A DNA stretch of 63,395 bases, filler included, from Folioceros fuciformis (Eukaryota): assembly GCA_049999805.1 (NCBI GenBank). It is 11 parts of 11 records of this genome, joined end to end, with 100 filler letters (N's around TTAATTAATTAA, not from the genome) between each part and the next. Parts side by side here need not be neighbours in the genome. Positions count along the whole stretch, not along the records: positions 41,431 to 52,079 come from JBNGIO010001466.1; 10 more parts are not named here. One strand, written 5' to 3'. The notes beneath the pieces were generated by a model that saw only the letters and a program-made list of their open reading frames with translations, had not been told where the DNA came from and did not search any database. A program made the position numbers and the translations under genes. Positions 1 to 63,395 of this stretch are shown piece after piece. Each line of letters opens with the position of its first letter. Positions within the stretch are counted from its first letter, which is position 1.

Positions 1-295
1 AAGACGCAGATCTGAGAGGTTAGAGTCGTTGTAGTGACTGGAGTGAGTTTGTGGGCACCGAGAGAGGTGCAGCTGACCGCCGGACAGCGAGGCCTGTCCT
101 ACGCCTGATCGGAGCTGGAGGGGAGCCCTCGAATCCGTCATCGAGTCGATCAAGTCCGACCCTCCATCCACAGCAGCAAGGAACCCCATCGCACCTTCGT
201 GGGAACGAAACCCAATGTCTCAACGACAGTGGGATAAGTGTGGCCACTAAAGGTGGAATCCGTCGGCAATCAGTGCCCGGGGTTTTGCCTCCACA
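1..295. mobile_element. High-copy repeat terminus (probable LTR end, ...GGTTTTGCCTCCACA), copy 1
   Basis: Near-identical to 41431-41613 (direct) and 37572-37783 (inverted). All three copies end at the same base in CA/TG and run into a contig or window end. Confidence 0.75.
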
Positions 296-477
296 ACATG
301 CTTACAAGTGTTGCCTTCAAATGCACTCGAACATGCAAAATCTAATTATTGTGTGGGTAAGGGTAAATTTAGAAAAGAGCATTGCATACTAAGTTTGAAG
401 TACAAATGAGCCTCTTTTTGACAAATCATGTAGCTCATAAATTGTTCCAAGGTACACAGGATGAAGTTTGCTAGGTT

Positions 478-710
478 ATAGTCTATTGTGTTTTACATAA
501 CATGTTAGTGCATCTAGGTGATGCAAGGACAAAGGGTAGCCTATTGTGTTCTACATAACATGTTAACACTTCTAGGTGATGTAAGGATAGTGTGTAGTCT
601 ATTGTATTCTACATTATAACATGCTAACACATCTAGGTGATGTTTGGATAGAGGGTAGTGTATTGTGTTCTACATAATATGCTAGCGTATCTAGGAGATG
701 CAAGGGCAAT
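478..710. repeat. Degenerate ~58-60 bp tandem repeat, about 4 units
   Basis: Recurring gtctattgtgttctacataacatgttaacacatctaggtgatg units. Confidence 0.8.
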
Positions 711-1628
711 GGGTGTTGGCCAATGCAATATATGTGATACTAATGACATACAATATATATGATACCAATGAGTGAGGTGAATGAACTTCTTTGTCCTTGG
801 TGGTTAGTACACCCTTTCACATTCATAAGCACAAAGCTTTTCGAGTGATTAGTAATTTCGAGAGGTATGATAGTGGAGGTTAGTCACCCCTAGTTTAAAT
901 GCTCTTTAATGGGTCGTTCCCCTTTCTTTTAGGAGTAGATAGGTTTCCATTTCTTCTTCCATAATAAAGTCTCCTCCTTTCGTTTTGGAACTCTTTATTT
1001 GTGTAAGTTTGGTATAGGAAAGACAAGATACATGTACATACAGATTGATAAAAATATATATTATATATTTAACTATTATCAATTCATTAAATACATAAGA
1101 GAATAAGCCTAGCCCCAAAGCCTTCTCCCGATGAGCCCGCTAAAGCTGGGGCCTTGATAATCCCTGCACACGCATGAAGTTTGTTCGTTACAGTGGAAGG
1201 AGCAGGAATTATTTAAAACAGTCTTCACATTCCCTACATGCCCATATGCCTTTCACCTAGTATGTAATATCATTTTAGTTTGGCTTAAAAGTTGGTGGTG
1301 TCGGCGACTGTCGAGTCGCTGCGGCCTTCACTCCGTTGGAGTCATAATCCTCGAACCCGTTTGCAGGTTTGCCGGACAGGATTCCCTGTAAATGGCTCAG
1401 CTTGTCTGCATCGACTCTGCACGGACTGCCGTCTTCCGAGGCGGTCGATGTAGACAAATATAGTCCATCTTCGTATTCCATCTTTCATTGCCTTATCGTG
1501 GCTCTGACAGCAAGCAACGCATCTGCTACGTGTTATTTTCATGGAGATCTGGCTAGGGGCGGGCTAGAACGCTGCATTAGGGGATCTCTCCTGCCAACCT
1601 AAGGAGGAATCCTGCAGCTTACAAGGCC

Positions 1629-4600
1629 ATGGCATGCGGTAGTCTCGTGTCGGACGTGCAGCCTGGAGGCGGCATCCTGGACACCGGTCATTCGAATACA
1701 GGGGTTGCCTCAACAGGAGATGGTGGGACGTTGGCTTGTATGGTCAATGCAGAGATTGGGGCAGTGTTGGCTGTGATGCGCCGGAATGCGCGGTGGGGCA
1801 CTCGCTATATGGCCGGCCATGACGATCAGCACGAACACTCACTCATGCATGCACTCAAGATGTTACGACGGCGCATCTTCAGCTGGCACGAGCCCTGGCA
1901 GACCATTAGCCCCATTATCTACCTTTCTCCTTTTCTTGAGGTTATCCGTTCCGACGAGACAGGTACCTGCATCCCTGTCCTTAAACTTCTTTTGAGTTGC
2001 CCATGTCAGCCGTTGCTGCTGTGCCGGTGGATTTGATTGACACTGCTTGTCGTCATGTGGCAGGAGCTCCTATCACAGGCGTTGCTCTTTCTGCTGTGTA
2101 TAAGATTCTGACCTTGCAAGTTTTCAATGCGAGGACGGCTCATGTTGGTGAAGCGATGCATTCCATAGTGGACTCTGTCACCAGCTGCCGTTTCGAGGTC
2201 ACTGATCCAGCCTCAGAGGAAATTGTCCTCATGAAGATCCTGCAAGTCCTGGTGGCGTGTGTTAAAACTGGTGCCGGTGCTGTTCTTAGTAATGGTGATG
2301 TGCTGAATGTGGTGAACACCTGCTATAGAGTTGTGCATCAGGCTGGTTCAAAAGGCGAGCTCTTGCAGCGCACTGCCCGTCATGCTATGCATGAGCTTGT
2401 TAGGACCATCTTCTCAAGATTGCCCATTGTCAGTGCCCACTCTGGAACAGCTCCAAACAGTCAGTTTGAGCAGTCCTCGTACAACAGCCCCGCTTCCGTG
2501 AGTGATGCGACACCTCAATGTCTTTTATGCAAGGTGTGGACGGAAGTAGGGCTGGCACAACTGACGTCAGAACCTTGGTTTTGTGCAGGGAGAGTTGCAA
2601 ACAGAGGGAGCCGGTTTTGGTCTACAGGAAAATGGGGCTAATGTTCTTGGCTTGTCCAGCACAGGCTCCAATGATGGTCCATCTTTAGAAGATGGACCAC
2701 AGAAGCTTCCTCATCAGTTATCACCATCGTCACCTGGGTTAGCTTTGTCTGATGGTAGTAACTTTCAGGACTGGGGGGCAGCGAACAAAATGGATGGTTA
2801 TCAAGGTGATTCTGCGTCAAGGGAATCCTACGGAGTGATGTGCATGGTGGATATTTTTCATTTTTTGTGCTCTCTCTTGAATGTGGGGGATCCTATGGGC
2901 CCTGGTCAAAGTGTTTTAGCTAGTGATGAGGATGTTCCACTTTTTGCACTTGGCCTTATCAACTCTGCACTGGAATTGGGTGGGCAATCATTTGGTCAGC
3001 ACCCCAAGCTGCTGGCCCTTGTGCAGGATGAACTCTGCCGCAATCTTATCCAGATGGGACTCTCTCGTCAGCCTTTGGTTTTATCCATGGCCTGCAGTAT
3101 AGTCCTTAATCTGTATCATCATCTTCGGTGCCACGTCAAGCTTCAACTCGAAGCTTTTGTTTCTTATGTGATAATCCGTCTGGCACAGGGGAGGTATGGG
3201 GCCACGTATCAAGAACAGGAAGTGGCTATGGAAGCCCTGGTTGACTTTTGTCGGCAACCAAGGTTCATGGTTGAAATGTATGCCAACTTTGACTGTGACA
3301 TCACTTGCAGTAATTTGTTTGAAGATCTTGGGAACTTGCTATCGAAGAGTGCATTTCCAGTGAACTGTCCACTTTCTGCCATGCATGTTCTTGCGCTTGA
3401 GGGGCTTCTCGCTGTCATTCATAGTATGGCTGAAAGAGTTGACGGTGCCTCAGTCCCTGCTTCTGGGTCAGCAATTGAAGAAGGGCAGGAGTATGTGCCG
3501 TTCTGGACAGTGCAGTGCGAGAACTATGAAGATCCACAGTGTTGGGTTCAGTTTGTTCGACGATGTAAATACATAAAACGTAGGTTAATGATTGGTGCTG
3601 ATCATTTCAACAGAGATCCTAAGAAGGGTCTCGAGTTTCTTCAAGTGATCCGCTTTCTGCCAGAGAAGCTTGATCCTCGAAGTGTGGCATGCTTCTTCAG
3701 GTATACGTCAGGTCTGGATAAGAGCCTATTAGGAGATTTCTTGGGTGATCCCGATGAGTTTTGCCTCGATGTGCTGGTTGAGTTTGCTCGAACTTTTGAC
3801 TTCACTGATATGAGTCTAGATAGTGCCTTGCGTACATTCCTTGAGAGCTTTCGCCTACCAGGAGAGGCCCAGAAGATATCCAGGGTGCTTGATGCGTTTG
3901 CAGAGAGATATTATGAACAGTCCTCTGGGATATTGGCCAATAAGGATGCTGCTTATGTACTTGCTTACTCTGTCATTATGCTCAACACAGACCAGCACAA
4001 TGTCCGAGTTAAACGGAAGATGACTGAAGAAGACTTCATCAAGAATAATCGGAGCATCAATGGTGGGGAAGACCTACCTCGTGAGATGCTTTTAGATCTG
4101 TACCACTCAATTGTACGGGATGAAATCAAAGTATCTTATGACCATGGTACGGCATCTGGTGATATGACCTACAGCCGGTGGGTGGATTTGATGCGTAGAT
4201 CTCGAACAACTTCTCCTTATATTCAGTGTGACATGGCTCAACTGCTAGACAATGATATGTTTGGTATGATCTCGGGTCCAACAATCGCTGCTATTTCTGT
4301 GGTTTTCGACCATGCTGAAGAAGAGGAGGTGCAGCAGGCTTGTGTAGATGGTTTCCTGGCAGTGGCAAAGATTGCTGCAAGCTATCGCCTTGAGGATGTG
4401 CTAGATGATTTGGCTGTGTCCCTATGCAAGTTCACAACTCTACTCAATCCTGCCATGTCCGTGGAAGAGCCTGCGATTGCCTTTGGAGGCGATACAAAGG
4501 CTCGAATGGCTGCACTTGCTGTGTTTACCATTGCCAACAAGTTTGGTGACTATATTCGTGGTGGATGGCGTAATATTCTGGATTGCATTCTCCGTTTGCA

Positions 4601-6341
4601 TAAGTTAGGTCTCTTAGCATCACGTGTTGCCAGTGATATTGCTGATGAGACAGATGGCATGGCTTCTTCAGCACATGGGAAAGCTTTCCCGGGCAACCAG
4701 GCCCTAATGCCTGCACCTACTGGTGGTGCACGTCGGAAGTCATCTGGTTTGATGAGTCGTTTTAGCCAGCTGCTTTCTTTGGAAAGTGAGGAGCCTAGAT
4801 TGCAGCCTACAGAGCAACAGTTGGCAGCTCATCAAAGAACCCTTCGCACCATTGAAGCGTGTCACATAGACAATATTTTCACTGATAGCAGATTTTTGCA
4901 AGCAGATTCACTTTTGGAGCTAGCTAAGGCTCTCATTGGAGCTGCAGGAAGGTCAACGAAAGGAACCACACCAGAGGATGAAGATACTGCTGTTTTCTGC
5001 TTAGAGCTTCTAATTGCCATCACTCTCAATAATCGCGACCGAATAATGTTGCTTTGGCAGGGTGTCTATGAGCATATGGCTGGCATTGTTCAGACTGCAA
5101 CTACTCCTACCCCCCTTGTGGAGAAGGCTGTTTTTGGTCTACTTCACATCTGCCAACGGCTGCTTCCTTACAAGGAAAATCTGTCTGAAGAGCTTCTGCG
5201 ATCTCTGCAGTTGATTTTGAAACTTGATGCGCGCGTTGCTGACGAGTTTTGCGAGCGAATCACCCAGGAGGTAATGCAGCTCGTCAGAGCCAATGCTGGA
5301 CATATTAAATCCATGGCCGGATGGAGGACAGTAGCATCTTTACTGACAATGACTGCTCGGCATCCAGAAGCGTCAGATCCTGGATTTGAAGCCCTTGCTT
5401 TCATAATGGCGGAGGGTGCACACATGCTACCCGCCAACTATGTTCTTTGCGTTGATGCAGCAAGGGCCTTTGCTGAATCCAGGACTGGTGGGAATGACAG
5501 GTCGATCCGTGCCCTTGATCTTCTTTCAGAGTCAGTCACATGTCTTGTGCAGTGGAGGAAAGTCGCTAGTTCTGATGCCAATTCAGCTGAGGAATTAGGT
5601 GCAAATGGAAAGGTGATTCAAGAGCTTGCAGATATGTGGCTTCGACTTGCCCAAGGGTTGAGGAAAGTATGTGTTGATCACAGGGAGGAAGTCAGAAATC
5701 ATGCCTTATCAGCTTTGCAACGATGTATAATCGCAGCAGATGACTTAAACGCCAGCCCATCAGTTTTGGCTCACTGTTTTGACCAGATTGTCTTTCCTTT
5801 GCTAGATGAACTTCTGGATATCGCAAGTAGACAGTCATCGAAAGAGTTTCGGAGCATGGAAGGAACTTTGTATCAAGCGATGAAATTCATATCAAAGAGC
5901 TTTCTTCATTTTCTGGACCATCTGTCAGCCCTACCTAGCTTTCGGTCATTCTGGCTCGCTGTGCTGAGTCATATGGAGAAGTACCTGAAACTTCGGCTCA
6001 AAGGCAAAGCCAGCGACAGGCTGCAAGAACAAGTGCCTGAGATCTTGAAGAACATGCTGCTTGTGATGCATACTAGAGGAGTACTCATGCAGAGGAGCCC
6101 TCTTGGAGGCGACAGCCTGTGGGAGCAAAGCTGGCCTCAGGTTCAGGCTATTTCGCCTTGGATTCAAGATGATATGTTTCCTGAAGTCGGATCTCCACTT
6201 GAAGCAGAAAAAAATGGAGCGGAGAAAAAGGAGGTTACTGTGGAGCAAGAGGTGCTGACCGCAGAAGGTTCTGGGCTTGAGGCTTCACCTGTGGCAGTGG
6301 ATACCGCACCAAAGGAAGCGGCACATTTGAACAGTTCGTAG
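1629..6341 (+). CDS. GNOM: GNOM/GBF-type ARF guanine-nucleotide exchange factor (Sec7); join(1629..1962,2064..2497,2589..6341), ~1506 aa
   Basis: N-terminal LACMVNAEIGAVLAVMRRNARWG, DSVTSCRFEVTDPASEE, HUS box (YANFDCD), Sec7 FRLPGEAQKI and YSVIMLNTDQHN. GT-AG introns join in frame. Confidence 0.95.
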
Positions 6342-7531
6342 AGAATGTCGGCATGCGAGGTTGTAGAGAATGGCAGACCGCAACAGAGCAAATCAAGTTG
6401 CTTTTTATGCTGAGCAGATACTTTCATTATTTCATCCTATTTGAGGTAAATAGTTTGGTGCATTTTGCCGGTTATGTCGTAGACGTAGTTTCGCACCTCG
6501 TAGGTTTGTTGCCTGCAACGTTTTCAGGCGGCAACCCTACAAGCTGCAACTGCCTGCGCGATTAGACTGCGCAGCATGATGGGTTGCAGGTACAAGTGAG
6601 GCCAGAAGGAATTCCTTTTGCTACAGCAAAACTGGTGGCGTGTCCGAACCTTAACGGCGTGTTTTGACGAGGAGGCTCGTAGGACAGAACACCCCTAACA
6701 TTAGTAGATGCTCATGTAGCTTGCGGATGTGGACATTCGCACCATGTAACATTAGGGCTCTTCACATGGACATGACCGACACTACATGTGAATACTTAGA
6801 GCCACGCCTTGACATTCTCGTGCATTACCGTTTGGCTTCTATCGCATCTCATTAGGCTAGGCGATTGACTTATCTGAAGAAAATGGCTTAAAAAAGGAGT
6901 GCAGGAAGCAGGACAGGGTTTAAAGGGGCAAATGGCTTGTAAGGAAGAAAAGGATCAAAATGACTTCGAGAGCAATGGCCGTCTTGTCAACTAGTATTAT
7001 TTTTCAAGCTGTGTTACTTCATCAACTGACTATTCGAATTCTGCTGGCCAGCCCCCTAGCCATTATCTATTTTGACAAAAGGTTAGGAGGTGAAGGAATG
7101 CCTGGGACAATTAGAGAGTCCTTTAACTGAGAAAAAAATACAAGATGGGAATGGACAACTAGAGAGTCCTTTAATTGAGAAAAAAGAACAGAAGATGGAG
7201 TTCATCTACATCGAATTGCTTTAATTGAGCAAAAAAATGGGAATCCATCTACATTGAAATAAATCTGGTTGCTTTGATTGGGCCACCAGAATCCTTCACT
7301 TGAGAAAGCTGTTGAGCCCTAAAGAATCCTTCAATTGAGAAAAACAAGATGGATTTCAATGTGAGACAAACTACCAATGGTGATCAAGCCAAGGGGCCTT
7401 TATTTGAGAAAAACAAGATTGAAAATCCATCTACCGAGAAAGAGCTGAGAGCTGAGACAAACCATCAACGGTGACTAGGCCACAAACCATCAGCCATGAG
7501 CCTAAAACCTAGCCATAGCATGGGTATCACC

Positions 7532-7631
7532 NNNNNNNNNNNNNNNNNNNNNNNNNNNNNNNNNNNNNNNNNNNNTTAATTAATTAANNNNNNNNNNNNN
7601 NNNNNNNNNNNNNNNNNNNNNNNNNNNNNNN
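7532..7631. other. Artificial contig-joining spacer (44N-TTAATTAATTAA-44N); identical spacers at 13737, 20181, 24938, 28035, 37784, 41331, 52080, 58275, 61181
   Basis: Same 100-nt structure ten times, with a six-frame stop linker. Confidence 0.98.
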
Positions 7632-8138
7632 GCTTAGCTTGTCGAATCTTTCAGTTTTTTTTTTTTGGCCCTGGATTTGGTTCCAGGTTTGCGGGTAGTC
7701 GAATTTTCTGATTAGTTGTGTAGCTTGCTTGGGAGTAGCCCTTTCTTTTGGGATGCGGGGTTGGAATCTCTTGCACTTTCCTTTTATTTCCTGCTTTCGT
7801 CGCTGATGCGACCGTCTTGTTGTTTTCTGACCTTTGGATTTCCGGATGTAAGCATTGTAGGCTGGCACGTTCGGTTGTCGGTCTTAGAAGCTGAACTTTC
7901 TTGTCGGGTGGGACGGGACGCCTGTGATCTTGTAGAAAGGTTCTCCTGGTTTTTCTCGTTTTCTTGCGTCTAAGCCCTTATGTAGGACTTCTTGTTTTCA
8001 ATCCCGGCTTTTTAGTGTTTTGCCGGAAGGGAGGACTCCTAGTTTTGGTTAGGACGCTCACGATCTTGGAGCTGCTGAAGATGATGAGCGGGGAAGGGGA
8101 GTTTTATTCCAATTTTTACGCTTAGAGTGGCTGGAGAG

Positions 8139-9935
8139 ATGCCCCGCTTTGCTAGATGCGGATGGGGTGCAAGAGGGGGTCCTTTCGTAGGCCCTGTGCT
8201 GCTGATGGTGGTGCTTTATGTCGCGTTTCAAGGTGCTGCTCAGCTATTTTTCATAGAATCTAAAGTGGTGCACAAGTTGCGTGCTTCCAATGTCGTTGGC
8301 CAGAATGCGCTTGCGGTTACAGGTGAGCCAGCCGAGTCCGTTTTGCTTGTTGAGCAAGTCAGGGGTGGTGAGGAAGTCGGTACTGAGGAAATCGTCGTTG
8401 ATGTATCACATGGAATTGATCATGGGCATGATACGACAGAGGATTTTCCGATGTGGCAAGCTGAGACCGCTCTCAAAGTTTTCATGTATGATCTTCCAAG
8501 AGAGTTTACGTACGGGGTGATTGAGCAGTACTTGAGATCTAGGGGGCTCCTTAAGGATGATGGGGAACCTGTGAATGATGCGCAATTGCAATATCCAGGC
8601 AACCAGCACAGTGCGGAATGGCATCTCTTCAGTGATCTGCTCAAGCCTACGGTTTCCAAGACTAATCCTGTGGCTGCGAGGGTTATGAATCCCAGTGAGG
8701 CTGATGTCTTCTATGTCCCATTCTTCTCGTCCCTCAGCCTTCTTGTGAATATGGTTCCCAACCCTCAAAACCCGACGTACAGTGATGAGCAGATGCAAGA
8801 AAAGCTGGTGGCCTGGTTGGAACAACAACCGACCTGGCAGAAAGCAAATGGTCGCAACCATGTTATTATTGCGCAGGATCCAAATGCTCTGCACAAGGTT
8901 AAAGATCGCCTAAAACGAGCGGTACTACTGATCTCTGATTTCGGAAGGATGGTACACGGTGAAGGATCGCTTGTGAAAGATGTCATTCTCCCTTACACTC
9001 ATCGAATAACGTCTTATGAATACGAGAACGCCACTCTGACCAGAGATACACTCCTCTTTTTCATGGGAAACCGTTACAGAAAAGAGGTGAGCTTCAAATG
9101 TAGGCATTTTGTTTTCTTGTGGATTCTACTGCACAAATTACTGGTGGACGATGATGAACAGCATTGTTGCTTGTCATGGTCTTAGGCGGCTGATTGTTGT
9201 GCTGTGTGAAACCAGGGAGGGAAAATTCGAGACGAACTTTTCCAACTCTTGGAGGGTGAGAGTGACATGTTCATCAGGCATGGCACACAATCCCGAGAAA
9301 GTAGGCGCTTGGCCACACAGGGGATGAGGACATCTAAGTTTTGTCTTCATCCTGCTGGGGATACTCCATCAGCTTGCAGACTGTTTGATGCCATTGTCAG
9401 CATATGTGTACCTGTGATCGTGAGTGATGACATAGAACTCCCATTTGAAGATGAAATAGACTACAGCCAGTTCTCCATCTTTGTTTCAACATCAAATGCT
9501 CTCAAGTCTGGATATTTAGCCCGTCGACTTAGGAATGTGAGCAGTGAAAAGCTGATCAAGTACCAGCAGCGAATGCGGGAGGTAACTCAGTCCATCCACC
9601 TTTGGCTTGTTGGCGATGTATCTGTGTAGCCTGTTTCTCGTTGTGTTCCTACCGATTCCTGAGTTCTGACTGAGCAGATGATAACTTATTGCCTGCAGGT
9701 AAGGAAGTACTTCGAGTACGATGTACCAGATGGAGCAATTAATCAGATCTGGCGACAAGTCCACAACAAGGTACCTCTGATGAAGCTGATGATACATCGA
9801 GACAGGCGGATTGTCACCGGTATAGAGCGAGGGGAGGACTGCTCTTGCATTTGCTCGAATGGAAGCGCCCCGCATGTAAGAGGGTTTTCACTTTCGAAGT
9901 TTAAGAACAGAATAATCAAATCTAAAGCTATCTGA
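8139..9935 (+). CDS. Exostosin family GT47 glycosyltransferase (ARAD1-like); join(8139..9086,9216..9581,9699..9935), ~516 aa
   Basis: Type II TM anchor, [62 protein letters not shown]. Introns join in frame. Confidence 0.92.
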
Positions 9936-10628
9936 GAAAGGCCTATCGCACAGCCGTTGTCCATCCTGACCTGTAGGTTTGATCCTTCTTTTTCCTCAGG
10001 TGAGCATTTGAGTCATGCGTCTGGATCTGATGACCTGCCCGTGTATGGCAAGATCAGTGGAATACAAGATGCTGCTTCGCTAACCGCAGGTAACGAGCTG
10101 CATACGGGTTAACGTAACTCTCCGAAGTGGTTTTCGATCGTGGGCCTAAATTAGGTTCTCGTGATGTGCAGTTGCTTTGCAGTGGAAAATGATATCAGCC
10201 ACAGGATACGAAGTTTACCCACAGGATTGTAGTGTCTTTCATTTTGTATCATAACTGTTTGTTGCCACGAAAATCGCCTAGAGACAGAAAGATGAATGAT
10301 GACTGTTCGCGTGGAAAGTTCACGTGTCACAATACCAAGTGAAAAGTGTGCTTCATTTTTATCTCTGTAGGTCAGATGACAAACTCCACAGTGGTTCCAT
10401 ATGTGTGCAACCTAAACCCTAAACCCTTTGCATATATTGCAAACATTAACTAAATAATTACACCGTAAGCACAGCAACAACTTCCATCAAGCATCCAATT
10501 ACAGAATGGAACATCATTTTCTTAAGCGTACATGACCTTCCAAGACACAGATCCTATCACACCTGGCATTCCCTTATCAGCAGAAATTCGGCCCACCAGG
10601 ATGCACAGGTCAAATCTGCCATTATATT

Positions 10629-10870
10629 CAGAGCTGAAACAACCAGATCATCCCTGGTTCAACTCTCCCACGTTCTGCATAGAATTCTTTACATCACGAT
10701 CTCATTGGAGTTCGCTGAAGCCAAGGTTCGAGTTCAGAAGCTTACATTTTTTCCAGAGCTGCGACAACGAGATCGTTCCTGGTCCAAGTCTCCCTTTCTG
10801 CATAGAATTCTTTCATCACATCATGATCTTATTGAAGTTCGCTGAAACAAAGGTTTGGAATTCAGAAGCT
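10629..10870. repeat. Diverged ~120 bp tandem duplication downstream of the G-patch gene
   Basis: cagagctg...ttctgcatagaattcttt...gagttcgctgaa...ttcagaagctt occurs twice. Confidence 0.75.
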
Positions 10871-10957
10871 TTCTTACTTGATTGCACTGTCTGGTCCTCA
10901 TGGCGGAACCCTCGAGGCATGCAATGGATATCTTTGGGACTTTCATGCAATCACAAG

Positions 10958-13503
10958 TCAAGTCCAGCCCAGCCCAGCTCTGCCAGAGTTACCAGATGCC
11001 TGTATAGGATCTTTGAGGCCTTCATTTGAAACTCCCAAAGATTGTCCCTGCAGCAGCAATCACGTTGTGCACGAATTCATGCCAACATCAGCCCCGTCCT
11101 TCCGATGTTTATGCTCCAGCTACATGCAAAGGTAAATCACATGAACCAACCTCCTTCCATCCCATGCCCATGAGCATACGTTTCCCTTTGTTGTCTTCTC
11201 CCAGACTCGGTGCAGCAGCAGCTGTTTCTAGGGCACCTACCATGTCTGTTGCAAGCTCTGCCTCAAGCTTTTCCAGTTCTCGCACTGGCAAGGCCTTCTG
11301 CCCGGGTCCAGTTCCAATCCCGTTATGCAAAATTCTTCGTTCAGCCGCACGATCCCTATACCGCTGCTTCCTCTGCACAATACTGGTTGATAAGCTAGGC
11401 AAAAAGAAGCAACACAGACCGTTGCTATTCACATTGGAGAGACTTCAAGAAGAATGTTCACAACATTGAATGAAATCTTGAATAGTGGTACCTCCTCCAT
11501 TTTGCTGGTTTCAATATCAGAGAAAATCCGTAGGTTACCAGCACCCGGCCTCCTAGCCCTCTGCACATCACTTAGCTGTTAAAAACTCAAGTTTATACGT
11601 ACTTCACCACTTGCTTCCTGGGGCAGAAGATCCTGACACCTTGAAAGTGGTCGCGTCTTGGAAGCGCCAGTGACCTAGGTTGGGCACAAACGGTTTTGAC
11701 ACCACCTGAAGTGCTTGCCTTTCCATGGCGATGTCAGAATGGCATGCGTTCACTTGTTCTGTGTAGCACTCAGCTTCATTTATCGGCTCCTCTGGTAATC
11801 CCAGATTTGGAAACCCCCAATTTAAGGTTGGGTTCGAGGAGTCAAAAGTTGCAATCGACATTAAATGCTTGGAACTTGGTCTTCTAAGCCTGTACAATTT
11901 GCCTGAAAATGTGTAACAAGTCTCAGTGAATAGTTCCTAGACTCAAGGCACAGTTCTTGGTAAACACTTGGGGTAGTGTCCAAGTTTCTGAACCACCTGA
12001 AAAGTTCATCCAAGGTGAAAAGTTTATGCTGTGTATAACAAAACAACAGTTTGCAACCACCATGTCGTCCAACACTCATCAGACAGAAGCTGACCTGAGG
12101 AGACCTTGACCAAGTCATACTCAGCCCCGCAGACCCTGCTGGTTTTGATGAGTCCTCCGGTACTCGATAGAGAAGGATGCAGCTTACTTCGACTAGATGC
12201 TACGCGGCCAAGTAGTCGCATTGAATATTTGATCTTTGTCCCCTTTCCCTCTTCCGTCACTGTCATCCAGTCCCACAAATCAACTATACCAGGAATTTGT
12301 ACATACTTTCGAGAAGCTTGAGCAACTTGCCCAAATTGAGCCTGCCAAAGTTCCTCATCACGGCCGACTAAAGTGTCTGTCGCACCTCCCTCTGTATAAA
12401 GTGTTTCCGCGCCTTCAAGTACCCTCCTTCCACCCTCGTCTCCCTCAGACTCGCCTCCTTCATGCTCACCTTCACTTTCCCTTCCCCTTTCCTTTGCGGG
12501 CCAATCATCCTCCGCATATTTGTGATCATTTTTGCCCCACACACACTCTGATTCCTCCCATTTGCTGGCATTGTTATCCCACTCACCTTCTTCTGGTACC
12601 CATTCACCTTCCTCCAAACCTTCACTTAGATCATCATCAGACTTATCATGAGGATCCTGGGAGCTTCTGCAACCTATCATACCCACCAAATTCGTTCCTT
12701 CATAATCATCAGAGGTATCCAAGATTTTGGTATAACCTTGCAAATACATCTCTATAAGCGTCTCTTCAATCCTGTCCACCAGCGACCCCCATATGAGCAA
12801 AATTATCGTTCACGTTCCTTCACGAAATAATGGTTACCAACTAGCGAGAATCTGTCTGACTGCCTTTCCCAAACGAAGCCAAGAGTCTGGACATTACCAT
12901 TTTGAAGCAGGCTGAGGCTCATCGTCTGCTCGTGAGTCATCTGCCGCATTCCAGACACCTTCTACAAGATGCACGTACCTGATCAGTTGAGCGATAGGAA
13001 GACAAAGTTGCAGGTTGCATGATAATAATATAGCACCAGAGACTGGCCTCCACAATTTGACTGAGTACAGAGACTACCTTGCTCCTCAGGCTTGACAGCA
13101 CCTATGGTGACAGATGTTTTACTGTCATCATGCTCTGTGTACAAGTAATAGGCCACTGACACCTTGTCGAAGTACCAGTACATTCCCCTTCCGTGGTCAT
13201 AGTGCCACGCTGGATAGGAAGCTGGCAGACCTTGAAAAACTGTTGTAATAGGCTGACTTTCTGGTGCATCCTGAACAGAATTGTCTTCCGTGACTTTCTC
13301 CACAAATGAAACATCCCCAGCCCGCTCGGCAAGGTCACTGTGTGAAGTGCAATCTTCTGCGTCGGGAACCTCACTGCTGTCAAACTTGCTCTCCAGGGAT
13401 TGCGATGCTAAGGGCACATATCGGCCTTCTTCAAATTTGTAATATTGGCCATCATTAGAATTGTAATACCACCCTGCTGCGGGATCGTGATAGAACCCCG
13501 TGC
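10958..13503 (-). CDS. OCRE and G-patch (D111) domain RNA-processing protein, multi-exon, 5' end truncated by contig break
   Basis: OCRE repeats TGFYHDPAAGWYYNSNDGQYYKFEEG; RYRDRAAERR; G-patch LGEDNKGKRMLMGMGWKE|GQSLG...GRAGLGW across exons 11151-11372 and 10958-11047. Confidence 0.85.
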
Positions 13504-13836
13504 TGGCAAGAACAAGAGCTCATGGTGAGAAATAGAACTAAAGGGAATGTATTTAGAGCACCCTAACATCGCCAACGTCAGAGCAGTTGTCTGGCCCTAA
13601 TCCACAAGTCACACGTCCACGGAAGTAGCAAGAAAAAGGTGTCACGAATCTTCATCCCAGGAGCACCAGCAGAAATTTGCAGAACACTCCTGATGGAGAA
13701 GGAGAGGCTGATCGAATCTACGGCATACATGTGAACNNNNNNNNNNNNNNNNNNNNNNNNNNNNNNNNNNNNNNNNNNNNTTAATTAATTAANNNNNNNN
13801 NNNNNNNNNNNNNNNNNNNNNNNNNNNNNNNNNNNN

Positions 13837-15954
13837 TGCCTGGCTACCACATTTGGTAACGGACTATCTTCAGGATGTGTGGTCAACTTAGGCGCCCAGG
13901 TCACGTCTGTTATGTGTATCGAGGTAAGTCATGATGCATTCGAATTCATGTCTGCAGTTAATTTGTGCATTGCCAGATAGGGCTTGATCATGGTTCATCA
14001 CCAAACTTGTCCAGGACGGAGTGGGTTTCCCTTCATCACAGGTCACTCTGCAGTTTGGAGGAGAGGTAATCGAAGAGAACACATTTGGCCATAAAGTATC
14101 ATTGGCAACCTGTGGTTTTGTCTTCGCAGATATTTGATGCCTCACTGACAGAGGTTGGGTTGTACTATGCAGGATGTATCCAGATGCCTGCTTTGGGTTC
14201 AGAAGAGATGGCGAACCTGGCCACCTGTAATAACTGATCCGCTATTTGACCCTTTATCGATGCTGCTGCTAGACCAAATCAAAGAGAAAAATTGTGTCCT
14301 AGCTGTATGTATTTCTGAACTCTCTACTCTGAATTTGGTGCGTGAAATCTTCATAATCTGCTTGATCTTTTGATTGGCTGACTGGGTCAGGGAGGAGATC
14401 ATACCACTGTCATCAAGCTGCCGGACCCATTAGCAGGGAATCCAAGGCGTTACTTTCTTGTGACGATGACAGCCTTAAATGTGAGTAATGACCTGCTTTG
14501 TAACCAGTTTTCTCTCTATGTATAGTAGTTCCGAGTAGATGGTCTTCGTGATGATGCTGCTGCTCCTCATGACGCAGATTCCTCCGTTGGGATTGTTCTA
14601 TCCAGCCCTGCTTACTCCTGAAGAATACATGCCACTCACGCGGCCCTGGTACAGCCTCACATATCGTTAGCTCCTGTGTTCTGGTGATGAAGCAGAGATG
14701 CTGGTCACATACAGGTGGGAGGCATCTTGACTCGCATGGCTGACATGAACTTGGGACTGTGATTCTAGGTATCACGTAGACCATGAGGATACTTTAGATG
14801 ATTCATCTCTAGAGACATCAAAGAAGTCGGATGGAGGCGATTTAGGGCTCTGGAATAACTTGTCATCCAGTAGTACTAGTAGTAGTAGTAATAGCACCAT
14901 CTCAGATCAATCGTCAGCGAACATACCAAGGGCCTCCAAGTCTAGCTCGTCAAGTGGGTCAGATAACTCTGTGACCTTGGTTAGAGCGAAGCCTGGCATT
15001 TCGACCTGCACAATGAGTTTGTCAGAGGCTATTATTCACAGTATCCAGTCTCTAGGTAGGCGGTTGTACTGACCTCTTGAGCATTTTTGGTGATCTTTCT
15101 TGCAAGAAACCATCTATGTGATGCAGACCGGCCTGATCCATGGCAGTTGACTTTGCCACATTTACAAAGCAACTGGGTGAGCGCTGGGTTCACATGTTCG
15201 TTTTCTTTTCTTGTAGGTCGTCCCGATATTTACAAGAAAATGTTCACAAGCCTGCAGCTCGTAAGTGGACTTTGTGCTGGGATTGCAATATCTTATGGCT
15301 GAAAGAAGCGCTGCGGGCACCTCGAAGATGACCTCAATGTGGAAATGTGTAGGTCGGTGGTGCTGCTTCGACGAGAGGATTGGTAGATGCGGTGGAAGAG
15401 AGGTAAATTAGGATGATAAGACATTTCACAGCCCTAGAACTTCAAGAGTAAGGTGGACAGCAATCCTAGTTCTGATGGCGTCGGGTTTTCGTGTTGGCAG
15501 GGTGCTTCATGATATTCCTTCAACCGAGCCTGTAGATACCGTTGAGGTTTGTGCATCAAAGGAAAAACATTTCCTACGCCCTGATGCTGGTGCTAATTGG
15601 CCTATTTTGTCGTGATTGTATGCTTACAGTCTTTTCTGATGTGATGGCGTTCCGTTTGGCTCGCAGGTGTCGCCGAATCGAATGAACCCCAGTTTTGTGG
15701 CTTGGAAAGGAGGATCGGTATGAATCTTGAAAGGACCTGATGTGCTGTTGTATGGCTTGTGTTATGTTTTGACGTTGAACTTTGGGCGATTGCAGATATT
15801 TGGAGTGTTGGACACAGCCAGAGACACGTGGCTACAGAGAGAGGACTGGGTAGAGGGAGGGGTGCATGTTGGATCCACGCGGAAATACAAGGACTCGCAT
15901 GCCCAACAAGCTCAAGCTTTCTGGTATTGCTCGCAGTTTGAGCAGCAACAATGA
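13837..15954 (+). CDS. ARP9: Nuclear actin-related protein 9 (Arp8-like, INO80 complex), 3' part, multi-exon
   Basis: TFGNGLSSGCVVNLGAQ, DVSRCLLWVQ, PPLGLFYP, VAWKGG, IFGVLDTARDTWLQREDW...RKYKDS match plant ARP9. Confidence 0.88.
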
Positions 15955-17955
15955 CATACTCCTCCTCGTCGGGTCCAGCGGTCCGTGGGCGCGTTCACGC
16001 TAATGATTTGAGAAAAGGCATGGGAGTGATGTCCAATGTACGACTCCTACGCGCTGCAAGAAAGGAAAAACCAGGGTATGCATGCCCAATGCATCATCTG
16101 GAGCAGCATTGGGGAGCAAGCTCGTTGACGTGCCCTGTTTGACCTCTTGTCGTGTAAAGGAGTCCTTTTCCCTTTAGCACTTGCACGACAGCAGCAGCGG
16201 CTGCTGTTGAAGTAGAAGTATCCATCTATGAAAGCCTGATTTAGGCGGGTGCATGATTGAGAGAAAGGCGGGTGCGACTGTTTGTCATGTTATCCGAATG
16301 TACGAGATCCCCTCCGTCTCCCCACAGTGCCGGTTTCTGTATCCAGAACCCTTGGGGAATGTTTGGAAGCAGTAACAGTGACAAGAAGCGGCAGGCGGAC
16401 AGCTCTCACACACATGAGGTCAGGTAAGGCGAGTCACAGAGGGCACTGCAAATTAATTGCTCTCCTCTTCCAGATGCGCATTCGTAGTCGACATACAACA
16501 TGCTGTACATAATGATTTATCCCTGGGTCTGGATTCATCTTCGGCGCACGCGTTGCTGTCAGCAGAATTTGGAGAGGGGAATGATGTTCTTGACTGTCAG
16601 CCAAGATCAGGCGCCTTCCCGACCTGGGCCTGCTTGGAGCGTGTGATTACGTGCGTTTGTTTCGAGCTCTCGACTGGAGGCCTGCCCAGCCCTGCGCTGC
16701 AGTGCGGTGCGAGAGTGCAGGTGACAGACATTGTGGAGGTCTCCTGCACAGCCTGGGCTTAGGGGAGACTGGAACCGACAGACACACATGAGCCGGAAAG
16801 CGTGAAATGACTGTATTCTGGGAACTTGGGAAGCCAGAGAATTGTCAAGTACATGACCAGAACTGTGACCCAACGAGTGTTTAATGTACATACATACATA
16901 CATGGGGCACCAACTAAACGTGCGGAAAATATGAGGTTCCGGGCACCAGGGCGGCCCTTCGGACTCGCAGGAGGAGGGCATACCAGCCCGCGGCAAAGGT
17001 AACCAAGCTTGCTTGCATCCCCGGGAGACTGCAGCTCCAGCAGAACTTGGAACGTGATGAAGGACTTGGTGCCGTAAAGGGAATTCCCACTCAGATCATG
17101 TCTTCTCCTTCTTCTGCTCTGAGATTATATGGTCACAGTGGCGACTGGACTTGTCAAAAGACTAGGCCGTGCTCGCCCCTCAAGATCAGCAACCACTGTG
17201 TGTAAGTCTAAGCTAGGAGGTGAAGGAGGGGTGCGGCTCGTGTGGAATATAGCTCTCACACTCACTTCACTCGGTCACCAACTGCGGTTGGACGACCTGG
17301 GATGGGCTCGCTTCCAAATGACCCACAGCTGACTGGCTGGCTGGCTGGCTGGCAAAAGCAGGCAGACAGGCAGACAAGACTGGCAAGCAGGCAGGCAAAA
17401 TTCATTTGGAGCAGCAGCAGCGCTGCCAAAAAAGGTGGGAAGGAGGGAGGGGTAGGGAATCCGGAGCAACTCAGCGGGTCCCGGACCGGACCGTCTGATG
17501 GTCCTTATAAGGACTTTTCTTGCATGCTGCTGGACACTGCCACCTCTCCGGAGCGAGACACTCGGCCAGCTTCTTCTTCCCTTTCTGCAACACAAAGGAA
17601 CTAAGAAAATTGAACAAGGAAATAGAAGGATGATGACCGACCAACTAACTGCATTCAACAAACGACTTGGCAGCTAGCAGAGCGCAACTAGTCTAGCATC
17701 TGGAGTATACATCGATCTACATCTAAATAAGTAGCTACATAGGGCAGGAAGGAAGGATGGATGGAAGGAAAGAAGGAAGAAGAAAAGGCAGACAAGTCAG
17801 ACAGACAGACAGACAGACAGACAGACAGGACAGGACAGACAAAGGAAAGTTGAAACGAGTGTAAACCAAAGCTGCGAGTGCGGGAGAAATGGGGGCGAGG
17901 CGAGGAGCAGAGAGAAATTGGGGCAATGGGCGGGACGGGAAAGCAGACGCTCCGA

Positions 17956-20008
17956 CTAGGAAGACTGCTGGAGGTGGGCATTGGGATTGCTACGGAGAAG
18001 GTGCTGCTGCTGCTGCTGCTGGGCGACATCGGTGCAGGACAAAGGCTCAGACTTGATGATGGCCCCGCGAGGAGAGCTGCCGCTACTAGAGCTGTCAGAG
18101 AAGGAGCCGAAGGTGGCTTTCTGGAGGACACCTGTGGGAGAGGAGGCAAGGCGGGGGCTGTCGCGCGGGCTGTTGTCCCAGCCGTCGCAGAGCAGGTTGA
18201 GGCCGGAGCTCTTGCATGCCCCGCCGGGCGCAGCAGAAGCAGCAGCAGCCGCTGCGGCGGCGGCGGCAGCAGCAGCAGCAGCAGCGGACGCGGAAGCACT
18301 AGCTCCTGCGCCTGCTCCAGCACGGGGCGTGCTGCCCGACTGCAGCACCTCCGCCAGAGGGCCACCCACCGGGGTCTCCCATGTGATGGGGATCCAGGTG
18401 GTCTGGCGATGCCTGTCGTCCGCGCAGCCCACGCCCAGCCCCATGCCCAGCGGGTCCTCCTCCCCGGTCCCGGCCCCGGCCCGCGACATGGACAGCTTGA
18501 GCGGGGACAGAAAGTGCTTGCCTCTGGGTGGGCTTGCAGCCGCCGATGCCGAGGTGGAATTGGGATTGAATCGCTGCTGGTCAGCCATGGGGATGGAAAT
18601 GGACAGCTGCGTGGTGGACGCATTCCGAGAGCTGCTGTTCCCGCCATTGCCGTTGTTGCTTCGCTCCTCTTCCACGTCCGACCAGGACATTGCGGCCGGG
18701 TCCCGACTGGGACGCGGCCAGTCATCGAAGAAGTGGCGGAGGGGCTGGCCCTCGGATTCGCGGCCCACGTTCATACTCTCTACTCCACTCGCGTAGCCGC
18801 CGAATGAGGAGGCTGAGCCCTGTTGGTGCTGGTGTTGGTGTTGTTGGGCTTGGGCCTGGGCCTGGGCCTGGGCTTGAGCTTGCGCTTGCGCCTGCGCCTG
18901 CGCCTGGGCTTGGGCCTGCGCCTGGGCCTGGGCTTGAACCTGCGCCTGGGCCTGGGCCTGGGCCTGCGCCTGAGCCGCCGCAGCCGCAGCCGCCAAAGAC
19001 ATGTTCACCTGCTGCTGCTGGCTGGCGTCTGACATGAAGCCCAGATCCTGGCCCAGAATAGAGCGCATCTGCGAGCTGTGGCTGTGATACTGAAGAAGCT
19101 GCGCCTTGGGCAGCGGCGCCGGCGGCACCTTAGGCGACATGTTCCGCCACGCATTGGCCATGCTCGACGGCAGCATGGACAGATTACCCACAGACTGAGG
19201 ATCCTGACCTAGCCCCCGCGCGCTGCCCGACGCCTCCGAGAAGAGCATCTGCTCCGCTCCCATACCCACTTCCTGCTTAATGTGGGCGCCTAGATGGTAT
19301 CTGCATAACACGCAAACACGAAGGCAAAGCAGGCACGAGCCGGCATTGGTGAGCAGCTCCAGCCACCAAGCAGCAGCGACAACAACGGCAGCGGGCAGTG
19401 CAAGGCAGTGCACGTTCAAGCGAGCTGTGCATCAATCCTCCCAAACTTGGAATGAATCCATATTCTACGAATCCTTGGCACACACACAAGAAACAGGAGC
19501 CACAGAAACGCGAGACGTGAAACACACCTGCTGTTGTTAGCGAGAGCAGAGGGCAAGGGGAACTGCGAGGCCCCGGGCGACGGCGAGCCCGCTCCAGACA
19601 TGTTCATGGAATGGCTGCTGCTTCCATAGGTCTTGGCAGTCAGCGCGGCGGACACAGCCTGGTGCTGAGCTGAGTTGACGCTCATGGTGGGGCGCAGATT
19701 TGAGTGCGACAGGGTGGCCCCGGTGCTGGGCTGCGAGGAGGCTCCCCCGCGGGTGGCTCCCACGCCTCCGGCAGTCGGCGACGTGGTTGAGGAGGCGCTG
19801 GCTCCTGACGCCTGGGCGGAGGAGGAGGACTGGCCGTCCACCGGCTTGCGGGAACGGTGTCGGCCGCGGTGCATATGACGCTCGCAATATTTCTGGTCGG
19901 GCACCACGTCTCTGGAGCATCTCCACTTCTTGCCATCGGTTCTGCGGCATCTGCCGGGCTCCGGGTCCGTGTTGGTGGGCACTCCCAGGTGGAATGAACC
20001 CCATCCCA
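17956..20008 (-). CDS. GRF: Growth-regulating factor (GRF) transcription factor, 5' (QLQ) exons missing at contig break; exons 20008..19528 and 19300..17956
   Basis: WRC domain [44 protein letters not shown]-terminal FFD (LRHFFDDWP), TQL (TQLSISIPM) and GGPL (VGGPLAEVL) motifs. Confidence 0.95.
18846..18975 (-). repeat. Coding hexanucleotide repeat encoding an (AQ)n tract in GRF
   Basis: (GCCCAG/GCGCAG)n giving about 20 AQ dipeptides, preceded by poly-Ala and followed by QHQH. Confidence 0.9.
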
Positions 20009-20280
20009 CTGCAAAATCGCACACAACATACGTGACCCGGGTCAGACGTGGGAGTGTGGCATTCGAGCGTACAATGCCAAATTGCAGGTAAGTGGGAATT
20101 GAAAGGAGGCGCAAAGCAGAAGAAGGGGCAGGAGGAGAATGCACCCGGAAGAATGAGTGGAGGAGTGTGAGCGTGCATTGNNNNNNNNNNNNNNNNNNNN
20201 NNNNNNNNNNNNNNNNNNNNNNNNTTAATTAATTAANNNNNNNNNNNNNNNNNNNNNNNNNNNNNNNNNNNNNNNNNNNN

Positions 20281-20414
20281 CTTGGCACATCCGGGTAAGA
20301 ACTTCTTGGCACATCCGGGTAAGAACTTCTTGGCACATCCGGGTAAGAACTTCTTGGCACATCCGGGTAAGAACTTCTTGGCACATCCGGGTAAGAACTT
20401 CTTGGCACATCCGG
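20281..20414. repeat. Perfect 24-bp minisatellite (CTTGGCACATCCGGGTAAGAACTT), 5 full units plus a partial, truncated by contig start
   Basis: Identical units with no spacers between them. Confidence 0.95.
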
Positions 20415-21692
20415 AGAACTTAGACGCTAGCATTGTTGATCCTTAAATACATTCACAGATGCAGATGTTATTGATAATACATCAAGGTCACAAAAGATAT
20501 AAAACATTCTACACATATAATGATTTAAAAACAATATACATATATATTAAAATAATTTCTTTCAGAGCATTCACTACGCGTGCACCATAAAGGACCAAGT
20601 TAGATTGCTTACTAAAAATGAGCGTACGCGGAGAAGAGATTGGACGACCAACCAAGATTTCTTCCTGGAGGCTGGCGCAGGCGGAAGTGAGATTGAAGGA
20701 CTACAAATAATTTTTTAGTAGTATCATTGACATCATTTGAGGCTGCCGACAGTGCAGCTAGCGCCAAAGTATTTCGGTACTGGTACGGTTCACGAGGCCA
20801 GACCTGATGTGTGGCAGGCTTGCAGCTCTGCTTGACGCTGAGCCCCGGGGCAGCAAGACAAAACATCTTGCCATCTGAGATAGATATGGCCTTGAAATTG
20901 TTAAACATCCCGACAGACAGACACCCAGCGGAAATCAGGAAAAAAGCATCTCGAAGACCTGAAAAGTTGCCCATACCTACAACACCGGATCAAGGTACAA
21001 ACATCTGCTCTCACTAGGCTGCCAGAAATGTGCAACTTGAAACACGCGGGGACACCCAGAAGTCTTTCCAGCTCTGGGAGGAACCTATCCAGGACGTCTC
21101 GAGGTAAAGCCAAACACAGTCAACAACACCACCAACTTCAGGGCATCAGAGTAACCAGGAATGCTTCGGCATTGGCAGCATTGAACTGCCTACGTCGAGC
21201 GAACCAATGTTTGTCATCCTTGCCCTTGACCATTGAAACTCTAGGTTAAGCTATGCTACCCGACAGAACATCAATAACAAATGCATTGCAAACCGGAAAG
21301 CGAAAGACGAAGCCGCTACTGACACTGTCCACCAGCCTTCACCACAGGGTACAGAGGACACGGCCGGGGACGATCCGAGCTGCTCCGACATCACACCGAG
21401 GTCAGATTGATGAAATGAGAGCACAGCTGAGCATGACCTAACCCGAGCGTTTTAAAGGCCACCGGAATCACGGGTCGCTTGTCGATCGGATGAAACCACG
21501 TCCCAAATGACGACCCGGTGCAATATTTTAAAAACTCGTACGAATGTACATTGCATGTTGTTCCGGAGTCGTTGCTGTGTGTCGTGTAGCCCGGATTTGA
21601 ACAGTTGAGGAATCGGCATGGAGCTTGATCGTCCGGGGGCTTGTTGATCTCACTGCGAAGGCTCCGAGAGAGTCAAATTGGGCCCGCCCCTC

Positions 21693-23695
21693 ATGACTGA
21701 GAATGGTGATACGACCTCTTCCGGGCCCGATCCGCCACCTTCGGGCTCGGAGTTGATCATTCTGGGATCGGGTTCTTCAACCGGGGTGCCCAGCCCAATC
21801 TGTTTGCTCCGACCAACAGTGCCACCTTGCGCTGTCTGTCAAAGTGCCATGGCCTTGCCACCGGACGTCAATAAGAACTACAGGTCTGTTGTTTGCAGGG
21901 AAATGCTTGTGTGAAGAGAGGTAGGGTTACGTTGTGTCTGTGACATTGAAAGTGGTTCGTCAGACGCCTGTCTTCAATTTTACAGGCGATTAAATGGCTG
22001 GAGTGGTGGCTTGTAGCTGTTGAAAAAATGGTGTGTTGTCTCACCCGATTTGGGACTGACAATGACTTCGCAATATGTAGGTGTAACCCGTCTCTTTTGA
22101 TCAAGTATGTCGATGCTAATGAAAATTGCAGCTACATCCAGATCGATGCTGGCAAGACCTTTAGGGAGCAAGTTCTCCGCTGGTACTTGCGGTACAACGT
22201 TCCGAGGCTAGATGCTGTGAGGTGCCTTTCCTTGTCCATGATCTGCCTTTTCTGTCAGATCGAAATGTGTTTTGCTTCTGGTTTTTGGAGCTGTTGGGCG
22301 GGGCCCAGAGTAACTTTGATGTATGTTCTCATGTAGGGTTTTGTTGTTCTGCAGCTTATTTTGACACATGAGCATGCTGATGCTGTTTTAGGTCTGGATG
22401 ACATAAGGGGGGTGCAACCGTACAACATGCACAATGACATCAATCCCATGCCCGTATTTCTTTCTCAGCACACTATGGCAAGGTCAGCTTGGAGATGTTG
22501 CCCTGTTATGTCATCTCTTTGCGACCTAGTGGATATGTGTGGCACTCTGTGCAGAGCTTTCTTGCCCATTGCCTCTTGCGTGCTGCTTTCAGCATCTCAG
22601 AAAAGTTCCCCTACCTAGTGCAAAAGCAAGCGAAGCCAGGGCAAGAAATAAGGCGGGTTGCTCAACTGGACTGGCAAGTAATCGAGACATCTTGCGACAA
22701 ACCTTTCGTGGCCTCAGGACTGGAGATTGTTCCGCTGCCCGTAAGTTGTGCTAAAAATTAATCCGTTTTGGTCTGTATGGCATAAGCAGCAGCGTGCATG
22801 CTCCCTTTGGCTCGGCATTGCAGAGTTGAGTGTGAAAAATCGTATAGAAGACCTCGTGCTGCATTCCTACAGGTCATGCATGGAGAGGACTACGTATCTC
22901 TCGGCTTCTCATTTGGAAAGCAAGCTCGAGTTGTTTACATATCAGATGTGTCGCGCATTCCTGATGAAACAGAGCGAGGTTTGGCAGCTCCCAACCCAGA
23001 TGTGTGGGTCTCACTGACTCAGCAGGCTCGTGAGTCCTGTATAATTGTGCTCATCTGCATCTTTTCGGCTGGTCGTCTGTAGTGATCATGAAGGCGGGAG
23101 CAGGTTCAACGGATATGGAGCTGGGGAATGCAAATTCCGACATGCTCCCTGTATCCCTGCTTATCATAGACTGTCTTTACAAGGTATGTCCCGATTAGGG
23201 TCGTTTGTGGTTGGAGCGAAGCTGCAAAAAGCTTGTGCATTATTTCATCCCCCTGGCAAGCTATAACCAGGATGGACTGCATTCTCACTGCAGAAAGGAC
23301 CTCACAACACACACTTTTGCCTGGCCGACGTAAGATCGCTGGCCTTCGCGTTTTTGCTTTCCATGAACAATGAATGAGCAACTTTGTTAACTTCGTAACC
23401 GTGCAGTCCCTCATTACCGTGTTGCATGTGTGACGACAAGACAGAGTCTGGCCGCCATCAAGCGCCTGCGCCCCAAGCGGGCTCTGCTGATCGGCATGAC
23501 CCACGAGTTCGACCACGACACAGACAATGCAGAGCTGAGAGCCTGGTCCCAAAGGTAAGGGCAGCCGGCATGGTGTCAGGAGAGATGCATCATGCAAAGT
23601 GGTTGCTGACGTGGTCTCCTGGCGTGCGTGTTGGCAGGGAAGGCTCGGACGTGCAGCTCGCATACGACGGGATGCGCATTCCGATCGATCTGTGA
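21693..23695 (+). CDS. Metallo-beta-lactamase-fold hydrolase (PhnP/C777.06c-like), multi-exon
   Basis: ILGSGSSTGVP, RCNPSLLI, IQIDAGKTFREQ, metal motif THEHADAVLGLDD, VMHGED, YISDVS, IGMTHEFDH, AYDGMRI. Confidence 0.9.
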
Positions 23696-25037
23696 CCAGA
23701 GCCGATCCCACCCGACATGTATCCGTAGCAACAACGTCGGAGTCGAGATTAGAGCTGGCAGGGCCGCCTAGCAGCAGTGTAGGTGATATAGCAAGGTAGG
23801 TAGATAGTGCGGTGATGCGCATGACAGTGAGAAACGAGGCGAGAAAGCGAAAAAACATGGCCGTGGCGGGCCTTTGGTTGACGCCACCAATGCTGGTGCT
23901 ACACCATAACCGTGTTCCCGTGAATGACTCGCAAGTGGCACGCGGTGTGTGCCATCCGTCGGGCGCAGAGAGCATCTGAGGGGAAGGAAATGCGGCGAGA
24001 TTAGACGACGAGCGGGAAGGAAATAGGAAGCCTGAGGACGAGGCTCTGTGCGAACTGCACATGGCAAGAGGCAACGCGACCTCCGGCGTCCGGCAAGCCC
24101 GATCGGATCTTCCTCCCACCACGATTCGCGACTCGTGAGTAGTCTTCACGAATCCGCAGGCCCTACGGGATGCTGGAACCCGGTCTCCCGGTGTGGGTGT
24201 GGGGCTGGGTTTGGTCTGGGTCCCGGTTCCCGACCTGAGGTCGTGCGAACAAGACTCGCTTCCCTCTTCGTTAGCTACCTACCCCCGCTGGCGGTGTATG
24301 CGTTAAATTGCCGGGGGTAGCCAGGAGCGACCGGTCGGGCCCCGGGGCACGGCACGGCTGGCTCGCCACGGCGCAGGTCCTGCACGGCAGACTCCAGAGC
24401 AGAGCACGGCACGGCACGGCACGGCACGGCCTGGCAGATTACAGACATACCCAGGCTGCCACAGGGCAAAAGCCGGAGCCTGCCTGCTCGCTCGGCCCTG
24501 GCCTTGCCTTGCTCTGCCTTGCCTTTCCTTGCCTTGCTTGCTTGCAATAGGACACACAGCTTCTTGGCGTGAGCGAGTGCCCGCGAAGAGCAGAGCCTAG
24601 TGCAGGGAGATACAGAAGAAGGTGGAGCAGGACGAAGAAGGAGGAGGCAGGAGAAGAAGAGACAGGAGTTCGGTGAGGAGGAGGAGGAGGTCCTGGTCCT
24701 GGAAGAAAAAGAAGACGAGAGGAGACTAAGAGAGAAGGGGAAAAAAGAGGAGCGGTGTGGTTCGGCCTTGGGGCGAGTGTGATCCTGGATCCCTCTGTTG
24801 TGTTCTGAGGGGACGCACGATCCGAATGCTCCTGGTGAGCGTCTGTCCCGCGCTGTGCTGACCTGACCTGACCTGAGGCTGTACCCCCCTGGTGGGCTGT
24901 CCGGCGCTGGGTTGTGCGGTGGTGGGCTATCCTGTCTNNNNNNNNNNNNNNNNNNNNNNNNNNNNNNNNNNNNNNNNNNNNTTAATTAATTAANNNNNNN
25001 NNNNNNNNNNNNNNNNNNNNNNNNNNNNNNNNNNNNN

Positions 25038-25717
25038 TAGACTTGAGAGAGTTAGCCTTGTCTCACGATTATCTTCTAACACAGGGGTCTCTTGTCGATG
25101 TGCAGCCGTTCGCCTTCTACATTCAGCCCTGTGCTGACTTCTGTTGAGAGGAGGATTGAGCTGTGACTCAAAGATCAACTCAGCTAGCCTTTGAGAACGA
25201 CTAGAGGAAGGGTAAGATGCCTCTGTCTGATAGCTATCTGAATTCCAGCCAGCTGACTGACACCTAGCCCTGTGATCGCAGAAATTCACAAGAGCCCGAT
25301 GAGGACGATTGGAATTCCTACGAGTCATATCGACAAGATTTCCTAGCAACTTTAGATTGCATTATTTGTTAGAATTTTTGACATTCTCCAGAATCAATTA
25401 ACCTAGTGCCAAACATGCAGGGCCTACAATCCATCATGCACATGAGGTAGCCTACTCTAAAAATAGAGTGAGCTGTCTTATGTGCAAGGTGCGCCTGAGA
25501 GGCTCATCATCACGACACTAGATTGTATTGAGCTCTGATACCATGTAAATAAAGCGGAAGCTCTCGTGTACACGAAACAAGTGCACAAGCAGGAATGAAT
25601 TTAATTAAGACAAAGTATGCTTAAATACAAAAATGTCCGTGTAACCCTAAGTTACTGTTTAATAAACCACCCTAAATAAATTAACCTAAGGGCGTGGTTA
25701 AACACCATTTACTAACA
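25038..25717 (-). mobile_element. Ty1/copia-type element 5' end: LTR 25544..25717, tRNA-iMet PBS at 25532..25543, decayed internal region
   Basis: Reverse strand reads TG...CA LTR followed immediately by TGGTATCAGAGC. Confidence 0.75.
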
Positions 25718-27220
25718 ATTTGCCAATAGGACAGATACTTGGATGGAAGGCCCAAGAAGGGCAATTGGGAGGAGGAGGCGTACAGTAGAAAAGAGGAGGT
25801 CAGAATGCCTCCATGGAGGGATCTGAAGGGGGACAAGGGACCCCCTGTCCAAGCAGAAGGAGGGTCTGCCGTGGTGACACACAGGGTCAGCCCTGCACTC
25901 GACAGTTGGTGACCCAGGAGGTCAAAAGGTTTCTAGAGACATGAGAAATGCCAGCTGGGTTGAGTAGGGAGGGGAGAGCACTCTTCCTTCACAAGGCAGG
26001 TCCTTACTACTTGAGGAGAGGGGTGTTGTATAAGGTGGGACCTGACGAGAAGATCTGACGATGTTTGGAGCTTGGTGAGGTAACTATGGTAACACTAGCC
26101 TTACACGCTGAGGAGGCAGGAGGGCACTACTTCACACACATAACCATTAAGAAGATTTTGGATGCGGGGTTTTGGTGGCCCACCATACAGAGGGATGTGT
26201 GGGAGTTTGTCAAGAGATGTGATGCTTGCCAAAGGGTGGGGAGACCAACAGCTACAACACAGTGGCCACTTCACTACGTGCTGCCACTTGCTCCTTTTGA
26301 GAAGTGGGGCATAGACTTTGTTGGCCCTATCCGTCCACCAACCAAGGGGACAAGGAAGCAGTACATCTTGGTGGTGACGGACTATTGCACTAAGATGGTG
26401 GAGGCTGAAGCTACGAGGACAAATGATGCAGCCACAATAGCCAAGTTCTTGTTTGAGAAGATCATCACTAGGTATTGCTGTCCATTGGAACTAGTTAGCG
26501 ATAGGGGGACTCATTTCTTGAATACTGTGATTTCTTCTCTAACAAGCTTCTTCAACATCCGACATCGGAAGACCACTCCGTACAACCCCAAGGCAAATGG
26601 TCTGAAGAAGAAGACAAATGGTTTGTTGGGGACCATTCTAACCAAGGTGACGGTCACACACATGTACGATTGGGACACTAAGCTGCACTCCGTGCTATGG
26701 GCATATAGGACTGTTGAGAAGGTGATGACCAAGAGGACACCTTATTATCTGACCTATGGTATGACCTCAGTCCTGCCCATCGAGTTTGAGGTCCCAACTT
26801 ACAGGGTGATAAAGGACAAAAGGCTGATAGTGGAGGAGAGCCAGGAGGCTAGGTTAGAGGCCTTGGTGGGGTGTGAGGAAGATTGTGAAGAGGCCCTTGA
26901 GGAGACCTATAGGGTGCAGGAGGGTAGGAAGCGACTTCATGACAGGAGGTTGAGGAAGCAAGAGTTGGTATAGATAGGAGACCTAGCCTTACTGTATGAT
27001 AGCAGGTACTTAGACTTTCCGGAAAAGTTAAGACTGAGATGGATGGGTCCTTATAGGGTGGAGGAAGTGTATCCCAATGGATCTGTCCAATTGCGATAAT
27101 TGGCTGGTGACCTTCTAACAAGAAGGGTAAATGGTTGGAGGGTCAAGAAGTACTTCGAGACTTAGAGGGGGAGGCCCTCTTGTGTTTGCGAGGACGCAAA
27201 TAGCTGAGGAGGGGAGTATG
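25718..27220 (+). mobile_element. Ty3/gypsy pol remnant (integrase), PPT at ~27206-27216, 3' LTR starting ~27219
   Basis: HHCC zinc finger (LHAEEAGGH...CDACQR), PFEKWGIDFVGP, LVSDRGTHF, GPY/F motif (WMGPYRV). In-frame stops, and the third catalytic Glu is replaced (NGLKKKTN). Confidence 0.9.
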
Positions 27221-28194
27221 TGCAATATAGAATTTCGGGCTAGTGTCCAATTTTGGTACAATTTGTACAAATGTGGCTAGTGCAGGGAAGTTTGGTTCCT
27301 TCCTAGTTGGTTTTGGTTTTTTTTTTTTTTTTTTCAGCGGCTATATATGTGAGTGGGGTGTTCATGCATGGTAAGGAGAAGAATCTGTCCAAGGGATAGA
27401 AGTCTTATGGATCTGTCAAGGGGGCAGAAGTGGTTTGGTTCCGAACCAGTAGGTTTGGTAAGAGGTCCGAGCAAGAACCTGTTAAACCGGGCTGCATGCA
27501 AGAATCCTAAGTCCCATATTGTATGCCGGCACTCTAAGTCCCCAAGTGGCATGCAGGAACTCCAAGTTCCTAGGTTGCATGCAGCCACTCTAGGTTCCCA
27601 AGTGGCATGCGAGAGCTCCAAGTCACCAGGCTGCAAGCACCCCAAGTTCCATGCGACATGCGGCCACTCTAAGTCCTCAGGTGCTTGGGAGCTTAGTGTT
27701 GTGCTAGGGCAATGTTGGGATGAGTCGAGTCCTGAGCTTGGCCAGCACCCACTTGAAGCTTGGGGTTCCGTCTTGCACATTCAGCATTTGTACCTGTATC
27801 CTAGTGTTGTTTCCCACTACTCCGCATGTCACAGATTGCAGCACAATCTGCTGCAAGTAAGGGCAATCCATATCCAGAAAATGGAAGATTCTGATTCGGA
27901 AGAGATTGCAGCAAAGACTTGCAGCAATCTGGGTTTGAAAGGAGCTGCATGACACACGCAGCTTGGTGAGTCAGTAAGTTATGCCATGAATTGCAACACT
28001 GGAATCAAAGGCACTGAAAATGTTCTTCATCCTANNNNNNNNNNNNNNNNNNNNNNNNNNNNNNNNNNNNNNNNNNNNTTAATTAATTAANNNNNNNNNN
28101 NNNNNNNNNNNNNNNNNNNNNNNNNNNNNNNNNNAATCCGCCATCAACCCACACCAACTATACTGGAGAGTGACTGAAACGCGGTCACTTCTCT

Positions 28195-29362
28195 GTGATT
28201 TTGCATCTTGCAGGATGCACGACGAGTGTGGCAGCTGTGTTTGATGAATTAGGTCAGAAAATTATTGTGGAAACCTGGAATGCCATGATAGCAGGAAACT
28301 CCCCAGCACGGCACGGGCAGGAAAAGCCCTTCGCCTGTACAGTGCTATGCAAGAGGACGGGTATGGCTACACCTGATTCCGTGACATTTAGCTGCGTCTG
28401 CAGGCATCTGCCAATTCAGGCAGAACCTCTTTAAAGCGAGGAAAGGAGTTTCATGACCAAACTAAGGAACGAGGACATGAAGATGATATGTTTTGTAGCC
28501 TGCAGTTTGGTGAACATGTCTACAAATGTGAAGTGTGGTCGCTTGGAAGATACATGGAGAGTGTGGGACTCCCCGGACCTCCTCTGCGCTGCTTCAGCGT
28601 GGAATCCTGAAAGACAGGCAGCTGCACTTGCAGATTGTTGAAAGGAATCTTCTGGATGACATAGTGGTGGGCACTTGCGTGGCGGAGATGTATGCAAAAT
28701 GTGGCGAATTGGAAGATGCACGCCAGGTTTTTGACAGCTTGCCGAACAAGAATATGGTGACATGGAATGCTCTGATAGCTGGGTACGTACAGCAAGGACT
28801 GGGCCAAGAGGCGCTTCTTGTGTATGGACAAAATGGAGGAGCTGGGTGTCATTGTAGCTGACGATGTTACTTTCTCTTGCCTTCTGAAGGCCTGTGGAAG
28901 CACTGGTGCGTTGCAGAAGGGCAGGCAGCTGCACTCACAGATTGTGGGAAGAGGACTGCTGGACAAAGTGGTGGTGGGCACAAGCCTAGTGGACATGTAT
29001 GCAAAGTGTGGCGAAGTGTGGTGACATGGAATGCGCTGATTGCCGAGTACGGTTCCTGTGACGAAAGTCACAAGGCACTAGCTTGTTTCGAGGACATGTT
29101 AGCTGCCGGTATTCAGCCCGATGATGCTACTTTCGCTTGCCTTTTGGTAGCATGCAGTCACGTGGGACTGGTCCATGATGGTCTCATGTACTTCGATTCT
29201 ATGGCTGCACAGCATGGCATCAAACCTACTATTGAGCATTACACTTGCATGGTTGATCTTCTTGGGCGTGCAGGCCATTTGGATGAGGCTGAGAAGATGT
29301 TGTTATCATGTGAGGGGGGATGGTGGATTGGTTGTGACCGGGAAAGCATCAACCCAGCTTGA
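28195..29362 (+). pseudogene. PLS-class pentatricopeptide repeat pseudogene (frameshifted, truncated in the S2/E region)
   Basis: MYAKCGELEDARQVFD, VTWNALIAGY, TFACLLVACSHVGLV, HYTCMVDLLGRAGHLDEA, spread over several frames. Confidence 0.88.
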
Positions 29363-29529
29363 GATCGACAGTGGAGCGGATTTGAAGAATCGGAGGTTTA
29401 AGTTCTGAGCCCGCCCTTTCCCCACACCCACAGGAAGCAGATTAAGTTGTGCGTGCCAAAGGCTTTGGCTTCATCCGTTTTCTTCACGCTTCCTTATGCA
29501 TAACTACGTGACTGTCCTTATTATTCAGG

Positions 29530-31136
29530 ATGGCGCAGCTAAACCAGGAGATTACTGCCGCGAATGAACAGAGCATCGCTTTTGAGAAGGACTTGCTCAA
29601 CACCACAGACCCGCAGCAAAGAATCTTTTTAGAAAAGGTATGGGAGAGGTCGGTGGAGAAGTGGCAGGCGCTGAGAAAGGAAAGGCAGCTAAACCAGGAG
29701 ATTGCTGCCTTAACTGGGGAGATTGCTGCCGCGAATGAACACATTACCGCTCTTGCGAAGGACTTGCTCAACGCCACAGACCCGCAGCAATGAATCCTTT
29801 TAAAAGAGGTATGGGAGAGGTCGTTGGAGAGCAAAGAGCGCCTCGTGGTGACCCGGCAGGCGCTGCAGGATAGCCTTCGGGCCAAACAGTCCATCCTAGG
29901 TCAGTGCACTCCGCTAAGGGAAGGTGTCATCTGCATGATGCTATCATGTTTGTTTGCAGACTTGTTAGTATTTGAATAGCAGACATGCTTGTAATTGGAG
30001 CTCAGAGGTTCTTATCTTGATGTAGGCGATGTCTTGAGTACAAGAAGAACAGAGGAGTAGCTCCAAGCTATATTTGATATTGCGCAAGAGGAGAGAAGGA
30101 AAAGTCAACCGTCTGCATAAGCAGCGTGAAGACTGAAACATGGTTGGCAGTGCAAAGCACTGCGAAGCTATCTATCCTTGTAGTTGAGGATCTGCCAGCA
30201 TCTTCACCAAAAGAAGCGGTGGTTGCATTTGACTGGGATGGCAGCGTCGAACGTGCCCAGGCTGACAGGTGTCGTTATGATATCAATCTCATAATCTTGT
30301 AGGTGTGTTATAATCTTGGATTTGTTTATGGCTGACCGTCTTGTGCTTATGGTTCTTTGTGTATGAACAGGTACAGGCCCATCTCCGGCAGATCATCAAC
30401 CTTGATAACAGGAAGATTGATTGGGTAGACGCAAATCATTTTCCACAGTTATTGAGTTATCATGGAGTAGAGACGCTTGGCCGGAACTTCAGGGATACCA
30501 CTAACGTTCTGATAGCTGACACTTCAGTAATTAGGGCCCGGCAACCATGGCTGGGCATGCAGGTCTTATTTGAGCTCAAGAAAAGGGTTCGAAATTCTCA
30601 TGTCATGCAGGCACAAATTTCCTTGCTGTTGGCAAACCTACTTTCTCCGGAATCCCAACCAGTAATGGTAAGATCTGAGTCTGAACCACCATCTTTTGCA
30701 CTTAACATTCAGGGGTCTTAAAATTTTGGTTGGGTTGTGGCAGGTGCTCACAGACCTCTGTGATGAATGGCATCTGTTCTGGTTGGATTGCGCAACAATC
30801 AACCAGCACGCTTTCATATCTAGAGAACGGGCTGTAAGTTTTATCGAAGATCTTTTGGCTGGGCGTTTGGAGGCAAGCGAGGAACTTGACCATACTGCTG
30901 TCCCGGTATCGAAAAGGCGCAAGGTATTTAACAGATTGGTTTCGACTCCGGAATTAGAGAACACACTCACTGAAGATCAATTAGAGAGTCTGGAAGGTGT
31001 GTTAGCTCCAAGTGAGATTACACAGATGAGAGCTCATCGTTTCATCCGCCAATTCGAAACACTCCAAAATTGGAGGCCAGTCCCAGAATATATATACGTA
31101 GACACTCTTTACCTCTCTTGCAAGTGTCATCATTGA
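29530..31136 (+). pseudogene. Crinkler-like (CR-REase / PD-(D/E)xK) nuclease pseudogene with 3 introns; exons ~29530-29899, 30026-30268, 30371-30667, 30744-31136
   Basis: AFDWD, FRDTTNVLI (decayed GTTD), VLFELKK, QAQISLLLANLLS, VLTDLCDEWHLFWL pattern, with a duplicated helical N-terminal header. Carries stops and frameshifts. Family call is by pattern recognition only. Confidence 0.6.
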
Positions 31137-31979
31137 AGGTTGTATTCGAGGGGGCGCTTGTGGTGCTTCTGGCATCATCCTTATGCTTGCTCGAGTCTTC
31201 ACTGAAAGGGCGTTCCAACTCGAACCTCTCAATTTTCTCCGAATTGGAGGCCAGTCCCAGGTATGAAAGTATCATTTTACCGAGCACGTTAATGAACGAT
31301 TTGTTCGGTTTGAGGGTTGGAAGGTCTATGTTTGTCTCGACGCATGCTCATTTGCCCGTGACTACCACGGACGGTTCTGCTTCTGTGAGTTTCTTTGCTG
31401 CGGCTTCTACTGATTATTTCGCGGTGGTCGTAGTGGTCTGAAGATGAGGGCTAAGGTCTTGTGCTCCCTTGTTCTGTCTTGCTTTATCTCTAGCTCATCC
31501 GCAGGCTTGGAACACTAGACTGAACCACAGATGTGGATACTTGGTGATGGTGTGTTAGGCTGCTGTGTGCTGGACTGATGTCCTTGATGCGGCTTCTTGC
31601 GGTGGAAGAAGCAGTGCATGCGTCATCTCAAGTGCAAGCTCATAAGTGCTCTTCCCCTACCGTTGCCGAGTCACGACTTCTTTATTTTCTAGCCTAAGGC
31701 CACAACCTTCCTTGCTGGGAGTCACCTCTTATTTTCTAATATCACCTCTTATTTTCTAATATCAGGAGGAGGGGTCTACATATATAGGCTCCTAGTGTTT
31801 ATGCAACTACTGAGACCCAAGGACCAAACAGTACCCCGGACACCTGGTCCGGCTACAAGTTCACCCCAACCCTCAGGGTCGAGGGAGGTCTTGTGTATAT
31901 ACCCGTGCTCATTCTCAACTTAAGTCGCTTCTTACTCTACTTCACAAAAAAAAAAAAATTCCACTGGATTTGACACTCG

Positions 31980-34890
31980 GGAAGGGGGTTTCAAATATTT
32001 GTTCCTCCACAACCTATCCACATGAGGTGCAGTTTGCCAGGAAAATGCATGTATCGGTTATCATATAATAGAGCCAAGTCTATGCAAACAACATTCTCCT
32101 TATGCTCCAGCCTCTTATTGTGCCAGTCTTTCCTCCTTTGCTGAACATTCTGCAGGACCACCAGGGCTTGTTCCTTGTTCTCAGCGTGTTCCACAAATCT
32201 GAGAGGTCCTCTGAGAAATTTGGCCAGTGCCCAGATACTCATAAATTTTCAAATGTGTTGGTTTTGTGAGAACCTCCCCTTCTCATTCGAGGCCATCTCA
32301 TCTCCCCTACCCTTCTTCAAATTTGGTTTAGCCCTCTCGTCCTCTGCTGCAAACAAAGCCTCATCGAGAAATTCGTTTTCCTGGTCTAGTTCCACCCTCT
32401 CTGTTTTCAGCCTAAATTTTCTGACCAAGTAAATCATTCCAAGTGCCTCACTCTCTGTGGTTGTATAATTCTTCTCCACATCCATTTAGTCGTCGTCTAG
32501 CGTAGTAGATTGGGTAATCTTTCTTCTTTCCATCTCTCTAGCTGAGAACCTTGCCAATCACAAAAGCTAAAACATCAATTAAGACAAAAAATTTGTTGCT
32601 CCAGTGAAGGCCCTTCAGCATTGGCACCATGGTCAAGGTTGTTTGCAGATCCTGAAATGCCTCCTCTTGTTCCGGCGTCCACTCCCCCACCTGATCCTTC
32701 GGGGTCCGTGAAACACGTGATGTTCATGCCATTATCCTCAACGGACTGTTTGTACACCTTGCTTCCTCCTTCTTCCATTGAAATGTAAGTGTAGTCGATA
32801 GCAATACCATAACAGCCCACAAGATTAATTGAGTGTTGAATATCTCTTTGATAATCTTGTTCCTCATCATACCAGGAGATGTGCACGAAAGGAAATTTAT
32901 CTTCTTCATCCACCTCCCCTGTTGTGTCTTTAGCTGTGGTGTTTCCGTTGGGGTCTCGCCATCATACTTGTCCCTATTCCAGGATAAGCAAATCCTTCCT
33001 TCCTTAGCCTTGGGGTCCCAATCCAGAGGTCTAAAACCAACTTCCTTCTTACCCCACTTGAGTGTGCATCGCGACCCATACATCTAGGTCCGTCCAATCA
33101 AAATCTCATACCCTGGCGCCTTCTGCTGGATGACTACCATCAAATAGGGGATGGTTTCAATGATTGTTAGCACTCACGTCAATTCCCCTACTAGCGCCAT
33201 CCTAGACATGTCTCCTAGCTGCAAAGCTTTGGAGGTGTGCTCAATTTCCAATCCTCATTTTCTAGCCGTGTCCTCCGTCATAATATTCACACTTGAACCA
33301 AGGTCTTGCCTAGTGTGTGTACAAAGAGGCTTGTTGGTGCCTCATTAATCAGCAAACCATCGGTGACTCATTCCAGGCAAAGTCCCCGCACTATCCATGA
33401 CTGGACAGGAGAGGTCTGGGTGAGCAGTGCATGCACGACGCTCTTGAGGAGAAGCCAAGAGTTTGTGCTCCACAACGAGTGGTGTGCAAGACGAATTAGC
33501 AGATCTCCTACTGAGTGGAAGGTCACCTTCCCTTATCCCCCGAATTGTTCGTTGTGCTCCACAGTGGGAAGTGTGGGGAACGAATCTGCCAGCCGCGCAG
33601 AGTGGAAGGGGAGACTCTCCTTTCCTTATTCCTTGAACGACTGCCTGTGGTCCGTAGCCAAGGTGAGGGAACAAATCTGCCAGTGTGCGGCGTGGGAGAG
33701 GATTGCTTCCTTCCCTTATTCTCTGATTCTTCGGCTGGGTTTCAAATTTGCTGGTGAGGAGTTTGTGTGAAGTGACAGTGTCGAGAGCGGGTGGATGGAG
33801 ATAGAGTGTGTGAGAAGACGAGGTTGACGTGATTGTGTGAGCAGAAGAAGAGGACTGAAGGAGTGAGTGAAGAGAAGGATGGAGTGAAGAATGATTGGCC
33901 GTAAAGCTGAGGTGAGGGGGACAAATCCACGCACTATGTGGAGTGGAGGGGGAGTTTCTCCTTCCCTTATTCCCTGAAGCGTTCGCTGCGGAAGAGTGAG
34001 CTGAGAGAATGAGAAGGATCTGTTGAGGTTGCTATGAGATTGCTGGATAACTGAAGAAAGTTGTTGAGAATTGATTGGGTGGGTGTGAGAGATTGCTGGA
34101 AACTTGGACGTGATTACTAGAGAAATTGCTTTGGAATTCTTGGGCGTTTGGGAAGAACCGTCGGGGGTTGTTGAAGATTGTGGCAGCGTGTGAAGTATGG
34201 GGAAGGATCACTAAGGAATTGTTGGAGGTTGGTCAGTATTGCTGAACAATTTGAGATGTTGGAAACAGACCGGTGAGAAGTAAGTGTACCCCCAATATCT
34301 GGTGTGTTTCGTGTGTGTGTGCGCGTGGTGTGAGAGAGAGTGCGGTGATCTGTAGGGTCCTACTCCCCAAAAGATTAGCACCTGTCTGTAAGGGGAACAT
34401 CCAGTAAGAGCCAGATCTATGAGTCTAGAAGCCTGGGGCAGAAACCCGCAGAAGCACCTGCGCCGGAAGATATTAGTTAGGGTTTTAGGTGGGACCCACC
34501 ATGGTTGTGGAACCCCCTACTAGTCGTGGAAGTTACCAGTGGTTGCGGAGGCCATGATCGTGGTCATAGAGTAGGACCAGAGTCGTAGAGTCGGGACTGC
34601 GGTAGCTAGGCTAACTAGGGGTAGTGGTAGGAAGCTAGTAGGTAGTAGAAAGGGTAGTGGATAAGGCCTGACCTAGGTAAGAGTCAGTAGTAGAAGAAAC
34701 CTGTGTTACTTGGCACAAATCATTCCCTTGGGATCAAATCCCATGGCTACAACAACATAGAGGGTTTGTGTGGGCTTCACGGTGTCCTCGGACAAAACAT
34801 TTTACTTCACATATCACAATTACCAGCATCCACAATATCCGCCCAAGTGTTGATTGCCGGGCCCCCACGTGGGGGGCTCTCGAGTACCAT
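31980..34890 (-). mobile_element. Internally deleted Ty3/gypsy element (leader, gag, protease, RNase H, integrase C-terminal remnants)
   Basis: DLGSSVNIM (protease), EKNYTTTESEALGMIY (RNase H), LALLYDNRYMHFPGKL (integrase C-terminus, similar to ~26980). Confidence 0.75.
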
Positions 34891-35065
34891 GACCCAAGCT
34901 TCCCCTACGACCCTATCATGCTACGTTGCCTCCATCGCCGACCTCTTGCGGCGAGAGAGTTTGTATCTTGTCCTTTGCTTTTGAGCTCCGTGTCCATACT
35001 GCCACCTTAAGTCACATTCACAGGAAGATGGTTAATGGGCACTTTGCTTGCTTTTTACATGATAC

Positions 35066-35415
35066 ACAATTGAGCTATAAGCTTGTAAAGCTTGTCAATG
35101 GTTAAGCATTTGCCTTAGAGTCTTCCTTTTATCACCTCAATACATTCACCTACATCCATACCTTTGAAAGTCGTATTCACTCTTCTTAAACATATAGCCT
35201 AGGTTCTCAATTTCACAACCGGGTCTAACTCACATGATCCACAATTGAGCTATCAGCTTGTCAATGGTTAAAGCATTTCCCTCAAAGTTCTTCCTTTTAT
35301 CACCTCAGCACATTCACCTATGTCCATACTTCTTAAAGTCGTATCCACACTTCTTAAACCTATAGCCTAGGTTCTCAATTGCACAACCAAGTCTATCTCA
35401 CATGATCCACAATCA
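35066..35415. repeat. ~170 bp tandem duplication
   Basis: cacaattgagctat...tatagcctaggttctcaatt...cacatgatc occurs twice. Confidence 0.8.
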
Positions 35416-36332
35416 TGTCACATGATCTTGCACATACACCTCAATAGGATTCACTAAATTTGTTAATGAGGCCATACTCTAAGGAGCATGAGCTATAATT
35501 GGCTGATGTGGTAGGGTCATGCTTAATGGTATCAAGTGTACCCAAGGCGTGGCCCTGATGAAATGGAGATGGGAAGGACAAGAGGCAATTAATGCTCGTA
35601 TGGATCGATGTTAATTGCATGGGCATTATTTTGCATTATGGGCAACTCTCAAGCTTGCAAATCAATGGTCAACCAAGGGGCTTACGTGGAGGAGAATAAC
35701 TAGACATGCCACCTAGAAGTTCTCTTTGTGAACAAGGAGACTACAAGGAGAAATTGTGATTACAAGTGGTTACATATGAGTCTAACCCAATGTATCTTAA
35801 ACACTCTAGCATTATTTAGTATGCGTGCATCCACACCATTGCAAACTAGCAATCACACCGCTTGCAGTGGGTGCTTCCTGTTGAATGTAGGTATTAGGTC
35901 CACCTTACCGTGCTCACTATTGGCTATCCACCTTGTCGTACTCCATGCATGCCATGAGGTGCACCCATCCTACCTACCGGTGCACTTCACCATCGTGCCA
36001 ACCCGTGCTCTCCCATTGGTCATCAACCTTCTATCTCCTTGTCTTTATACATATTGTCGTCGTATGTATAGCATGTTGAGATATACATTTGAATTTCAAA
36101 AATCAAATTACATACTTGGTTGCTATGGCAGCAACGTGAAGCCTCCATGCTCGCTCTGGTTGGGGAGGCCAAAAGACAACATGGGCAGCACAATGGCGTA
36201 AAGCCTCTATGCTTGCTTTGGTTGGGAGGCCAAAAGACGACAAGGGTAACACTCCAAGAGTGATAGAAAGTAGGTTGTCTTCATTCTATCTTTGGTAGTA
36301 TTGGGATACGATTGTTGTGGAAGAAAATATTT

Positions 36333-37021
36333 TGTCCGAGGACACCGCGAGGTCCACACAAACCCTCTTTGTCGTTGTAGCCATGGGATTCAATCCCAAG
36401 GGAATGATTTGTGCCAAGTAACACAGATTTCTCCTAATACTGACTCTTACCTAGGTCAAACCTTACCTACTATCAGTTCTTCTATCGACTACCCCCTTCC
36501 ACTACCCCTTAGTTAGTCTAGCTGCCGCGGACCCTACTCTACAACTCTGGTCCTTGCTCTACGATCGGGGTTGGGGTCTCCACGACCGCTAGCACCCCCA
36601 CGACCGCTTGGGGTTTCCACAACCGATAGTAGGTTCCACTACCGTGGTGGGTCCCACCCAAAGCCCTAACTGACACATGCCGGTGTAGGTACCACCGCAG
36701 GTTCCTACCCACTGGTTTCTGCTAGGATCCCTTGAGTCACAGGTCGGGGTTTATTGAACACTCCTCCTACCCGCAGATACACACTTAGACAAACCGGTTT
36801 CGTGGAGTAGCCACACCTCACACTTCGCCCCTACACCGCGCTTCCAGCACACACCAAATCTCTAACGTACAGTTACTCCTCACCAACTCGCTCTCGAATG
36901 TCTCTGACCCTCAGTAGCGTCCACCATTTCCCAGTGGTGTCTCAGCAATCCTTCACACCACAGTCTCTTAACAACGTTCCACATCATTCAGGAATTCCCT
37001 AGCAATCTCGTCTCAACCTTA
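36333..37021 (+). mobile_element. Second, inverted copy of the retroelement leader found at ~34430-34794
   Basis: 36333-36715 is the diverged reverse complement of 34430-34794 (tgtccgaggacaccg...atcccaagggaatgatttgtgccaagtaacacag...). Confidence 0.75.
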
Positions 37022-37571
37022 TGTCAATAGGATCGACTCCAATCTATGTGGAAGTGTAGGAGAGGAGAGGAGAGAAGAGGGTGGTATTGGTGGTCACAAC
37101 CAAAACCAATACACATCACCACTCTCTTATTATGGAGGTTCAAGGTCTCCATTTAAGCAGTACATTTAGGGGTACACAACTTTAAGGTTTAATACGGGAT
37201 AATCTACACTATCCTAAGTGCCCCTTTATATACTATCAAATCCATAACTTAACTGGTTCACTAATAACTAGAACTAGTCTAGTGTGAATCCAACCAGGAT
37301 AACTAACACCACATGAGTTTAGCTCATATAGAGCTCGATAACTCAACACTCCCCCTCGAGCTCAACATAGCATCTGTATGCCTAGCATAGCTCAGAATTT
37401 CTTCAACTTCTTTGCTCCCATTGGCTTAGTAAATATATCGGCTATCTGCTCGTCTGTGTTGACATACACAAGATCAATAGCTCCAGATAAAATCCTTTCT
37501 CAAAGAAAATGATAATGTACCTCAATGTGTTTTGTCCTGGCATGAAACATTGGGTTTCCTGCCAATTGTAT
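37022..37571 (-). mobile_element. Ty1/copia 3' end: RNase H remnant, PPT, 3' LTR 37022..37348
   Basis: NPMFHARTKHIEVHYHF...EQIADIFTKP, with PPT GAGGGGGAG next to the TG...CA LTR. Confidence 0.88.
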
Positions 37572-37783
37572 TGTGGAGGCAAAACCCCGGGCACTGATTG
37601 CCAACGGGTTCCACCTTTAGTGGCCACACTTATCCCACTGTCGTTGAGACGTTGGGTTTCGTTCCCACGAAGGAGCGATGGGGTTCCTTGCTGCTGTGGA
37701 TGGAGGGTCGGACTTGATGAACTCGATGATGGATTCGAGGGCTCCCCTCCAGCTCCGATCAGGCGTAGGACAGGCCTCGCTGT
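37572..37783. mobile_element. High-copy repeat terminus (probable LTR), copy 2, inverted, inserted into the copia RNase H
   Basis: Reverse complement of ~84-295; begins TGTGGAGGC. Confidence 0.75.
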
Positions 37784-38410
37784 NNNNNNNNNNNNNNNNN
37801 NNNNNNNNNNNNNNNNNNNNNNNNNNNTTAATTAATTAANNNNNNNNNNNNNNNNNNNNNNNNNNNNNNNNNNNNNNNNNNNNACATGATGTAGGTGGCT
37901 GCGCGCCCTGGAAAGGAAAGATGCAGCGATGTTACCCAAAACGCACATGGGCCTACCATCCGGGGACGCTCCATTCCCTACGTACATGCAGGGCGTGGCC
38001 CCTAAATTCCTTGCATCGCTGGTGCAAGGCCGGGAAAAGACTGAAACCCAGCTTGCATTGAGCTGTACGGATATTATTGTGGAATCCACACCTCTTTGCC
38101 TCATGTATTCAGAGTTCCACGTTTCCTTAGCCTGGCATTAAAACGAGTACTTGGTTGAGGAACAATGAATGTTCCTCAAGTGATGTGTCTCTCAACACAA
38201 AGACAGAATGAAATGACATGGATGAAAAAACCTTTGATATCGTGTCCTTTCATTTAATGTGCATCCTGAACAATCTCATATGACAGCCAATCAAATGAGG
38301 TGTCCAATTCCACGTGGATACCTCCCACCTCAATTTTGTTGTGAAAGGAAGCCTAACTTGAAATTTCTTGGAAAGCTTGTAGAAGTGAAGGACAAGGCCA
38401 AAACCCAGCG

Positions 38411-38750
38411 CTGGGTTCTTGGCTTAAAACCCTTTGGGAAAGTGCTGGACATGGTTTGCATGATTGGGAGTAAGTAGTAATGCTCAATGTTTGATTCTTT
38501 CTTGTGTATCGTAATCTTAATCTGAAATGTAAAGGAATCTTGATCCTCTGGGTTCTTGGCTTAAAACCCTTTGGGAAAGTGCTGGACATGGTTTGCATGA
38601 TTGGGAGTAAGCAGTATTGCTCAATGTTTGATTCTTTCTTGTGTATCGTAATCTTAATATAAAATGTAAAGGAATCTTGATCCTCTGGGTTCTTGGCTTA
38701 AAAGCTTGGGGAAGTGTTGGACATGTTTTGCATTATTGAAAATTAAGTAG
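38411..38750. repeat. 137-bp tandem repeat (~2.4 units) upstream of KAB1
   Basis: ctgggttcttggcttaaaa... at 38411, 38548 and 38685. Confidence 0.85.
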
Positions 38751-39161
38751 CCATAAATTGCACTCAATTCTTGTTGGCACATTGTTATTGTGATGCACAA
38801 CTCCATGGAATCCTCATAATCCCTCCCCAAAGATTACCTAATTGCGTAGTAGGCAACTTGATTTTTTAGATGAACAATGTTCCTACACATCAAATTGCTT
38901 ATGTCGTGAAACAAAATGTTGTTTATGGCATTTAAGATATCAATCCCACGACAACATGGCAGGTAGACACTAAATCTTCTCACAAAAGTTTCTCACTCTC
39001 ACCAAAAGGTGTCAAAGCTTTTCATGAATTGGTAAGGAAGAAAGCAATTCATGAATTGGTAAGGAAGAATGCAAGTAATAAGAATCTTAACATTGTCAGT
39101 AATGTTTGCAGGATGTAATACTCCAAGATAATTTGACTTCTAAAATTCAAAACATATCAAT

Positions 39162-40205
39162 ATGGCTCAAGCTCCAGCTATGGAATATAGACATTTAGGC
39201 ACAACAGGTCTGAAAGTGAGCCAATTAGGATACGGCGCTTGGGTGAGCTTTGGAAACCAAGTAGATGCCGGTGCAGCTAAAGGAATTTTGGCAAAATGTA
39301 AAGAGTTGGGAGTGAACTTCTTTGATAATGCTGAAGTTTATGCTGGAGGAAAGGCTGAAGAGATGATGGGGAAAGCCATCAAAGACCTAGGTTGGAAGCG
39401 TACTGATTTAGTGCTGTCTAGCAAAATATTTTGGGGAGGAACTGGTCCTAATGATAGAGGGCTCTCTAGGAAGCACATTATTGAAGGAGTGAAAGGCTCT
39501 TTAAAGAGGCTGGATTTAGAGTACCTAGACTTGGTTTATGCTCATCGGCCTGATAATAGCACTCCAATAGAGGAGACTGTGAGAGCATTTAATTGGGTGT
39601 TAGATCATGGTCTTGCTTTTTATTGGGGTACTAGTGAGTGGTCGGCTCAGCAAATTACAGAAGCTTGGGAAGTTGCTAGAAGGCTAGATTTAGTTGGACC
39701 ATCCATGGAACAACCTGAGTATAATCTATTCTCTCGCGACAAAGTAGAGGTGGAATACTTACCTCTATATGGACACTATGGTCTTGGCTTAACCACATGG
39801 AGCCCTCTGGCTTCTGGTGTGTTAACAGGAAAGTATACAAAGGGCACAATTCCTCCCAACACTCGATTCTCTCTTGAGAATTACAAGAACTTGGCTAGCA
39901 GATCTTTAGTAGACGAAATCCTAAGCAAAGTGGAGCAACTCAAACCCATTGCAAAAGAATTGGGCATCTCTATGGCTCAAATGTGCATTGCTTGGTGTGC
40001 CAGTAATCCGGATGTGAGTGCTATTATCACAGGAGCCACCAATGAAACCCAAGTTGTAGAGAACTTGACATCTCTGCAATGTATTCCATTGATGACTCCA
40101 GAAGTATTAGAGAAGATTGAGAACGTTGTGCAAAGCAAGCCTCGCCGCCCCGACCAGTATCGACGGCCATCTGCTCTTGGAGTCAAGTCTACCGGACAAT
40201 TCTAG
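39162..40205 (+). CDS. KAB1: Voltage-gated K+ channel beta-subunit-like aldo-keto reductase (AKR6), intronless CDS, 347 aa
   Basis: GAWVSFGNQ, FFDNAEVY, GLSRKHIIEG, HRPD, AFYWGTSEWSAQQI, WSPLASGVLTGKY; colinear with plant KAB1. Confidence 0.93.
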   Translation: MAQAPAMEYRHLGTTGLKVSQLGYGAWVSFGNQVDAGAAKGILAKCKELGVNFFDNAEVYAGGKAEEMMGKAIKDLGWKRTDLVLSSKIFWGGTGPNDRGLSRKHIIEGVKGSLKRLDLEYLDLVYAHRPDNSTPIEETVRAFNWVLDHGLAFYWGTSEWSAQQITEAWEVARRLDLVGPSMEQPEYNLFSRDKVEVEYLPLYGHYGLGLTTWSPLASGVLTGKYTKGTIPPNTRFSLENYKNLASRSLVDEILSKVEQLKPIAKELGISMAQMCIAWCASNPDVSAIITGATNETQVVENLTSLQCIPLMTPEVLEKIENVVQSKPRRPDQYRRPSALGVKSTGQF

Positions 40206-41430
40206 CTATACGATTTTTGAGAAGCTTTTCACATTCCCTCACCTCCTTCTTCTTTTGTCCCATCTCTTCACAACTACGGGTAGAAGGAAGAGTTGTGCAA
40301 TGCCGCTCATGCATATGTAGCCCATCGTGAACGGCGTGTGTAGAAGGAACCTTTTGATGGATGGATAGACCGTATGGAGAGACTTGACTGATCCACATCA
40401 CACTCGTGCAGTGCACCCTTCATTCCTTCCTTTTTCCCCTTGCTGTGTGAAGTATACCGAACATGTTTCGTATGCCTTGCAATCCGGTGATGCTGGAACG
40501 GCGAACCCATTCCACTTGTCTGGGACCAACCAGCATGCCAGAGCTCGTGCAACTCGTAAGAGAGGATATGGGAGATGCGTGTTGCAGTAAGTGAGGAGCG
40601 ACTGAGAGGGTGGGCCAGGGAGGAGAGAGACGCCAGGCGCGGAGGCCGGGTGGTGAAGGAATCACTTGATCCATTCGCGAAGAGCAGCGCCTTGACGTAG
40701 CCGCAATCCATGGCAATCGGCGATGTGCAGCCTCGCGGCTCCAGCTTGCGCCCTTGTCGCCTTGCGAGTCCTAGGGCTGGCAAAGTGGCGATGGCGGGGA
40801 TCCATGTTCCCGGGCCCCAGGCTTGGCTCTCAGGCGCCTGCGTCTCTCTCCTCTCTCTCCACCCCCACCCCGCATGTATGTAGGTACTGTACATACTCCC
40901 GCAACTGCTCCTTCGGCTGACTTCTGCGCCCTGCCCGCGTCCCGTAATGCCGTATCCTCTTCCCCACTCTCGCCCCTGCATTTCAAGGGCAGCGACGTGC
41001 GGCCGCTGCTGTTCGCCGGGAGCTGCTGTCTACGGGACGCGTTCACTGTCGCAGGTTCGTTCTGCTCGCTCAGGCCGTCTGTGTGCCGGGCGTGCCCCCA
41101 TCACACCCTCTGTAGTCTGCACTGTCGCAGTCAGTGCCTTGTTTGTTTTTTTGTTTGTGGGTTCACGTCCTTGTCATGCCCCGCTGTGGACGGAGTGTTG
41201 GAGACTCTGAGCTGTGGGTTTGTCGGCCCGCCCTGGACCGCTGGTTCGGCGAATCGGCCTTCGCCGCCCTCAGCGGCTTGTGATTTAGTGTAGGAATTGA
41301 ATGCGCTCAGGCCCGCTGGGCGCACCAGCGNNNNNNNNNNNNNNNNNNNNNNNNNNNNNNNNNNNNNNNNNNNNTTAATTAATTAANNNNNNNNNNNNNN
41401 NNNNNNNNNNNNNNNNNNNNNNNNNNNNNN

Positions 41431-41613
41431 AGCTGGAGGGGAGCCCTCGAATCCATCATCGAGTCGATCAAGTCCGACCCTCCATCCACAGCAGCAAGGA
41501 ACCCCATCGCTCCTCCGTGGGAACGAAACCCAATGTCTCAACGACAGTGGGATAAGTGTGGCCACTAAAGGTGGAACCCGTCGGCAATCAGTGCCCGGGG
41601 TTTTGCCTCCACA
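41431..41613. mobile_element. High-copy repeat terminus (probable LTR), copy 3
   Basis: Near-identical to 113-295. Confidence 0.75.
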
Positions 41614-42754
41614 TCGGCCATGTTGAACAGCGATGCTATCCCGTCTAGAAAATCTCCTTCTAGTGACTGGTCAATCAGCTCCGAGACAGCATCACGTTCA
41701 CCGGTCTGCAGTCATGGAAGTGAATGGAGAGCCGTCGGCACACCTTCAAGTTCGGTGTTTCTCATTTCTTTGCTCGTGCTGCTACTTCAGGGACACAGTT
41801 TAGCATTGTTAGTTTTTCTTACATGCTCATTCTGCAATGTCACAAGAAGACGCAGATCCAGACTACACAGGTGGACGTCGACTCTGTGCAGATGTTGCTG
41901 CAAGTTATCCAACAGATCTCCTAATTGCTGGAAACGCTTAAAGGCAGATGAAATGAACGTTGCCAAGGTGTCAGCGAGGTCTCGAACTTCGCCAAGTACT
42001 GGTGATGCAGAGAATAGAGGTACATCGACAACAGGGCGTTGTCTCCTTGTGTGCTGGAAAGTGGGATAGGAGGCTCTCTCGTGATGAAACTTTGAAAGCG
42101 CGCACTGGTGGGGTCTCTCTCGCACAATTCTTACAGTCGGATCTCGATGCAGATGGATGGCCGGAGATTCACTGAGCAATGGATGTTGCCCTTGTCTTCC
42201 GGAAGTGTTCCATCTAGGTCGAGGTCGTGACGTCGGTGAAAATCCCGCGAGCGCACGTCCATGGCTTCACAGCGGCACTCCTTGCATCCTCCGAAGGGGG
42301 ATGCTCCTGTCTTTCCAACACTCAGGCACCAACCCTCCACTCGAGCTTCACTCGCCTCCGTAGGTTAACACCTCTCCTCCTCTCCTCGGCATGGCAGCAT
42401 GCGAGAATTCCCTTCTCAGCACTGGCTATCAGATTTGCAAATTCCGGATTGAGGAAATCCCGAAAATAGAGCATTCAGCTAATTGTGTTGGCCAGATTTC
42501 TCATGATCGAAGAAGCTCTGATACCATGTTGTATTTTCGAGGTGCGAGGCAGGAGCGCGAGCGATGCTTACAAACAAGGTGTAGTATATTTTGGAGAGAA
42601 CGAGTTACATGTACAATAACTGTCAACTGTTCCTACCTTCATGTGCGCGCACACGCAGCCACAACCTAAACTAATTAACCATTCGAGTTGCCCTAACGTA
42701 AACCTAACTAGGACTATATACGCATGAGTGTGGGTTGCATTACGCTGCCCAACA
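41614..42754 (-). mobile_element. LTR retrotransposon 5' end (copia-like): LTR 42527..42754, tRNA-iMet PBS 42515..42526, decayed internal region
   Basis: TGTTG...CAACA LTR termini with TGGTATCAGAGC adjacent on the reverse strand. Confidence 0.8.
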
Positions 42755-43563
42755 TCATTGTCGATACAGGGTCCCATTTGGTACGTTGTCCCATTGGGGG
42801 GTACCGCATTACCACTCATGATGGAGTTTGGGATGTCATGTTCTCAATGGCTGGGGAGTGTGGGTTTCTACAGAATGTCATGTTCTCAATGGCTGGGGAG
42901 TGTAGGTTTCTTCTGTAGAAGGAGCGTTCGTATACTTTGCGCAATGAGGTTTCACTTACAGCCGACCTTCTTTTCACTAGGGGGGAACAGGTTTGTGTTG
43001 CTGATTTGGTTGTTATGGATTGCACTAAGAATTCGATTTGCGAGCACTTCATCGTCAACCCCCCTGAATGGGCGGCAGAGGGTTGTGCAAGTGCCGAAGT
43101 CCATAAGTATTCTCCCTTGCAAGACGGACATACTTTCATCCTCCTTGCTCTTGAGACTCATGGGGCTATAAGCAAGCACCTTTCAAGGTTTACTAAGGAG
43201 TGCGCCAAGGTTTATCAGAGCAATAGGAATGGTGTTCTCCCTCTTTCCTTTGTGGTGGCCTTCTTTCGACAACGTGTATCCATTGCTTTACAATAAGCAT
43301 TGACCAATGCGCTTTTTACAACAGCAACAAGTGCAGGTCAAGTGACTTCTTCTACAACGGTGGTAGATAGGCCTTTTGTTATACCACATCATGACATTTT
43401 GGGAATAGTAGATAGTTTTTGAAAATGATATTCGTAGGAGCTAGTAGCCCTTTTTGCCTTTGGCCCTATACTAGCTCCTTCTTGCCTTTGGTCTTACTCG
43501 GGTTGTTCTTCCAATCTGTGGAGTAGAAAGGACTTTCCATCTCTTTTTTAATAATAGAAAATA
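42755..43563 (+). mobile_element. Non-LTR retrotransposon 3' end with restriction-like endonuclease (CRE/R2-group-like), decayed
   Basis: Zinc-knuckle end DTGSHLVRC...THDGV, ADLL..VADLVV, AEVHKY, FILLALETHGA, QRVSIALQ, then a 3' UTR ending aataatagaaaata. Confidence 0.7.
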
Positions 43564-43689
43564 CTTACATGTATAAATATATAGTATATTAAATAATTAA
43601 TATAATATTTAATAGACTGTTAAATAATATTGACTTATCACATTCTTAGGAAGTTGGAAAGGTTTTGAAATACTAACGTTATTTGAATC

Positions 43690-44460
43690 TGAGTCGGAAT
43701 CTTGCACTGACGTAAGGAATTCCGGCGGCATTGGGAGTTAACAGCCATCTCGCAATGGGCTTGAGGGTCTAGCAGGTACTGGAATGTTAGACGAAGACTG
43801 GAGCAACGGGACCTATCTCACGTGTGTCCTGAAACAGATCAACACGGGCATCCATAGCCATGTGCTATTGTATGTTGGCTAGTCTGGAGGTTATCAACTT
43901 CGATCCAACTACCTCCAGGATGACATACCTCAAAGCATCGGCAATCTCACGTTTCTGCAGTAGCAGGTAGTTCTTATGTATGGGAGACCGTTTTTCGACG
44001 AGTGGTGTTCTCCTGAGATCGGCTTCTGCTTCCTACTTTTGTGGCTTAATAAGAGCAGTCACCAGCTCGTACATGGACACGTCCCCGTATTCATCCCTGA
44101 CCTCACGCAATCTGCCCTATTGGATGCCAATATCAAGGTCTTGTCGTCCGGCAGTCTCCATCCGCAGGTTATCTCACGATGCCACGTGCTGCATGACGTC
44201 CTCTGCTTCAATCAAATCTCTGGACTGATCACTTCCCTCGTTTCCAGTAGAAATTGCTCTGCTCTTCATTCATGATATGAAGGCGCCCTGATTCTCTGAG
44301 ATCTTTGGAGTTTGTGCTTCGTTGGCGACTACCTCAGACTTCCAATGAAGCAAGCGTAGGGTAATTTGCTGGTGCTGTTCACGTCAATTTGTCTGGCTGC
44401 TTGCCACTATTGGGCGTGTTTCCTTCCATCCAGGGATACATGTAGCGTGCGATCACCCCA
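43690..44460 (+). pseudogene. Decayed leucine-rich-repeat ectodomain sequence upstream of the kinase ORF
   Basis: Fragments LASLEVIN/RSNYLQDDIPQSIGNLTFLQ* and SGSLHPQVISRC...FNQISGLI, with frameshifts and stops. Confidence 0.6.
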
Positions 44461-44499
44461 GTGGAATGCTTCCTGTCAGCTACTATCTCGAACCGGGAC

Positions 44500-45729
44500 A
44501 TGCAGATGGATCCCACAACGAGCTATCAGGTGCCATACCAAGGACAGGAACCAGTTACGGCTTTCCCTCCTGGTTCAGGCGTCACCGGGATACGTGCGTT
44601 GAGTGCATCAGCCATCGTGGCCATTAGTCTTGTTATCCTTTTGTTTATAGGTGTGGTCTTGGTCGCCGTAATGAGCTTGCGAGAGAAAAAAAGCGGCGGG
44701 AAAACAAGATTTCAGTTGCATCAGAAATCAACACCTGAAGTATCTTCTTCCTTCCATTCAGTCGTAGGCAAATTGGTCCTCTTCAACTTGGATCGTCTTC
44801 CTGACCGCCTCGACGATATGGACGAACGGACTAACACTCTAATTCACAAGGATGGCTTTATCGGTCATGGGCCCCTGGGGGCCACCTACAAAGCCAGTTT
44901 TCAGAGAGGCAAGTTTGTTGTTGTGAAGGAGCTTCAGACCTTAGGCAGAATCAGCACTCAGCGAGAGTTTGAGCACGAAATAAACAGGCTGTGTACGCTG
45001 AAGCATCCTAATTTGGTGCCTCTAGAAGGCTATTACTGGTCATCTTCGATGAAACTTCTTCTGTCAGAGTATATTCCTAATGGCAGTCTTCAACATCACC
45101 TCCATGAAAGGGGCCCATGCGTTCATTTGGGTTGGTCACGAAGATGCGGTATCGCCCTAGGTGTTGCTAAAGCCCTTGCTTATCTGCATTACGGGTGCAG
45201 GCCTCGAGTTCTGCATTGCAACGTCAAAGCTACCAACATCCTGCTAGGAGAGAGCTTTCACCCGTATCTCTCGGACTATGGGCTTCTGAAACTCTTGCCT
45301 CTGACGGGGTTACGCATTTCTGATCAACCGTTTCACACAGCCTTAGGCTATGTGGCTCCTGAGCTTGAGAGGCATCCTACACGGCTGAGCGAGGAATGTG
45401 ATGTTTATGCTTTTGGAGTCTTGCTGATGGAGATGATATCAGGCCAACAGGCTGTCATCCGAAGCGGCACACGGGTGATGCAGCTATCTCATTACATGAG
45501 AATGAGAATCGGGCAAGGCAGGGTTAGAAGATGTGTAGACTCTCAGCTTTTGCAAGAAGATCAAGCGCGCGAAATTTTACGTGTTCTCAAGGTGGCTCTA
45601 TTATGTACAAGGGAGCTGCCTTCCAAGAGGCCTACCATGACACAAGTGGTGGCCATGCTACAGCCAGTTACTGAGTTCGGACCATCTTCATCCACTACAT
45701 CCCTTGATCCCTCTCTTGAAACGTTTTGA
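44500..45729 (+). CDS. LRR-VII (IRK/PXC2/At1g12460-like) transmembrane pseudokinase lacking an ectodomain, 409 aa from first ATG
   Basis: TM LSASAIVAISLVILLFIGVVLVAVM; LRR-VII hallmarks GKLVLF, TLGRI, LEGYYWSSSMKLLLSE; HCNVK in place of HRD, SDYG, ALGYVAPE. ORF is uninterrupted. Confidence 0.8.
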   Translation: MQMDPTTSYQVPYQGQEPVTAFPPGSGVTGIRALSASAIVAISLVILLFIGVVLVAVMSLREKKSGGKTRFQLHQKSTPEVSSSFHSVVGKLVLFNLDRLPDRLDDMDERTNTLIHKDGFIGHGPLGATYKASFQRGKFVVVKELQTLGRISTQREFEHEINRLCTLKHPNLVPLEGYYWSSSMKLLLSEYIPNGSLQHHLHERGPCVHLGWSRRCGIALGVAKALAYLHYGCRPRVLHCNVKATNILLGESFHPYLSDYGLLKLLPLTGLRISDQPFHTALGYVAPELERHPTRLSEECDVYAFGVLLMEMISGQQAVIRSGTRVMQLSHYMRMRIGQGRVRRCVDSQLLQEDQAREILRVLKVALLCTRELPSKRPTMTQVVAMLQPVTEFGPSSSTTSLDPSLETF

Positions 45730-46607
45730 AGGTTTTGAACTGTACTGATGACAATGAGCCAAAGTATGGCACCTTTCTACCTACTAGCCTAAACATTTTG
45801 TTGATAAGCACATCATGTGAGACACTAGGTTGAGTTTGCGCCTGGAAGCCTCGTGATAATCATCCAATCAATCATCGTGTTGCAGTTCCGTTTGATTGAT
45901 TGATTGATGATTGATCAACACGATGATTGATCAACACAATCATTCTGTTGCACACAATCTTCCCAGGAAGAAACGTTGCACTTCTTTGCTGAATGTCAAT
46001 GTAGGTGATTGTCCCACGGTTCTCTGTATCAAGTCTTGCAGGCTCGTCACATGTGCGCTTTACGAAATTGAGCGACGGAAGCTTCCAGCCGATGGACTCT
46101 GGGAAATTTCTCTACCGAGAACTCTGCGTCTTTAGCCTCTGGGGGTGCTGACCAGTTCCCCAACGAAGCTTTCCTTCACCGGCACCCCGAGGTACCCTTT
46201 CCCCACACTTTCTGCGACGAGGAGCCTATCAAACAAATTTCCCATTGGATGGCTTCGTGACGTCGGGGAGCTTCCCAATCCAACTCTTGTTACCCAACAA
46301 GTAGAGTACAAAAGGTGGGCATGGTATGCTATTTATGTAGAACGAGAAATGCTGCCGTCTCGTCGACTGCCACACTGTCGAGACACACCTGCAGCATAAG
46401 TCTAGCCAGATGGTTTTCCCTGGCCCACCCTGCTCGGCAGAATTGCGCGTTAGCAACGACCCAAGTCTTGATACCCTCGTAGAAATGCTGACGGCTCCGG
46501 GACCTCTGTTCACACTAAGCTTCTAAAGTTCGAAAGTCGTTTCTTCGTCGGACATCGATGAGGAACCGGGTTGCTGAGTATCCGTGTCCGCGCAGCTGAC
46601 AGCAACG

Positions 46608-49345
46608 ATGTGGCTCTGGTCGCTTCTGCTGTTGTACTGGCTGCAACTCACGGTCTCTGGGAAGTTTCGTGTGAGTGGTAGCACGCCTGGAGACGTCTTT
46701 CTGGATGAGCTAGAGAGGCAAGTGCTGAGCATCGCAAACCAAGCCGTGATCAATGACGCTATGGCTTGCTGTAGGTGTTGTGGTCCCTTGTTCAACCTTT
46801 CGCGTTTTCTTGTGGCTTCTAGCGATGTCGTTAGTCACCAGGGGACCTTGTGGTTTGTGAGCATGCAGCTCTGGTGGCATCATGTCAATGTTCTCGAGGC
46901 GCCTGTGCGCCTCTGATCGACGATTTCTCGAGCTATGAGTGTGGCTTTCTGCTCAACAACTCCGCCTGCAGTTCCATAAGCAGTCAACCTTGTAATAGCC
47001 ATAGAGTTTTACTGGACACGGCTTTTGTAAGGTTAGTGTACGAAGGAATGGCTCATCTGCTGCCTCTCTTCTACCTAGGTTTCATTATGACGGCTATGAT
47101 CTCTGAGATATTTGTGACGCTGTTCTGCCTTTAGCAGAACGTTCTGGCTAAATGTGGAACATTCTGCTTGCTGGTTGGGGTTGATGCAGGACTCCCTCAA
47201 ATGATACTGATCCTCTGTCAATACAGATGCGGAATTCCATTTGCAGTCAGCGGGTACTGGATCGAACATTTTTGGATGTGTACAATGAGCAAAAGGACCA
47301 GCAATATGTCTTTGCAATTTACTTTGGGTCCTTTGAGGGTTCCTCCCGGATCTATCCAGGACAAGTAAGAGCCCTTGCCAGAATGCTTTATTTATATTCT
47401 GGTACAAGCCTTTACCCTTCTTGATAGGTTTGGGAAAGAACAGACTTCCTGTCATCTCATGGGAAGCCTATCCAACTTGTTCAGGTGACCAACGGCTGTC
47501 GGGGCTATGATCCACGAGTTAGGCCTTGGTACGTTGCAAACCTAGCTCTTCGATTTCTAAGCTTGTGCCCAAGCTTTTACTCAAGCCACCTATATTCTGT
47601 TATGGACCATGTCCAGAATGTCCCGCGTTGAGAACTCTCAAGCTCTGGACTTCATGCGTCAGTTGTCATTGGCCTAAGATATATGAACTGTTGGGGTTTT
47701 CAGGTATAGTGGAGCCATATCAGTGGTCAAAGACATTGTTGTGCTTATCGACAATGGACCTTCCATGGGACAACAATCAAATGTCAGTCAGAAAATACTT
47801 ACTCCTTTCGCTGGTGCTCAGGAAGTCGCTGTGAATCTACTGAACACACTCACTCAATATGATCGTGTAACTGTCATGACAGTTTCCGATTCAACTCTTT
47901 CTTGGACATCAGTAAGACCCATTTGTCCTTAACTGTGAGATAATTATTTTGCTTCTGGTTCCATGTAGTACCTGGCATATGTGGTCATGAAAACTGTGCA
48001 TGTCGTTCTGGGAAGCTTCTTCACTTTTTTCTGCAACGCTGCTCTTGCCCAAACTGATATGTAATGGGGTTGTGGGTGTTCTAGTATACTGTCTTGGATG
48101 ATTACTTGGATACGGAGGATCCTCTGTTCAAGAGCTTGGTTCTATCAGTACAGAATGCCACTGTTGCGAACATGACGTCGTCAAACATCACAGCAGCCTT
48201 GATGGAGACTGTCCCAGTTTTTCACAGTTCCAAGCCTGGGTCTCTGAAGGTACGCTTCATCCTGGCTACTCCATCTTCTGCCGTGAAGTGTGGCCCTCCT
48301 GAACCATGCAAGTTTCCACATGCTGCTGCAGATTATTTTGCTCTTGACAGACGGATCGTCCCCATCGTCTCTAGCAGACTTTCTTCCCGTCGTTGATCAG
48401 CTGCAAAAGAACATGGTTCGATTGTTTATCTACCAACTTGGGAACAAGGATGCAACACTCAGTGCCGTTGCTTGTGAGGTCGAGGGGTACTACGAGGAGC
48501 TAAGCCTACAACAAGTGGAAAATCCTCTCTCTGCTTTGAGATCCTATTACAGCTTCTTGGCTCGATCTCACATCTCAGTATCAAGCAACGTATTCTGGCA
48601 ACCTATATACACAGATTATGACCTTCAGACGGAGATCATAACCGTTGCTGCCTCTGGTATCCCTCGTCCACCTTCTGGATATCCTATTGTTACATCTCTG
48701 CACCTGGCCTCAACTAATCCACCAGCGTGGGACTCTAGAGTTTGACTAACCACGGGGTACATACGTCCTCCGCATGCCAGCTTTATCCGCAGATGGGCAC
48801 CTCATTGGAGTAGCAGGAATCGATGTCCAAATAGCGGGCCTCGACCGAGTCGACCAACAGCTTGTCGAAATCAGCCTTGCAGCAAGGAGCAATGGCTCCT
48901 TTCTGAATACTGAAGCTACCATAAATGAGTGTAGTGTGGTGAGGGCGACACCACCCTCCAGTTCCACACTCTTCCATCAATTTGACGAACACTTTTCCGA
49001 CAACGTGAAATCTTTTGTGTTTTGCAGGCTAAAGCTACTGAACTAGACTGCGGGAATAGTTCCATCGTTGCAATCTGCCCACAAACCGACACAAAGCACA
49101 GCTTCAAGGACCTGGTGTGCTGTGAGGAGTGTGGGGGAATGGCGTTGCGTACTTCCAAGGCTTCTCTTTCTAGAACCGTCATCATCGTCGTCGTTGTGTG
49201 TGCCGTGGCTGCATTTTTAACGGCCCTCAGTATCCTCTTCTGGGCCCGAAGGTCCCTCCTGAAGCTGTCTTCCCTCGGTAAACCCAGCTTTCAGGCAGAC
49301 GTATCATTTCAGCCAACCGCTTCTGATTCCAGCGCCAGGCTTTAG
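46608..49345 (+). CDS. alpha2delta/CACHD1-like VWA + Cache type I membrane protein; join(46608..46770,46869..47031,47190..47364,47485..47528,47704..47911,48085..48249,48332..48656,48781..48938,49028..49345), 572 aa
   Basis: Signal peptide, Cys-rich N-terminus, IYFGSFEG..RIYPG, YDPRVRPWY, VWA (KDIVVLIDNGPSM...IILLLTDG), FWQPIYTD, LIGVAGIDV, C-terminal TM and short tail. All 8 GT-AG introns give one open frame. Confidence 0.85.
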
Positions 49346-49750
49346 TTCCAACTGTGTGTAGGAATGAAGTGTTCCACCTCTTGCATACTTGAACATAAAT
49401 TCAATACTGGGTAGACATTTTACCCGCTGTTCTCCTGAAACTGTCCCAGCCTTGCTGCGCGTCGTGGACTTGCTGAATTTTTGCCACCTTAGCTGGGCTA
49501 TTTGCCACGAAACTAATGTTTATCGTTTTTTTGTCCACTCTTATGAAGAACTTAATTCGTACCAAGTTTGGATACACCCGATAACATCAGTTTTGTTTCC
49601 TATTATCTTTACAAAACTTTGATTTCATACTGATTATACATGGCTGCAAGGGTCCCTATGAGTCGAGGCTGTTCTTGATTTGTGCCAAGCCCCATGAAAA
49701 CGAAGACTATGCCATGCCAACCGTGCTATTTTGTTGAACGACATTTTTCA

Positions 49751-49836
49751 TGAGTGGACGGGAGAGGAGAAGCAAGGAGGGTAGGACTAAGAATGAGTGG
49801 ACGGGAGAGGAGAAGCAAGGAGGGTAGGACTAAGAA
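49751..49836. repeat. 43-bp perfect tandem duplication
   Basis: tgagtggacgggagaggagaagcaaggagggtaggactaagaa twice. Confidence 0.85.
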
Positions 49837-50041
49837 TTGTAAGAGTACCTAAGTATGACACATCTGCACACTACTAGGGCTTTTGTATTTCTTGTACTAT
49901 TCCTATATGGAAGAACAACATCATTGGTGCGGTGATTTCAACAGTTTTTCTCTTCAAGGACAAGATCATGGATGTGGCACTCTCCTTTAAAGTGCACCGC
50001 CTCCTCGTTGTGTTCAGGTTGTTGGTTGAAAGTGTTTCTCG

Positions 50042-50130
50042 CAAGTCAAGTTCTTCAACATATTAGGTACGTGCACAACATCTCCAAGTCAAGTTGTGCA
50101 TGTACCTAATATGTTGAAGACCTTAACTTG
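50042..50130. repeat. Inverted repeat / hairpin with 38-bp arms and 13-nt loop
   Basis: caagtcaagttcttcaacatattaggtacgtgcacaac versus gttgtgcatgtacctaatatgttgaagaccttaacttg (3 mismatches). Confidence 0.85.
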
Positions 50131-50134
50131 GTAT

Positions 50135-50650
50135 GTCCTTTTTAGCTTGACCTTGCTACTCCTCTTGGGGACTTGCTATTCCTCTTGGGTCTTCCTTTTT
50201 AGCTTCGACTTGCTACTTCTCTTGGGTCCATTCAGCATAGTCTTGCTACTCTTCTCAGGTCCTCCTTTTAGTTTGGACTTCTACGTCTCTTGGGGTCGGT
50301 TTAGCATAGTCTTGCTACTCTTCTTGGTCCTCCTTTTAGCTTGGACTTGCTAATCCTCTTGGGGTCCGTTTAGCATAGTCTTGCTACTCTTCTCGGGTCC
50401 TCCTTTAGCTTGGACTTGCTACTCCTCTTGGGGTCCATTTAGTGTAGTCTTGCTACTCTTCTCGGGTCCTCCTTTAGCTTGGACTTGCTACTCCTCTTGG
50501 GGTCCGTTTAGTGTAGTCTTGCAACTCTTCTCGGGTCCTCCTTTTAGCTTGGACTTGCTACTCTTCTCGGGTCCCCCTTTTAGCTTGGACTTCTACTCCT
50601 CTCGAGTCCTCCTTTTAGATTGGACTTGCTACCCCTCTTGGGTCTGTTTA
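50135..50650. repeat. Minisatellite with ~34-35 bp units and a dimeric higher-order pattern
   Basis: Alternating cttgctactcttctcgggtcctcctttagcttgga and cttgctactcctcttggggtccgtttagtgtagt. Confidence 0.85.
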
Positions 50651-51039
50651 ACTTTGTGATTATTTTTCTCTTTTTCTCAAAGTAGATAACATTTTCCATC
50701 TTAGGGCAAAGATGTTTTACGGCATACTTCCATACCCCACATAGTGACCACTCTCTCGTATCTATCTTGTGCTTTTCAATTTATGGTCTTAGTGCCCAAA
50801 TCTACCATCATACCTCGTAAGTTGTTCCGTGTCCAGACAATGTTTAATACTGTATGGTATCCCATAAATGCCGTGTAACGACCTCACAGGTTTGCTGCAA
50901 ACAATGCTACAAAAAAAATTGCTCTGCACGACCATTTCCTTTACTTCACTAGTGTTGGCCGCAAAAATTGCTTGCTCTTTAGTCTACACATGAAATTGCA
51001 TCATCATCTCCAAGCGCATGGTGCTCATCCATGGCTAAC

Positions 51040-51700
51040 CTCAGCTAGAGCATTGTAGAGACATGGGATTGATTAGCCCGTACCATTTGGGACTTGGAAC
51101 AAATGGATGTTTCAACGGCTTTCCTCTATGGGGATCTCGAGGAAGACATATACATGGAACAACCCGAAGGCTTTGTGAACCCTGAGCCTCCTACCTGGGT
51201 CTGCAAGCTTAAGAAGATGTTGTACGGCCTCTAACAGAGCGCACGAGAATGGTACAAGTGTACTGACAAATACTTGAAATCTATTGGGTTCATCCAAATC
51301 CCTGTAGATGCACACGTCTTCATCTACAACAAAGGAGGATACATGGTTATCTTGGCTCTTTATGTCGATGACGCGATCCTGGCATCAAACAATCGGGAGC
51401 TGTTAGACTGGGTAAAAGGGATGCTCCACAAGCGCTATGACATGAATGATATCAGTCCTCTTACCTTTGTTTTAGGTGTGCAGCTCATCTATGACAGGAT
51501 TAATCGTACTCTCATCCTGCACCAGACCAAGTACATTGGTGAGACTCTCCAAAGATTAAATCGAAGTCAGTGAGCACTCCCGGCAGCGTTGGTTTGAAAC
51601 TTACCTCTATGCAGAGCCCTCAAGATGAGGTTGATCGTGAACTTATGAGCATGGCGCCCTATAGGCATGCTGTTGGGTGCCTCAACTGCATTAGTTGCTA
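51040..51700 (+). mobile_element. Ty1/copia reverse transcriptase remnant
   Basis: [45 protein letters not shown]; contains stops. Confidence 0.9.
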
Positions 51701-53574
51701 GCAGGACACGGCTAGACATTCTCCTCTTCTTCCTTCCTTCCTTCTCAATCTTCCCTCCTTGTGTCTTCCATTGGATCCAAGTTGCAGGTAGGGATGCTGG
51801 CTAGGCTATCGACACCAGGTGTTGGAGATCACAACGGATTGATGCAGGTCCAGCCAGGCTTCTCATGAGCTGTTGGGGTCCAGCGTGCTAGCTGCTGACC
51901 AAGGAGCAAGGAGGCTGCAGCGCTGGAGGAGAGCTCTGCCATTGCCCGTGGTGGGGCAATTTCTTTCCTTTCTTTCCCCCCTCCCCTGCCCATTTTCTCC
52001 AATCCCGCTGCCATCTCCCCTCGCCACGGGCTGATCTAGCCCCTTCCCTTCCAATTTCTCCCTCCCATCCCCTCCTCCTNNNNNNNNNNNNNNNNNNNNN
52101 NNNNNNNNNNNNNNNNNNNNNNNTTAATTAATTAANNNNNNNNNNNNNNNNNNNNNNNNNNNNNNNNNNNNNNNNNNNNACCCTAAGTTGTAGGTGGGGA
52201 GAGGCTGAGGCTACAGGAATAGGCGGTGGAGGGTGGAATCTGCGAACTATAGACAAACAACACATCTGATGGGTGCAGGTGGGATGTTTTCTGTAAGGAA
52301 TGCGTGGTGGCGAGACTTGAGTGAAGTGCAAGGATCTGTGAGGTGTCTGATCAGTGGATGCGGAGCCATGACCATAGGATGGGTGATGCTTCAGGCTTGC
52401 TTGAATCTTGTAGTTATCGTGATTCATATAGTGAGACTTTGTTGTACCTAGCAAAACTGAAGCTCGAAAGTTGAGGCCGCTTCCTGGATGTATTGCACTA
52501 GATGCACGTAGGCTGAGGCCCATTCCAGTAGGTATCTTGCTTGATGCGCAAGGCTGAGGGCTGCTTGATGCGTAAGGCTGAGGGCCACTCTGGTGTGCTG
52601 GAAGAATGCATGACCTGGTTGTGAGGAAATCGTAGGCAATGGTAGAAACGAAACCAAGCTTTACTTGGTTTCTTAAACAGCTTTCTCATAAGGAACAAGG
52701 CTTCGCTTGGTTTTTAAAGTAACGGTTAGGGTTTTGTTCCTCGTTGTCTGTGAGAGATGTGGCCATGGCTTAGGCTCAATCCAAAACACGATTGAGGCAA
52801 TGATTACCGCAATAAACCGTAAACCCTAACCCTGGCAACTCTGCGGCCTTGTGCGTGTGTTGAAGGAACCCCGGGTTAAACCCTAAACGAGCAAACCCTA
52901 GCCCCATAGATGAATGTAAAATGACATTCATTGAAAAACTGAGAATTATGTTTAAGAAAGAAGTTTAGAGAGATCTAAGTGTTTGGTGTGGGAAAAAGTC
53001 TGTTTTGGGATGATGCCCAAACCGGATAGGAAACGGCATCTTGGAGTATATTCCCTTAGATATCCAAGGTGAAAACCCTAAAATAGTGCACCCTCCCCTC
53101 TCCCTCTGTCCAGTTTGGTATGCCATACGCAACATCCGTCACCATAAATTATATATTTCTCTATGTGAGTGCAAAGATTCTTTTAAAATCTATTGATTTA
53201 TAATTTTTATTATGTATTTTATATTTTTCAGCAAGTAAAGTTCTTTCATGGTATGGAACTGGGATATGGACATGTGAGGTCCACAAAAAAAAAACAATTA
53301 TGATATTTTTTTGGCAAATGTGTTCTTGCATCTTATGTTCTTGTTCTTCCTCTTCCTTTTTGAATTAATATAAATATGGCATTCAAGTGCTAAACAAAAA
53401 ACTCTTATACGATCGTGTTTTTGACAAACTAATTTTTGTATTTTTTTAATTAATTCTAACACGGATGAATTTTCTTCATAAGACATAGTAATGTACAACT
53501 TGTACCATAATGTATTAAAGCTTCTAGAACAACAAAGGTTTCGACTACCTCATAGTATCTCCTTCAAGAAAGTT

Positions 53575-54720
53575 ATTTTCTATTATTGAAGAAAAGATGC
53601 AAATTCCCACCCACTTCAAATATAAGAGGAACAACCCGAGTATGCCAAAGGCTAAAAGGGTTCTAGCCCTTCAAAAATCATTCTAAAAAACTAAGGCCAA
53701 AAGGGTTATAGCCCCTCGGAACATCATTGTAAAAACCTAAGGCCAAAATTTTAGCCCCTTCGAACATCATTACCCTAAAACATGAAGGCCAAAAGGGTTA
53801 TAGCCCCTCGGAACATCATTGTAAAAACCTAAGGCCAAAATTTTAGCCCCTTCGAACATCATTACCCTAAAACATGAAGGCCAAAAGGGTTCTAGCTCCT
53901 TTGAACATCATTCTCAAAAACTAGCTAGTACGCCCAAAATGTAGTGATGTAGAATAACAAAAGGCCTACTTACCATAAGGGCCGAAGAAGCCACTTGACC
54001 AGCGCTTGTTGTTGTTCTAAATACCACATTGGTCAATACTCTTTACAAAGAAATGGATATGTGTTGTCAAAAGAAGCCTGTTGTAGTGAAAGAACCCCAT
54101 TCATGTGACTATGATATACCTCAAGAAGAAGAACCGATTGCTATGACTATGATATACCTACAAGTACTTATCTAAACAAAGGATGCTCAACTATGGTGTT
54201 CTATCTAAATGACTTATGCAATGAATTATCATGCCTCGTGTTCTTCCTCTCCATCGCTTGAGTCCTGTGTGAGAGCACCCCACTTGAAGATGGAAAGAGA
54301 AGTGTTTTGGGGAAAATTTCTCTTGGTGATAATTGATTGGTAGAGGTACTTAAAGTGTATACAAAGTTGCAAAGTTGGAAGAGCTCACCCAAGTGTTTGG
54401 CAAACATGGCTGTTTAATGAAATGTTATGACCTTGACGTCTTTGAAAGCAAAATACATGCAGTAGGGTAGCATAGGACAAGAAGCTCATGATCTCCACTA
54501 GGTGGTGGAATATGTGCCCATAAGGGTATGAGTGGGTTGGATTCTCTGATGTTTTTGTGTAAGTGTGGGAACCTAGAGCTACAACTCCTAGGAACATTTA
54601 TATATCACGTTATGGTCAAACACCTCCAGACCTGCACCAATTACAGTCAACCCTCTCTAAATGTGACCTTCCTAAATGTTATCGGTTTGAGTACTGACTA
54701 CAATCCAATTCTATAAATAT
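53575..54720 (-). mobile_element. Second, decayed copy of the RLE-type non-LTR element, with its 3' UTR amplified into tandem repeats (53645-53920)
   Basis: 53575-54040 is the diverged reverse complement of 43300-43563 (e.g. aataacaaaaggccta...gaagaagccacttgacc, gaacaacccgagta). The 5' extent is approximate. Confidence 0.65.
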
Positions 54721-55724
54721 TATTTTAATTTTTCGTAATAAGAATAAAATAATATTAAAAATAATACTAAAATAATATGGATATTATAGATATATAACTT
54801 ATTCAATCACAATGCGGGAGACTTGGACCCTTGAGATGAAGCCCAAAGAGAAGAGGAAAGGAGCAAGAAAGAGAGGAGGAAGGAAAGAGAGAGTAAGGGA
54901 GGAGGGAGTAAGAAAGGGGAAAAAAGAGAGTTAGAAAAGGAGAAAGGAGTGACCCTTACTAGATTATTATGAGGTGATAAATACATGTACTATCTTTTCT
55001 ACATGGGCTTTTATTTAACCTCCACCCGAAAATGAAGTTGTCGATGTTGAAATTCCTTTGAAGAATATTATCAAGAAAGGTGTTGAAATTCCTTTGAAGA
55101 ATATTATCAAGAAAGGCCTATTTCGTGATACAATTGGGATGAGACGCATGTTTTTTGAGCAATAACCAAATGATCTGATGTCTTTAATTAAGAATTTGCA
55201 ACAAATTGAAAAAGAAAGTTTTAAAGCAAGTTAAGTCCTCTTTTGAAACAAGTAGAAATAATCTATTTTTTAGGCCAATTTTAAGTTCATTTATTATTTT
55301 ACTATTGTAAGGTTATAATAATATTAAGAATCATAATTCAAATATTTATAAATTTAATAAAATAATAAATAATAAATAAATCAATATATATAATATTTTA
55401 TATTTTCTATATTTAAAATAAAACTTAAATATTTTATTGTTGATGAAGAGTTGAATTCTCTAATGGTTAGACCTCCTTGTTACCCAATGCCCTACTCCCC
55501 AACAGTTAATATTTAGGGAGGGTGGACTGTATGCTGTCTAGAATGTCTTGGAATCCAGCCTATGGTGGCATGACACCGTATATCTGAGCATTTTGGAAAG
55601 GCATTCAACCGGAACACTCTGCCCAGTAGGAGAGCATTGTCTGACTGACGCAAGGCACAAAGCATAAAGTAAAGTGTTAAAGTGAGTCAAGCCAACATCC
55701 GGGCTGTGCTTGCAAAATCCCCTC

Positions 55725-57958
55725 TCAGAGGTCTGACTGAACAGAGTGGATAGGGTTGAGAATGGCGTGAGGAGGCAGACTGGGGCTTGTAGCGGTCTGT
55801 GTGGCAGCTGCATGTAGGACCTCCAGAGCAGGGCTGCCAGACTTGACGGTTCTGGGAGTCTTGTATTGGCTGCTGCCACTTCCCATCTGCACAGCAAGGC
55901 GGGTCAACTTGTCGAAGGTCCCAGTCTCCACGACTTTTAGCTGCAGGGGACCAACAGTCCCGATGTTGCGTCCCCTCCTGTAAGGCTCGGCCAAGGCAGC
56001 CTCTATGGCCAGACACGCCTCCTCCAACCTCTCGGTACCTACTTTAACCTGGGCTGGGAGGTTGCCCGACGACCATAGCTCCAGGAAGATGACGTAGCTC
56101 CCTGGGATGGAAGACGTGTCCGTGCAGCTGGTGAAGTCTAGCAGCTTTGTCTCTGCCGGGAAGTGGAGCTTGGCAGCAGTGTTCACCGCCTGCACAATCT
56201 CTTTCTCCTCTGTTTTGTCTGTGTTGATGCTCAGAATGACGTTCCTGCGACCCACATACTGGAACTTGGGCGCTTTGTGGTAGAAGCCAGCACACTTCAG
56301 CATGTCTCCTACTCTGAACCTCCATAAACCTGCATTCACCAGCGACAGTGCGGAAACGGTTTTGGGATTTCAACAACTTGTTTCTCCAGCGGATTTATTT
56401 ATGAAGCACGTACGAAATTAAAAAACACGATGCGATCTATGTTAAGCCCACGATCATGGCCGAGAAGGAGTAGAAGAGAGCCTACCGCAGTGGGTGGTTA
56501 CCACTAGCTCATACTCCTGCCCTTCTTCAACATCCGCTAGACCTACGACATTCTTGCCGCTGTCCGACTCGGGGGTGCCACTTGTTTCCTCATCTCTGTT
56601 GAGCAGTAGGAACTCAAAGTAAGCTTGATCTGGATACAGAACGAATGTGGTCTCGTGCGGTGGACTGGTTACATACGGGTTGCATCCAAAAGCTCCCTCG
56701 GAACCTCCATATCCGGAAGTCACAATGGGAAGCTGGCTCCCGCTGAGGAAGTTGAGATAATCCACATACTGAAGCATGGAGCCGGTTGCAATACAGGTGA
56801 TCAACTTAAGATTAGGCCATAGGCGGAGCAAGATCCCCTCCCACGACTCCTTCCCGCACTCCGCCCTGATAAAACTGGCAAGCTCGGGATTTGGCTTGCC
56901 CAGAAGCTCCGACACAACTGCACGAACTGGAGGGTCGGTAATCTTGCTGCTGAGCTTCCCTGTCTCAATGTCATGGCTGAGTTCCTCCCAATTCTGTTTC
57001 AGAATGTTCATTGCGGTGGCCACACCGGATGCAAACCAACTTCCCAGGGAAACTGCTTCCGAGGCCCGAAGCAGGCCGCAGACGAGATGGCAGTACATGC
57101 TTTGCTGGAAATCAAGGCAATGCAGGACCTCCGGCGGACTGACGAAACCTTCGGTGATCTTGCCAAGGCTACCACGTCCGGCGCGTTTGAGCATCGAGCA
57201 GGTCGCTGGCCCGACGGGCAACCCTGTCGGGCTTTTGAATTGCTGACCGGCAGAAACAAAGATCAGCACCGGTACAGTCTTTCCAAATGCCCTGCAACAC
57301 CTTGGCAGTGATCAGGTCCCCAACTTCACACGCACGGCAATTCATGCCTCTGTTATCACGACCCGCGGAGGTCGTGAAAATCCAACGCACAAATGTTTGA
57401 GCAACGCTTACAGGAAGGAGAAACTGGAAGGAACGCATATCGTCCTCTCCAATTGCTCGAAGTAGGACTGCGTGATGGGAAACAACTTGCGCTTCCCGGT
57501 ACTCGTCCCTGAGCTGCACACTCTCAAGAGTTACGTGTCGCCATCGCACGACGTGTGCAAGCAGCAACCGTGGAGTAGAGGTGCATTCACGGTTTCACCT
57601 GTCGCCCCCGATCCTGATTCATTCCTGTGCACTTGAGCTGTACTAGTGGTAGCAGTACAGAATACACCTACCTTGCGAAGAACTCGAGAACGGGATCACA
57701 AGTGAGTATTGGCGAAGGGTGGCCTTGCATCATCCTCTGGACGTCCTGCTCGATGGCGTCATACTCGATCACAGGAATGTGTTGCTTGAAGGACTCTGAG
57801 TCCGTCCTACCATGGAGCCCGTGTCTCTGCAGGTACTCGCATCCCGAGTGCTTTGCCAGCACGTGTTGCAGAAATGCTTCCTGCTCCTCCACAGACCTCT
57901 CCAGCCGAGCGTGATACTTGGAGACGATTTCCTCTGGTTCCGTCATCCCCGCAAGCAT
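55725..57958 (-). CDS. GH3: GH3 acyl-acid amido synthetase; exons 57958..57672, 57513..57412, 57291..56486, 56329..55725, 599 aa
   Basis: SSGTSTGKRKLFP, QSMYCHLVCGL, LWPNLK, TGSMLQY, YGGSEG, YELVVTT, GLWRFRVGD, LSINTDKT, QYKTPR. Exons join in frame. Confidence 0.93.
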
Positions 57959-58374
57959 GTAATCCGATGCTCAGCGAATGCTTGCCGGATGCAGATGCAT
58001 TTATGCCCAGGAATAAGTGATATCTGGCTCGTGAGTCCCTGTCGACCACTAAAAGCTACCTGTACCGTCCAACAACCCAATTATGTCTGGACAAAGGGTT
58101 GCGTTGGGAGATGGTCCTCACCGGACCCCTCCTTTCGCCGGCCTTTCGAAGCTCGCGTTATTTATCACAAGATCACAAGATAACAAGGACTTTAAAGCCC
58201 GATCGGCCGGGCTCAGAGCGATGCAGCCAGGCTACCGGCATCACTATCGCGCCGTCTAGCGACTCCACACGCAGNNNNNNNNNNNNNNNNNNNNNNNNNN
58301 NNNNNNNNNNNNNNNNNNTTAATTAATTAANNNNNNNNNNNNNNNNNNNNNNNNNNNNNNNNNNNNNNNNNNNN

Positions 58375-61142
58375 GGCCTCGTGCGGCTGCCGCAGGCCCT
58401 TCAGGAGGCGATTTCTTCCTTCCTGGCTGGTAAGTGTGCTGCCAATCCGCCGCGAATCCGGTTCGTGACATGTGACTTGGTTCCCTCTCAAGGCTGTCCT
58501 GTTCCAGACCATTCGTCCCAGGATGTGAAGAGGAGCGTTGCGCGCCTGGCTATGAGCATGAGGGACAGGAAAATGGCGGGCAGGCAGACGGGCAGCACGT
58601 ATGAGTCGGACTCCCCGCCTCACGTGCAGCTGGCTGCTGCCGAGTTCATGGCCCACGACTGGAAGGACAAGCCTCCGCCACTGCAGGCATCCGTTAAGTA
58701 CGAATCTCACCAGACTCTGGCGTATGTGGCTGCTCGAATGCCAGCTGTCTACGCTGCAATTCACCGAGTGTTTGCTGAGGTAATGAATTAGCTGCGGGAA
58801 GCATTTCCTGTGATATTGATGCGGGGAATGGATAGGAGATGGTGCTCTGACACGTTCTGCCTACAGCTAGCCCGTCGGCAGCCGGACTTCAAACCTTCAA
58901 CTGTTCTGGACTATGGGTCTGGTCCAGGAACTTGCCTCTGGTAATGCGGCTACCTCGTAGGTTTTTGATATCTGCATCCCACACTGCTGCTATTCTCATA
59001 TTGTCCTGATAGTGGACCAGGGCAATGAGAGGCGTTTGGCCGGACACGGTGAAGTATGTCAACCTTGTGGAACGTTCTCCAGCCATGGCTGATGCTTGTA
59101 GAGCCCTTCTGAAAGGTATTCACTACCTCCGAGTGCTAGTGTGTACAGTCAGTTTTGGTTGTCAAATCTCCAGGGTGTGTTATTTATATTGTCACAATGG
59201 CTACGTGCTTGTCTTACCCTTTAAGCTTCTTCTGGAGGTTGGATCGTGACATAATGTATGAATTTGTGTGGTGAATGCTTCTCAAATCTGTGTCATTTGA
59301 CAAGATCAGGAGGGTCTACCCATTGTAAAGAGCTACGCCAGCCTCCAGACACTGCTGAGAACTGTTAAACAAGGGAGTCGCTCACATGACATGGTTATTA
59401 GTGTAAGTCACCAGATTCTCGTCTAGTGAGGACCACAAGAATGTGTTGCACTGGTGGATGAATGTTGCTGGCTCCTTTCTGTGATGTCAGTGCCCTGATT
59501 GCTGTATTCATCTGATTTACAGTCTTACGCTCTTGGAGAACTGCCAACAATGGCCGAGAGGATCTCCGCTGTGCGACAGCTCTGGTTTCTTACCCAGGAC
59601 GTTCTTGTAAGGTTTCGCCTCCATTTCTTGGAGAATGCGACTTTTTTCTTACATGTTTGTTTTCCAGTGAAGAAACCAGCAATATATGCTGCGGTGCATG
59701 GTGCAGGTGCTGATTGAGCCAGGCACACCTGAAGGTTTCAATGTCATCCAGGAAATGAGGAATCATATTCTTCACTTGGAAAAGAGGGTATGGTGTGCTA
59801 GCTTTATGGGAATCTTTTGTTCGAAGTCGTTCTTCTTTTGTGGACATCCTTTACAGATGCAGTTGCACATTTTGTGGGGTGCAGAAAATGAGGAAGCTGA
59901 AGAAGGTTGAGGACGGTGGTAGTGTTCGGGAAGGGGGTTTTATAGATGAAGCCCATCCACAGTCTGCCGGAGACGTCAGGAGGGGAGGTGCTTTTGTCGT
60001 GGCCCCTGTAAGAGTTCAGCGTTTCATGCGAGTTCCTAACAACAATCCTGCAGTGTGGTTGAGTTGTGAGGGAAGAAGTTTGTGCCTGCAATAAGAGCTC
60101 CTCTACGGACAAGTACTAATGTCTTTTGACAAACCAGTGCGCACATGATGGATCCTGTCCAATGGCGAAGTCTGGCAAGTGGTGCCATTTTGCTCAGAGG
60201 CTGGAGCGAACAATGTCCCAACGTGTATCTAAGGTAATGGGCCTAACTCTGAGTTTGTGTTGATATCTGCATCGGTTTGTCTGGTGTATTTTCACTAAAC
60301 TGCGTGCATGCCGCAGCGAGTCACAAAATCGGCTCTCCGTGCATACGAAGATGAGAAGTTCTCTTTTGTTGTCCTGCGACATGGCATCCGACCGAAGTAA
60401 CCTCCCCCAGTTTATCAGTTTGTCCTTCTTTTGTCCGCAGTGTACTGTATTGCCGATTCACTCATAATGCGCATCCTCTTGCTGTCGGTCCAGGGTACCA
60501 TGGCCTATGACAACAGTGGCCCGTGAAGAACATGACGATGATGAAAGCGACCCCACTATCTCGGACGAATACCTGTCACCGGATGGTAGGTTTCTGGATT
60601 GCGTGTTTCAGCAGCATCACATACGTTCACGATCCAGTTACTTCAAGTGTTTTCGGATGCATATTAAAAACTTCGTGGTTCCCGCAGTTGCCGATGGCGA
60701 CAGGTCTCCTGAGGGACACAATGCAGATGATTCTTACCCCACTCAGGATTTGAGGTTGGAAGTAGGGGGTGAAACTAGAGCGGAACTCTGCAGCAGTCAG
60801 GGAGATGATGCCTGGAAAGCTGCTAGCAAACCGGAACTCGATCGGGGTTTCCTGGATGCTGCCGATGTAGAAGCGCCTGGTGGGAAGGAGGACACGCCAG
60901 TTGGCTTCGTTGGCGACGAACCCCACGTTGCGAGAAAGTCGGCAGACATGGGCGGTGGATGGGCGAGGATAGTGCATCCTCCCCTGAAACGTGGCGGACA
61001 CGTAATCCTTGATGTGTGTTCGGCGGCTGAAGGCGATCCATCCCGAGGCCATCTGCAGCGGCTGGTGGCGGTCCGCAGCGGCAATCGTGCCCTTTACTTA
61101 CAGGCGAGGAAGTCGAGGTGGGGAGATCTTTGGCCTTGTTAG
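58375..61142 (+). CDS. RSM22: Mitochondrial small-subunit assembly methyltransferase-like protein (Rsm22/METTL17), multi-exon, 5' truncated
   Basis: YVAARMPAVY, VLDYGSGPGT, LIEPGTPEGF, APCAHDGSCP...CHFAQR, EDEKFSFV, KRGGHVILDVC, ARKSRWGDLWP. Confidence 0.9.
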
Positions 61143-62478
61143 TATTATTCCGGAACATGAGTGTCACCCATGTACTACACNNNNNNNNNNNNNNNNNNNN
61201 NNNNNNNNNNNNNNNNNNNNNNNNTTAATTAATTAANNNNNNNNNNNNNNNNNNNNNNNNNNNNNNNNNNNNNNNNNNNNCCCTTGCCCTCCAGCTCGCG
61301 CACTTCACCGACCACTCCGTGGTTTATACACTCCAGATGACCTCTTCTCACCCGGCCACGAAGCGCAACTTGGCAAGGCCATTCCGGGCCTCCCGACTCC
61401 CGACCCAATCCTCCTCTTGCATCAGTCCTTCTCCCCTACTTCCGTCTTCTTCGTCTCTGCTTCAATCATGTGCCACGCCGCACACTGCGGGTGCGATCCT
61501 CCTCGCCTTCCTCCTCCGCCACCACCAGCATCTCAGCAACAGCAGCACCAACACTCAGATTGGGTAGCAGCAGGGCACTGGGTCTGCCTTGCCACATTCT
61601 TCACACTCTCTCTCTCTCCTCCACCCCGCGCCGCCCCGCTCCTCTGCGCCGCGCTCTCGCCTGCTTCGCCTCCACTCCCCTCCTCTTGCTCTCTGCGCAC
61701 TGTGCACGCTTTGCCCTTTCGGAATCGATCCGACAGCACGACAGGTCCAGCAGCGCCTCCCAGTCGCTTTCCCCCTCCTACCCGCCCCTCCGCTCCTGCT
61801 CCGCCTCCTCCTCCCTGCTCCATCTTGGGCACACCTCCTCCCCCGGGCCGGGACATCATCCCTCGCTCAGGCCACGCATCTCCCTGCCTCCGTCCTGCTC
61901 ATCCGTTTTTGTTGCATTGCCGCTCGATGTACTGTGCATTTTACTTCCCTCTACCACCCGCGGCCTCCCGAATTTCTCCACACTCACCTCAATCTTTACG
62001 CTCCTGCTGTGTCTCAGGTTTGAGCAGCAGGCGGGCGGGCGAAGAGAATCGCACCATCCGACGCACTGGCGACCAAGAAACAGACGTCATCGGACCTTCC
62101 GTGTCAGGGTAGCGTGTATGGACGAGGTTCAGAGTCCCCACTTTCTTGTTGCTAGTCCTTGCTTGCTCCTCTGCCACTACATCATATCCTTCTTCTTGCC
62201 CAGGCCCCTCTACCGCTGCTTTTAACGTTATTTGTCTTGCCCGCTCTCCCTTACAGGTTACGCGGACCACCTGCACTCTCCGCCTCAATGCATCCTGATC
62301 AGCTGAAGCCTGAATTGATACTGGCTGTGCCGCCGCGCTCTGCTGCTCATCATCGTTGCCTCCTCATCCGGTCAAGCTGGAGGACCCCGGGCCCGTCAGC
62401 TCTTCCAGAGGGATCTCCTTCTCCCGACCCTCCAGGTTCCCCAAGGTCTCCTCCATACTCACGGATCCGCCCAGGAAT

Positions 62479-63395
62479 ATGGCGCTCGACTCCAGCCCTT
62501 CTCACTCCTGGTGGTGGGACAGTCATAACAGCCCCAGGCATTCCAAGTGGCTCCACACTCAGATGTCAGGTGAGCATCCATCGCAGACCACCTGCTTGCA
62601 ACATCGGTACCGCCGCCACCCGCGCATGCACATCCACTTCTCATCTCGCCTCTCTTACCCCGTTCTGCCGACCGTTTGCAGAACTGGACAGCAAGGTCAA
62701 GTCTATGCTCAGGCTCATCGAAGAGGATGCCGACTCCTTCGCCAAACGAGCTGAAATGTTCTACCAGAAGCGACCTGAGCTCATCAAACTCGTGGAGGAT
62801 TTCTACAGAATGTACCGGGCCTTGGCCGAGAAGTATGACAACATGAGTGGGGAGATCAACCAACTTCCCAGAGCCCTGCAGGCGCAGTACGGGATTTCTT
62901 CTTTCTCTCCAATCGACTCTCCCAAGGATACCACCGCCAGCAAGCGCCTGCAATTCCACAGGCAATCCCCCCTAAGTTCGCCAGTGCATGACAAGTTCCT
63001 GCTCGCCAGAGGAGCTCACGCCAAATCGTCTGCTCCAGGGCCTCTTCTGCTCGACGAAAGTGCACGGGACTCTGCTGCTTCTGAACGGGAAGATGCAACT
63101 GCTCCCCATGCTCACCACTCCGGGTCCGGCAGCAGGTGGAACCCCTTCAAGAGGTCTCCTCTCAGTTCTCCCGTGCATGACAAGTTCCAGGTCGTCAAGA
63201 ACTCCTTCAAGTTCGCCAACGACGAAGGCATTCACACTGCCGATTCCGCCAGCGCCAGTTCCGAGAAGGAAGATACTGGTCACAGGTGGACCCTCTTCAG
63301 AAGGACGCCGCTGAGCTCCCCGGTGCATGAAAGGTTTCAGCCCGCGGGGTCCGGCAGCAGGAAGGGATCGGGCTCGCTTGTGGAAGAGGGCATCC
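62479..63395 (+). CDS. NET: NETWORKED (NET)/KIP1-like actin-binding protein; join(62479..62569,62682..>63395), 3' truncated
   Basis: NAB domain [16 protein letters not shown]...[53 protein letters not shown]. Confidence 0.9.

What the first reader, a model, noticed from the sequence alone, without database searches (positions are those of the whole stretch)
46608..49345. Intact plant alpha2delta/CACHD1-like surface protein with a complete dCache amino-acid-binding motif
Seen: splicing nine exons gives a 572-aa protein with signal peptide, VWA inserted in a Cache module, one TM and a short tail. It has YDPRVRPWY (split by an intron, so invisible in the ORF track), WQPIYTD and GVAGID. Established: these are the Y-R-W-Y/Y/D residues of the dCache_1 amino-acid-sensing motif shared by bacterial chemoreceptors and animal Ca-channel alpha2delta subunits (the Leu/gabapentin pocket), a family reported missing from flowering plants. 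Inference: a kinase-less, receptor-like extracellular amino-acid sensor in a seed-free plant. The MIDAS is imperfect (DNGPS rather than DxSxS), and the protein is about half the length of animal alpha2delta.
Basis: partly seen in the sequence, partly recalled or inferred. Interest (0 to 1): 0.8.

Follow-up and report, generated by a model that had tools for sequence, protein, structure and literature searches.

The report
Plant Cache-VWA amino-acid receptor-like protein
This is an intact, spliced land-plant gene for a kinase-less surface protein built like the front half of the animal calcium-channel subunit alpha2delta, with the conserved amino-acid-binding residues in place; it belongs to a family already reported from non-flowering plants.

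Summary
Nine exons (46608-49345, + strand) give a 572-aa type I membrane protein. One contig of a public run joins all eight GT..AG introns at exactly these borders with no mismatch. The motif is YDPRVRPWY (Y175, R180, W182, Y183; the W182 codon is split by intron 4) plus Y399 and D429.

A profile of 29 plant relatives matches solved alpha2delta-1 at E 1.6e-35, with every motif column aligned. It also matches CACHD1 (8e-16) and the bacterial amino-acid sensors PctA/B/C (2e-6 to 8e-4). The motif residues are among the best conserved columns of the family.

The protein has a single Cache module carrying a VWA domain. It lacks the second dCache and has no kinase. Its nearest relatives are liverwort receptor kinases with the same ectodomain (41% identity).

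Gumerov et al. 2022 already reported this class in Archaeplastida, its absence from angiosperms and a streptophyte kinase version. It is therefore a new member of a known kind.

Open points: amino-acid binding is inferred, not shown. "Seed-free" is untested, and gymnosperms also have the family.

The parts
46608..49345 (+). Whole coding gene: 9 exons, 572 codons plus TAG
   Evidence: Built. All 8 introns are bridged by one contig of run X1 with 0 mismatches.
46608..46770 (+). Exon 1. Start codon, hydrophobic N-terminus (residues 1-18, putative signal peptide), N-terminal helix region and first Cys (C54).
   Evidence: An in-frame stop lies 30 nt upstream of the ATG (the stop-to-stop ORF starts at 46578). 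The signal peptide is judged by eye only.
46869..47031 (+). Exon 2. Cys-rich stretch; C60, C62, C67 and C96 are invariant in the family.
47190..47364 (+). Exon 3. First half of the Cache distal module (the 'VWA_N'-type region). It includes S161 (47344-47346), which is equivalent to alpha2delta-1 Ala217.
   Evidence: Weak Pfam VWA_N hit, E 0.047. Profile alignment to alpha2delta-1. Family columns.
47485..47528 (+). Exon 4 (44 nt). Encodes VTNGCRGYDPRVRP plus the first two bases of the W182 codon. Y175 is 47506-47508 and R180 is 47521-47523.
   Evidence: The acceptor before 47485 is taken from the contig joint 47364->47485. Coordinates.
47704..47911 (+). Exon 5. Completes W182, then Y183, then the start of the VWA domain with the MIDAS loop D198-N-G200-P-S202 (47750-47764).
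   Evidence: Pfam VWA_2 hit, E 0.014. Also.
48085..48249 (+). Exon 6. Middle of the VWA domain. S284 sits at the MIDAS Thr position, and there are three NxS/T sequons.
48332..48656 (+). Exon 7. End of the VWA domain (T312-D313-G314) and return into the Cache module. Contains W395, Y399 (48608-48610), D401 and T410.
   Evidence: Pfam VWA_3 and VWA hits, E 0.005 and 0.018. phmmer gave 31 family hits. Also.
48781..48938 (+). Exon 8. Cache strand LIGVAGID with D429 (48822-48824), then the start of the membrane-proximal stalk.
49028..49345 (+). Exon 9. Cys-rich stalk (C475, C484, C498, C499, C502), transmembrane helix at about residues 517-540 (49175-49246), 30-aa Ser-rich tail, and the stop codon.
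   Evidence: Hydropathy and Cys positions. The contig ends at 49440.

Best explanation
The gene encodes a type I surface protein of the eukaryotic 'single Cache module with an inserted VWA domain' class. This is the same module that forms the first dCache_1 plus VWA of animal alpha2delta and CACHD1.

Proposed mechanism:
1. (Inferred) A free L-amino acid or a close derivative is held in the membrane-distal Cache pocket.
2. (Inferred) R180, W182 and Y175 bind its carboxylate. D429 and Y399 bind its amino group.
3. (Inferred) The residues around the side chain differ from alpha2delta-1. The gate position is small (S161), so specificity should differ and bulky side chains may fit.
4. (Inferred) The protein has no kinase and only a 30-aa tail. 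It would therefore act as a receptor-like protein that passes on or modulates the signal through a partner. The likeliest partner type is a receptor kinase of the same family, as found fused in liverworts.
5. (Inferred) The VWA domain has a weakened MIDAS (DxGxS), as the CACHD1 MIDAS is described as disrupted, and would serve as the protein-contact face.

Shown: the gene, its splicing, the homology, the position of the motif and its conservation. Inferred: the ligand, the pocket geometry and the partner.
For: Gene and splicing:
- One contig joins all 8 introns.

Relatives:
- WIN versus the Marchantia paleacea 910-aa receptor kinase: 41% identity over WIN 1-502, E 5e-109.
- WIN groups with a hornwort kinase-less form and 3 liverwort kinases at support 99/97.

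Homology to known sensors:
- The profile of 29 family members hits alpha2delta-1 at E 1.6e-35, with YD.R.RPWY, W..vY and GvaaiD aligned column for column.
- It also hits CACHD1 (8e-16), PctA (2e-6), PctB (1.8e-5) and PctC (8e-4).
- The parts before and after the VWA each hit bacterial Cache sensors separately.
- Pfam MCP-like_PDC_1 matches 11 of 29 members and dCache_1 matches 7 of 29.

Conservation (15 rows including WIN):
- R180 13/13 and Y399 15/15 are among only 25 invariant columns of 453.
- W182 12/13, Y183 12/13, D429 14/15, Y175 9/13 (the rest are F).

Motif and pocket:
- 29 residues lie between Y399 and D429, inside the 27-34 range of Gumerov 2022.
- R at the carboxylate position marks amino-acid rather than amine sensors.
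- 7 of the 13 alpha2delta-1 pocket residues listed in the gabapentin cryo-EM preprint are identical in WIN by alignment, including all that hold the amino and carboxylate groups.

Fold of a homologue:
- The Atlas model of the moss homologue matches alpha2delta clusters at TM 0.52-0.55.
Against:
- Single exons alone hit nothing in the PDB.
- Pfam dCache_1 stays below its cut-off in every member (best 25.8 bits against 45).
- Pfam dCache_1 matches are shown for four members (P0033, P0002, P0024, P0029) and none goes beyond model position 162 of 240. There is thus no sequence evidence for a membrane-proximal Cache module.
- Six of the 13 pocket-lining positions differ from alpha2delta-1.
- Some family members have a degraded motif: F for Y in 4, W->F in 1, T for D in both Sphagnum. 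Amino-acid binding is therefore not essential to every member.
- In alpha2delta-1 the pocket is closed to solvent, and the role of amino-acid binding in eukaryotic members is unknown.
- No partner is identified, and no whole genome is held in which to look for a kinase paralogue.
Confidence: 0.5

Rival explanations
1. It is an adhesion or co-receptor scaffold, not a sensor. The Cache-VWA ectodomain binds other surface or wall proteins, as CACHD1 bridges FZD5 and LRP6. Any amino acid in the pocket is a fixed structural ligand rather than a signal.
For: CACHD1 binds FZD5 and LRP6 through non-pocket surfaces. The alpha2delta-1 pocket is closed to solvent, with L-Leu or gabapentin buried. The VWA domain and 16 ectodomain Cys are conserved. 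Some relatives have lost motif residues.
Against: The motif residues are among the most conserved columns of the family, which argues that the pocket matters. In the liverwort forms the same ectodomain is fused to a kinase, which is the layout of a ligand receptor. The MIDAS is weakened family-wide.
Confidence: 0.27
2. It is a truncated, kinase-less derivative of a Cache-VWA receptor kinase. It acts mainly as a decoy or negative regulator of the full-length kinase by competing for ligand or partner.
For: The nearest relatives by identity and by tree are receptor kinases. No kinase lies downstream (relaxed tblastn, best E 4.5), and the contig ends 95 nt after the stop codon.
Against: Kinase-less forms of about 590-660 aa occur in a hornwort, mosses, a fern ally and liverworts, so they are an old, maintained class rather than a recent truncation. 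The tree is unrooted, so the direction (kinase gain or loss) is not settled. Whether this genome has a kinase form is unknown.
Confidence: 0.15
3. It is an auxiliary subunit of a voltage-gated calcium channel, like animal alpha2delta.
For: Homology to alpha2delta-1 at E 1.6e-35. NCBI names the moss homologue 'alpha-2/delta-4-like'.
Against: Land plants are reported to have lost four-domain Cav/Nav channels (passages read in PMC6509283 and PMC11085791). The second dCache_1/VGCC_alpha2 part is absent. The perfect MIDAS that alpha2delta-1 needs for channel binding is absent.
Confidence: 0.03
4. It is a decaying or non-functional gene copy.
For: It lacks the kinase of its nearest relatives, and a retrotransposon integrase lies in the window.
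Against: The 572-codon frame across 9 exons is intact and all splice sites are canonical. A spliced contig is identical to the genome. Every invariant family residue examined is kept.
Confidence: 0.04

Closest known systems
Eukaryotic single-dCache_1AA proteins with a VWA insertion, and their streptophyte Ser/Thr-kinase version (Gumerov et al. 2022, PMC8915833). Examples found here: Marchantia paleacea Mapa_014331 (910 aa) and Riccia fluitans R1flu_023753 (912 aa).
   Same: Same ectodomain. WIN is 41% identical to Mapa_014331 over WIN 1-502. It has the same AA_motif columns, the same DxGxS MIDAS and the same Cys pattern, and falls in one clade at 99/97.
   Different: This protein ends 30 residues after the membrane helix, with no kinase domain. 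It has Ser where most relatives have an aromatic residue at the gate position.
Kinase-less plant homologues. Examples: Physcomitrium patens XP_024386779.1 (595 aa, named 'alpha-2/delta-4-like' by NCBI), Nothoceros 603 aa, Psilotum 590 aa, Sphagnum 657 aa.
   Same: Same length class and layout: signal peptide, Cache(VWA), Cys-rich stalk, TM, short tail.
   Different: Only 29-35% identical. The moss protein has F for both outer Tyr of the N-part of the motif, while this one has the full motif.
Alpha2delta-1 (CACNA2D1; PDB 6JP8, 7MIX, 8FD7)
   Same: The VWA is inserted at the same place in a Cache module. The profile match is E 1.6e-35 over chain 131-472. The motif residues align with Y238, R243, W245, Y452 and D493, and also with D454 and T463.
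   Different: About half the length, with no second dCache_1 or VGCC_alpha2 region. It has a TM helix and tail. The MIDAS is DxGxS, not DxSxS. Six of 13 pocket-lining residues differ. Its host lineage is reported to lack Cav channels.
CACHD1 (PDB 8S7C, 9EQ6)
   Same: Type I membrane protein with a VWA in a Cache module and an imperfect MIDAS. CACHD1's MIDAS is described as disrupted in PMC6231325. Profile match E 8e-16.
   Different: CACHD1 has two dCache domains plus the FZD-interaction domain and is about 1100-1290 aa. Its intact AA_motif lies in the second dCache. Here the motif is in the only, VWA-bearing, module. No CACHD1_C match was found.
Bacterial dCache_1AA chemoreceptors PctA, PctB and PctC (PDB 5LTX, 5LT9, 5LTV)
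   Same: The profile hits them at E 2e-6 to 8e-4 over the YxxxxRxWY region. The Arg that binds the ligand carboxylate is the same.
   Different: They have no VWA insertion, they have a clear double module, and their output is a cytoplasmic signalling domain.

Membership tests
dCache_1AA (amino-acid-binding subclass of dCache_1, Gumerov 2022) | AA_motif YxxxxRxWY ... Y[x27-34]D at homologous columns | tested here: met
   The residues are Y175, R180, W182, Y183, Y399 and D429, with 29 residues between the last two. The columns align with the alpha2delta-1 motif in the profile alignment. The motif definition was read.
dCache_1AA (amino-acid-binding subclass of dCache_1, Gumerov 2022) | Cache/PDC fold of the ligand-binding (membrane-distal) module | tested here: inconclusive
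   Only sequence evidence is available. The profile hits alpha2delta-1, CACHD1 and PctA/B/C. MCP-like_PDC_1 matches 11/29 members and dCache_1 7/29, but dCache_1 is below its cut-off. The Atlas model of the moss homologue matches alpha2delta at TM 0.52-0.55.
dCache_1AA (amino-acid-binding subclass of dCache_1, Gumerov 2022) | Double module (distal plus membrane-proximal Cache) | tested here: inconclusive
   Of the dCache_1 matches shown (four members), none passes model position 162 of 240. About 87 residues with 6 Cys lie between D429 and the membrane helix. No model is available.
dCache_1AA (amino-acid-binding subclass of dCache_1, Gumerov 2022) | Binds amino acids | not testable with these tools
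   Needs thermal shift or ITC on the purified ectodomain.
Eukaryotic single-dCache_1 with VWA insertion (Gumerov 2022) | One Cache domain interrupted by a VWA domain between the N and C parts of the motif | tested here: met
   VWA hits lie in exons 5 and 7, between residues 183 and 399. The parts of the profile before and after the VWA hit bacterial Cache sensors separately. There is no second Cache region.
Alpha2delta calcium-channel subunits | Second dCache_1 (Pfam VGCC_alpha2) into which the first is inserted | tested here: not met
   No VGCC_alpha2 hit in any exon or in any of 29 relatives. The match to the alpha2delta-1 chain covers only 131-472 of 1046.
Alpha2delta calcium-channel subunits | Perfect MIDAS (DxSxS) used to bind the channel (alpha2delta-1 and -2) | tested here: not met
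   The site is DNGPS. G at this position occurs in 11 of 13 rows. The requirement was read in PMC9901441.
Alpha2delta calcium-channel subunits | A four-domain Cav channel partner in the same organism | not testable with these tools
   No whole genome is held. Passages in two papers state that land plants lost these channels.
CACHD1 | Two dCache domains plus a C-terminal FZD-interaction domain (Pfam CACHD1_C) | tested here: not met
   No such Pfam match. The protein is 572 aa, against 1102 aa for the solved chain.
Streptophyte Cache-VWA receptor kinases | Cytoplasmic Ser/Thr kinase domain after the membrane helix | tested here: not met
   A stop codon follows 30 residues after the helix. The contig ends at 49440. 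No kinase similarity lies downstream of 49200 (best E 4.5). The only kinase ORF in the window is upstream and of LRR-RLK type.

The most novel reading that the evidence does not exclude
Non-flowering land plants keep a cell-surface amino-acid perception system built on the universal Cache amino-acid pocket. It comes in kinase-fused and kinase-less versions that work together. It is independent of calcium channels and of glutamate-receptor-like channels, and it was lost in angiosperms. This member has a small gate residue (S161, where most relatives have Phe/Trp/Tyr) and would be tuned to larger ligands than its relatives.
Probability: 0.3. Interest if true: 0.7.

Novelty: new member of a known kind. 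Interest (0 to 1): 0.38.

Why it matters
Animal alpha2delta is a major drug target, and the role of its amino-acid pocket is still unclear. A half-size plant relative keeps the pocket, in a lineage reported to have no Cav channels. This shows that the Cache-VWA module has a life of its own.

It would be a simple system for asking what amino-acid binding does to such a protein. For plant biology it points to a possible surface receptor for amino acids. That receptor was missed because flowering-plant models lack it, and it can be tested genetically in Marchantia or Physcomitrium, which carry relatives.

The class itself is already in print, from sequence analysis only. In the library searched I found no paper that studies a plant member experimentally. 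Only Gumerov 2022 holds both 'dCache' and 'Streptophyta', and no paper holds VWA, receptor-like kinase and Marchantia together.

Tried and rejected
No fold search could follow.
- The Atlas does not hold P0050, P0033 or P0034. Only the moss homologue P0037 could be searched.
- The search for homologous proteins with exon 7 and 'longer' lengths found nothing. The exhaustive phmmer search then found 31 hits.
- Exons 5 and 7 alone against PDB sequences gave no relevant hit.
- No whole genome is held. A kinase paralogue, Cav channels and the species could therefore not be looked for.
- No RNA holder is listed for the stretch. Run X1 is only guessed to be RNA. Two other runs of the same study held next to none of the words.
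- My first model with the acceptor at 47428 (591 aa) was rejected. The contig uses 47485, and the relatives have no 19-aa insert there.
- The idea that the upstream kinase ORF is the split-off kinase of this receptor was rejected. It is 33% identical to the family's kinase but 43-52% to LRR-RLKs, and it lies upstream, not downstream.
- No kinase remnant lies downstream.
- Rfam found nothing in 43500-50500.
- Earlier scan notes by place and by sequence returned nothing.
- The supplements of Gumerov 2022 (Dataset S3, Fig. S16) are closed. They may already list plant members of exactly this type.
Full report
**Gene model.** The region was read and all frames listed. Joining nine open stretches at GT..AG borders gives one frame.

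My first model took the most upstream acceptor for exon 4 (47428) and gave 591 aa. One public run holds 54% of the sampled words of 46400-49600, close to the exon share of that stretch. When it was laid, a single 4693-nt contig matched with no differing letter. It skipped exactly eight segments with GT..AG ends:
- 46771-46868
- 47032-47189
- 47365-47484
- 47529-47703
- 47912-48084
- 48250-48331
- 48657-48780
- 48939-49027

These are the joints, after the stated cut shifts.

The run is only guessed to be RNA. Still, a contig that removes eight canonical introns is most simply a spliced transcript. It ends at 49440, 95 nt after the stop codon. At the other end it runs more than 2.6 kb beyond 46400, which I could not see.

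**Protein features.**
- The N-terminus is hydrophobic (MWLWSLLLLYWLQLTVSG).
- There is one strongly hydrophobic segment at about 517-540, followed by a 30-residue Ser-rich tail.
- The ectodomain has eight NxS/T sequons. The protein has 17 Cys, 16 of them outside the membrane.
- Taken alone, the exons give only weak Pfam hits: VWA_N E 0.047 in exon 3, VWA_2 E 0.014 in exon 5, VWA_3/VWA E 0.005/0.018 in exon 7.

**Relatives.** An exhaustive phmmer search with exon 7 against 1.84 billion representatives gave 31 hits at E <= 0.001.

Of these, 16 carry an organism name directly or through a cluster member. Fifteen are non-flowering land plants: Riccia, Marchantia, Physcomitrium, Psilotum, Nothoceros, Ginkgo and Cryptomeria. 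One is a lamprey VWA-repeat protein. The other 15 are unnamed fragments. A further search added Riccia sorocarpa, Marchantia paleacea, two Sphagnum species and one more Marchantia polymorpha protein. No angiosperm appeared.

The spliced protein, handled only inside scripts, aligns as follows:
- Marchantia paleacea 910-aa protein: 41% identity over residues 1-502, E 5e-109.
- The two Riccia 912/916-aa proteins: 38-39%.
- Kinase-less proteins of 590-657 aa from Psilotum, Sphagnum and Nothoceros: 33-35%.
- The kinase-less 595-aa Physcomitrium protein: 29%.

The three liverwort proteins carry a protein kinase domain after the membrane helix (Pkinase E 1e-46 to 2e-48). In a maximum-likelihood tree of 15 ectodomains, the window protein sits with the hornwort protein and the three liverwort kinases (support 99/97). 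The tree is unrooted, so gain or loss of the kinase cannot be told.

**Homology to alpha2delta.** A profile of 29 family members (A1) was searched against all PDB sequences:
- Alpha2delta-1 chains: E 1.6e-35, profile 65-399 against chain 131-472.
- CACHD1: 8e-16.
- Bacterial amino-acid sensors: PctA 2e-6, PctB 1.8e-5, PctC 8e-4, and a diguanylate cyclase sensor 1.3e-6, all on the part before the VWA.
- A histidine-kinase sensor: 5.8e-5, on the part after the VWA.
- Ordinary VWA domains came after these.

So a VWA domain sits inside a Cache module, at the place seen in alpha2delta. In the printed alignment the family's 'ydpRiRPWY' lies on alpha2delta-1 'YDVRRRPWY', 'WtpvY' on 'WTNVY', and 'Gvaaid' on 'GVMGVD'.

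Gumerov et al. 2022 define the motif as YxxxxRxWY ... Y[x27-34]D (passages read). In the window protein it is Y175, R180, W182, Y183, Y399 and D429, with 29 residues between the last two.

**Is the pocket under constraint?** I used an alignment of 15 rows (the window protein plus 14 relatives; one near-duplicate Sphagnum row was dropped). Only 25 of 453 well-filled ectodomain columns are invariant, and the mean per-column identity to the window protein is 0.38. Within this alignment:
- R180 (13/13) and Y399 (15/15) are invariant.
- W182 12/13, Y183 12/13, D429 14/15.
- Y175 is 9/13, and the rest are Phe.

The gabapentin cryo-EM preprint lists 13 pocket residues of alpha2delta-1 (passage read). 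By the alignments, seven are identical here:
- Y238/Y175
- R243/R180
- W245/W182
- Y452/Y399
- D454/D401
- T463/T410
- D493/D429

Six differ:
- W207/A151
- V209/Y153
- Y219/I163
- W225/about T169 (loop, uncertain)
- A455/Y402
- L456/D403

The retained ones are those that hold the amino and carboxylate groups. The changed ones line the side chain.

The position of alpha2delta-1 Ala217 is Phe in alpha2delta-3 and -4, where it blocks bulky ligands (review passage). Here it is S161. It is aromatic in 7 of the 13 relatives that cover this column. The conserved Arg separates amino-acid from amine sensors. All of this is inference from alignment.

**What it is not.** It is not a full alpha2delta or CACHD1.
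- No VGCC_alpha2 or CACHD1_C match exists in it or in 29 relatives.
- The PDB match stops at chain residue 472 of 1046.
- The protein is half as long.
- The MIDAS is DxGxS, and G occurs in 11 of 13 rows, so this is a family trait rather than decay. S202, S284, T312 and D313 are kept.
- CACHD1 is also described as having a disrupted MIDAS.
- Two papers state that land plants lost four-domain Cav channels, so a channel-subunit role is unlikely.
- Whether a membrane-proximal Cache module exists is open. The Pfam dCache_1 matches shown, for four members, end at model position 162 of 240.

**Fold.** The only fold-level evidence is indirect. The Atlas's own model of the moss homologue (pTM 0.70) matches alpha2delta clusters at TM 0.52-0.55 over about 385-414 residues, and its feature search lists CACHD1 and diatom/haptophyte VWA clusters.

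**Surroundings.** The window is land-plant DNA. It carries a GBF1-type Sec7, GT47, WRC, an aldo-keto reductase, GH3 and a retroelement integrase.

Upstream on the same strand, and 878 nt before the start codon, a 427-codon stop-to-stop ORF (44446-45729) encodes a short N-terminus, a membrane helix and a kinase domain.
- Its best relatives are LRR receptor kinases, at 43-52% identity.
- It is 33% identical to the kinase of the Cache-VWA receptor kinases.
- It has HCN for HRD and DYG for DFG, so it is probably a pseudokinase.
- No LRR exons were found in the window.

I read it as an unrelated neighbour. The long contig may simply merge the two transcripts. No kinase similarity lies downstream of the gene. 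Rfam finds nothing in 43500-50500.

**Novelty.** Gumerov et al. 2022 (passages read) state four things:
- dCache_1AA proteins occur in Archaeplastida but not in angiosperms.
- In all eukaryotic dCache_1 proteins a VWA is inserted.
- Many protists and invertebrates have a single-dCache_1 form.
- In some Streptophyta the module is fused to a Ser/Thr kinase.

NCBI already names the moss homologue 'alpha-2/delta-4-like'. This gene is therefore a new member of a described class.

In the held library only that paper contains both 'dCache' and 'Streptophyta'. No paper holds VWA, receptor-like kinase and Marchantia together. I found no experimental work on a plant member. The paper's supplements, which may list such proteins, were closed.

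Earlier notes of this scan describe VWA-in-dCache proteins in Asgard archaea from other genomes. I did not test them.

**Verdict.** The function is a reasonable but untested inference, and the thing belongs to a known kind.

Noticed in passing
window 44446-45729 (+): A stop-to-stop ORF of 427 codons encodes a short N-terminus, a membrane helix and a kinase domain with HCN for HRD and DYG for DFG, so it is a likely pseudokinase. Its best relatives are LRR receptor kinases (43-52% identity), but no LRR exons are detectable in the window. It ends 878 nt before the Cache-VWA gene on the same strand. The spliced contig of run X1 runs on upstream far enough to include it.
   Followed up: partly
window 47428-47484 (+): An alternative in-frame acceptor before 47428 would add 19 residues just ahead of the motif. 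It is not used in the one contig seen, and relatives have no insert there.
   Followed up: yes
proteins P0033, P0002, P0032 (liverwort Cache-VWA receptor kinases): All three have HSD instead of HRD in the catalytic loop (non-RD kinases). From memory, this trait is linked to pattern-recognition receptors in plants.
   Followed up: partly
window about 41330-41430: A run of N (an assembly gap) shows up as X in the ORF translations.
   Followed up: no
window 49750-49837 and 50172-50500: There is a perfect 43-bp tandem duplication about 400 nt after the stop codon, and a 69-bp repeat of 4.8 copies further on.
   Followed up: no
window 2565-6338 (+), 8088-9182 (+), 19419-20228 (-), 26059-26970 (+), 39144-40202 (+), 56457-57311 (-): Other coding stretches by Pfam, in the order of the coordinates: GBF1-like Sec7 ARF-GEF, exostosin GT47, WRC-domain protein, retroelement integrase, aldo-keto reductase, GH3. 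Together they mark the window as land-plant nuclear DNA.
   Followed up: partly
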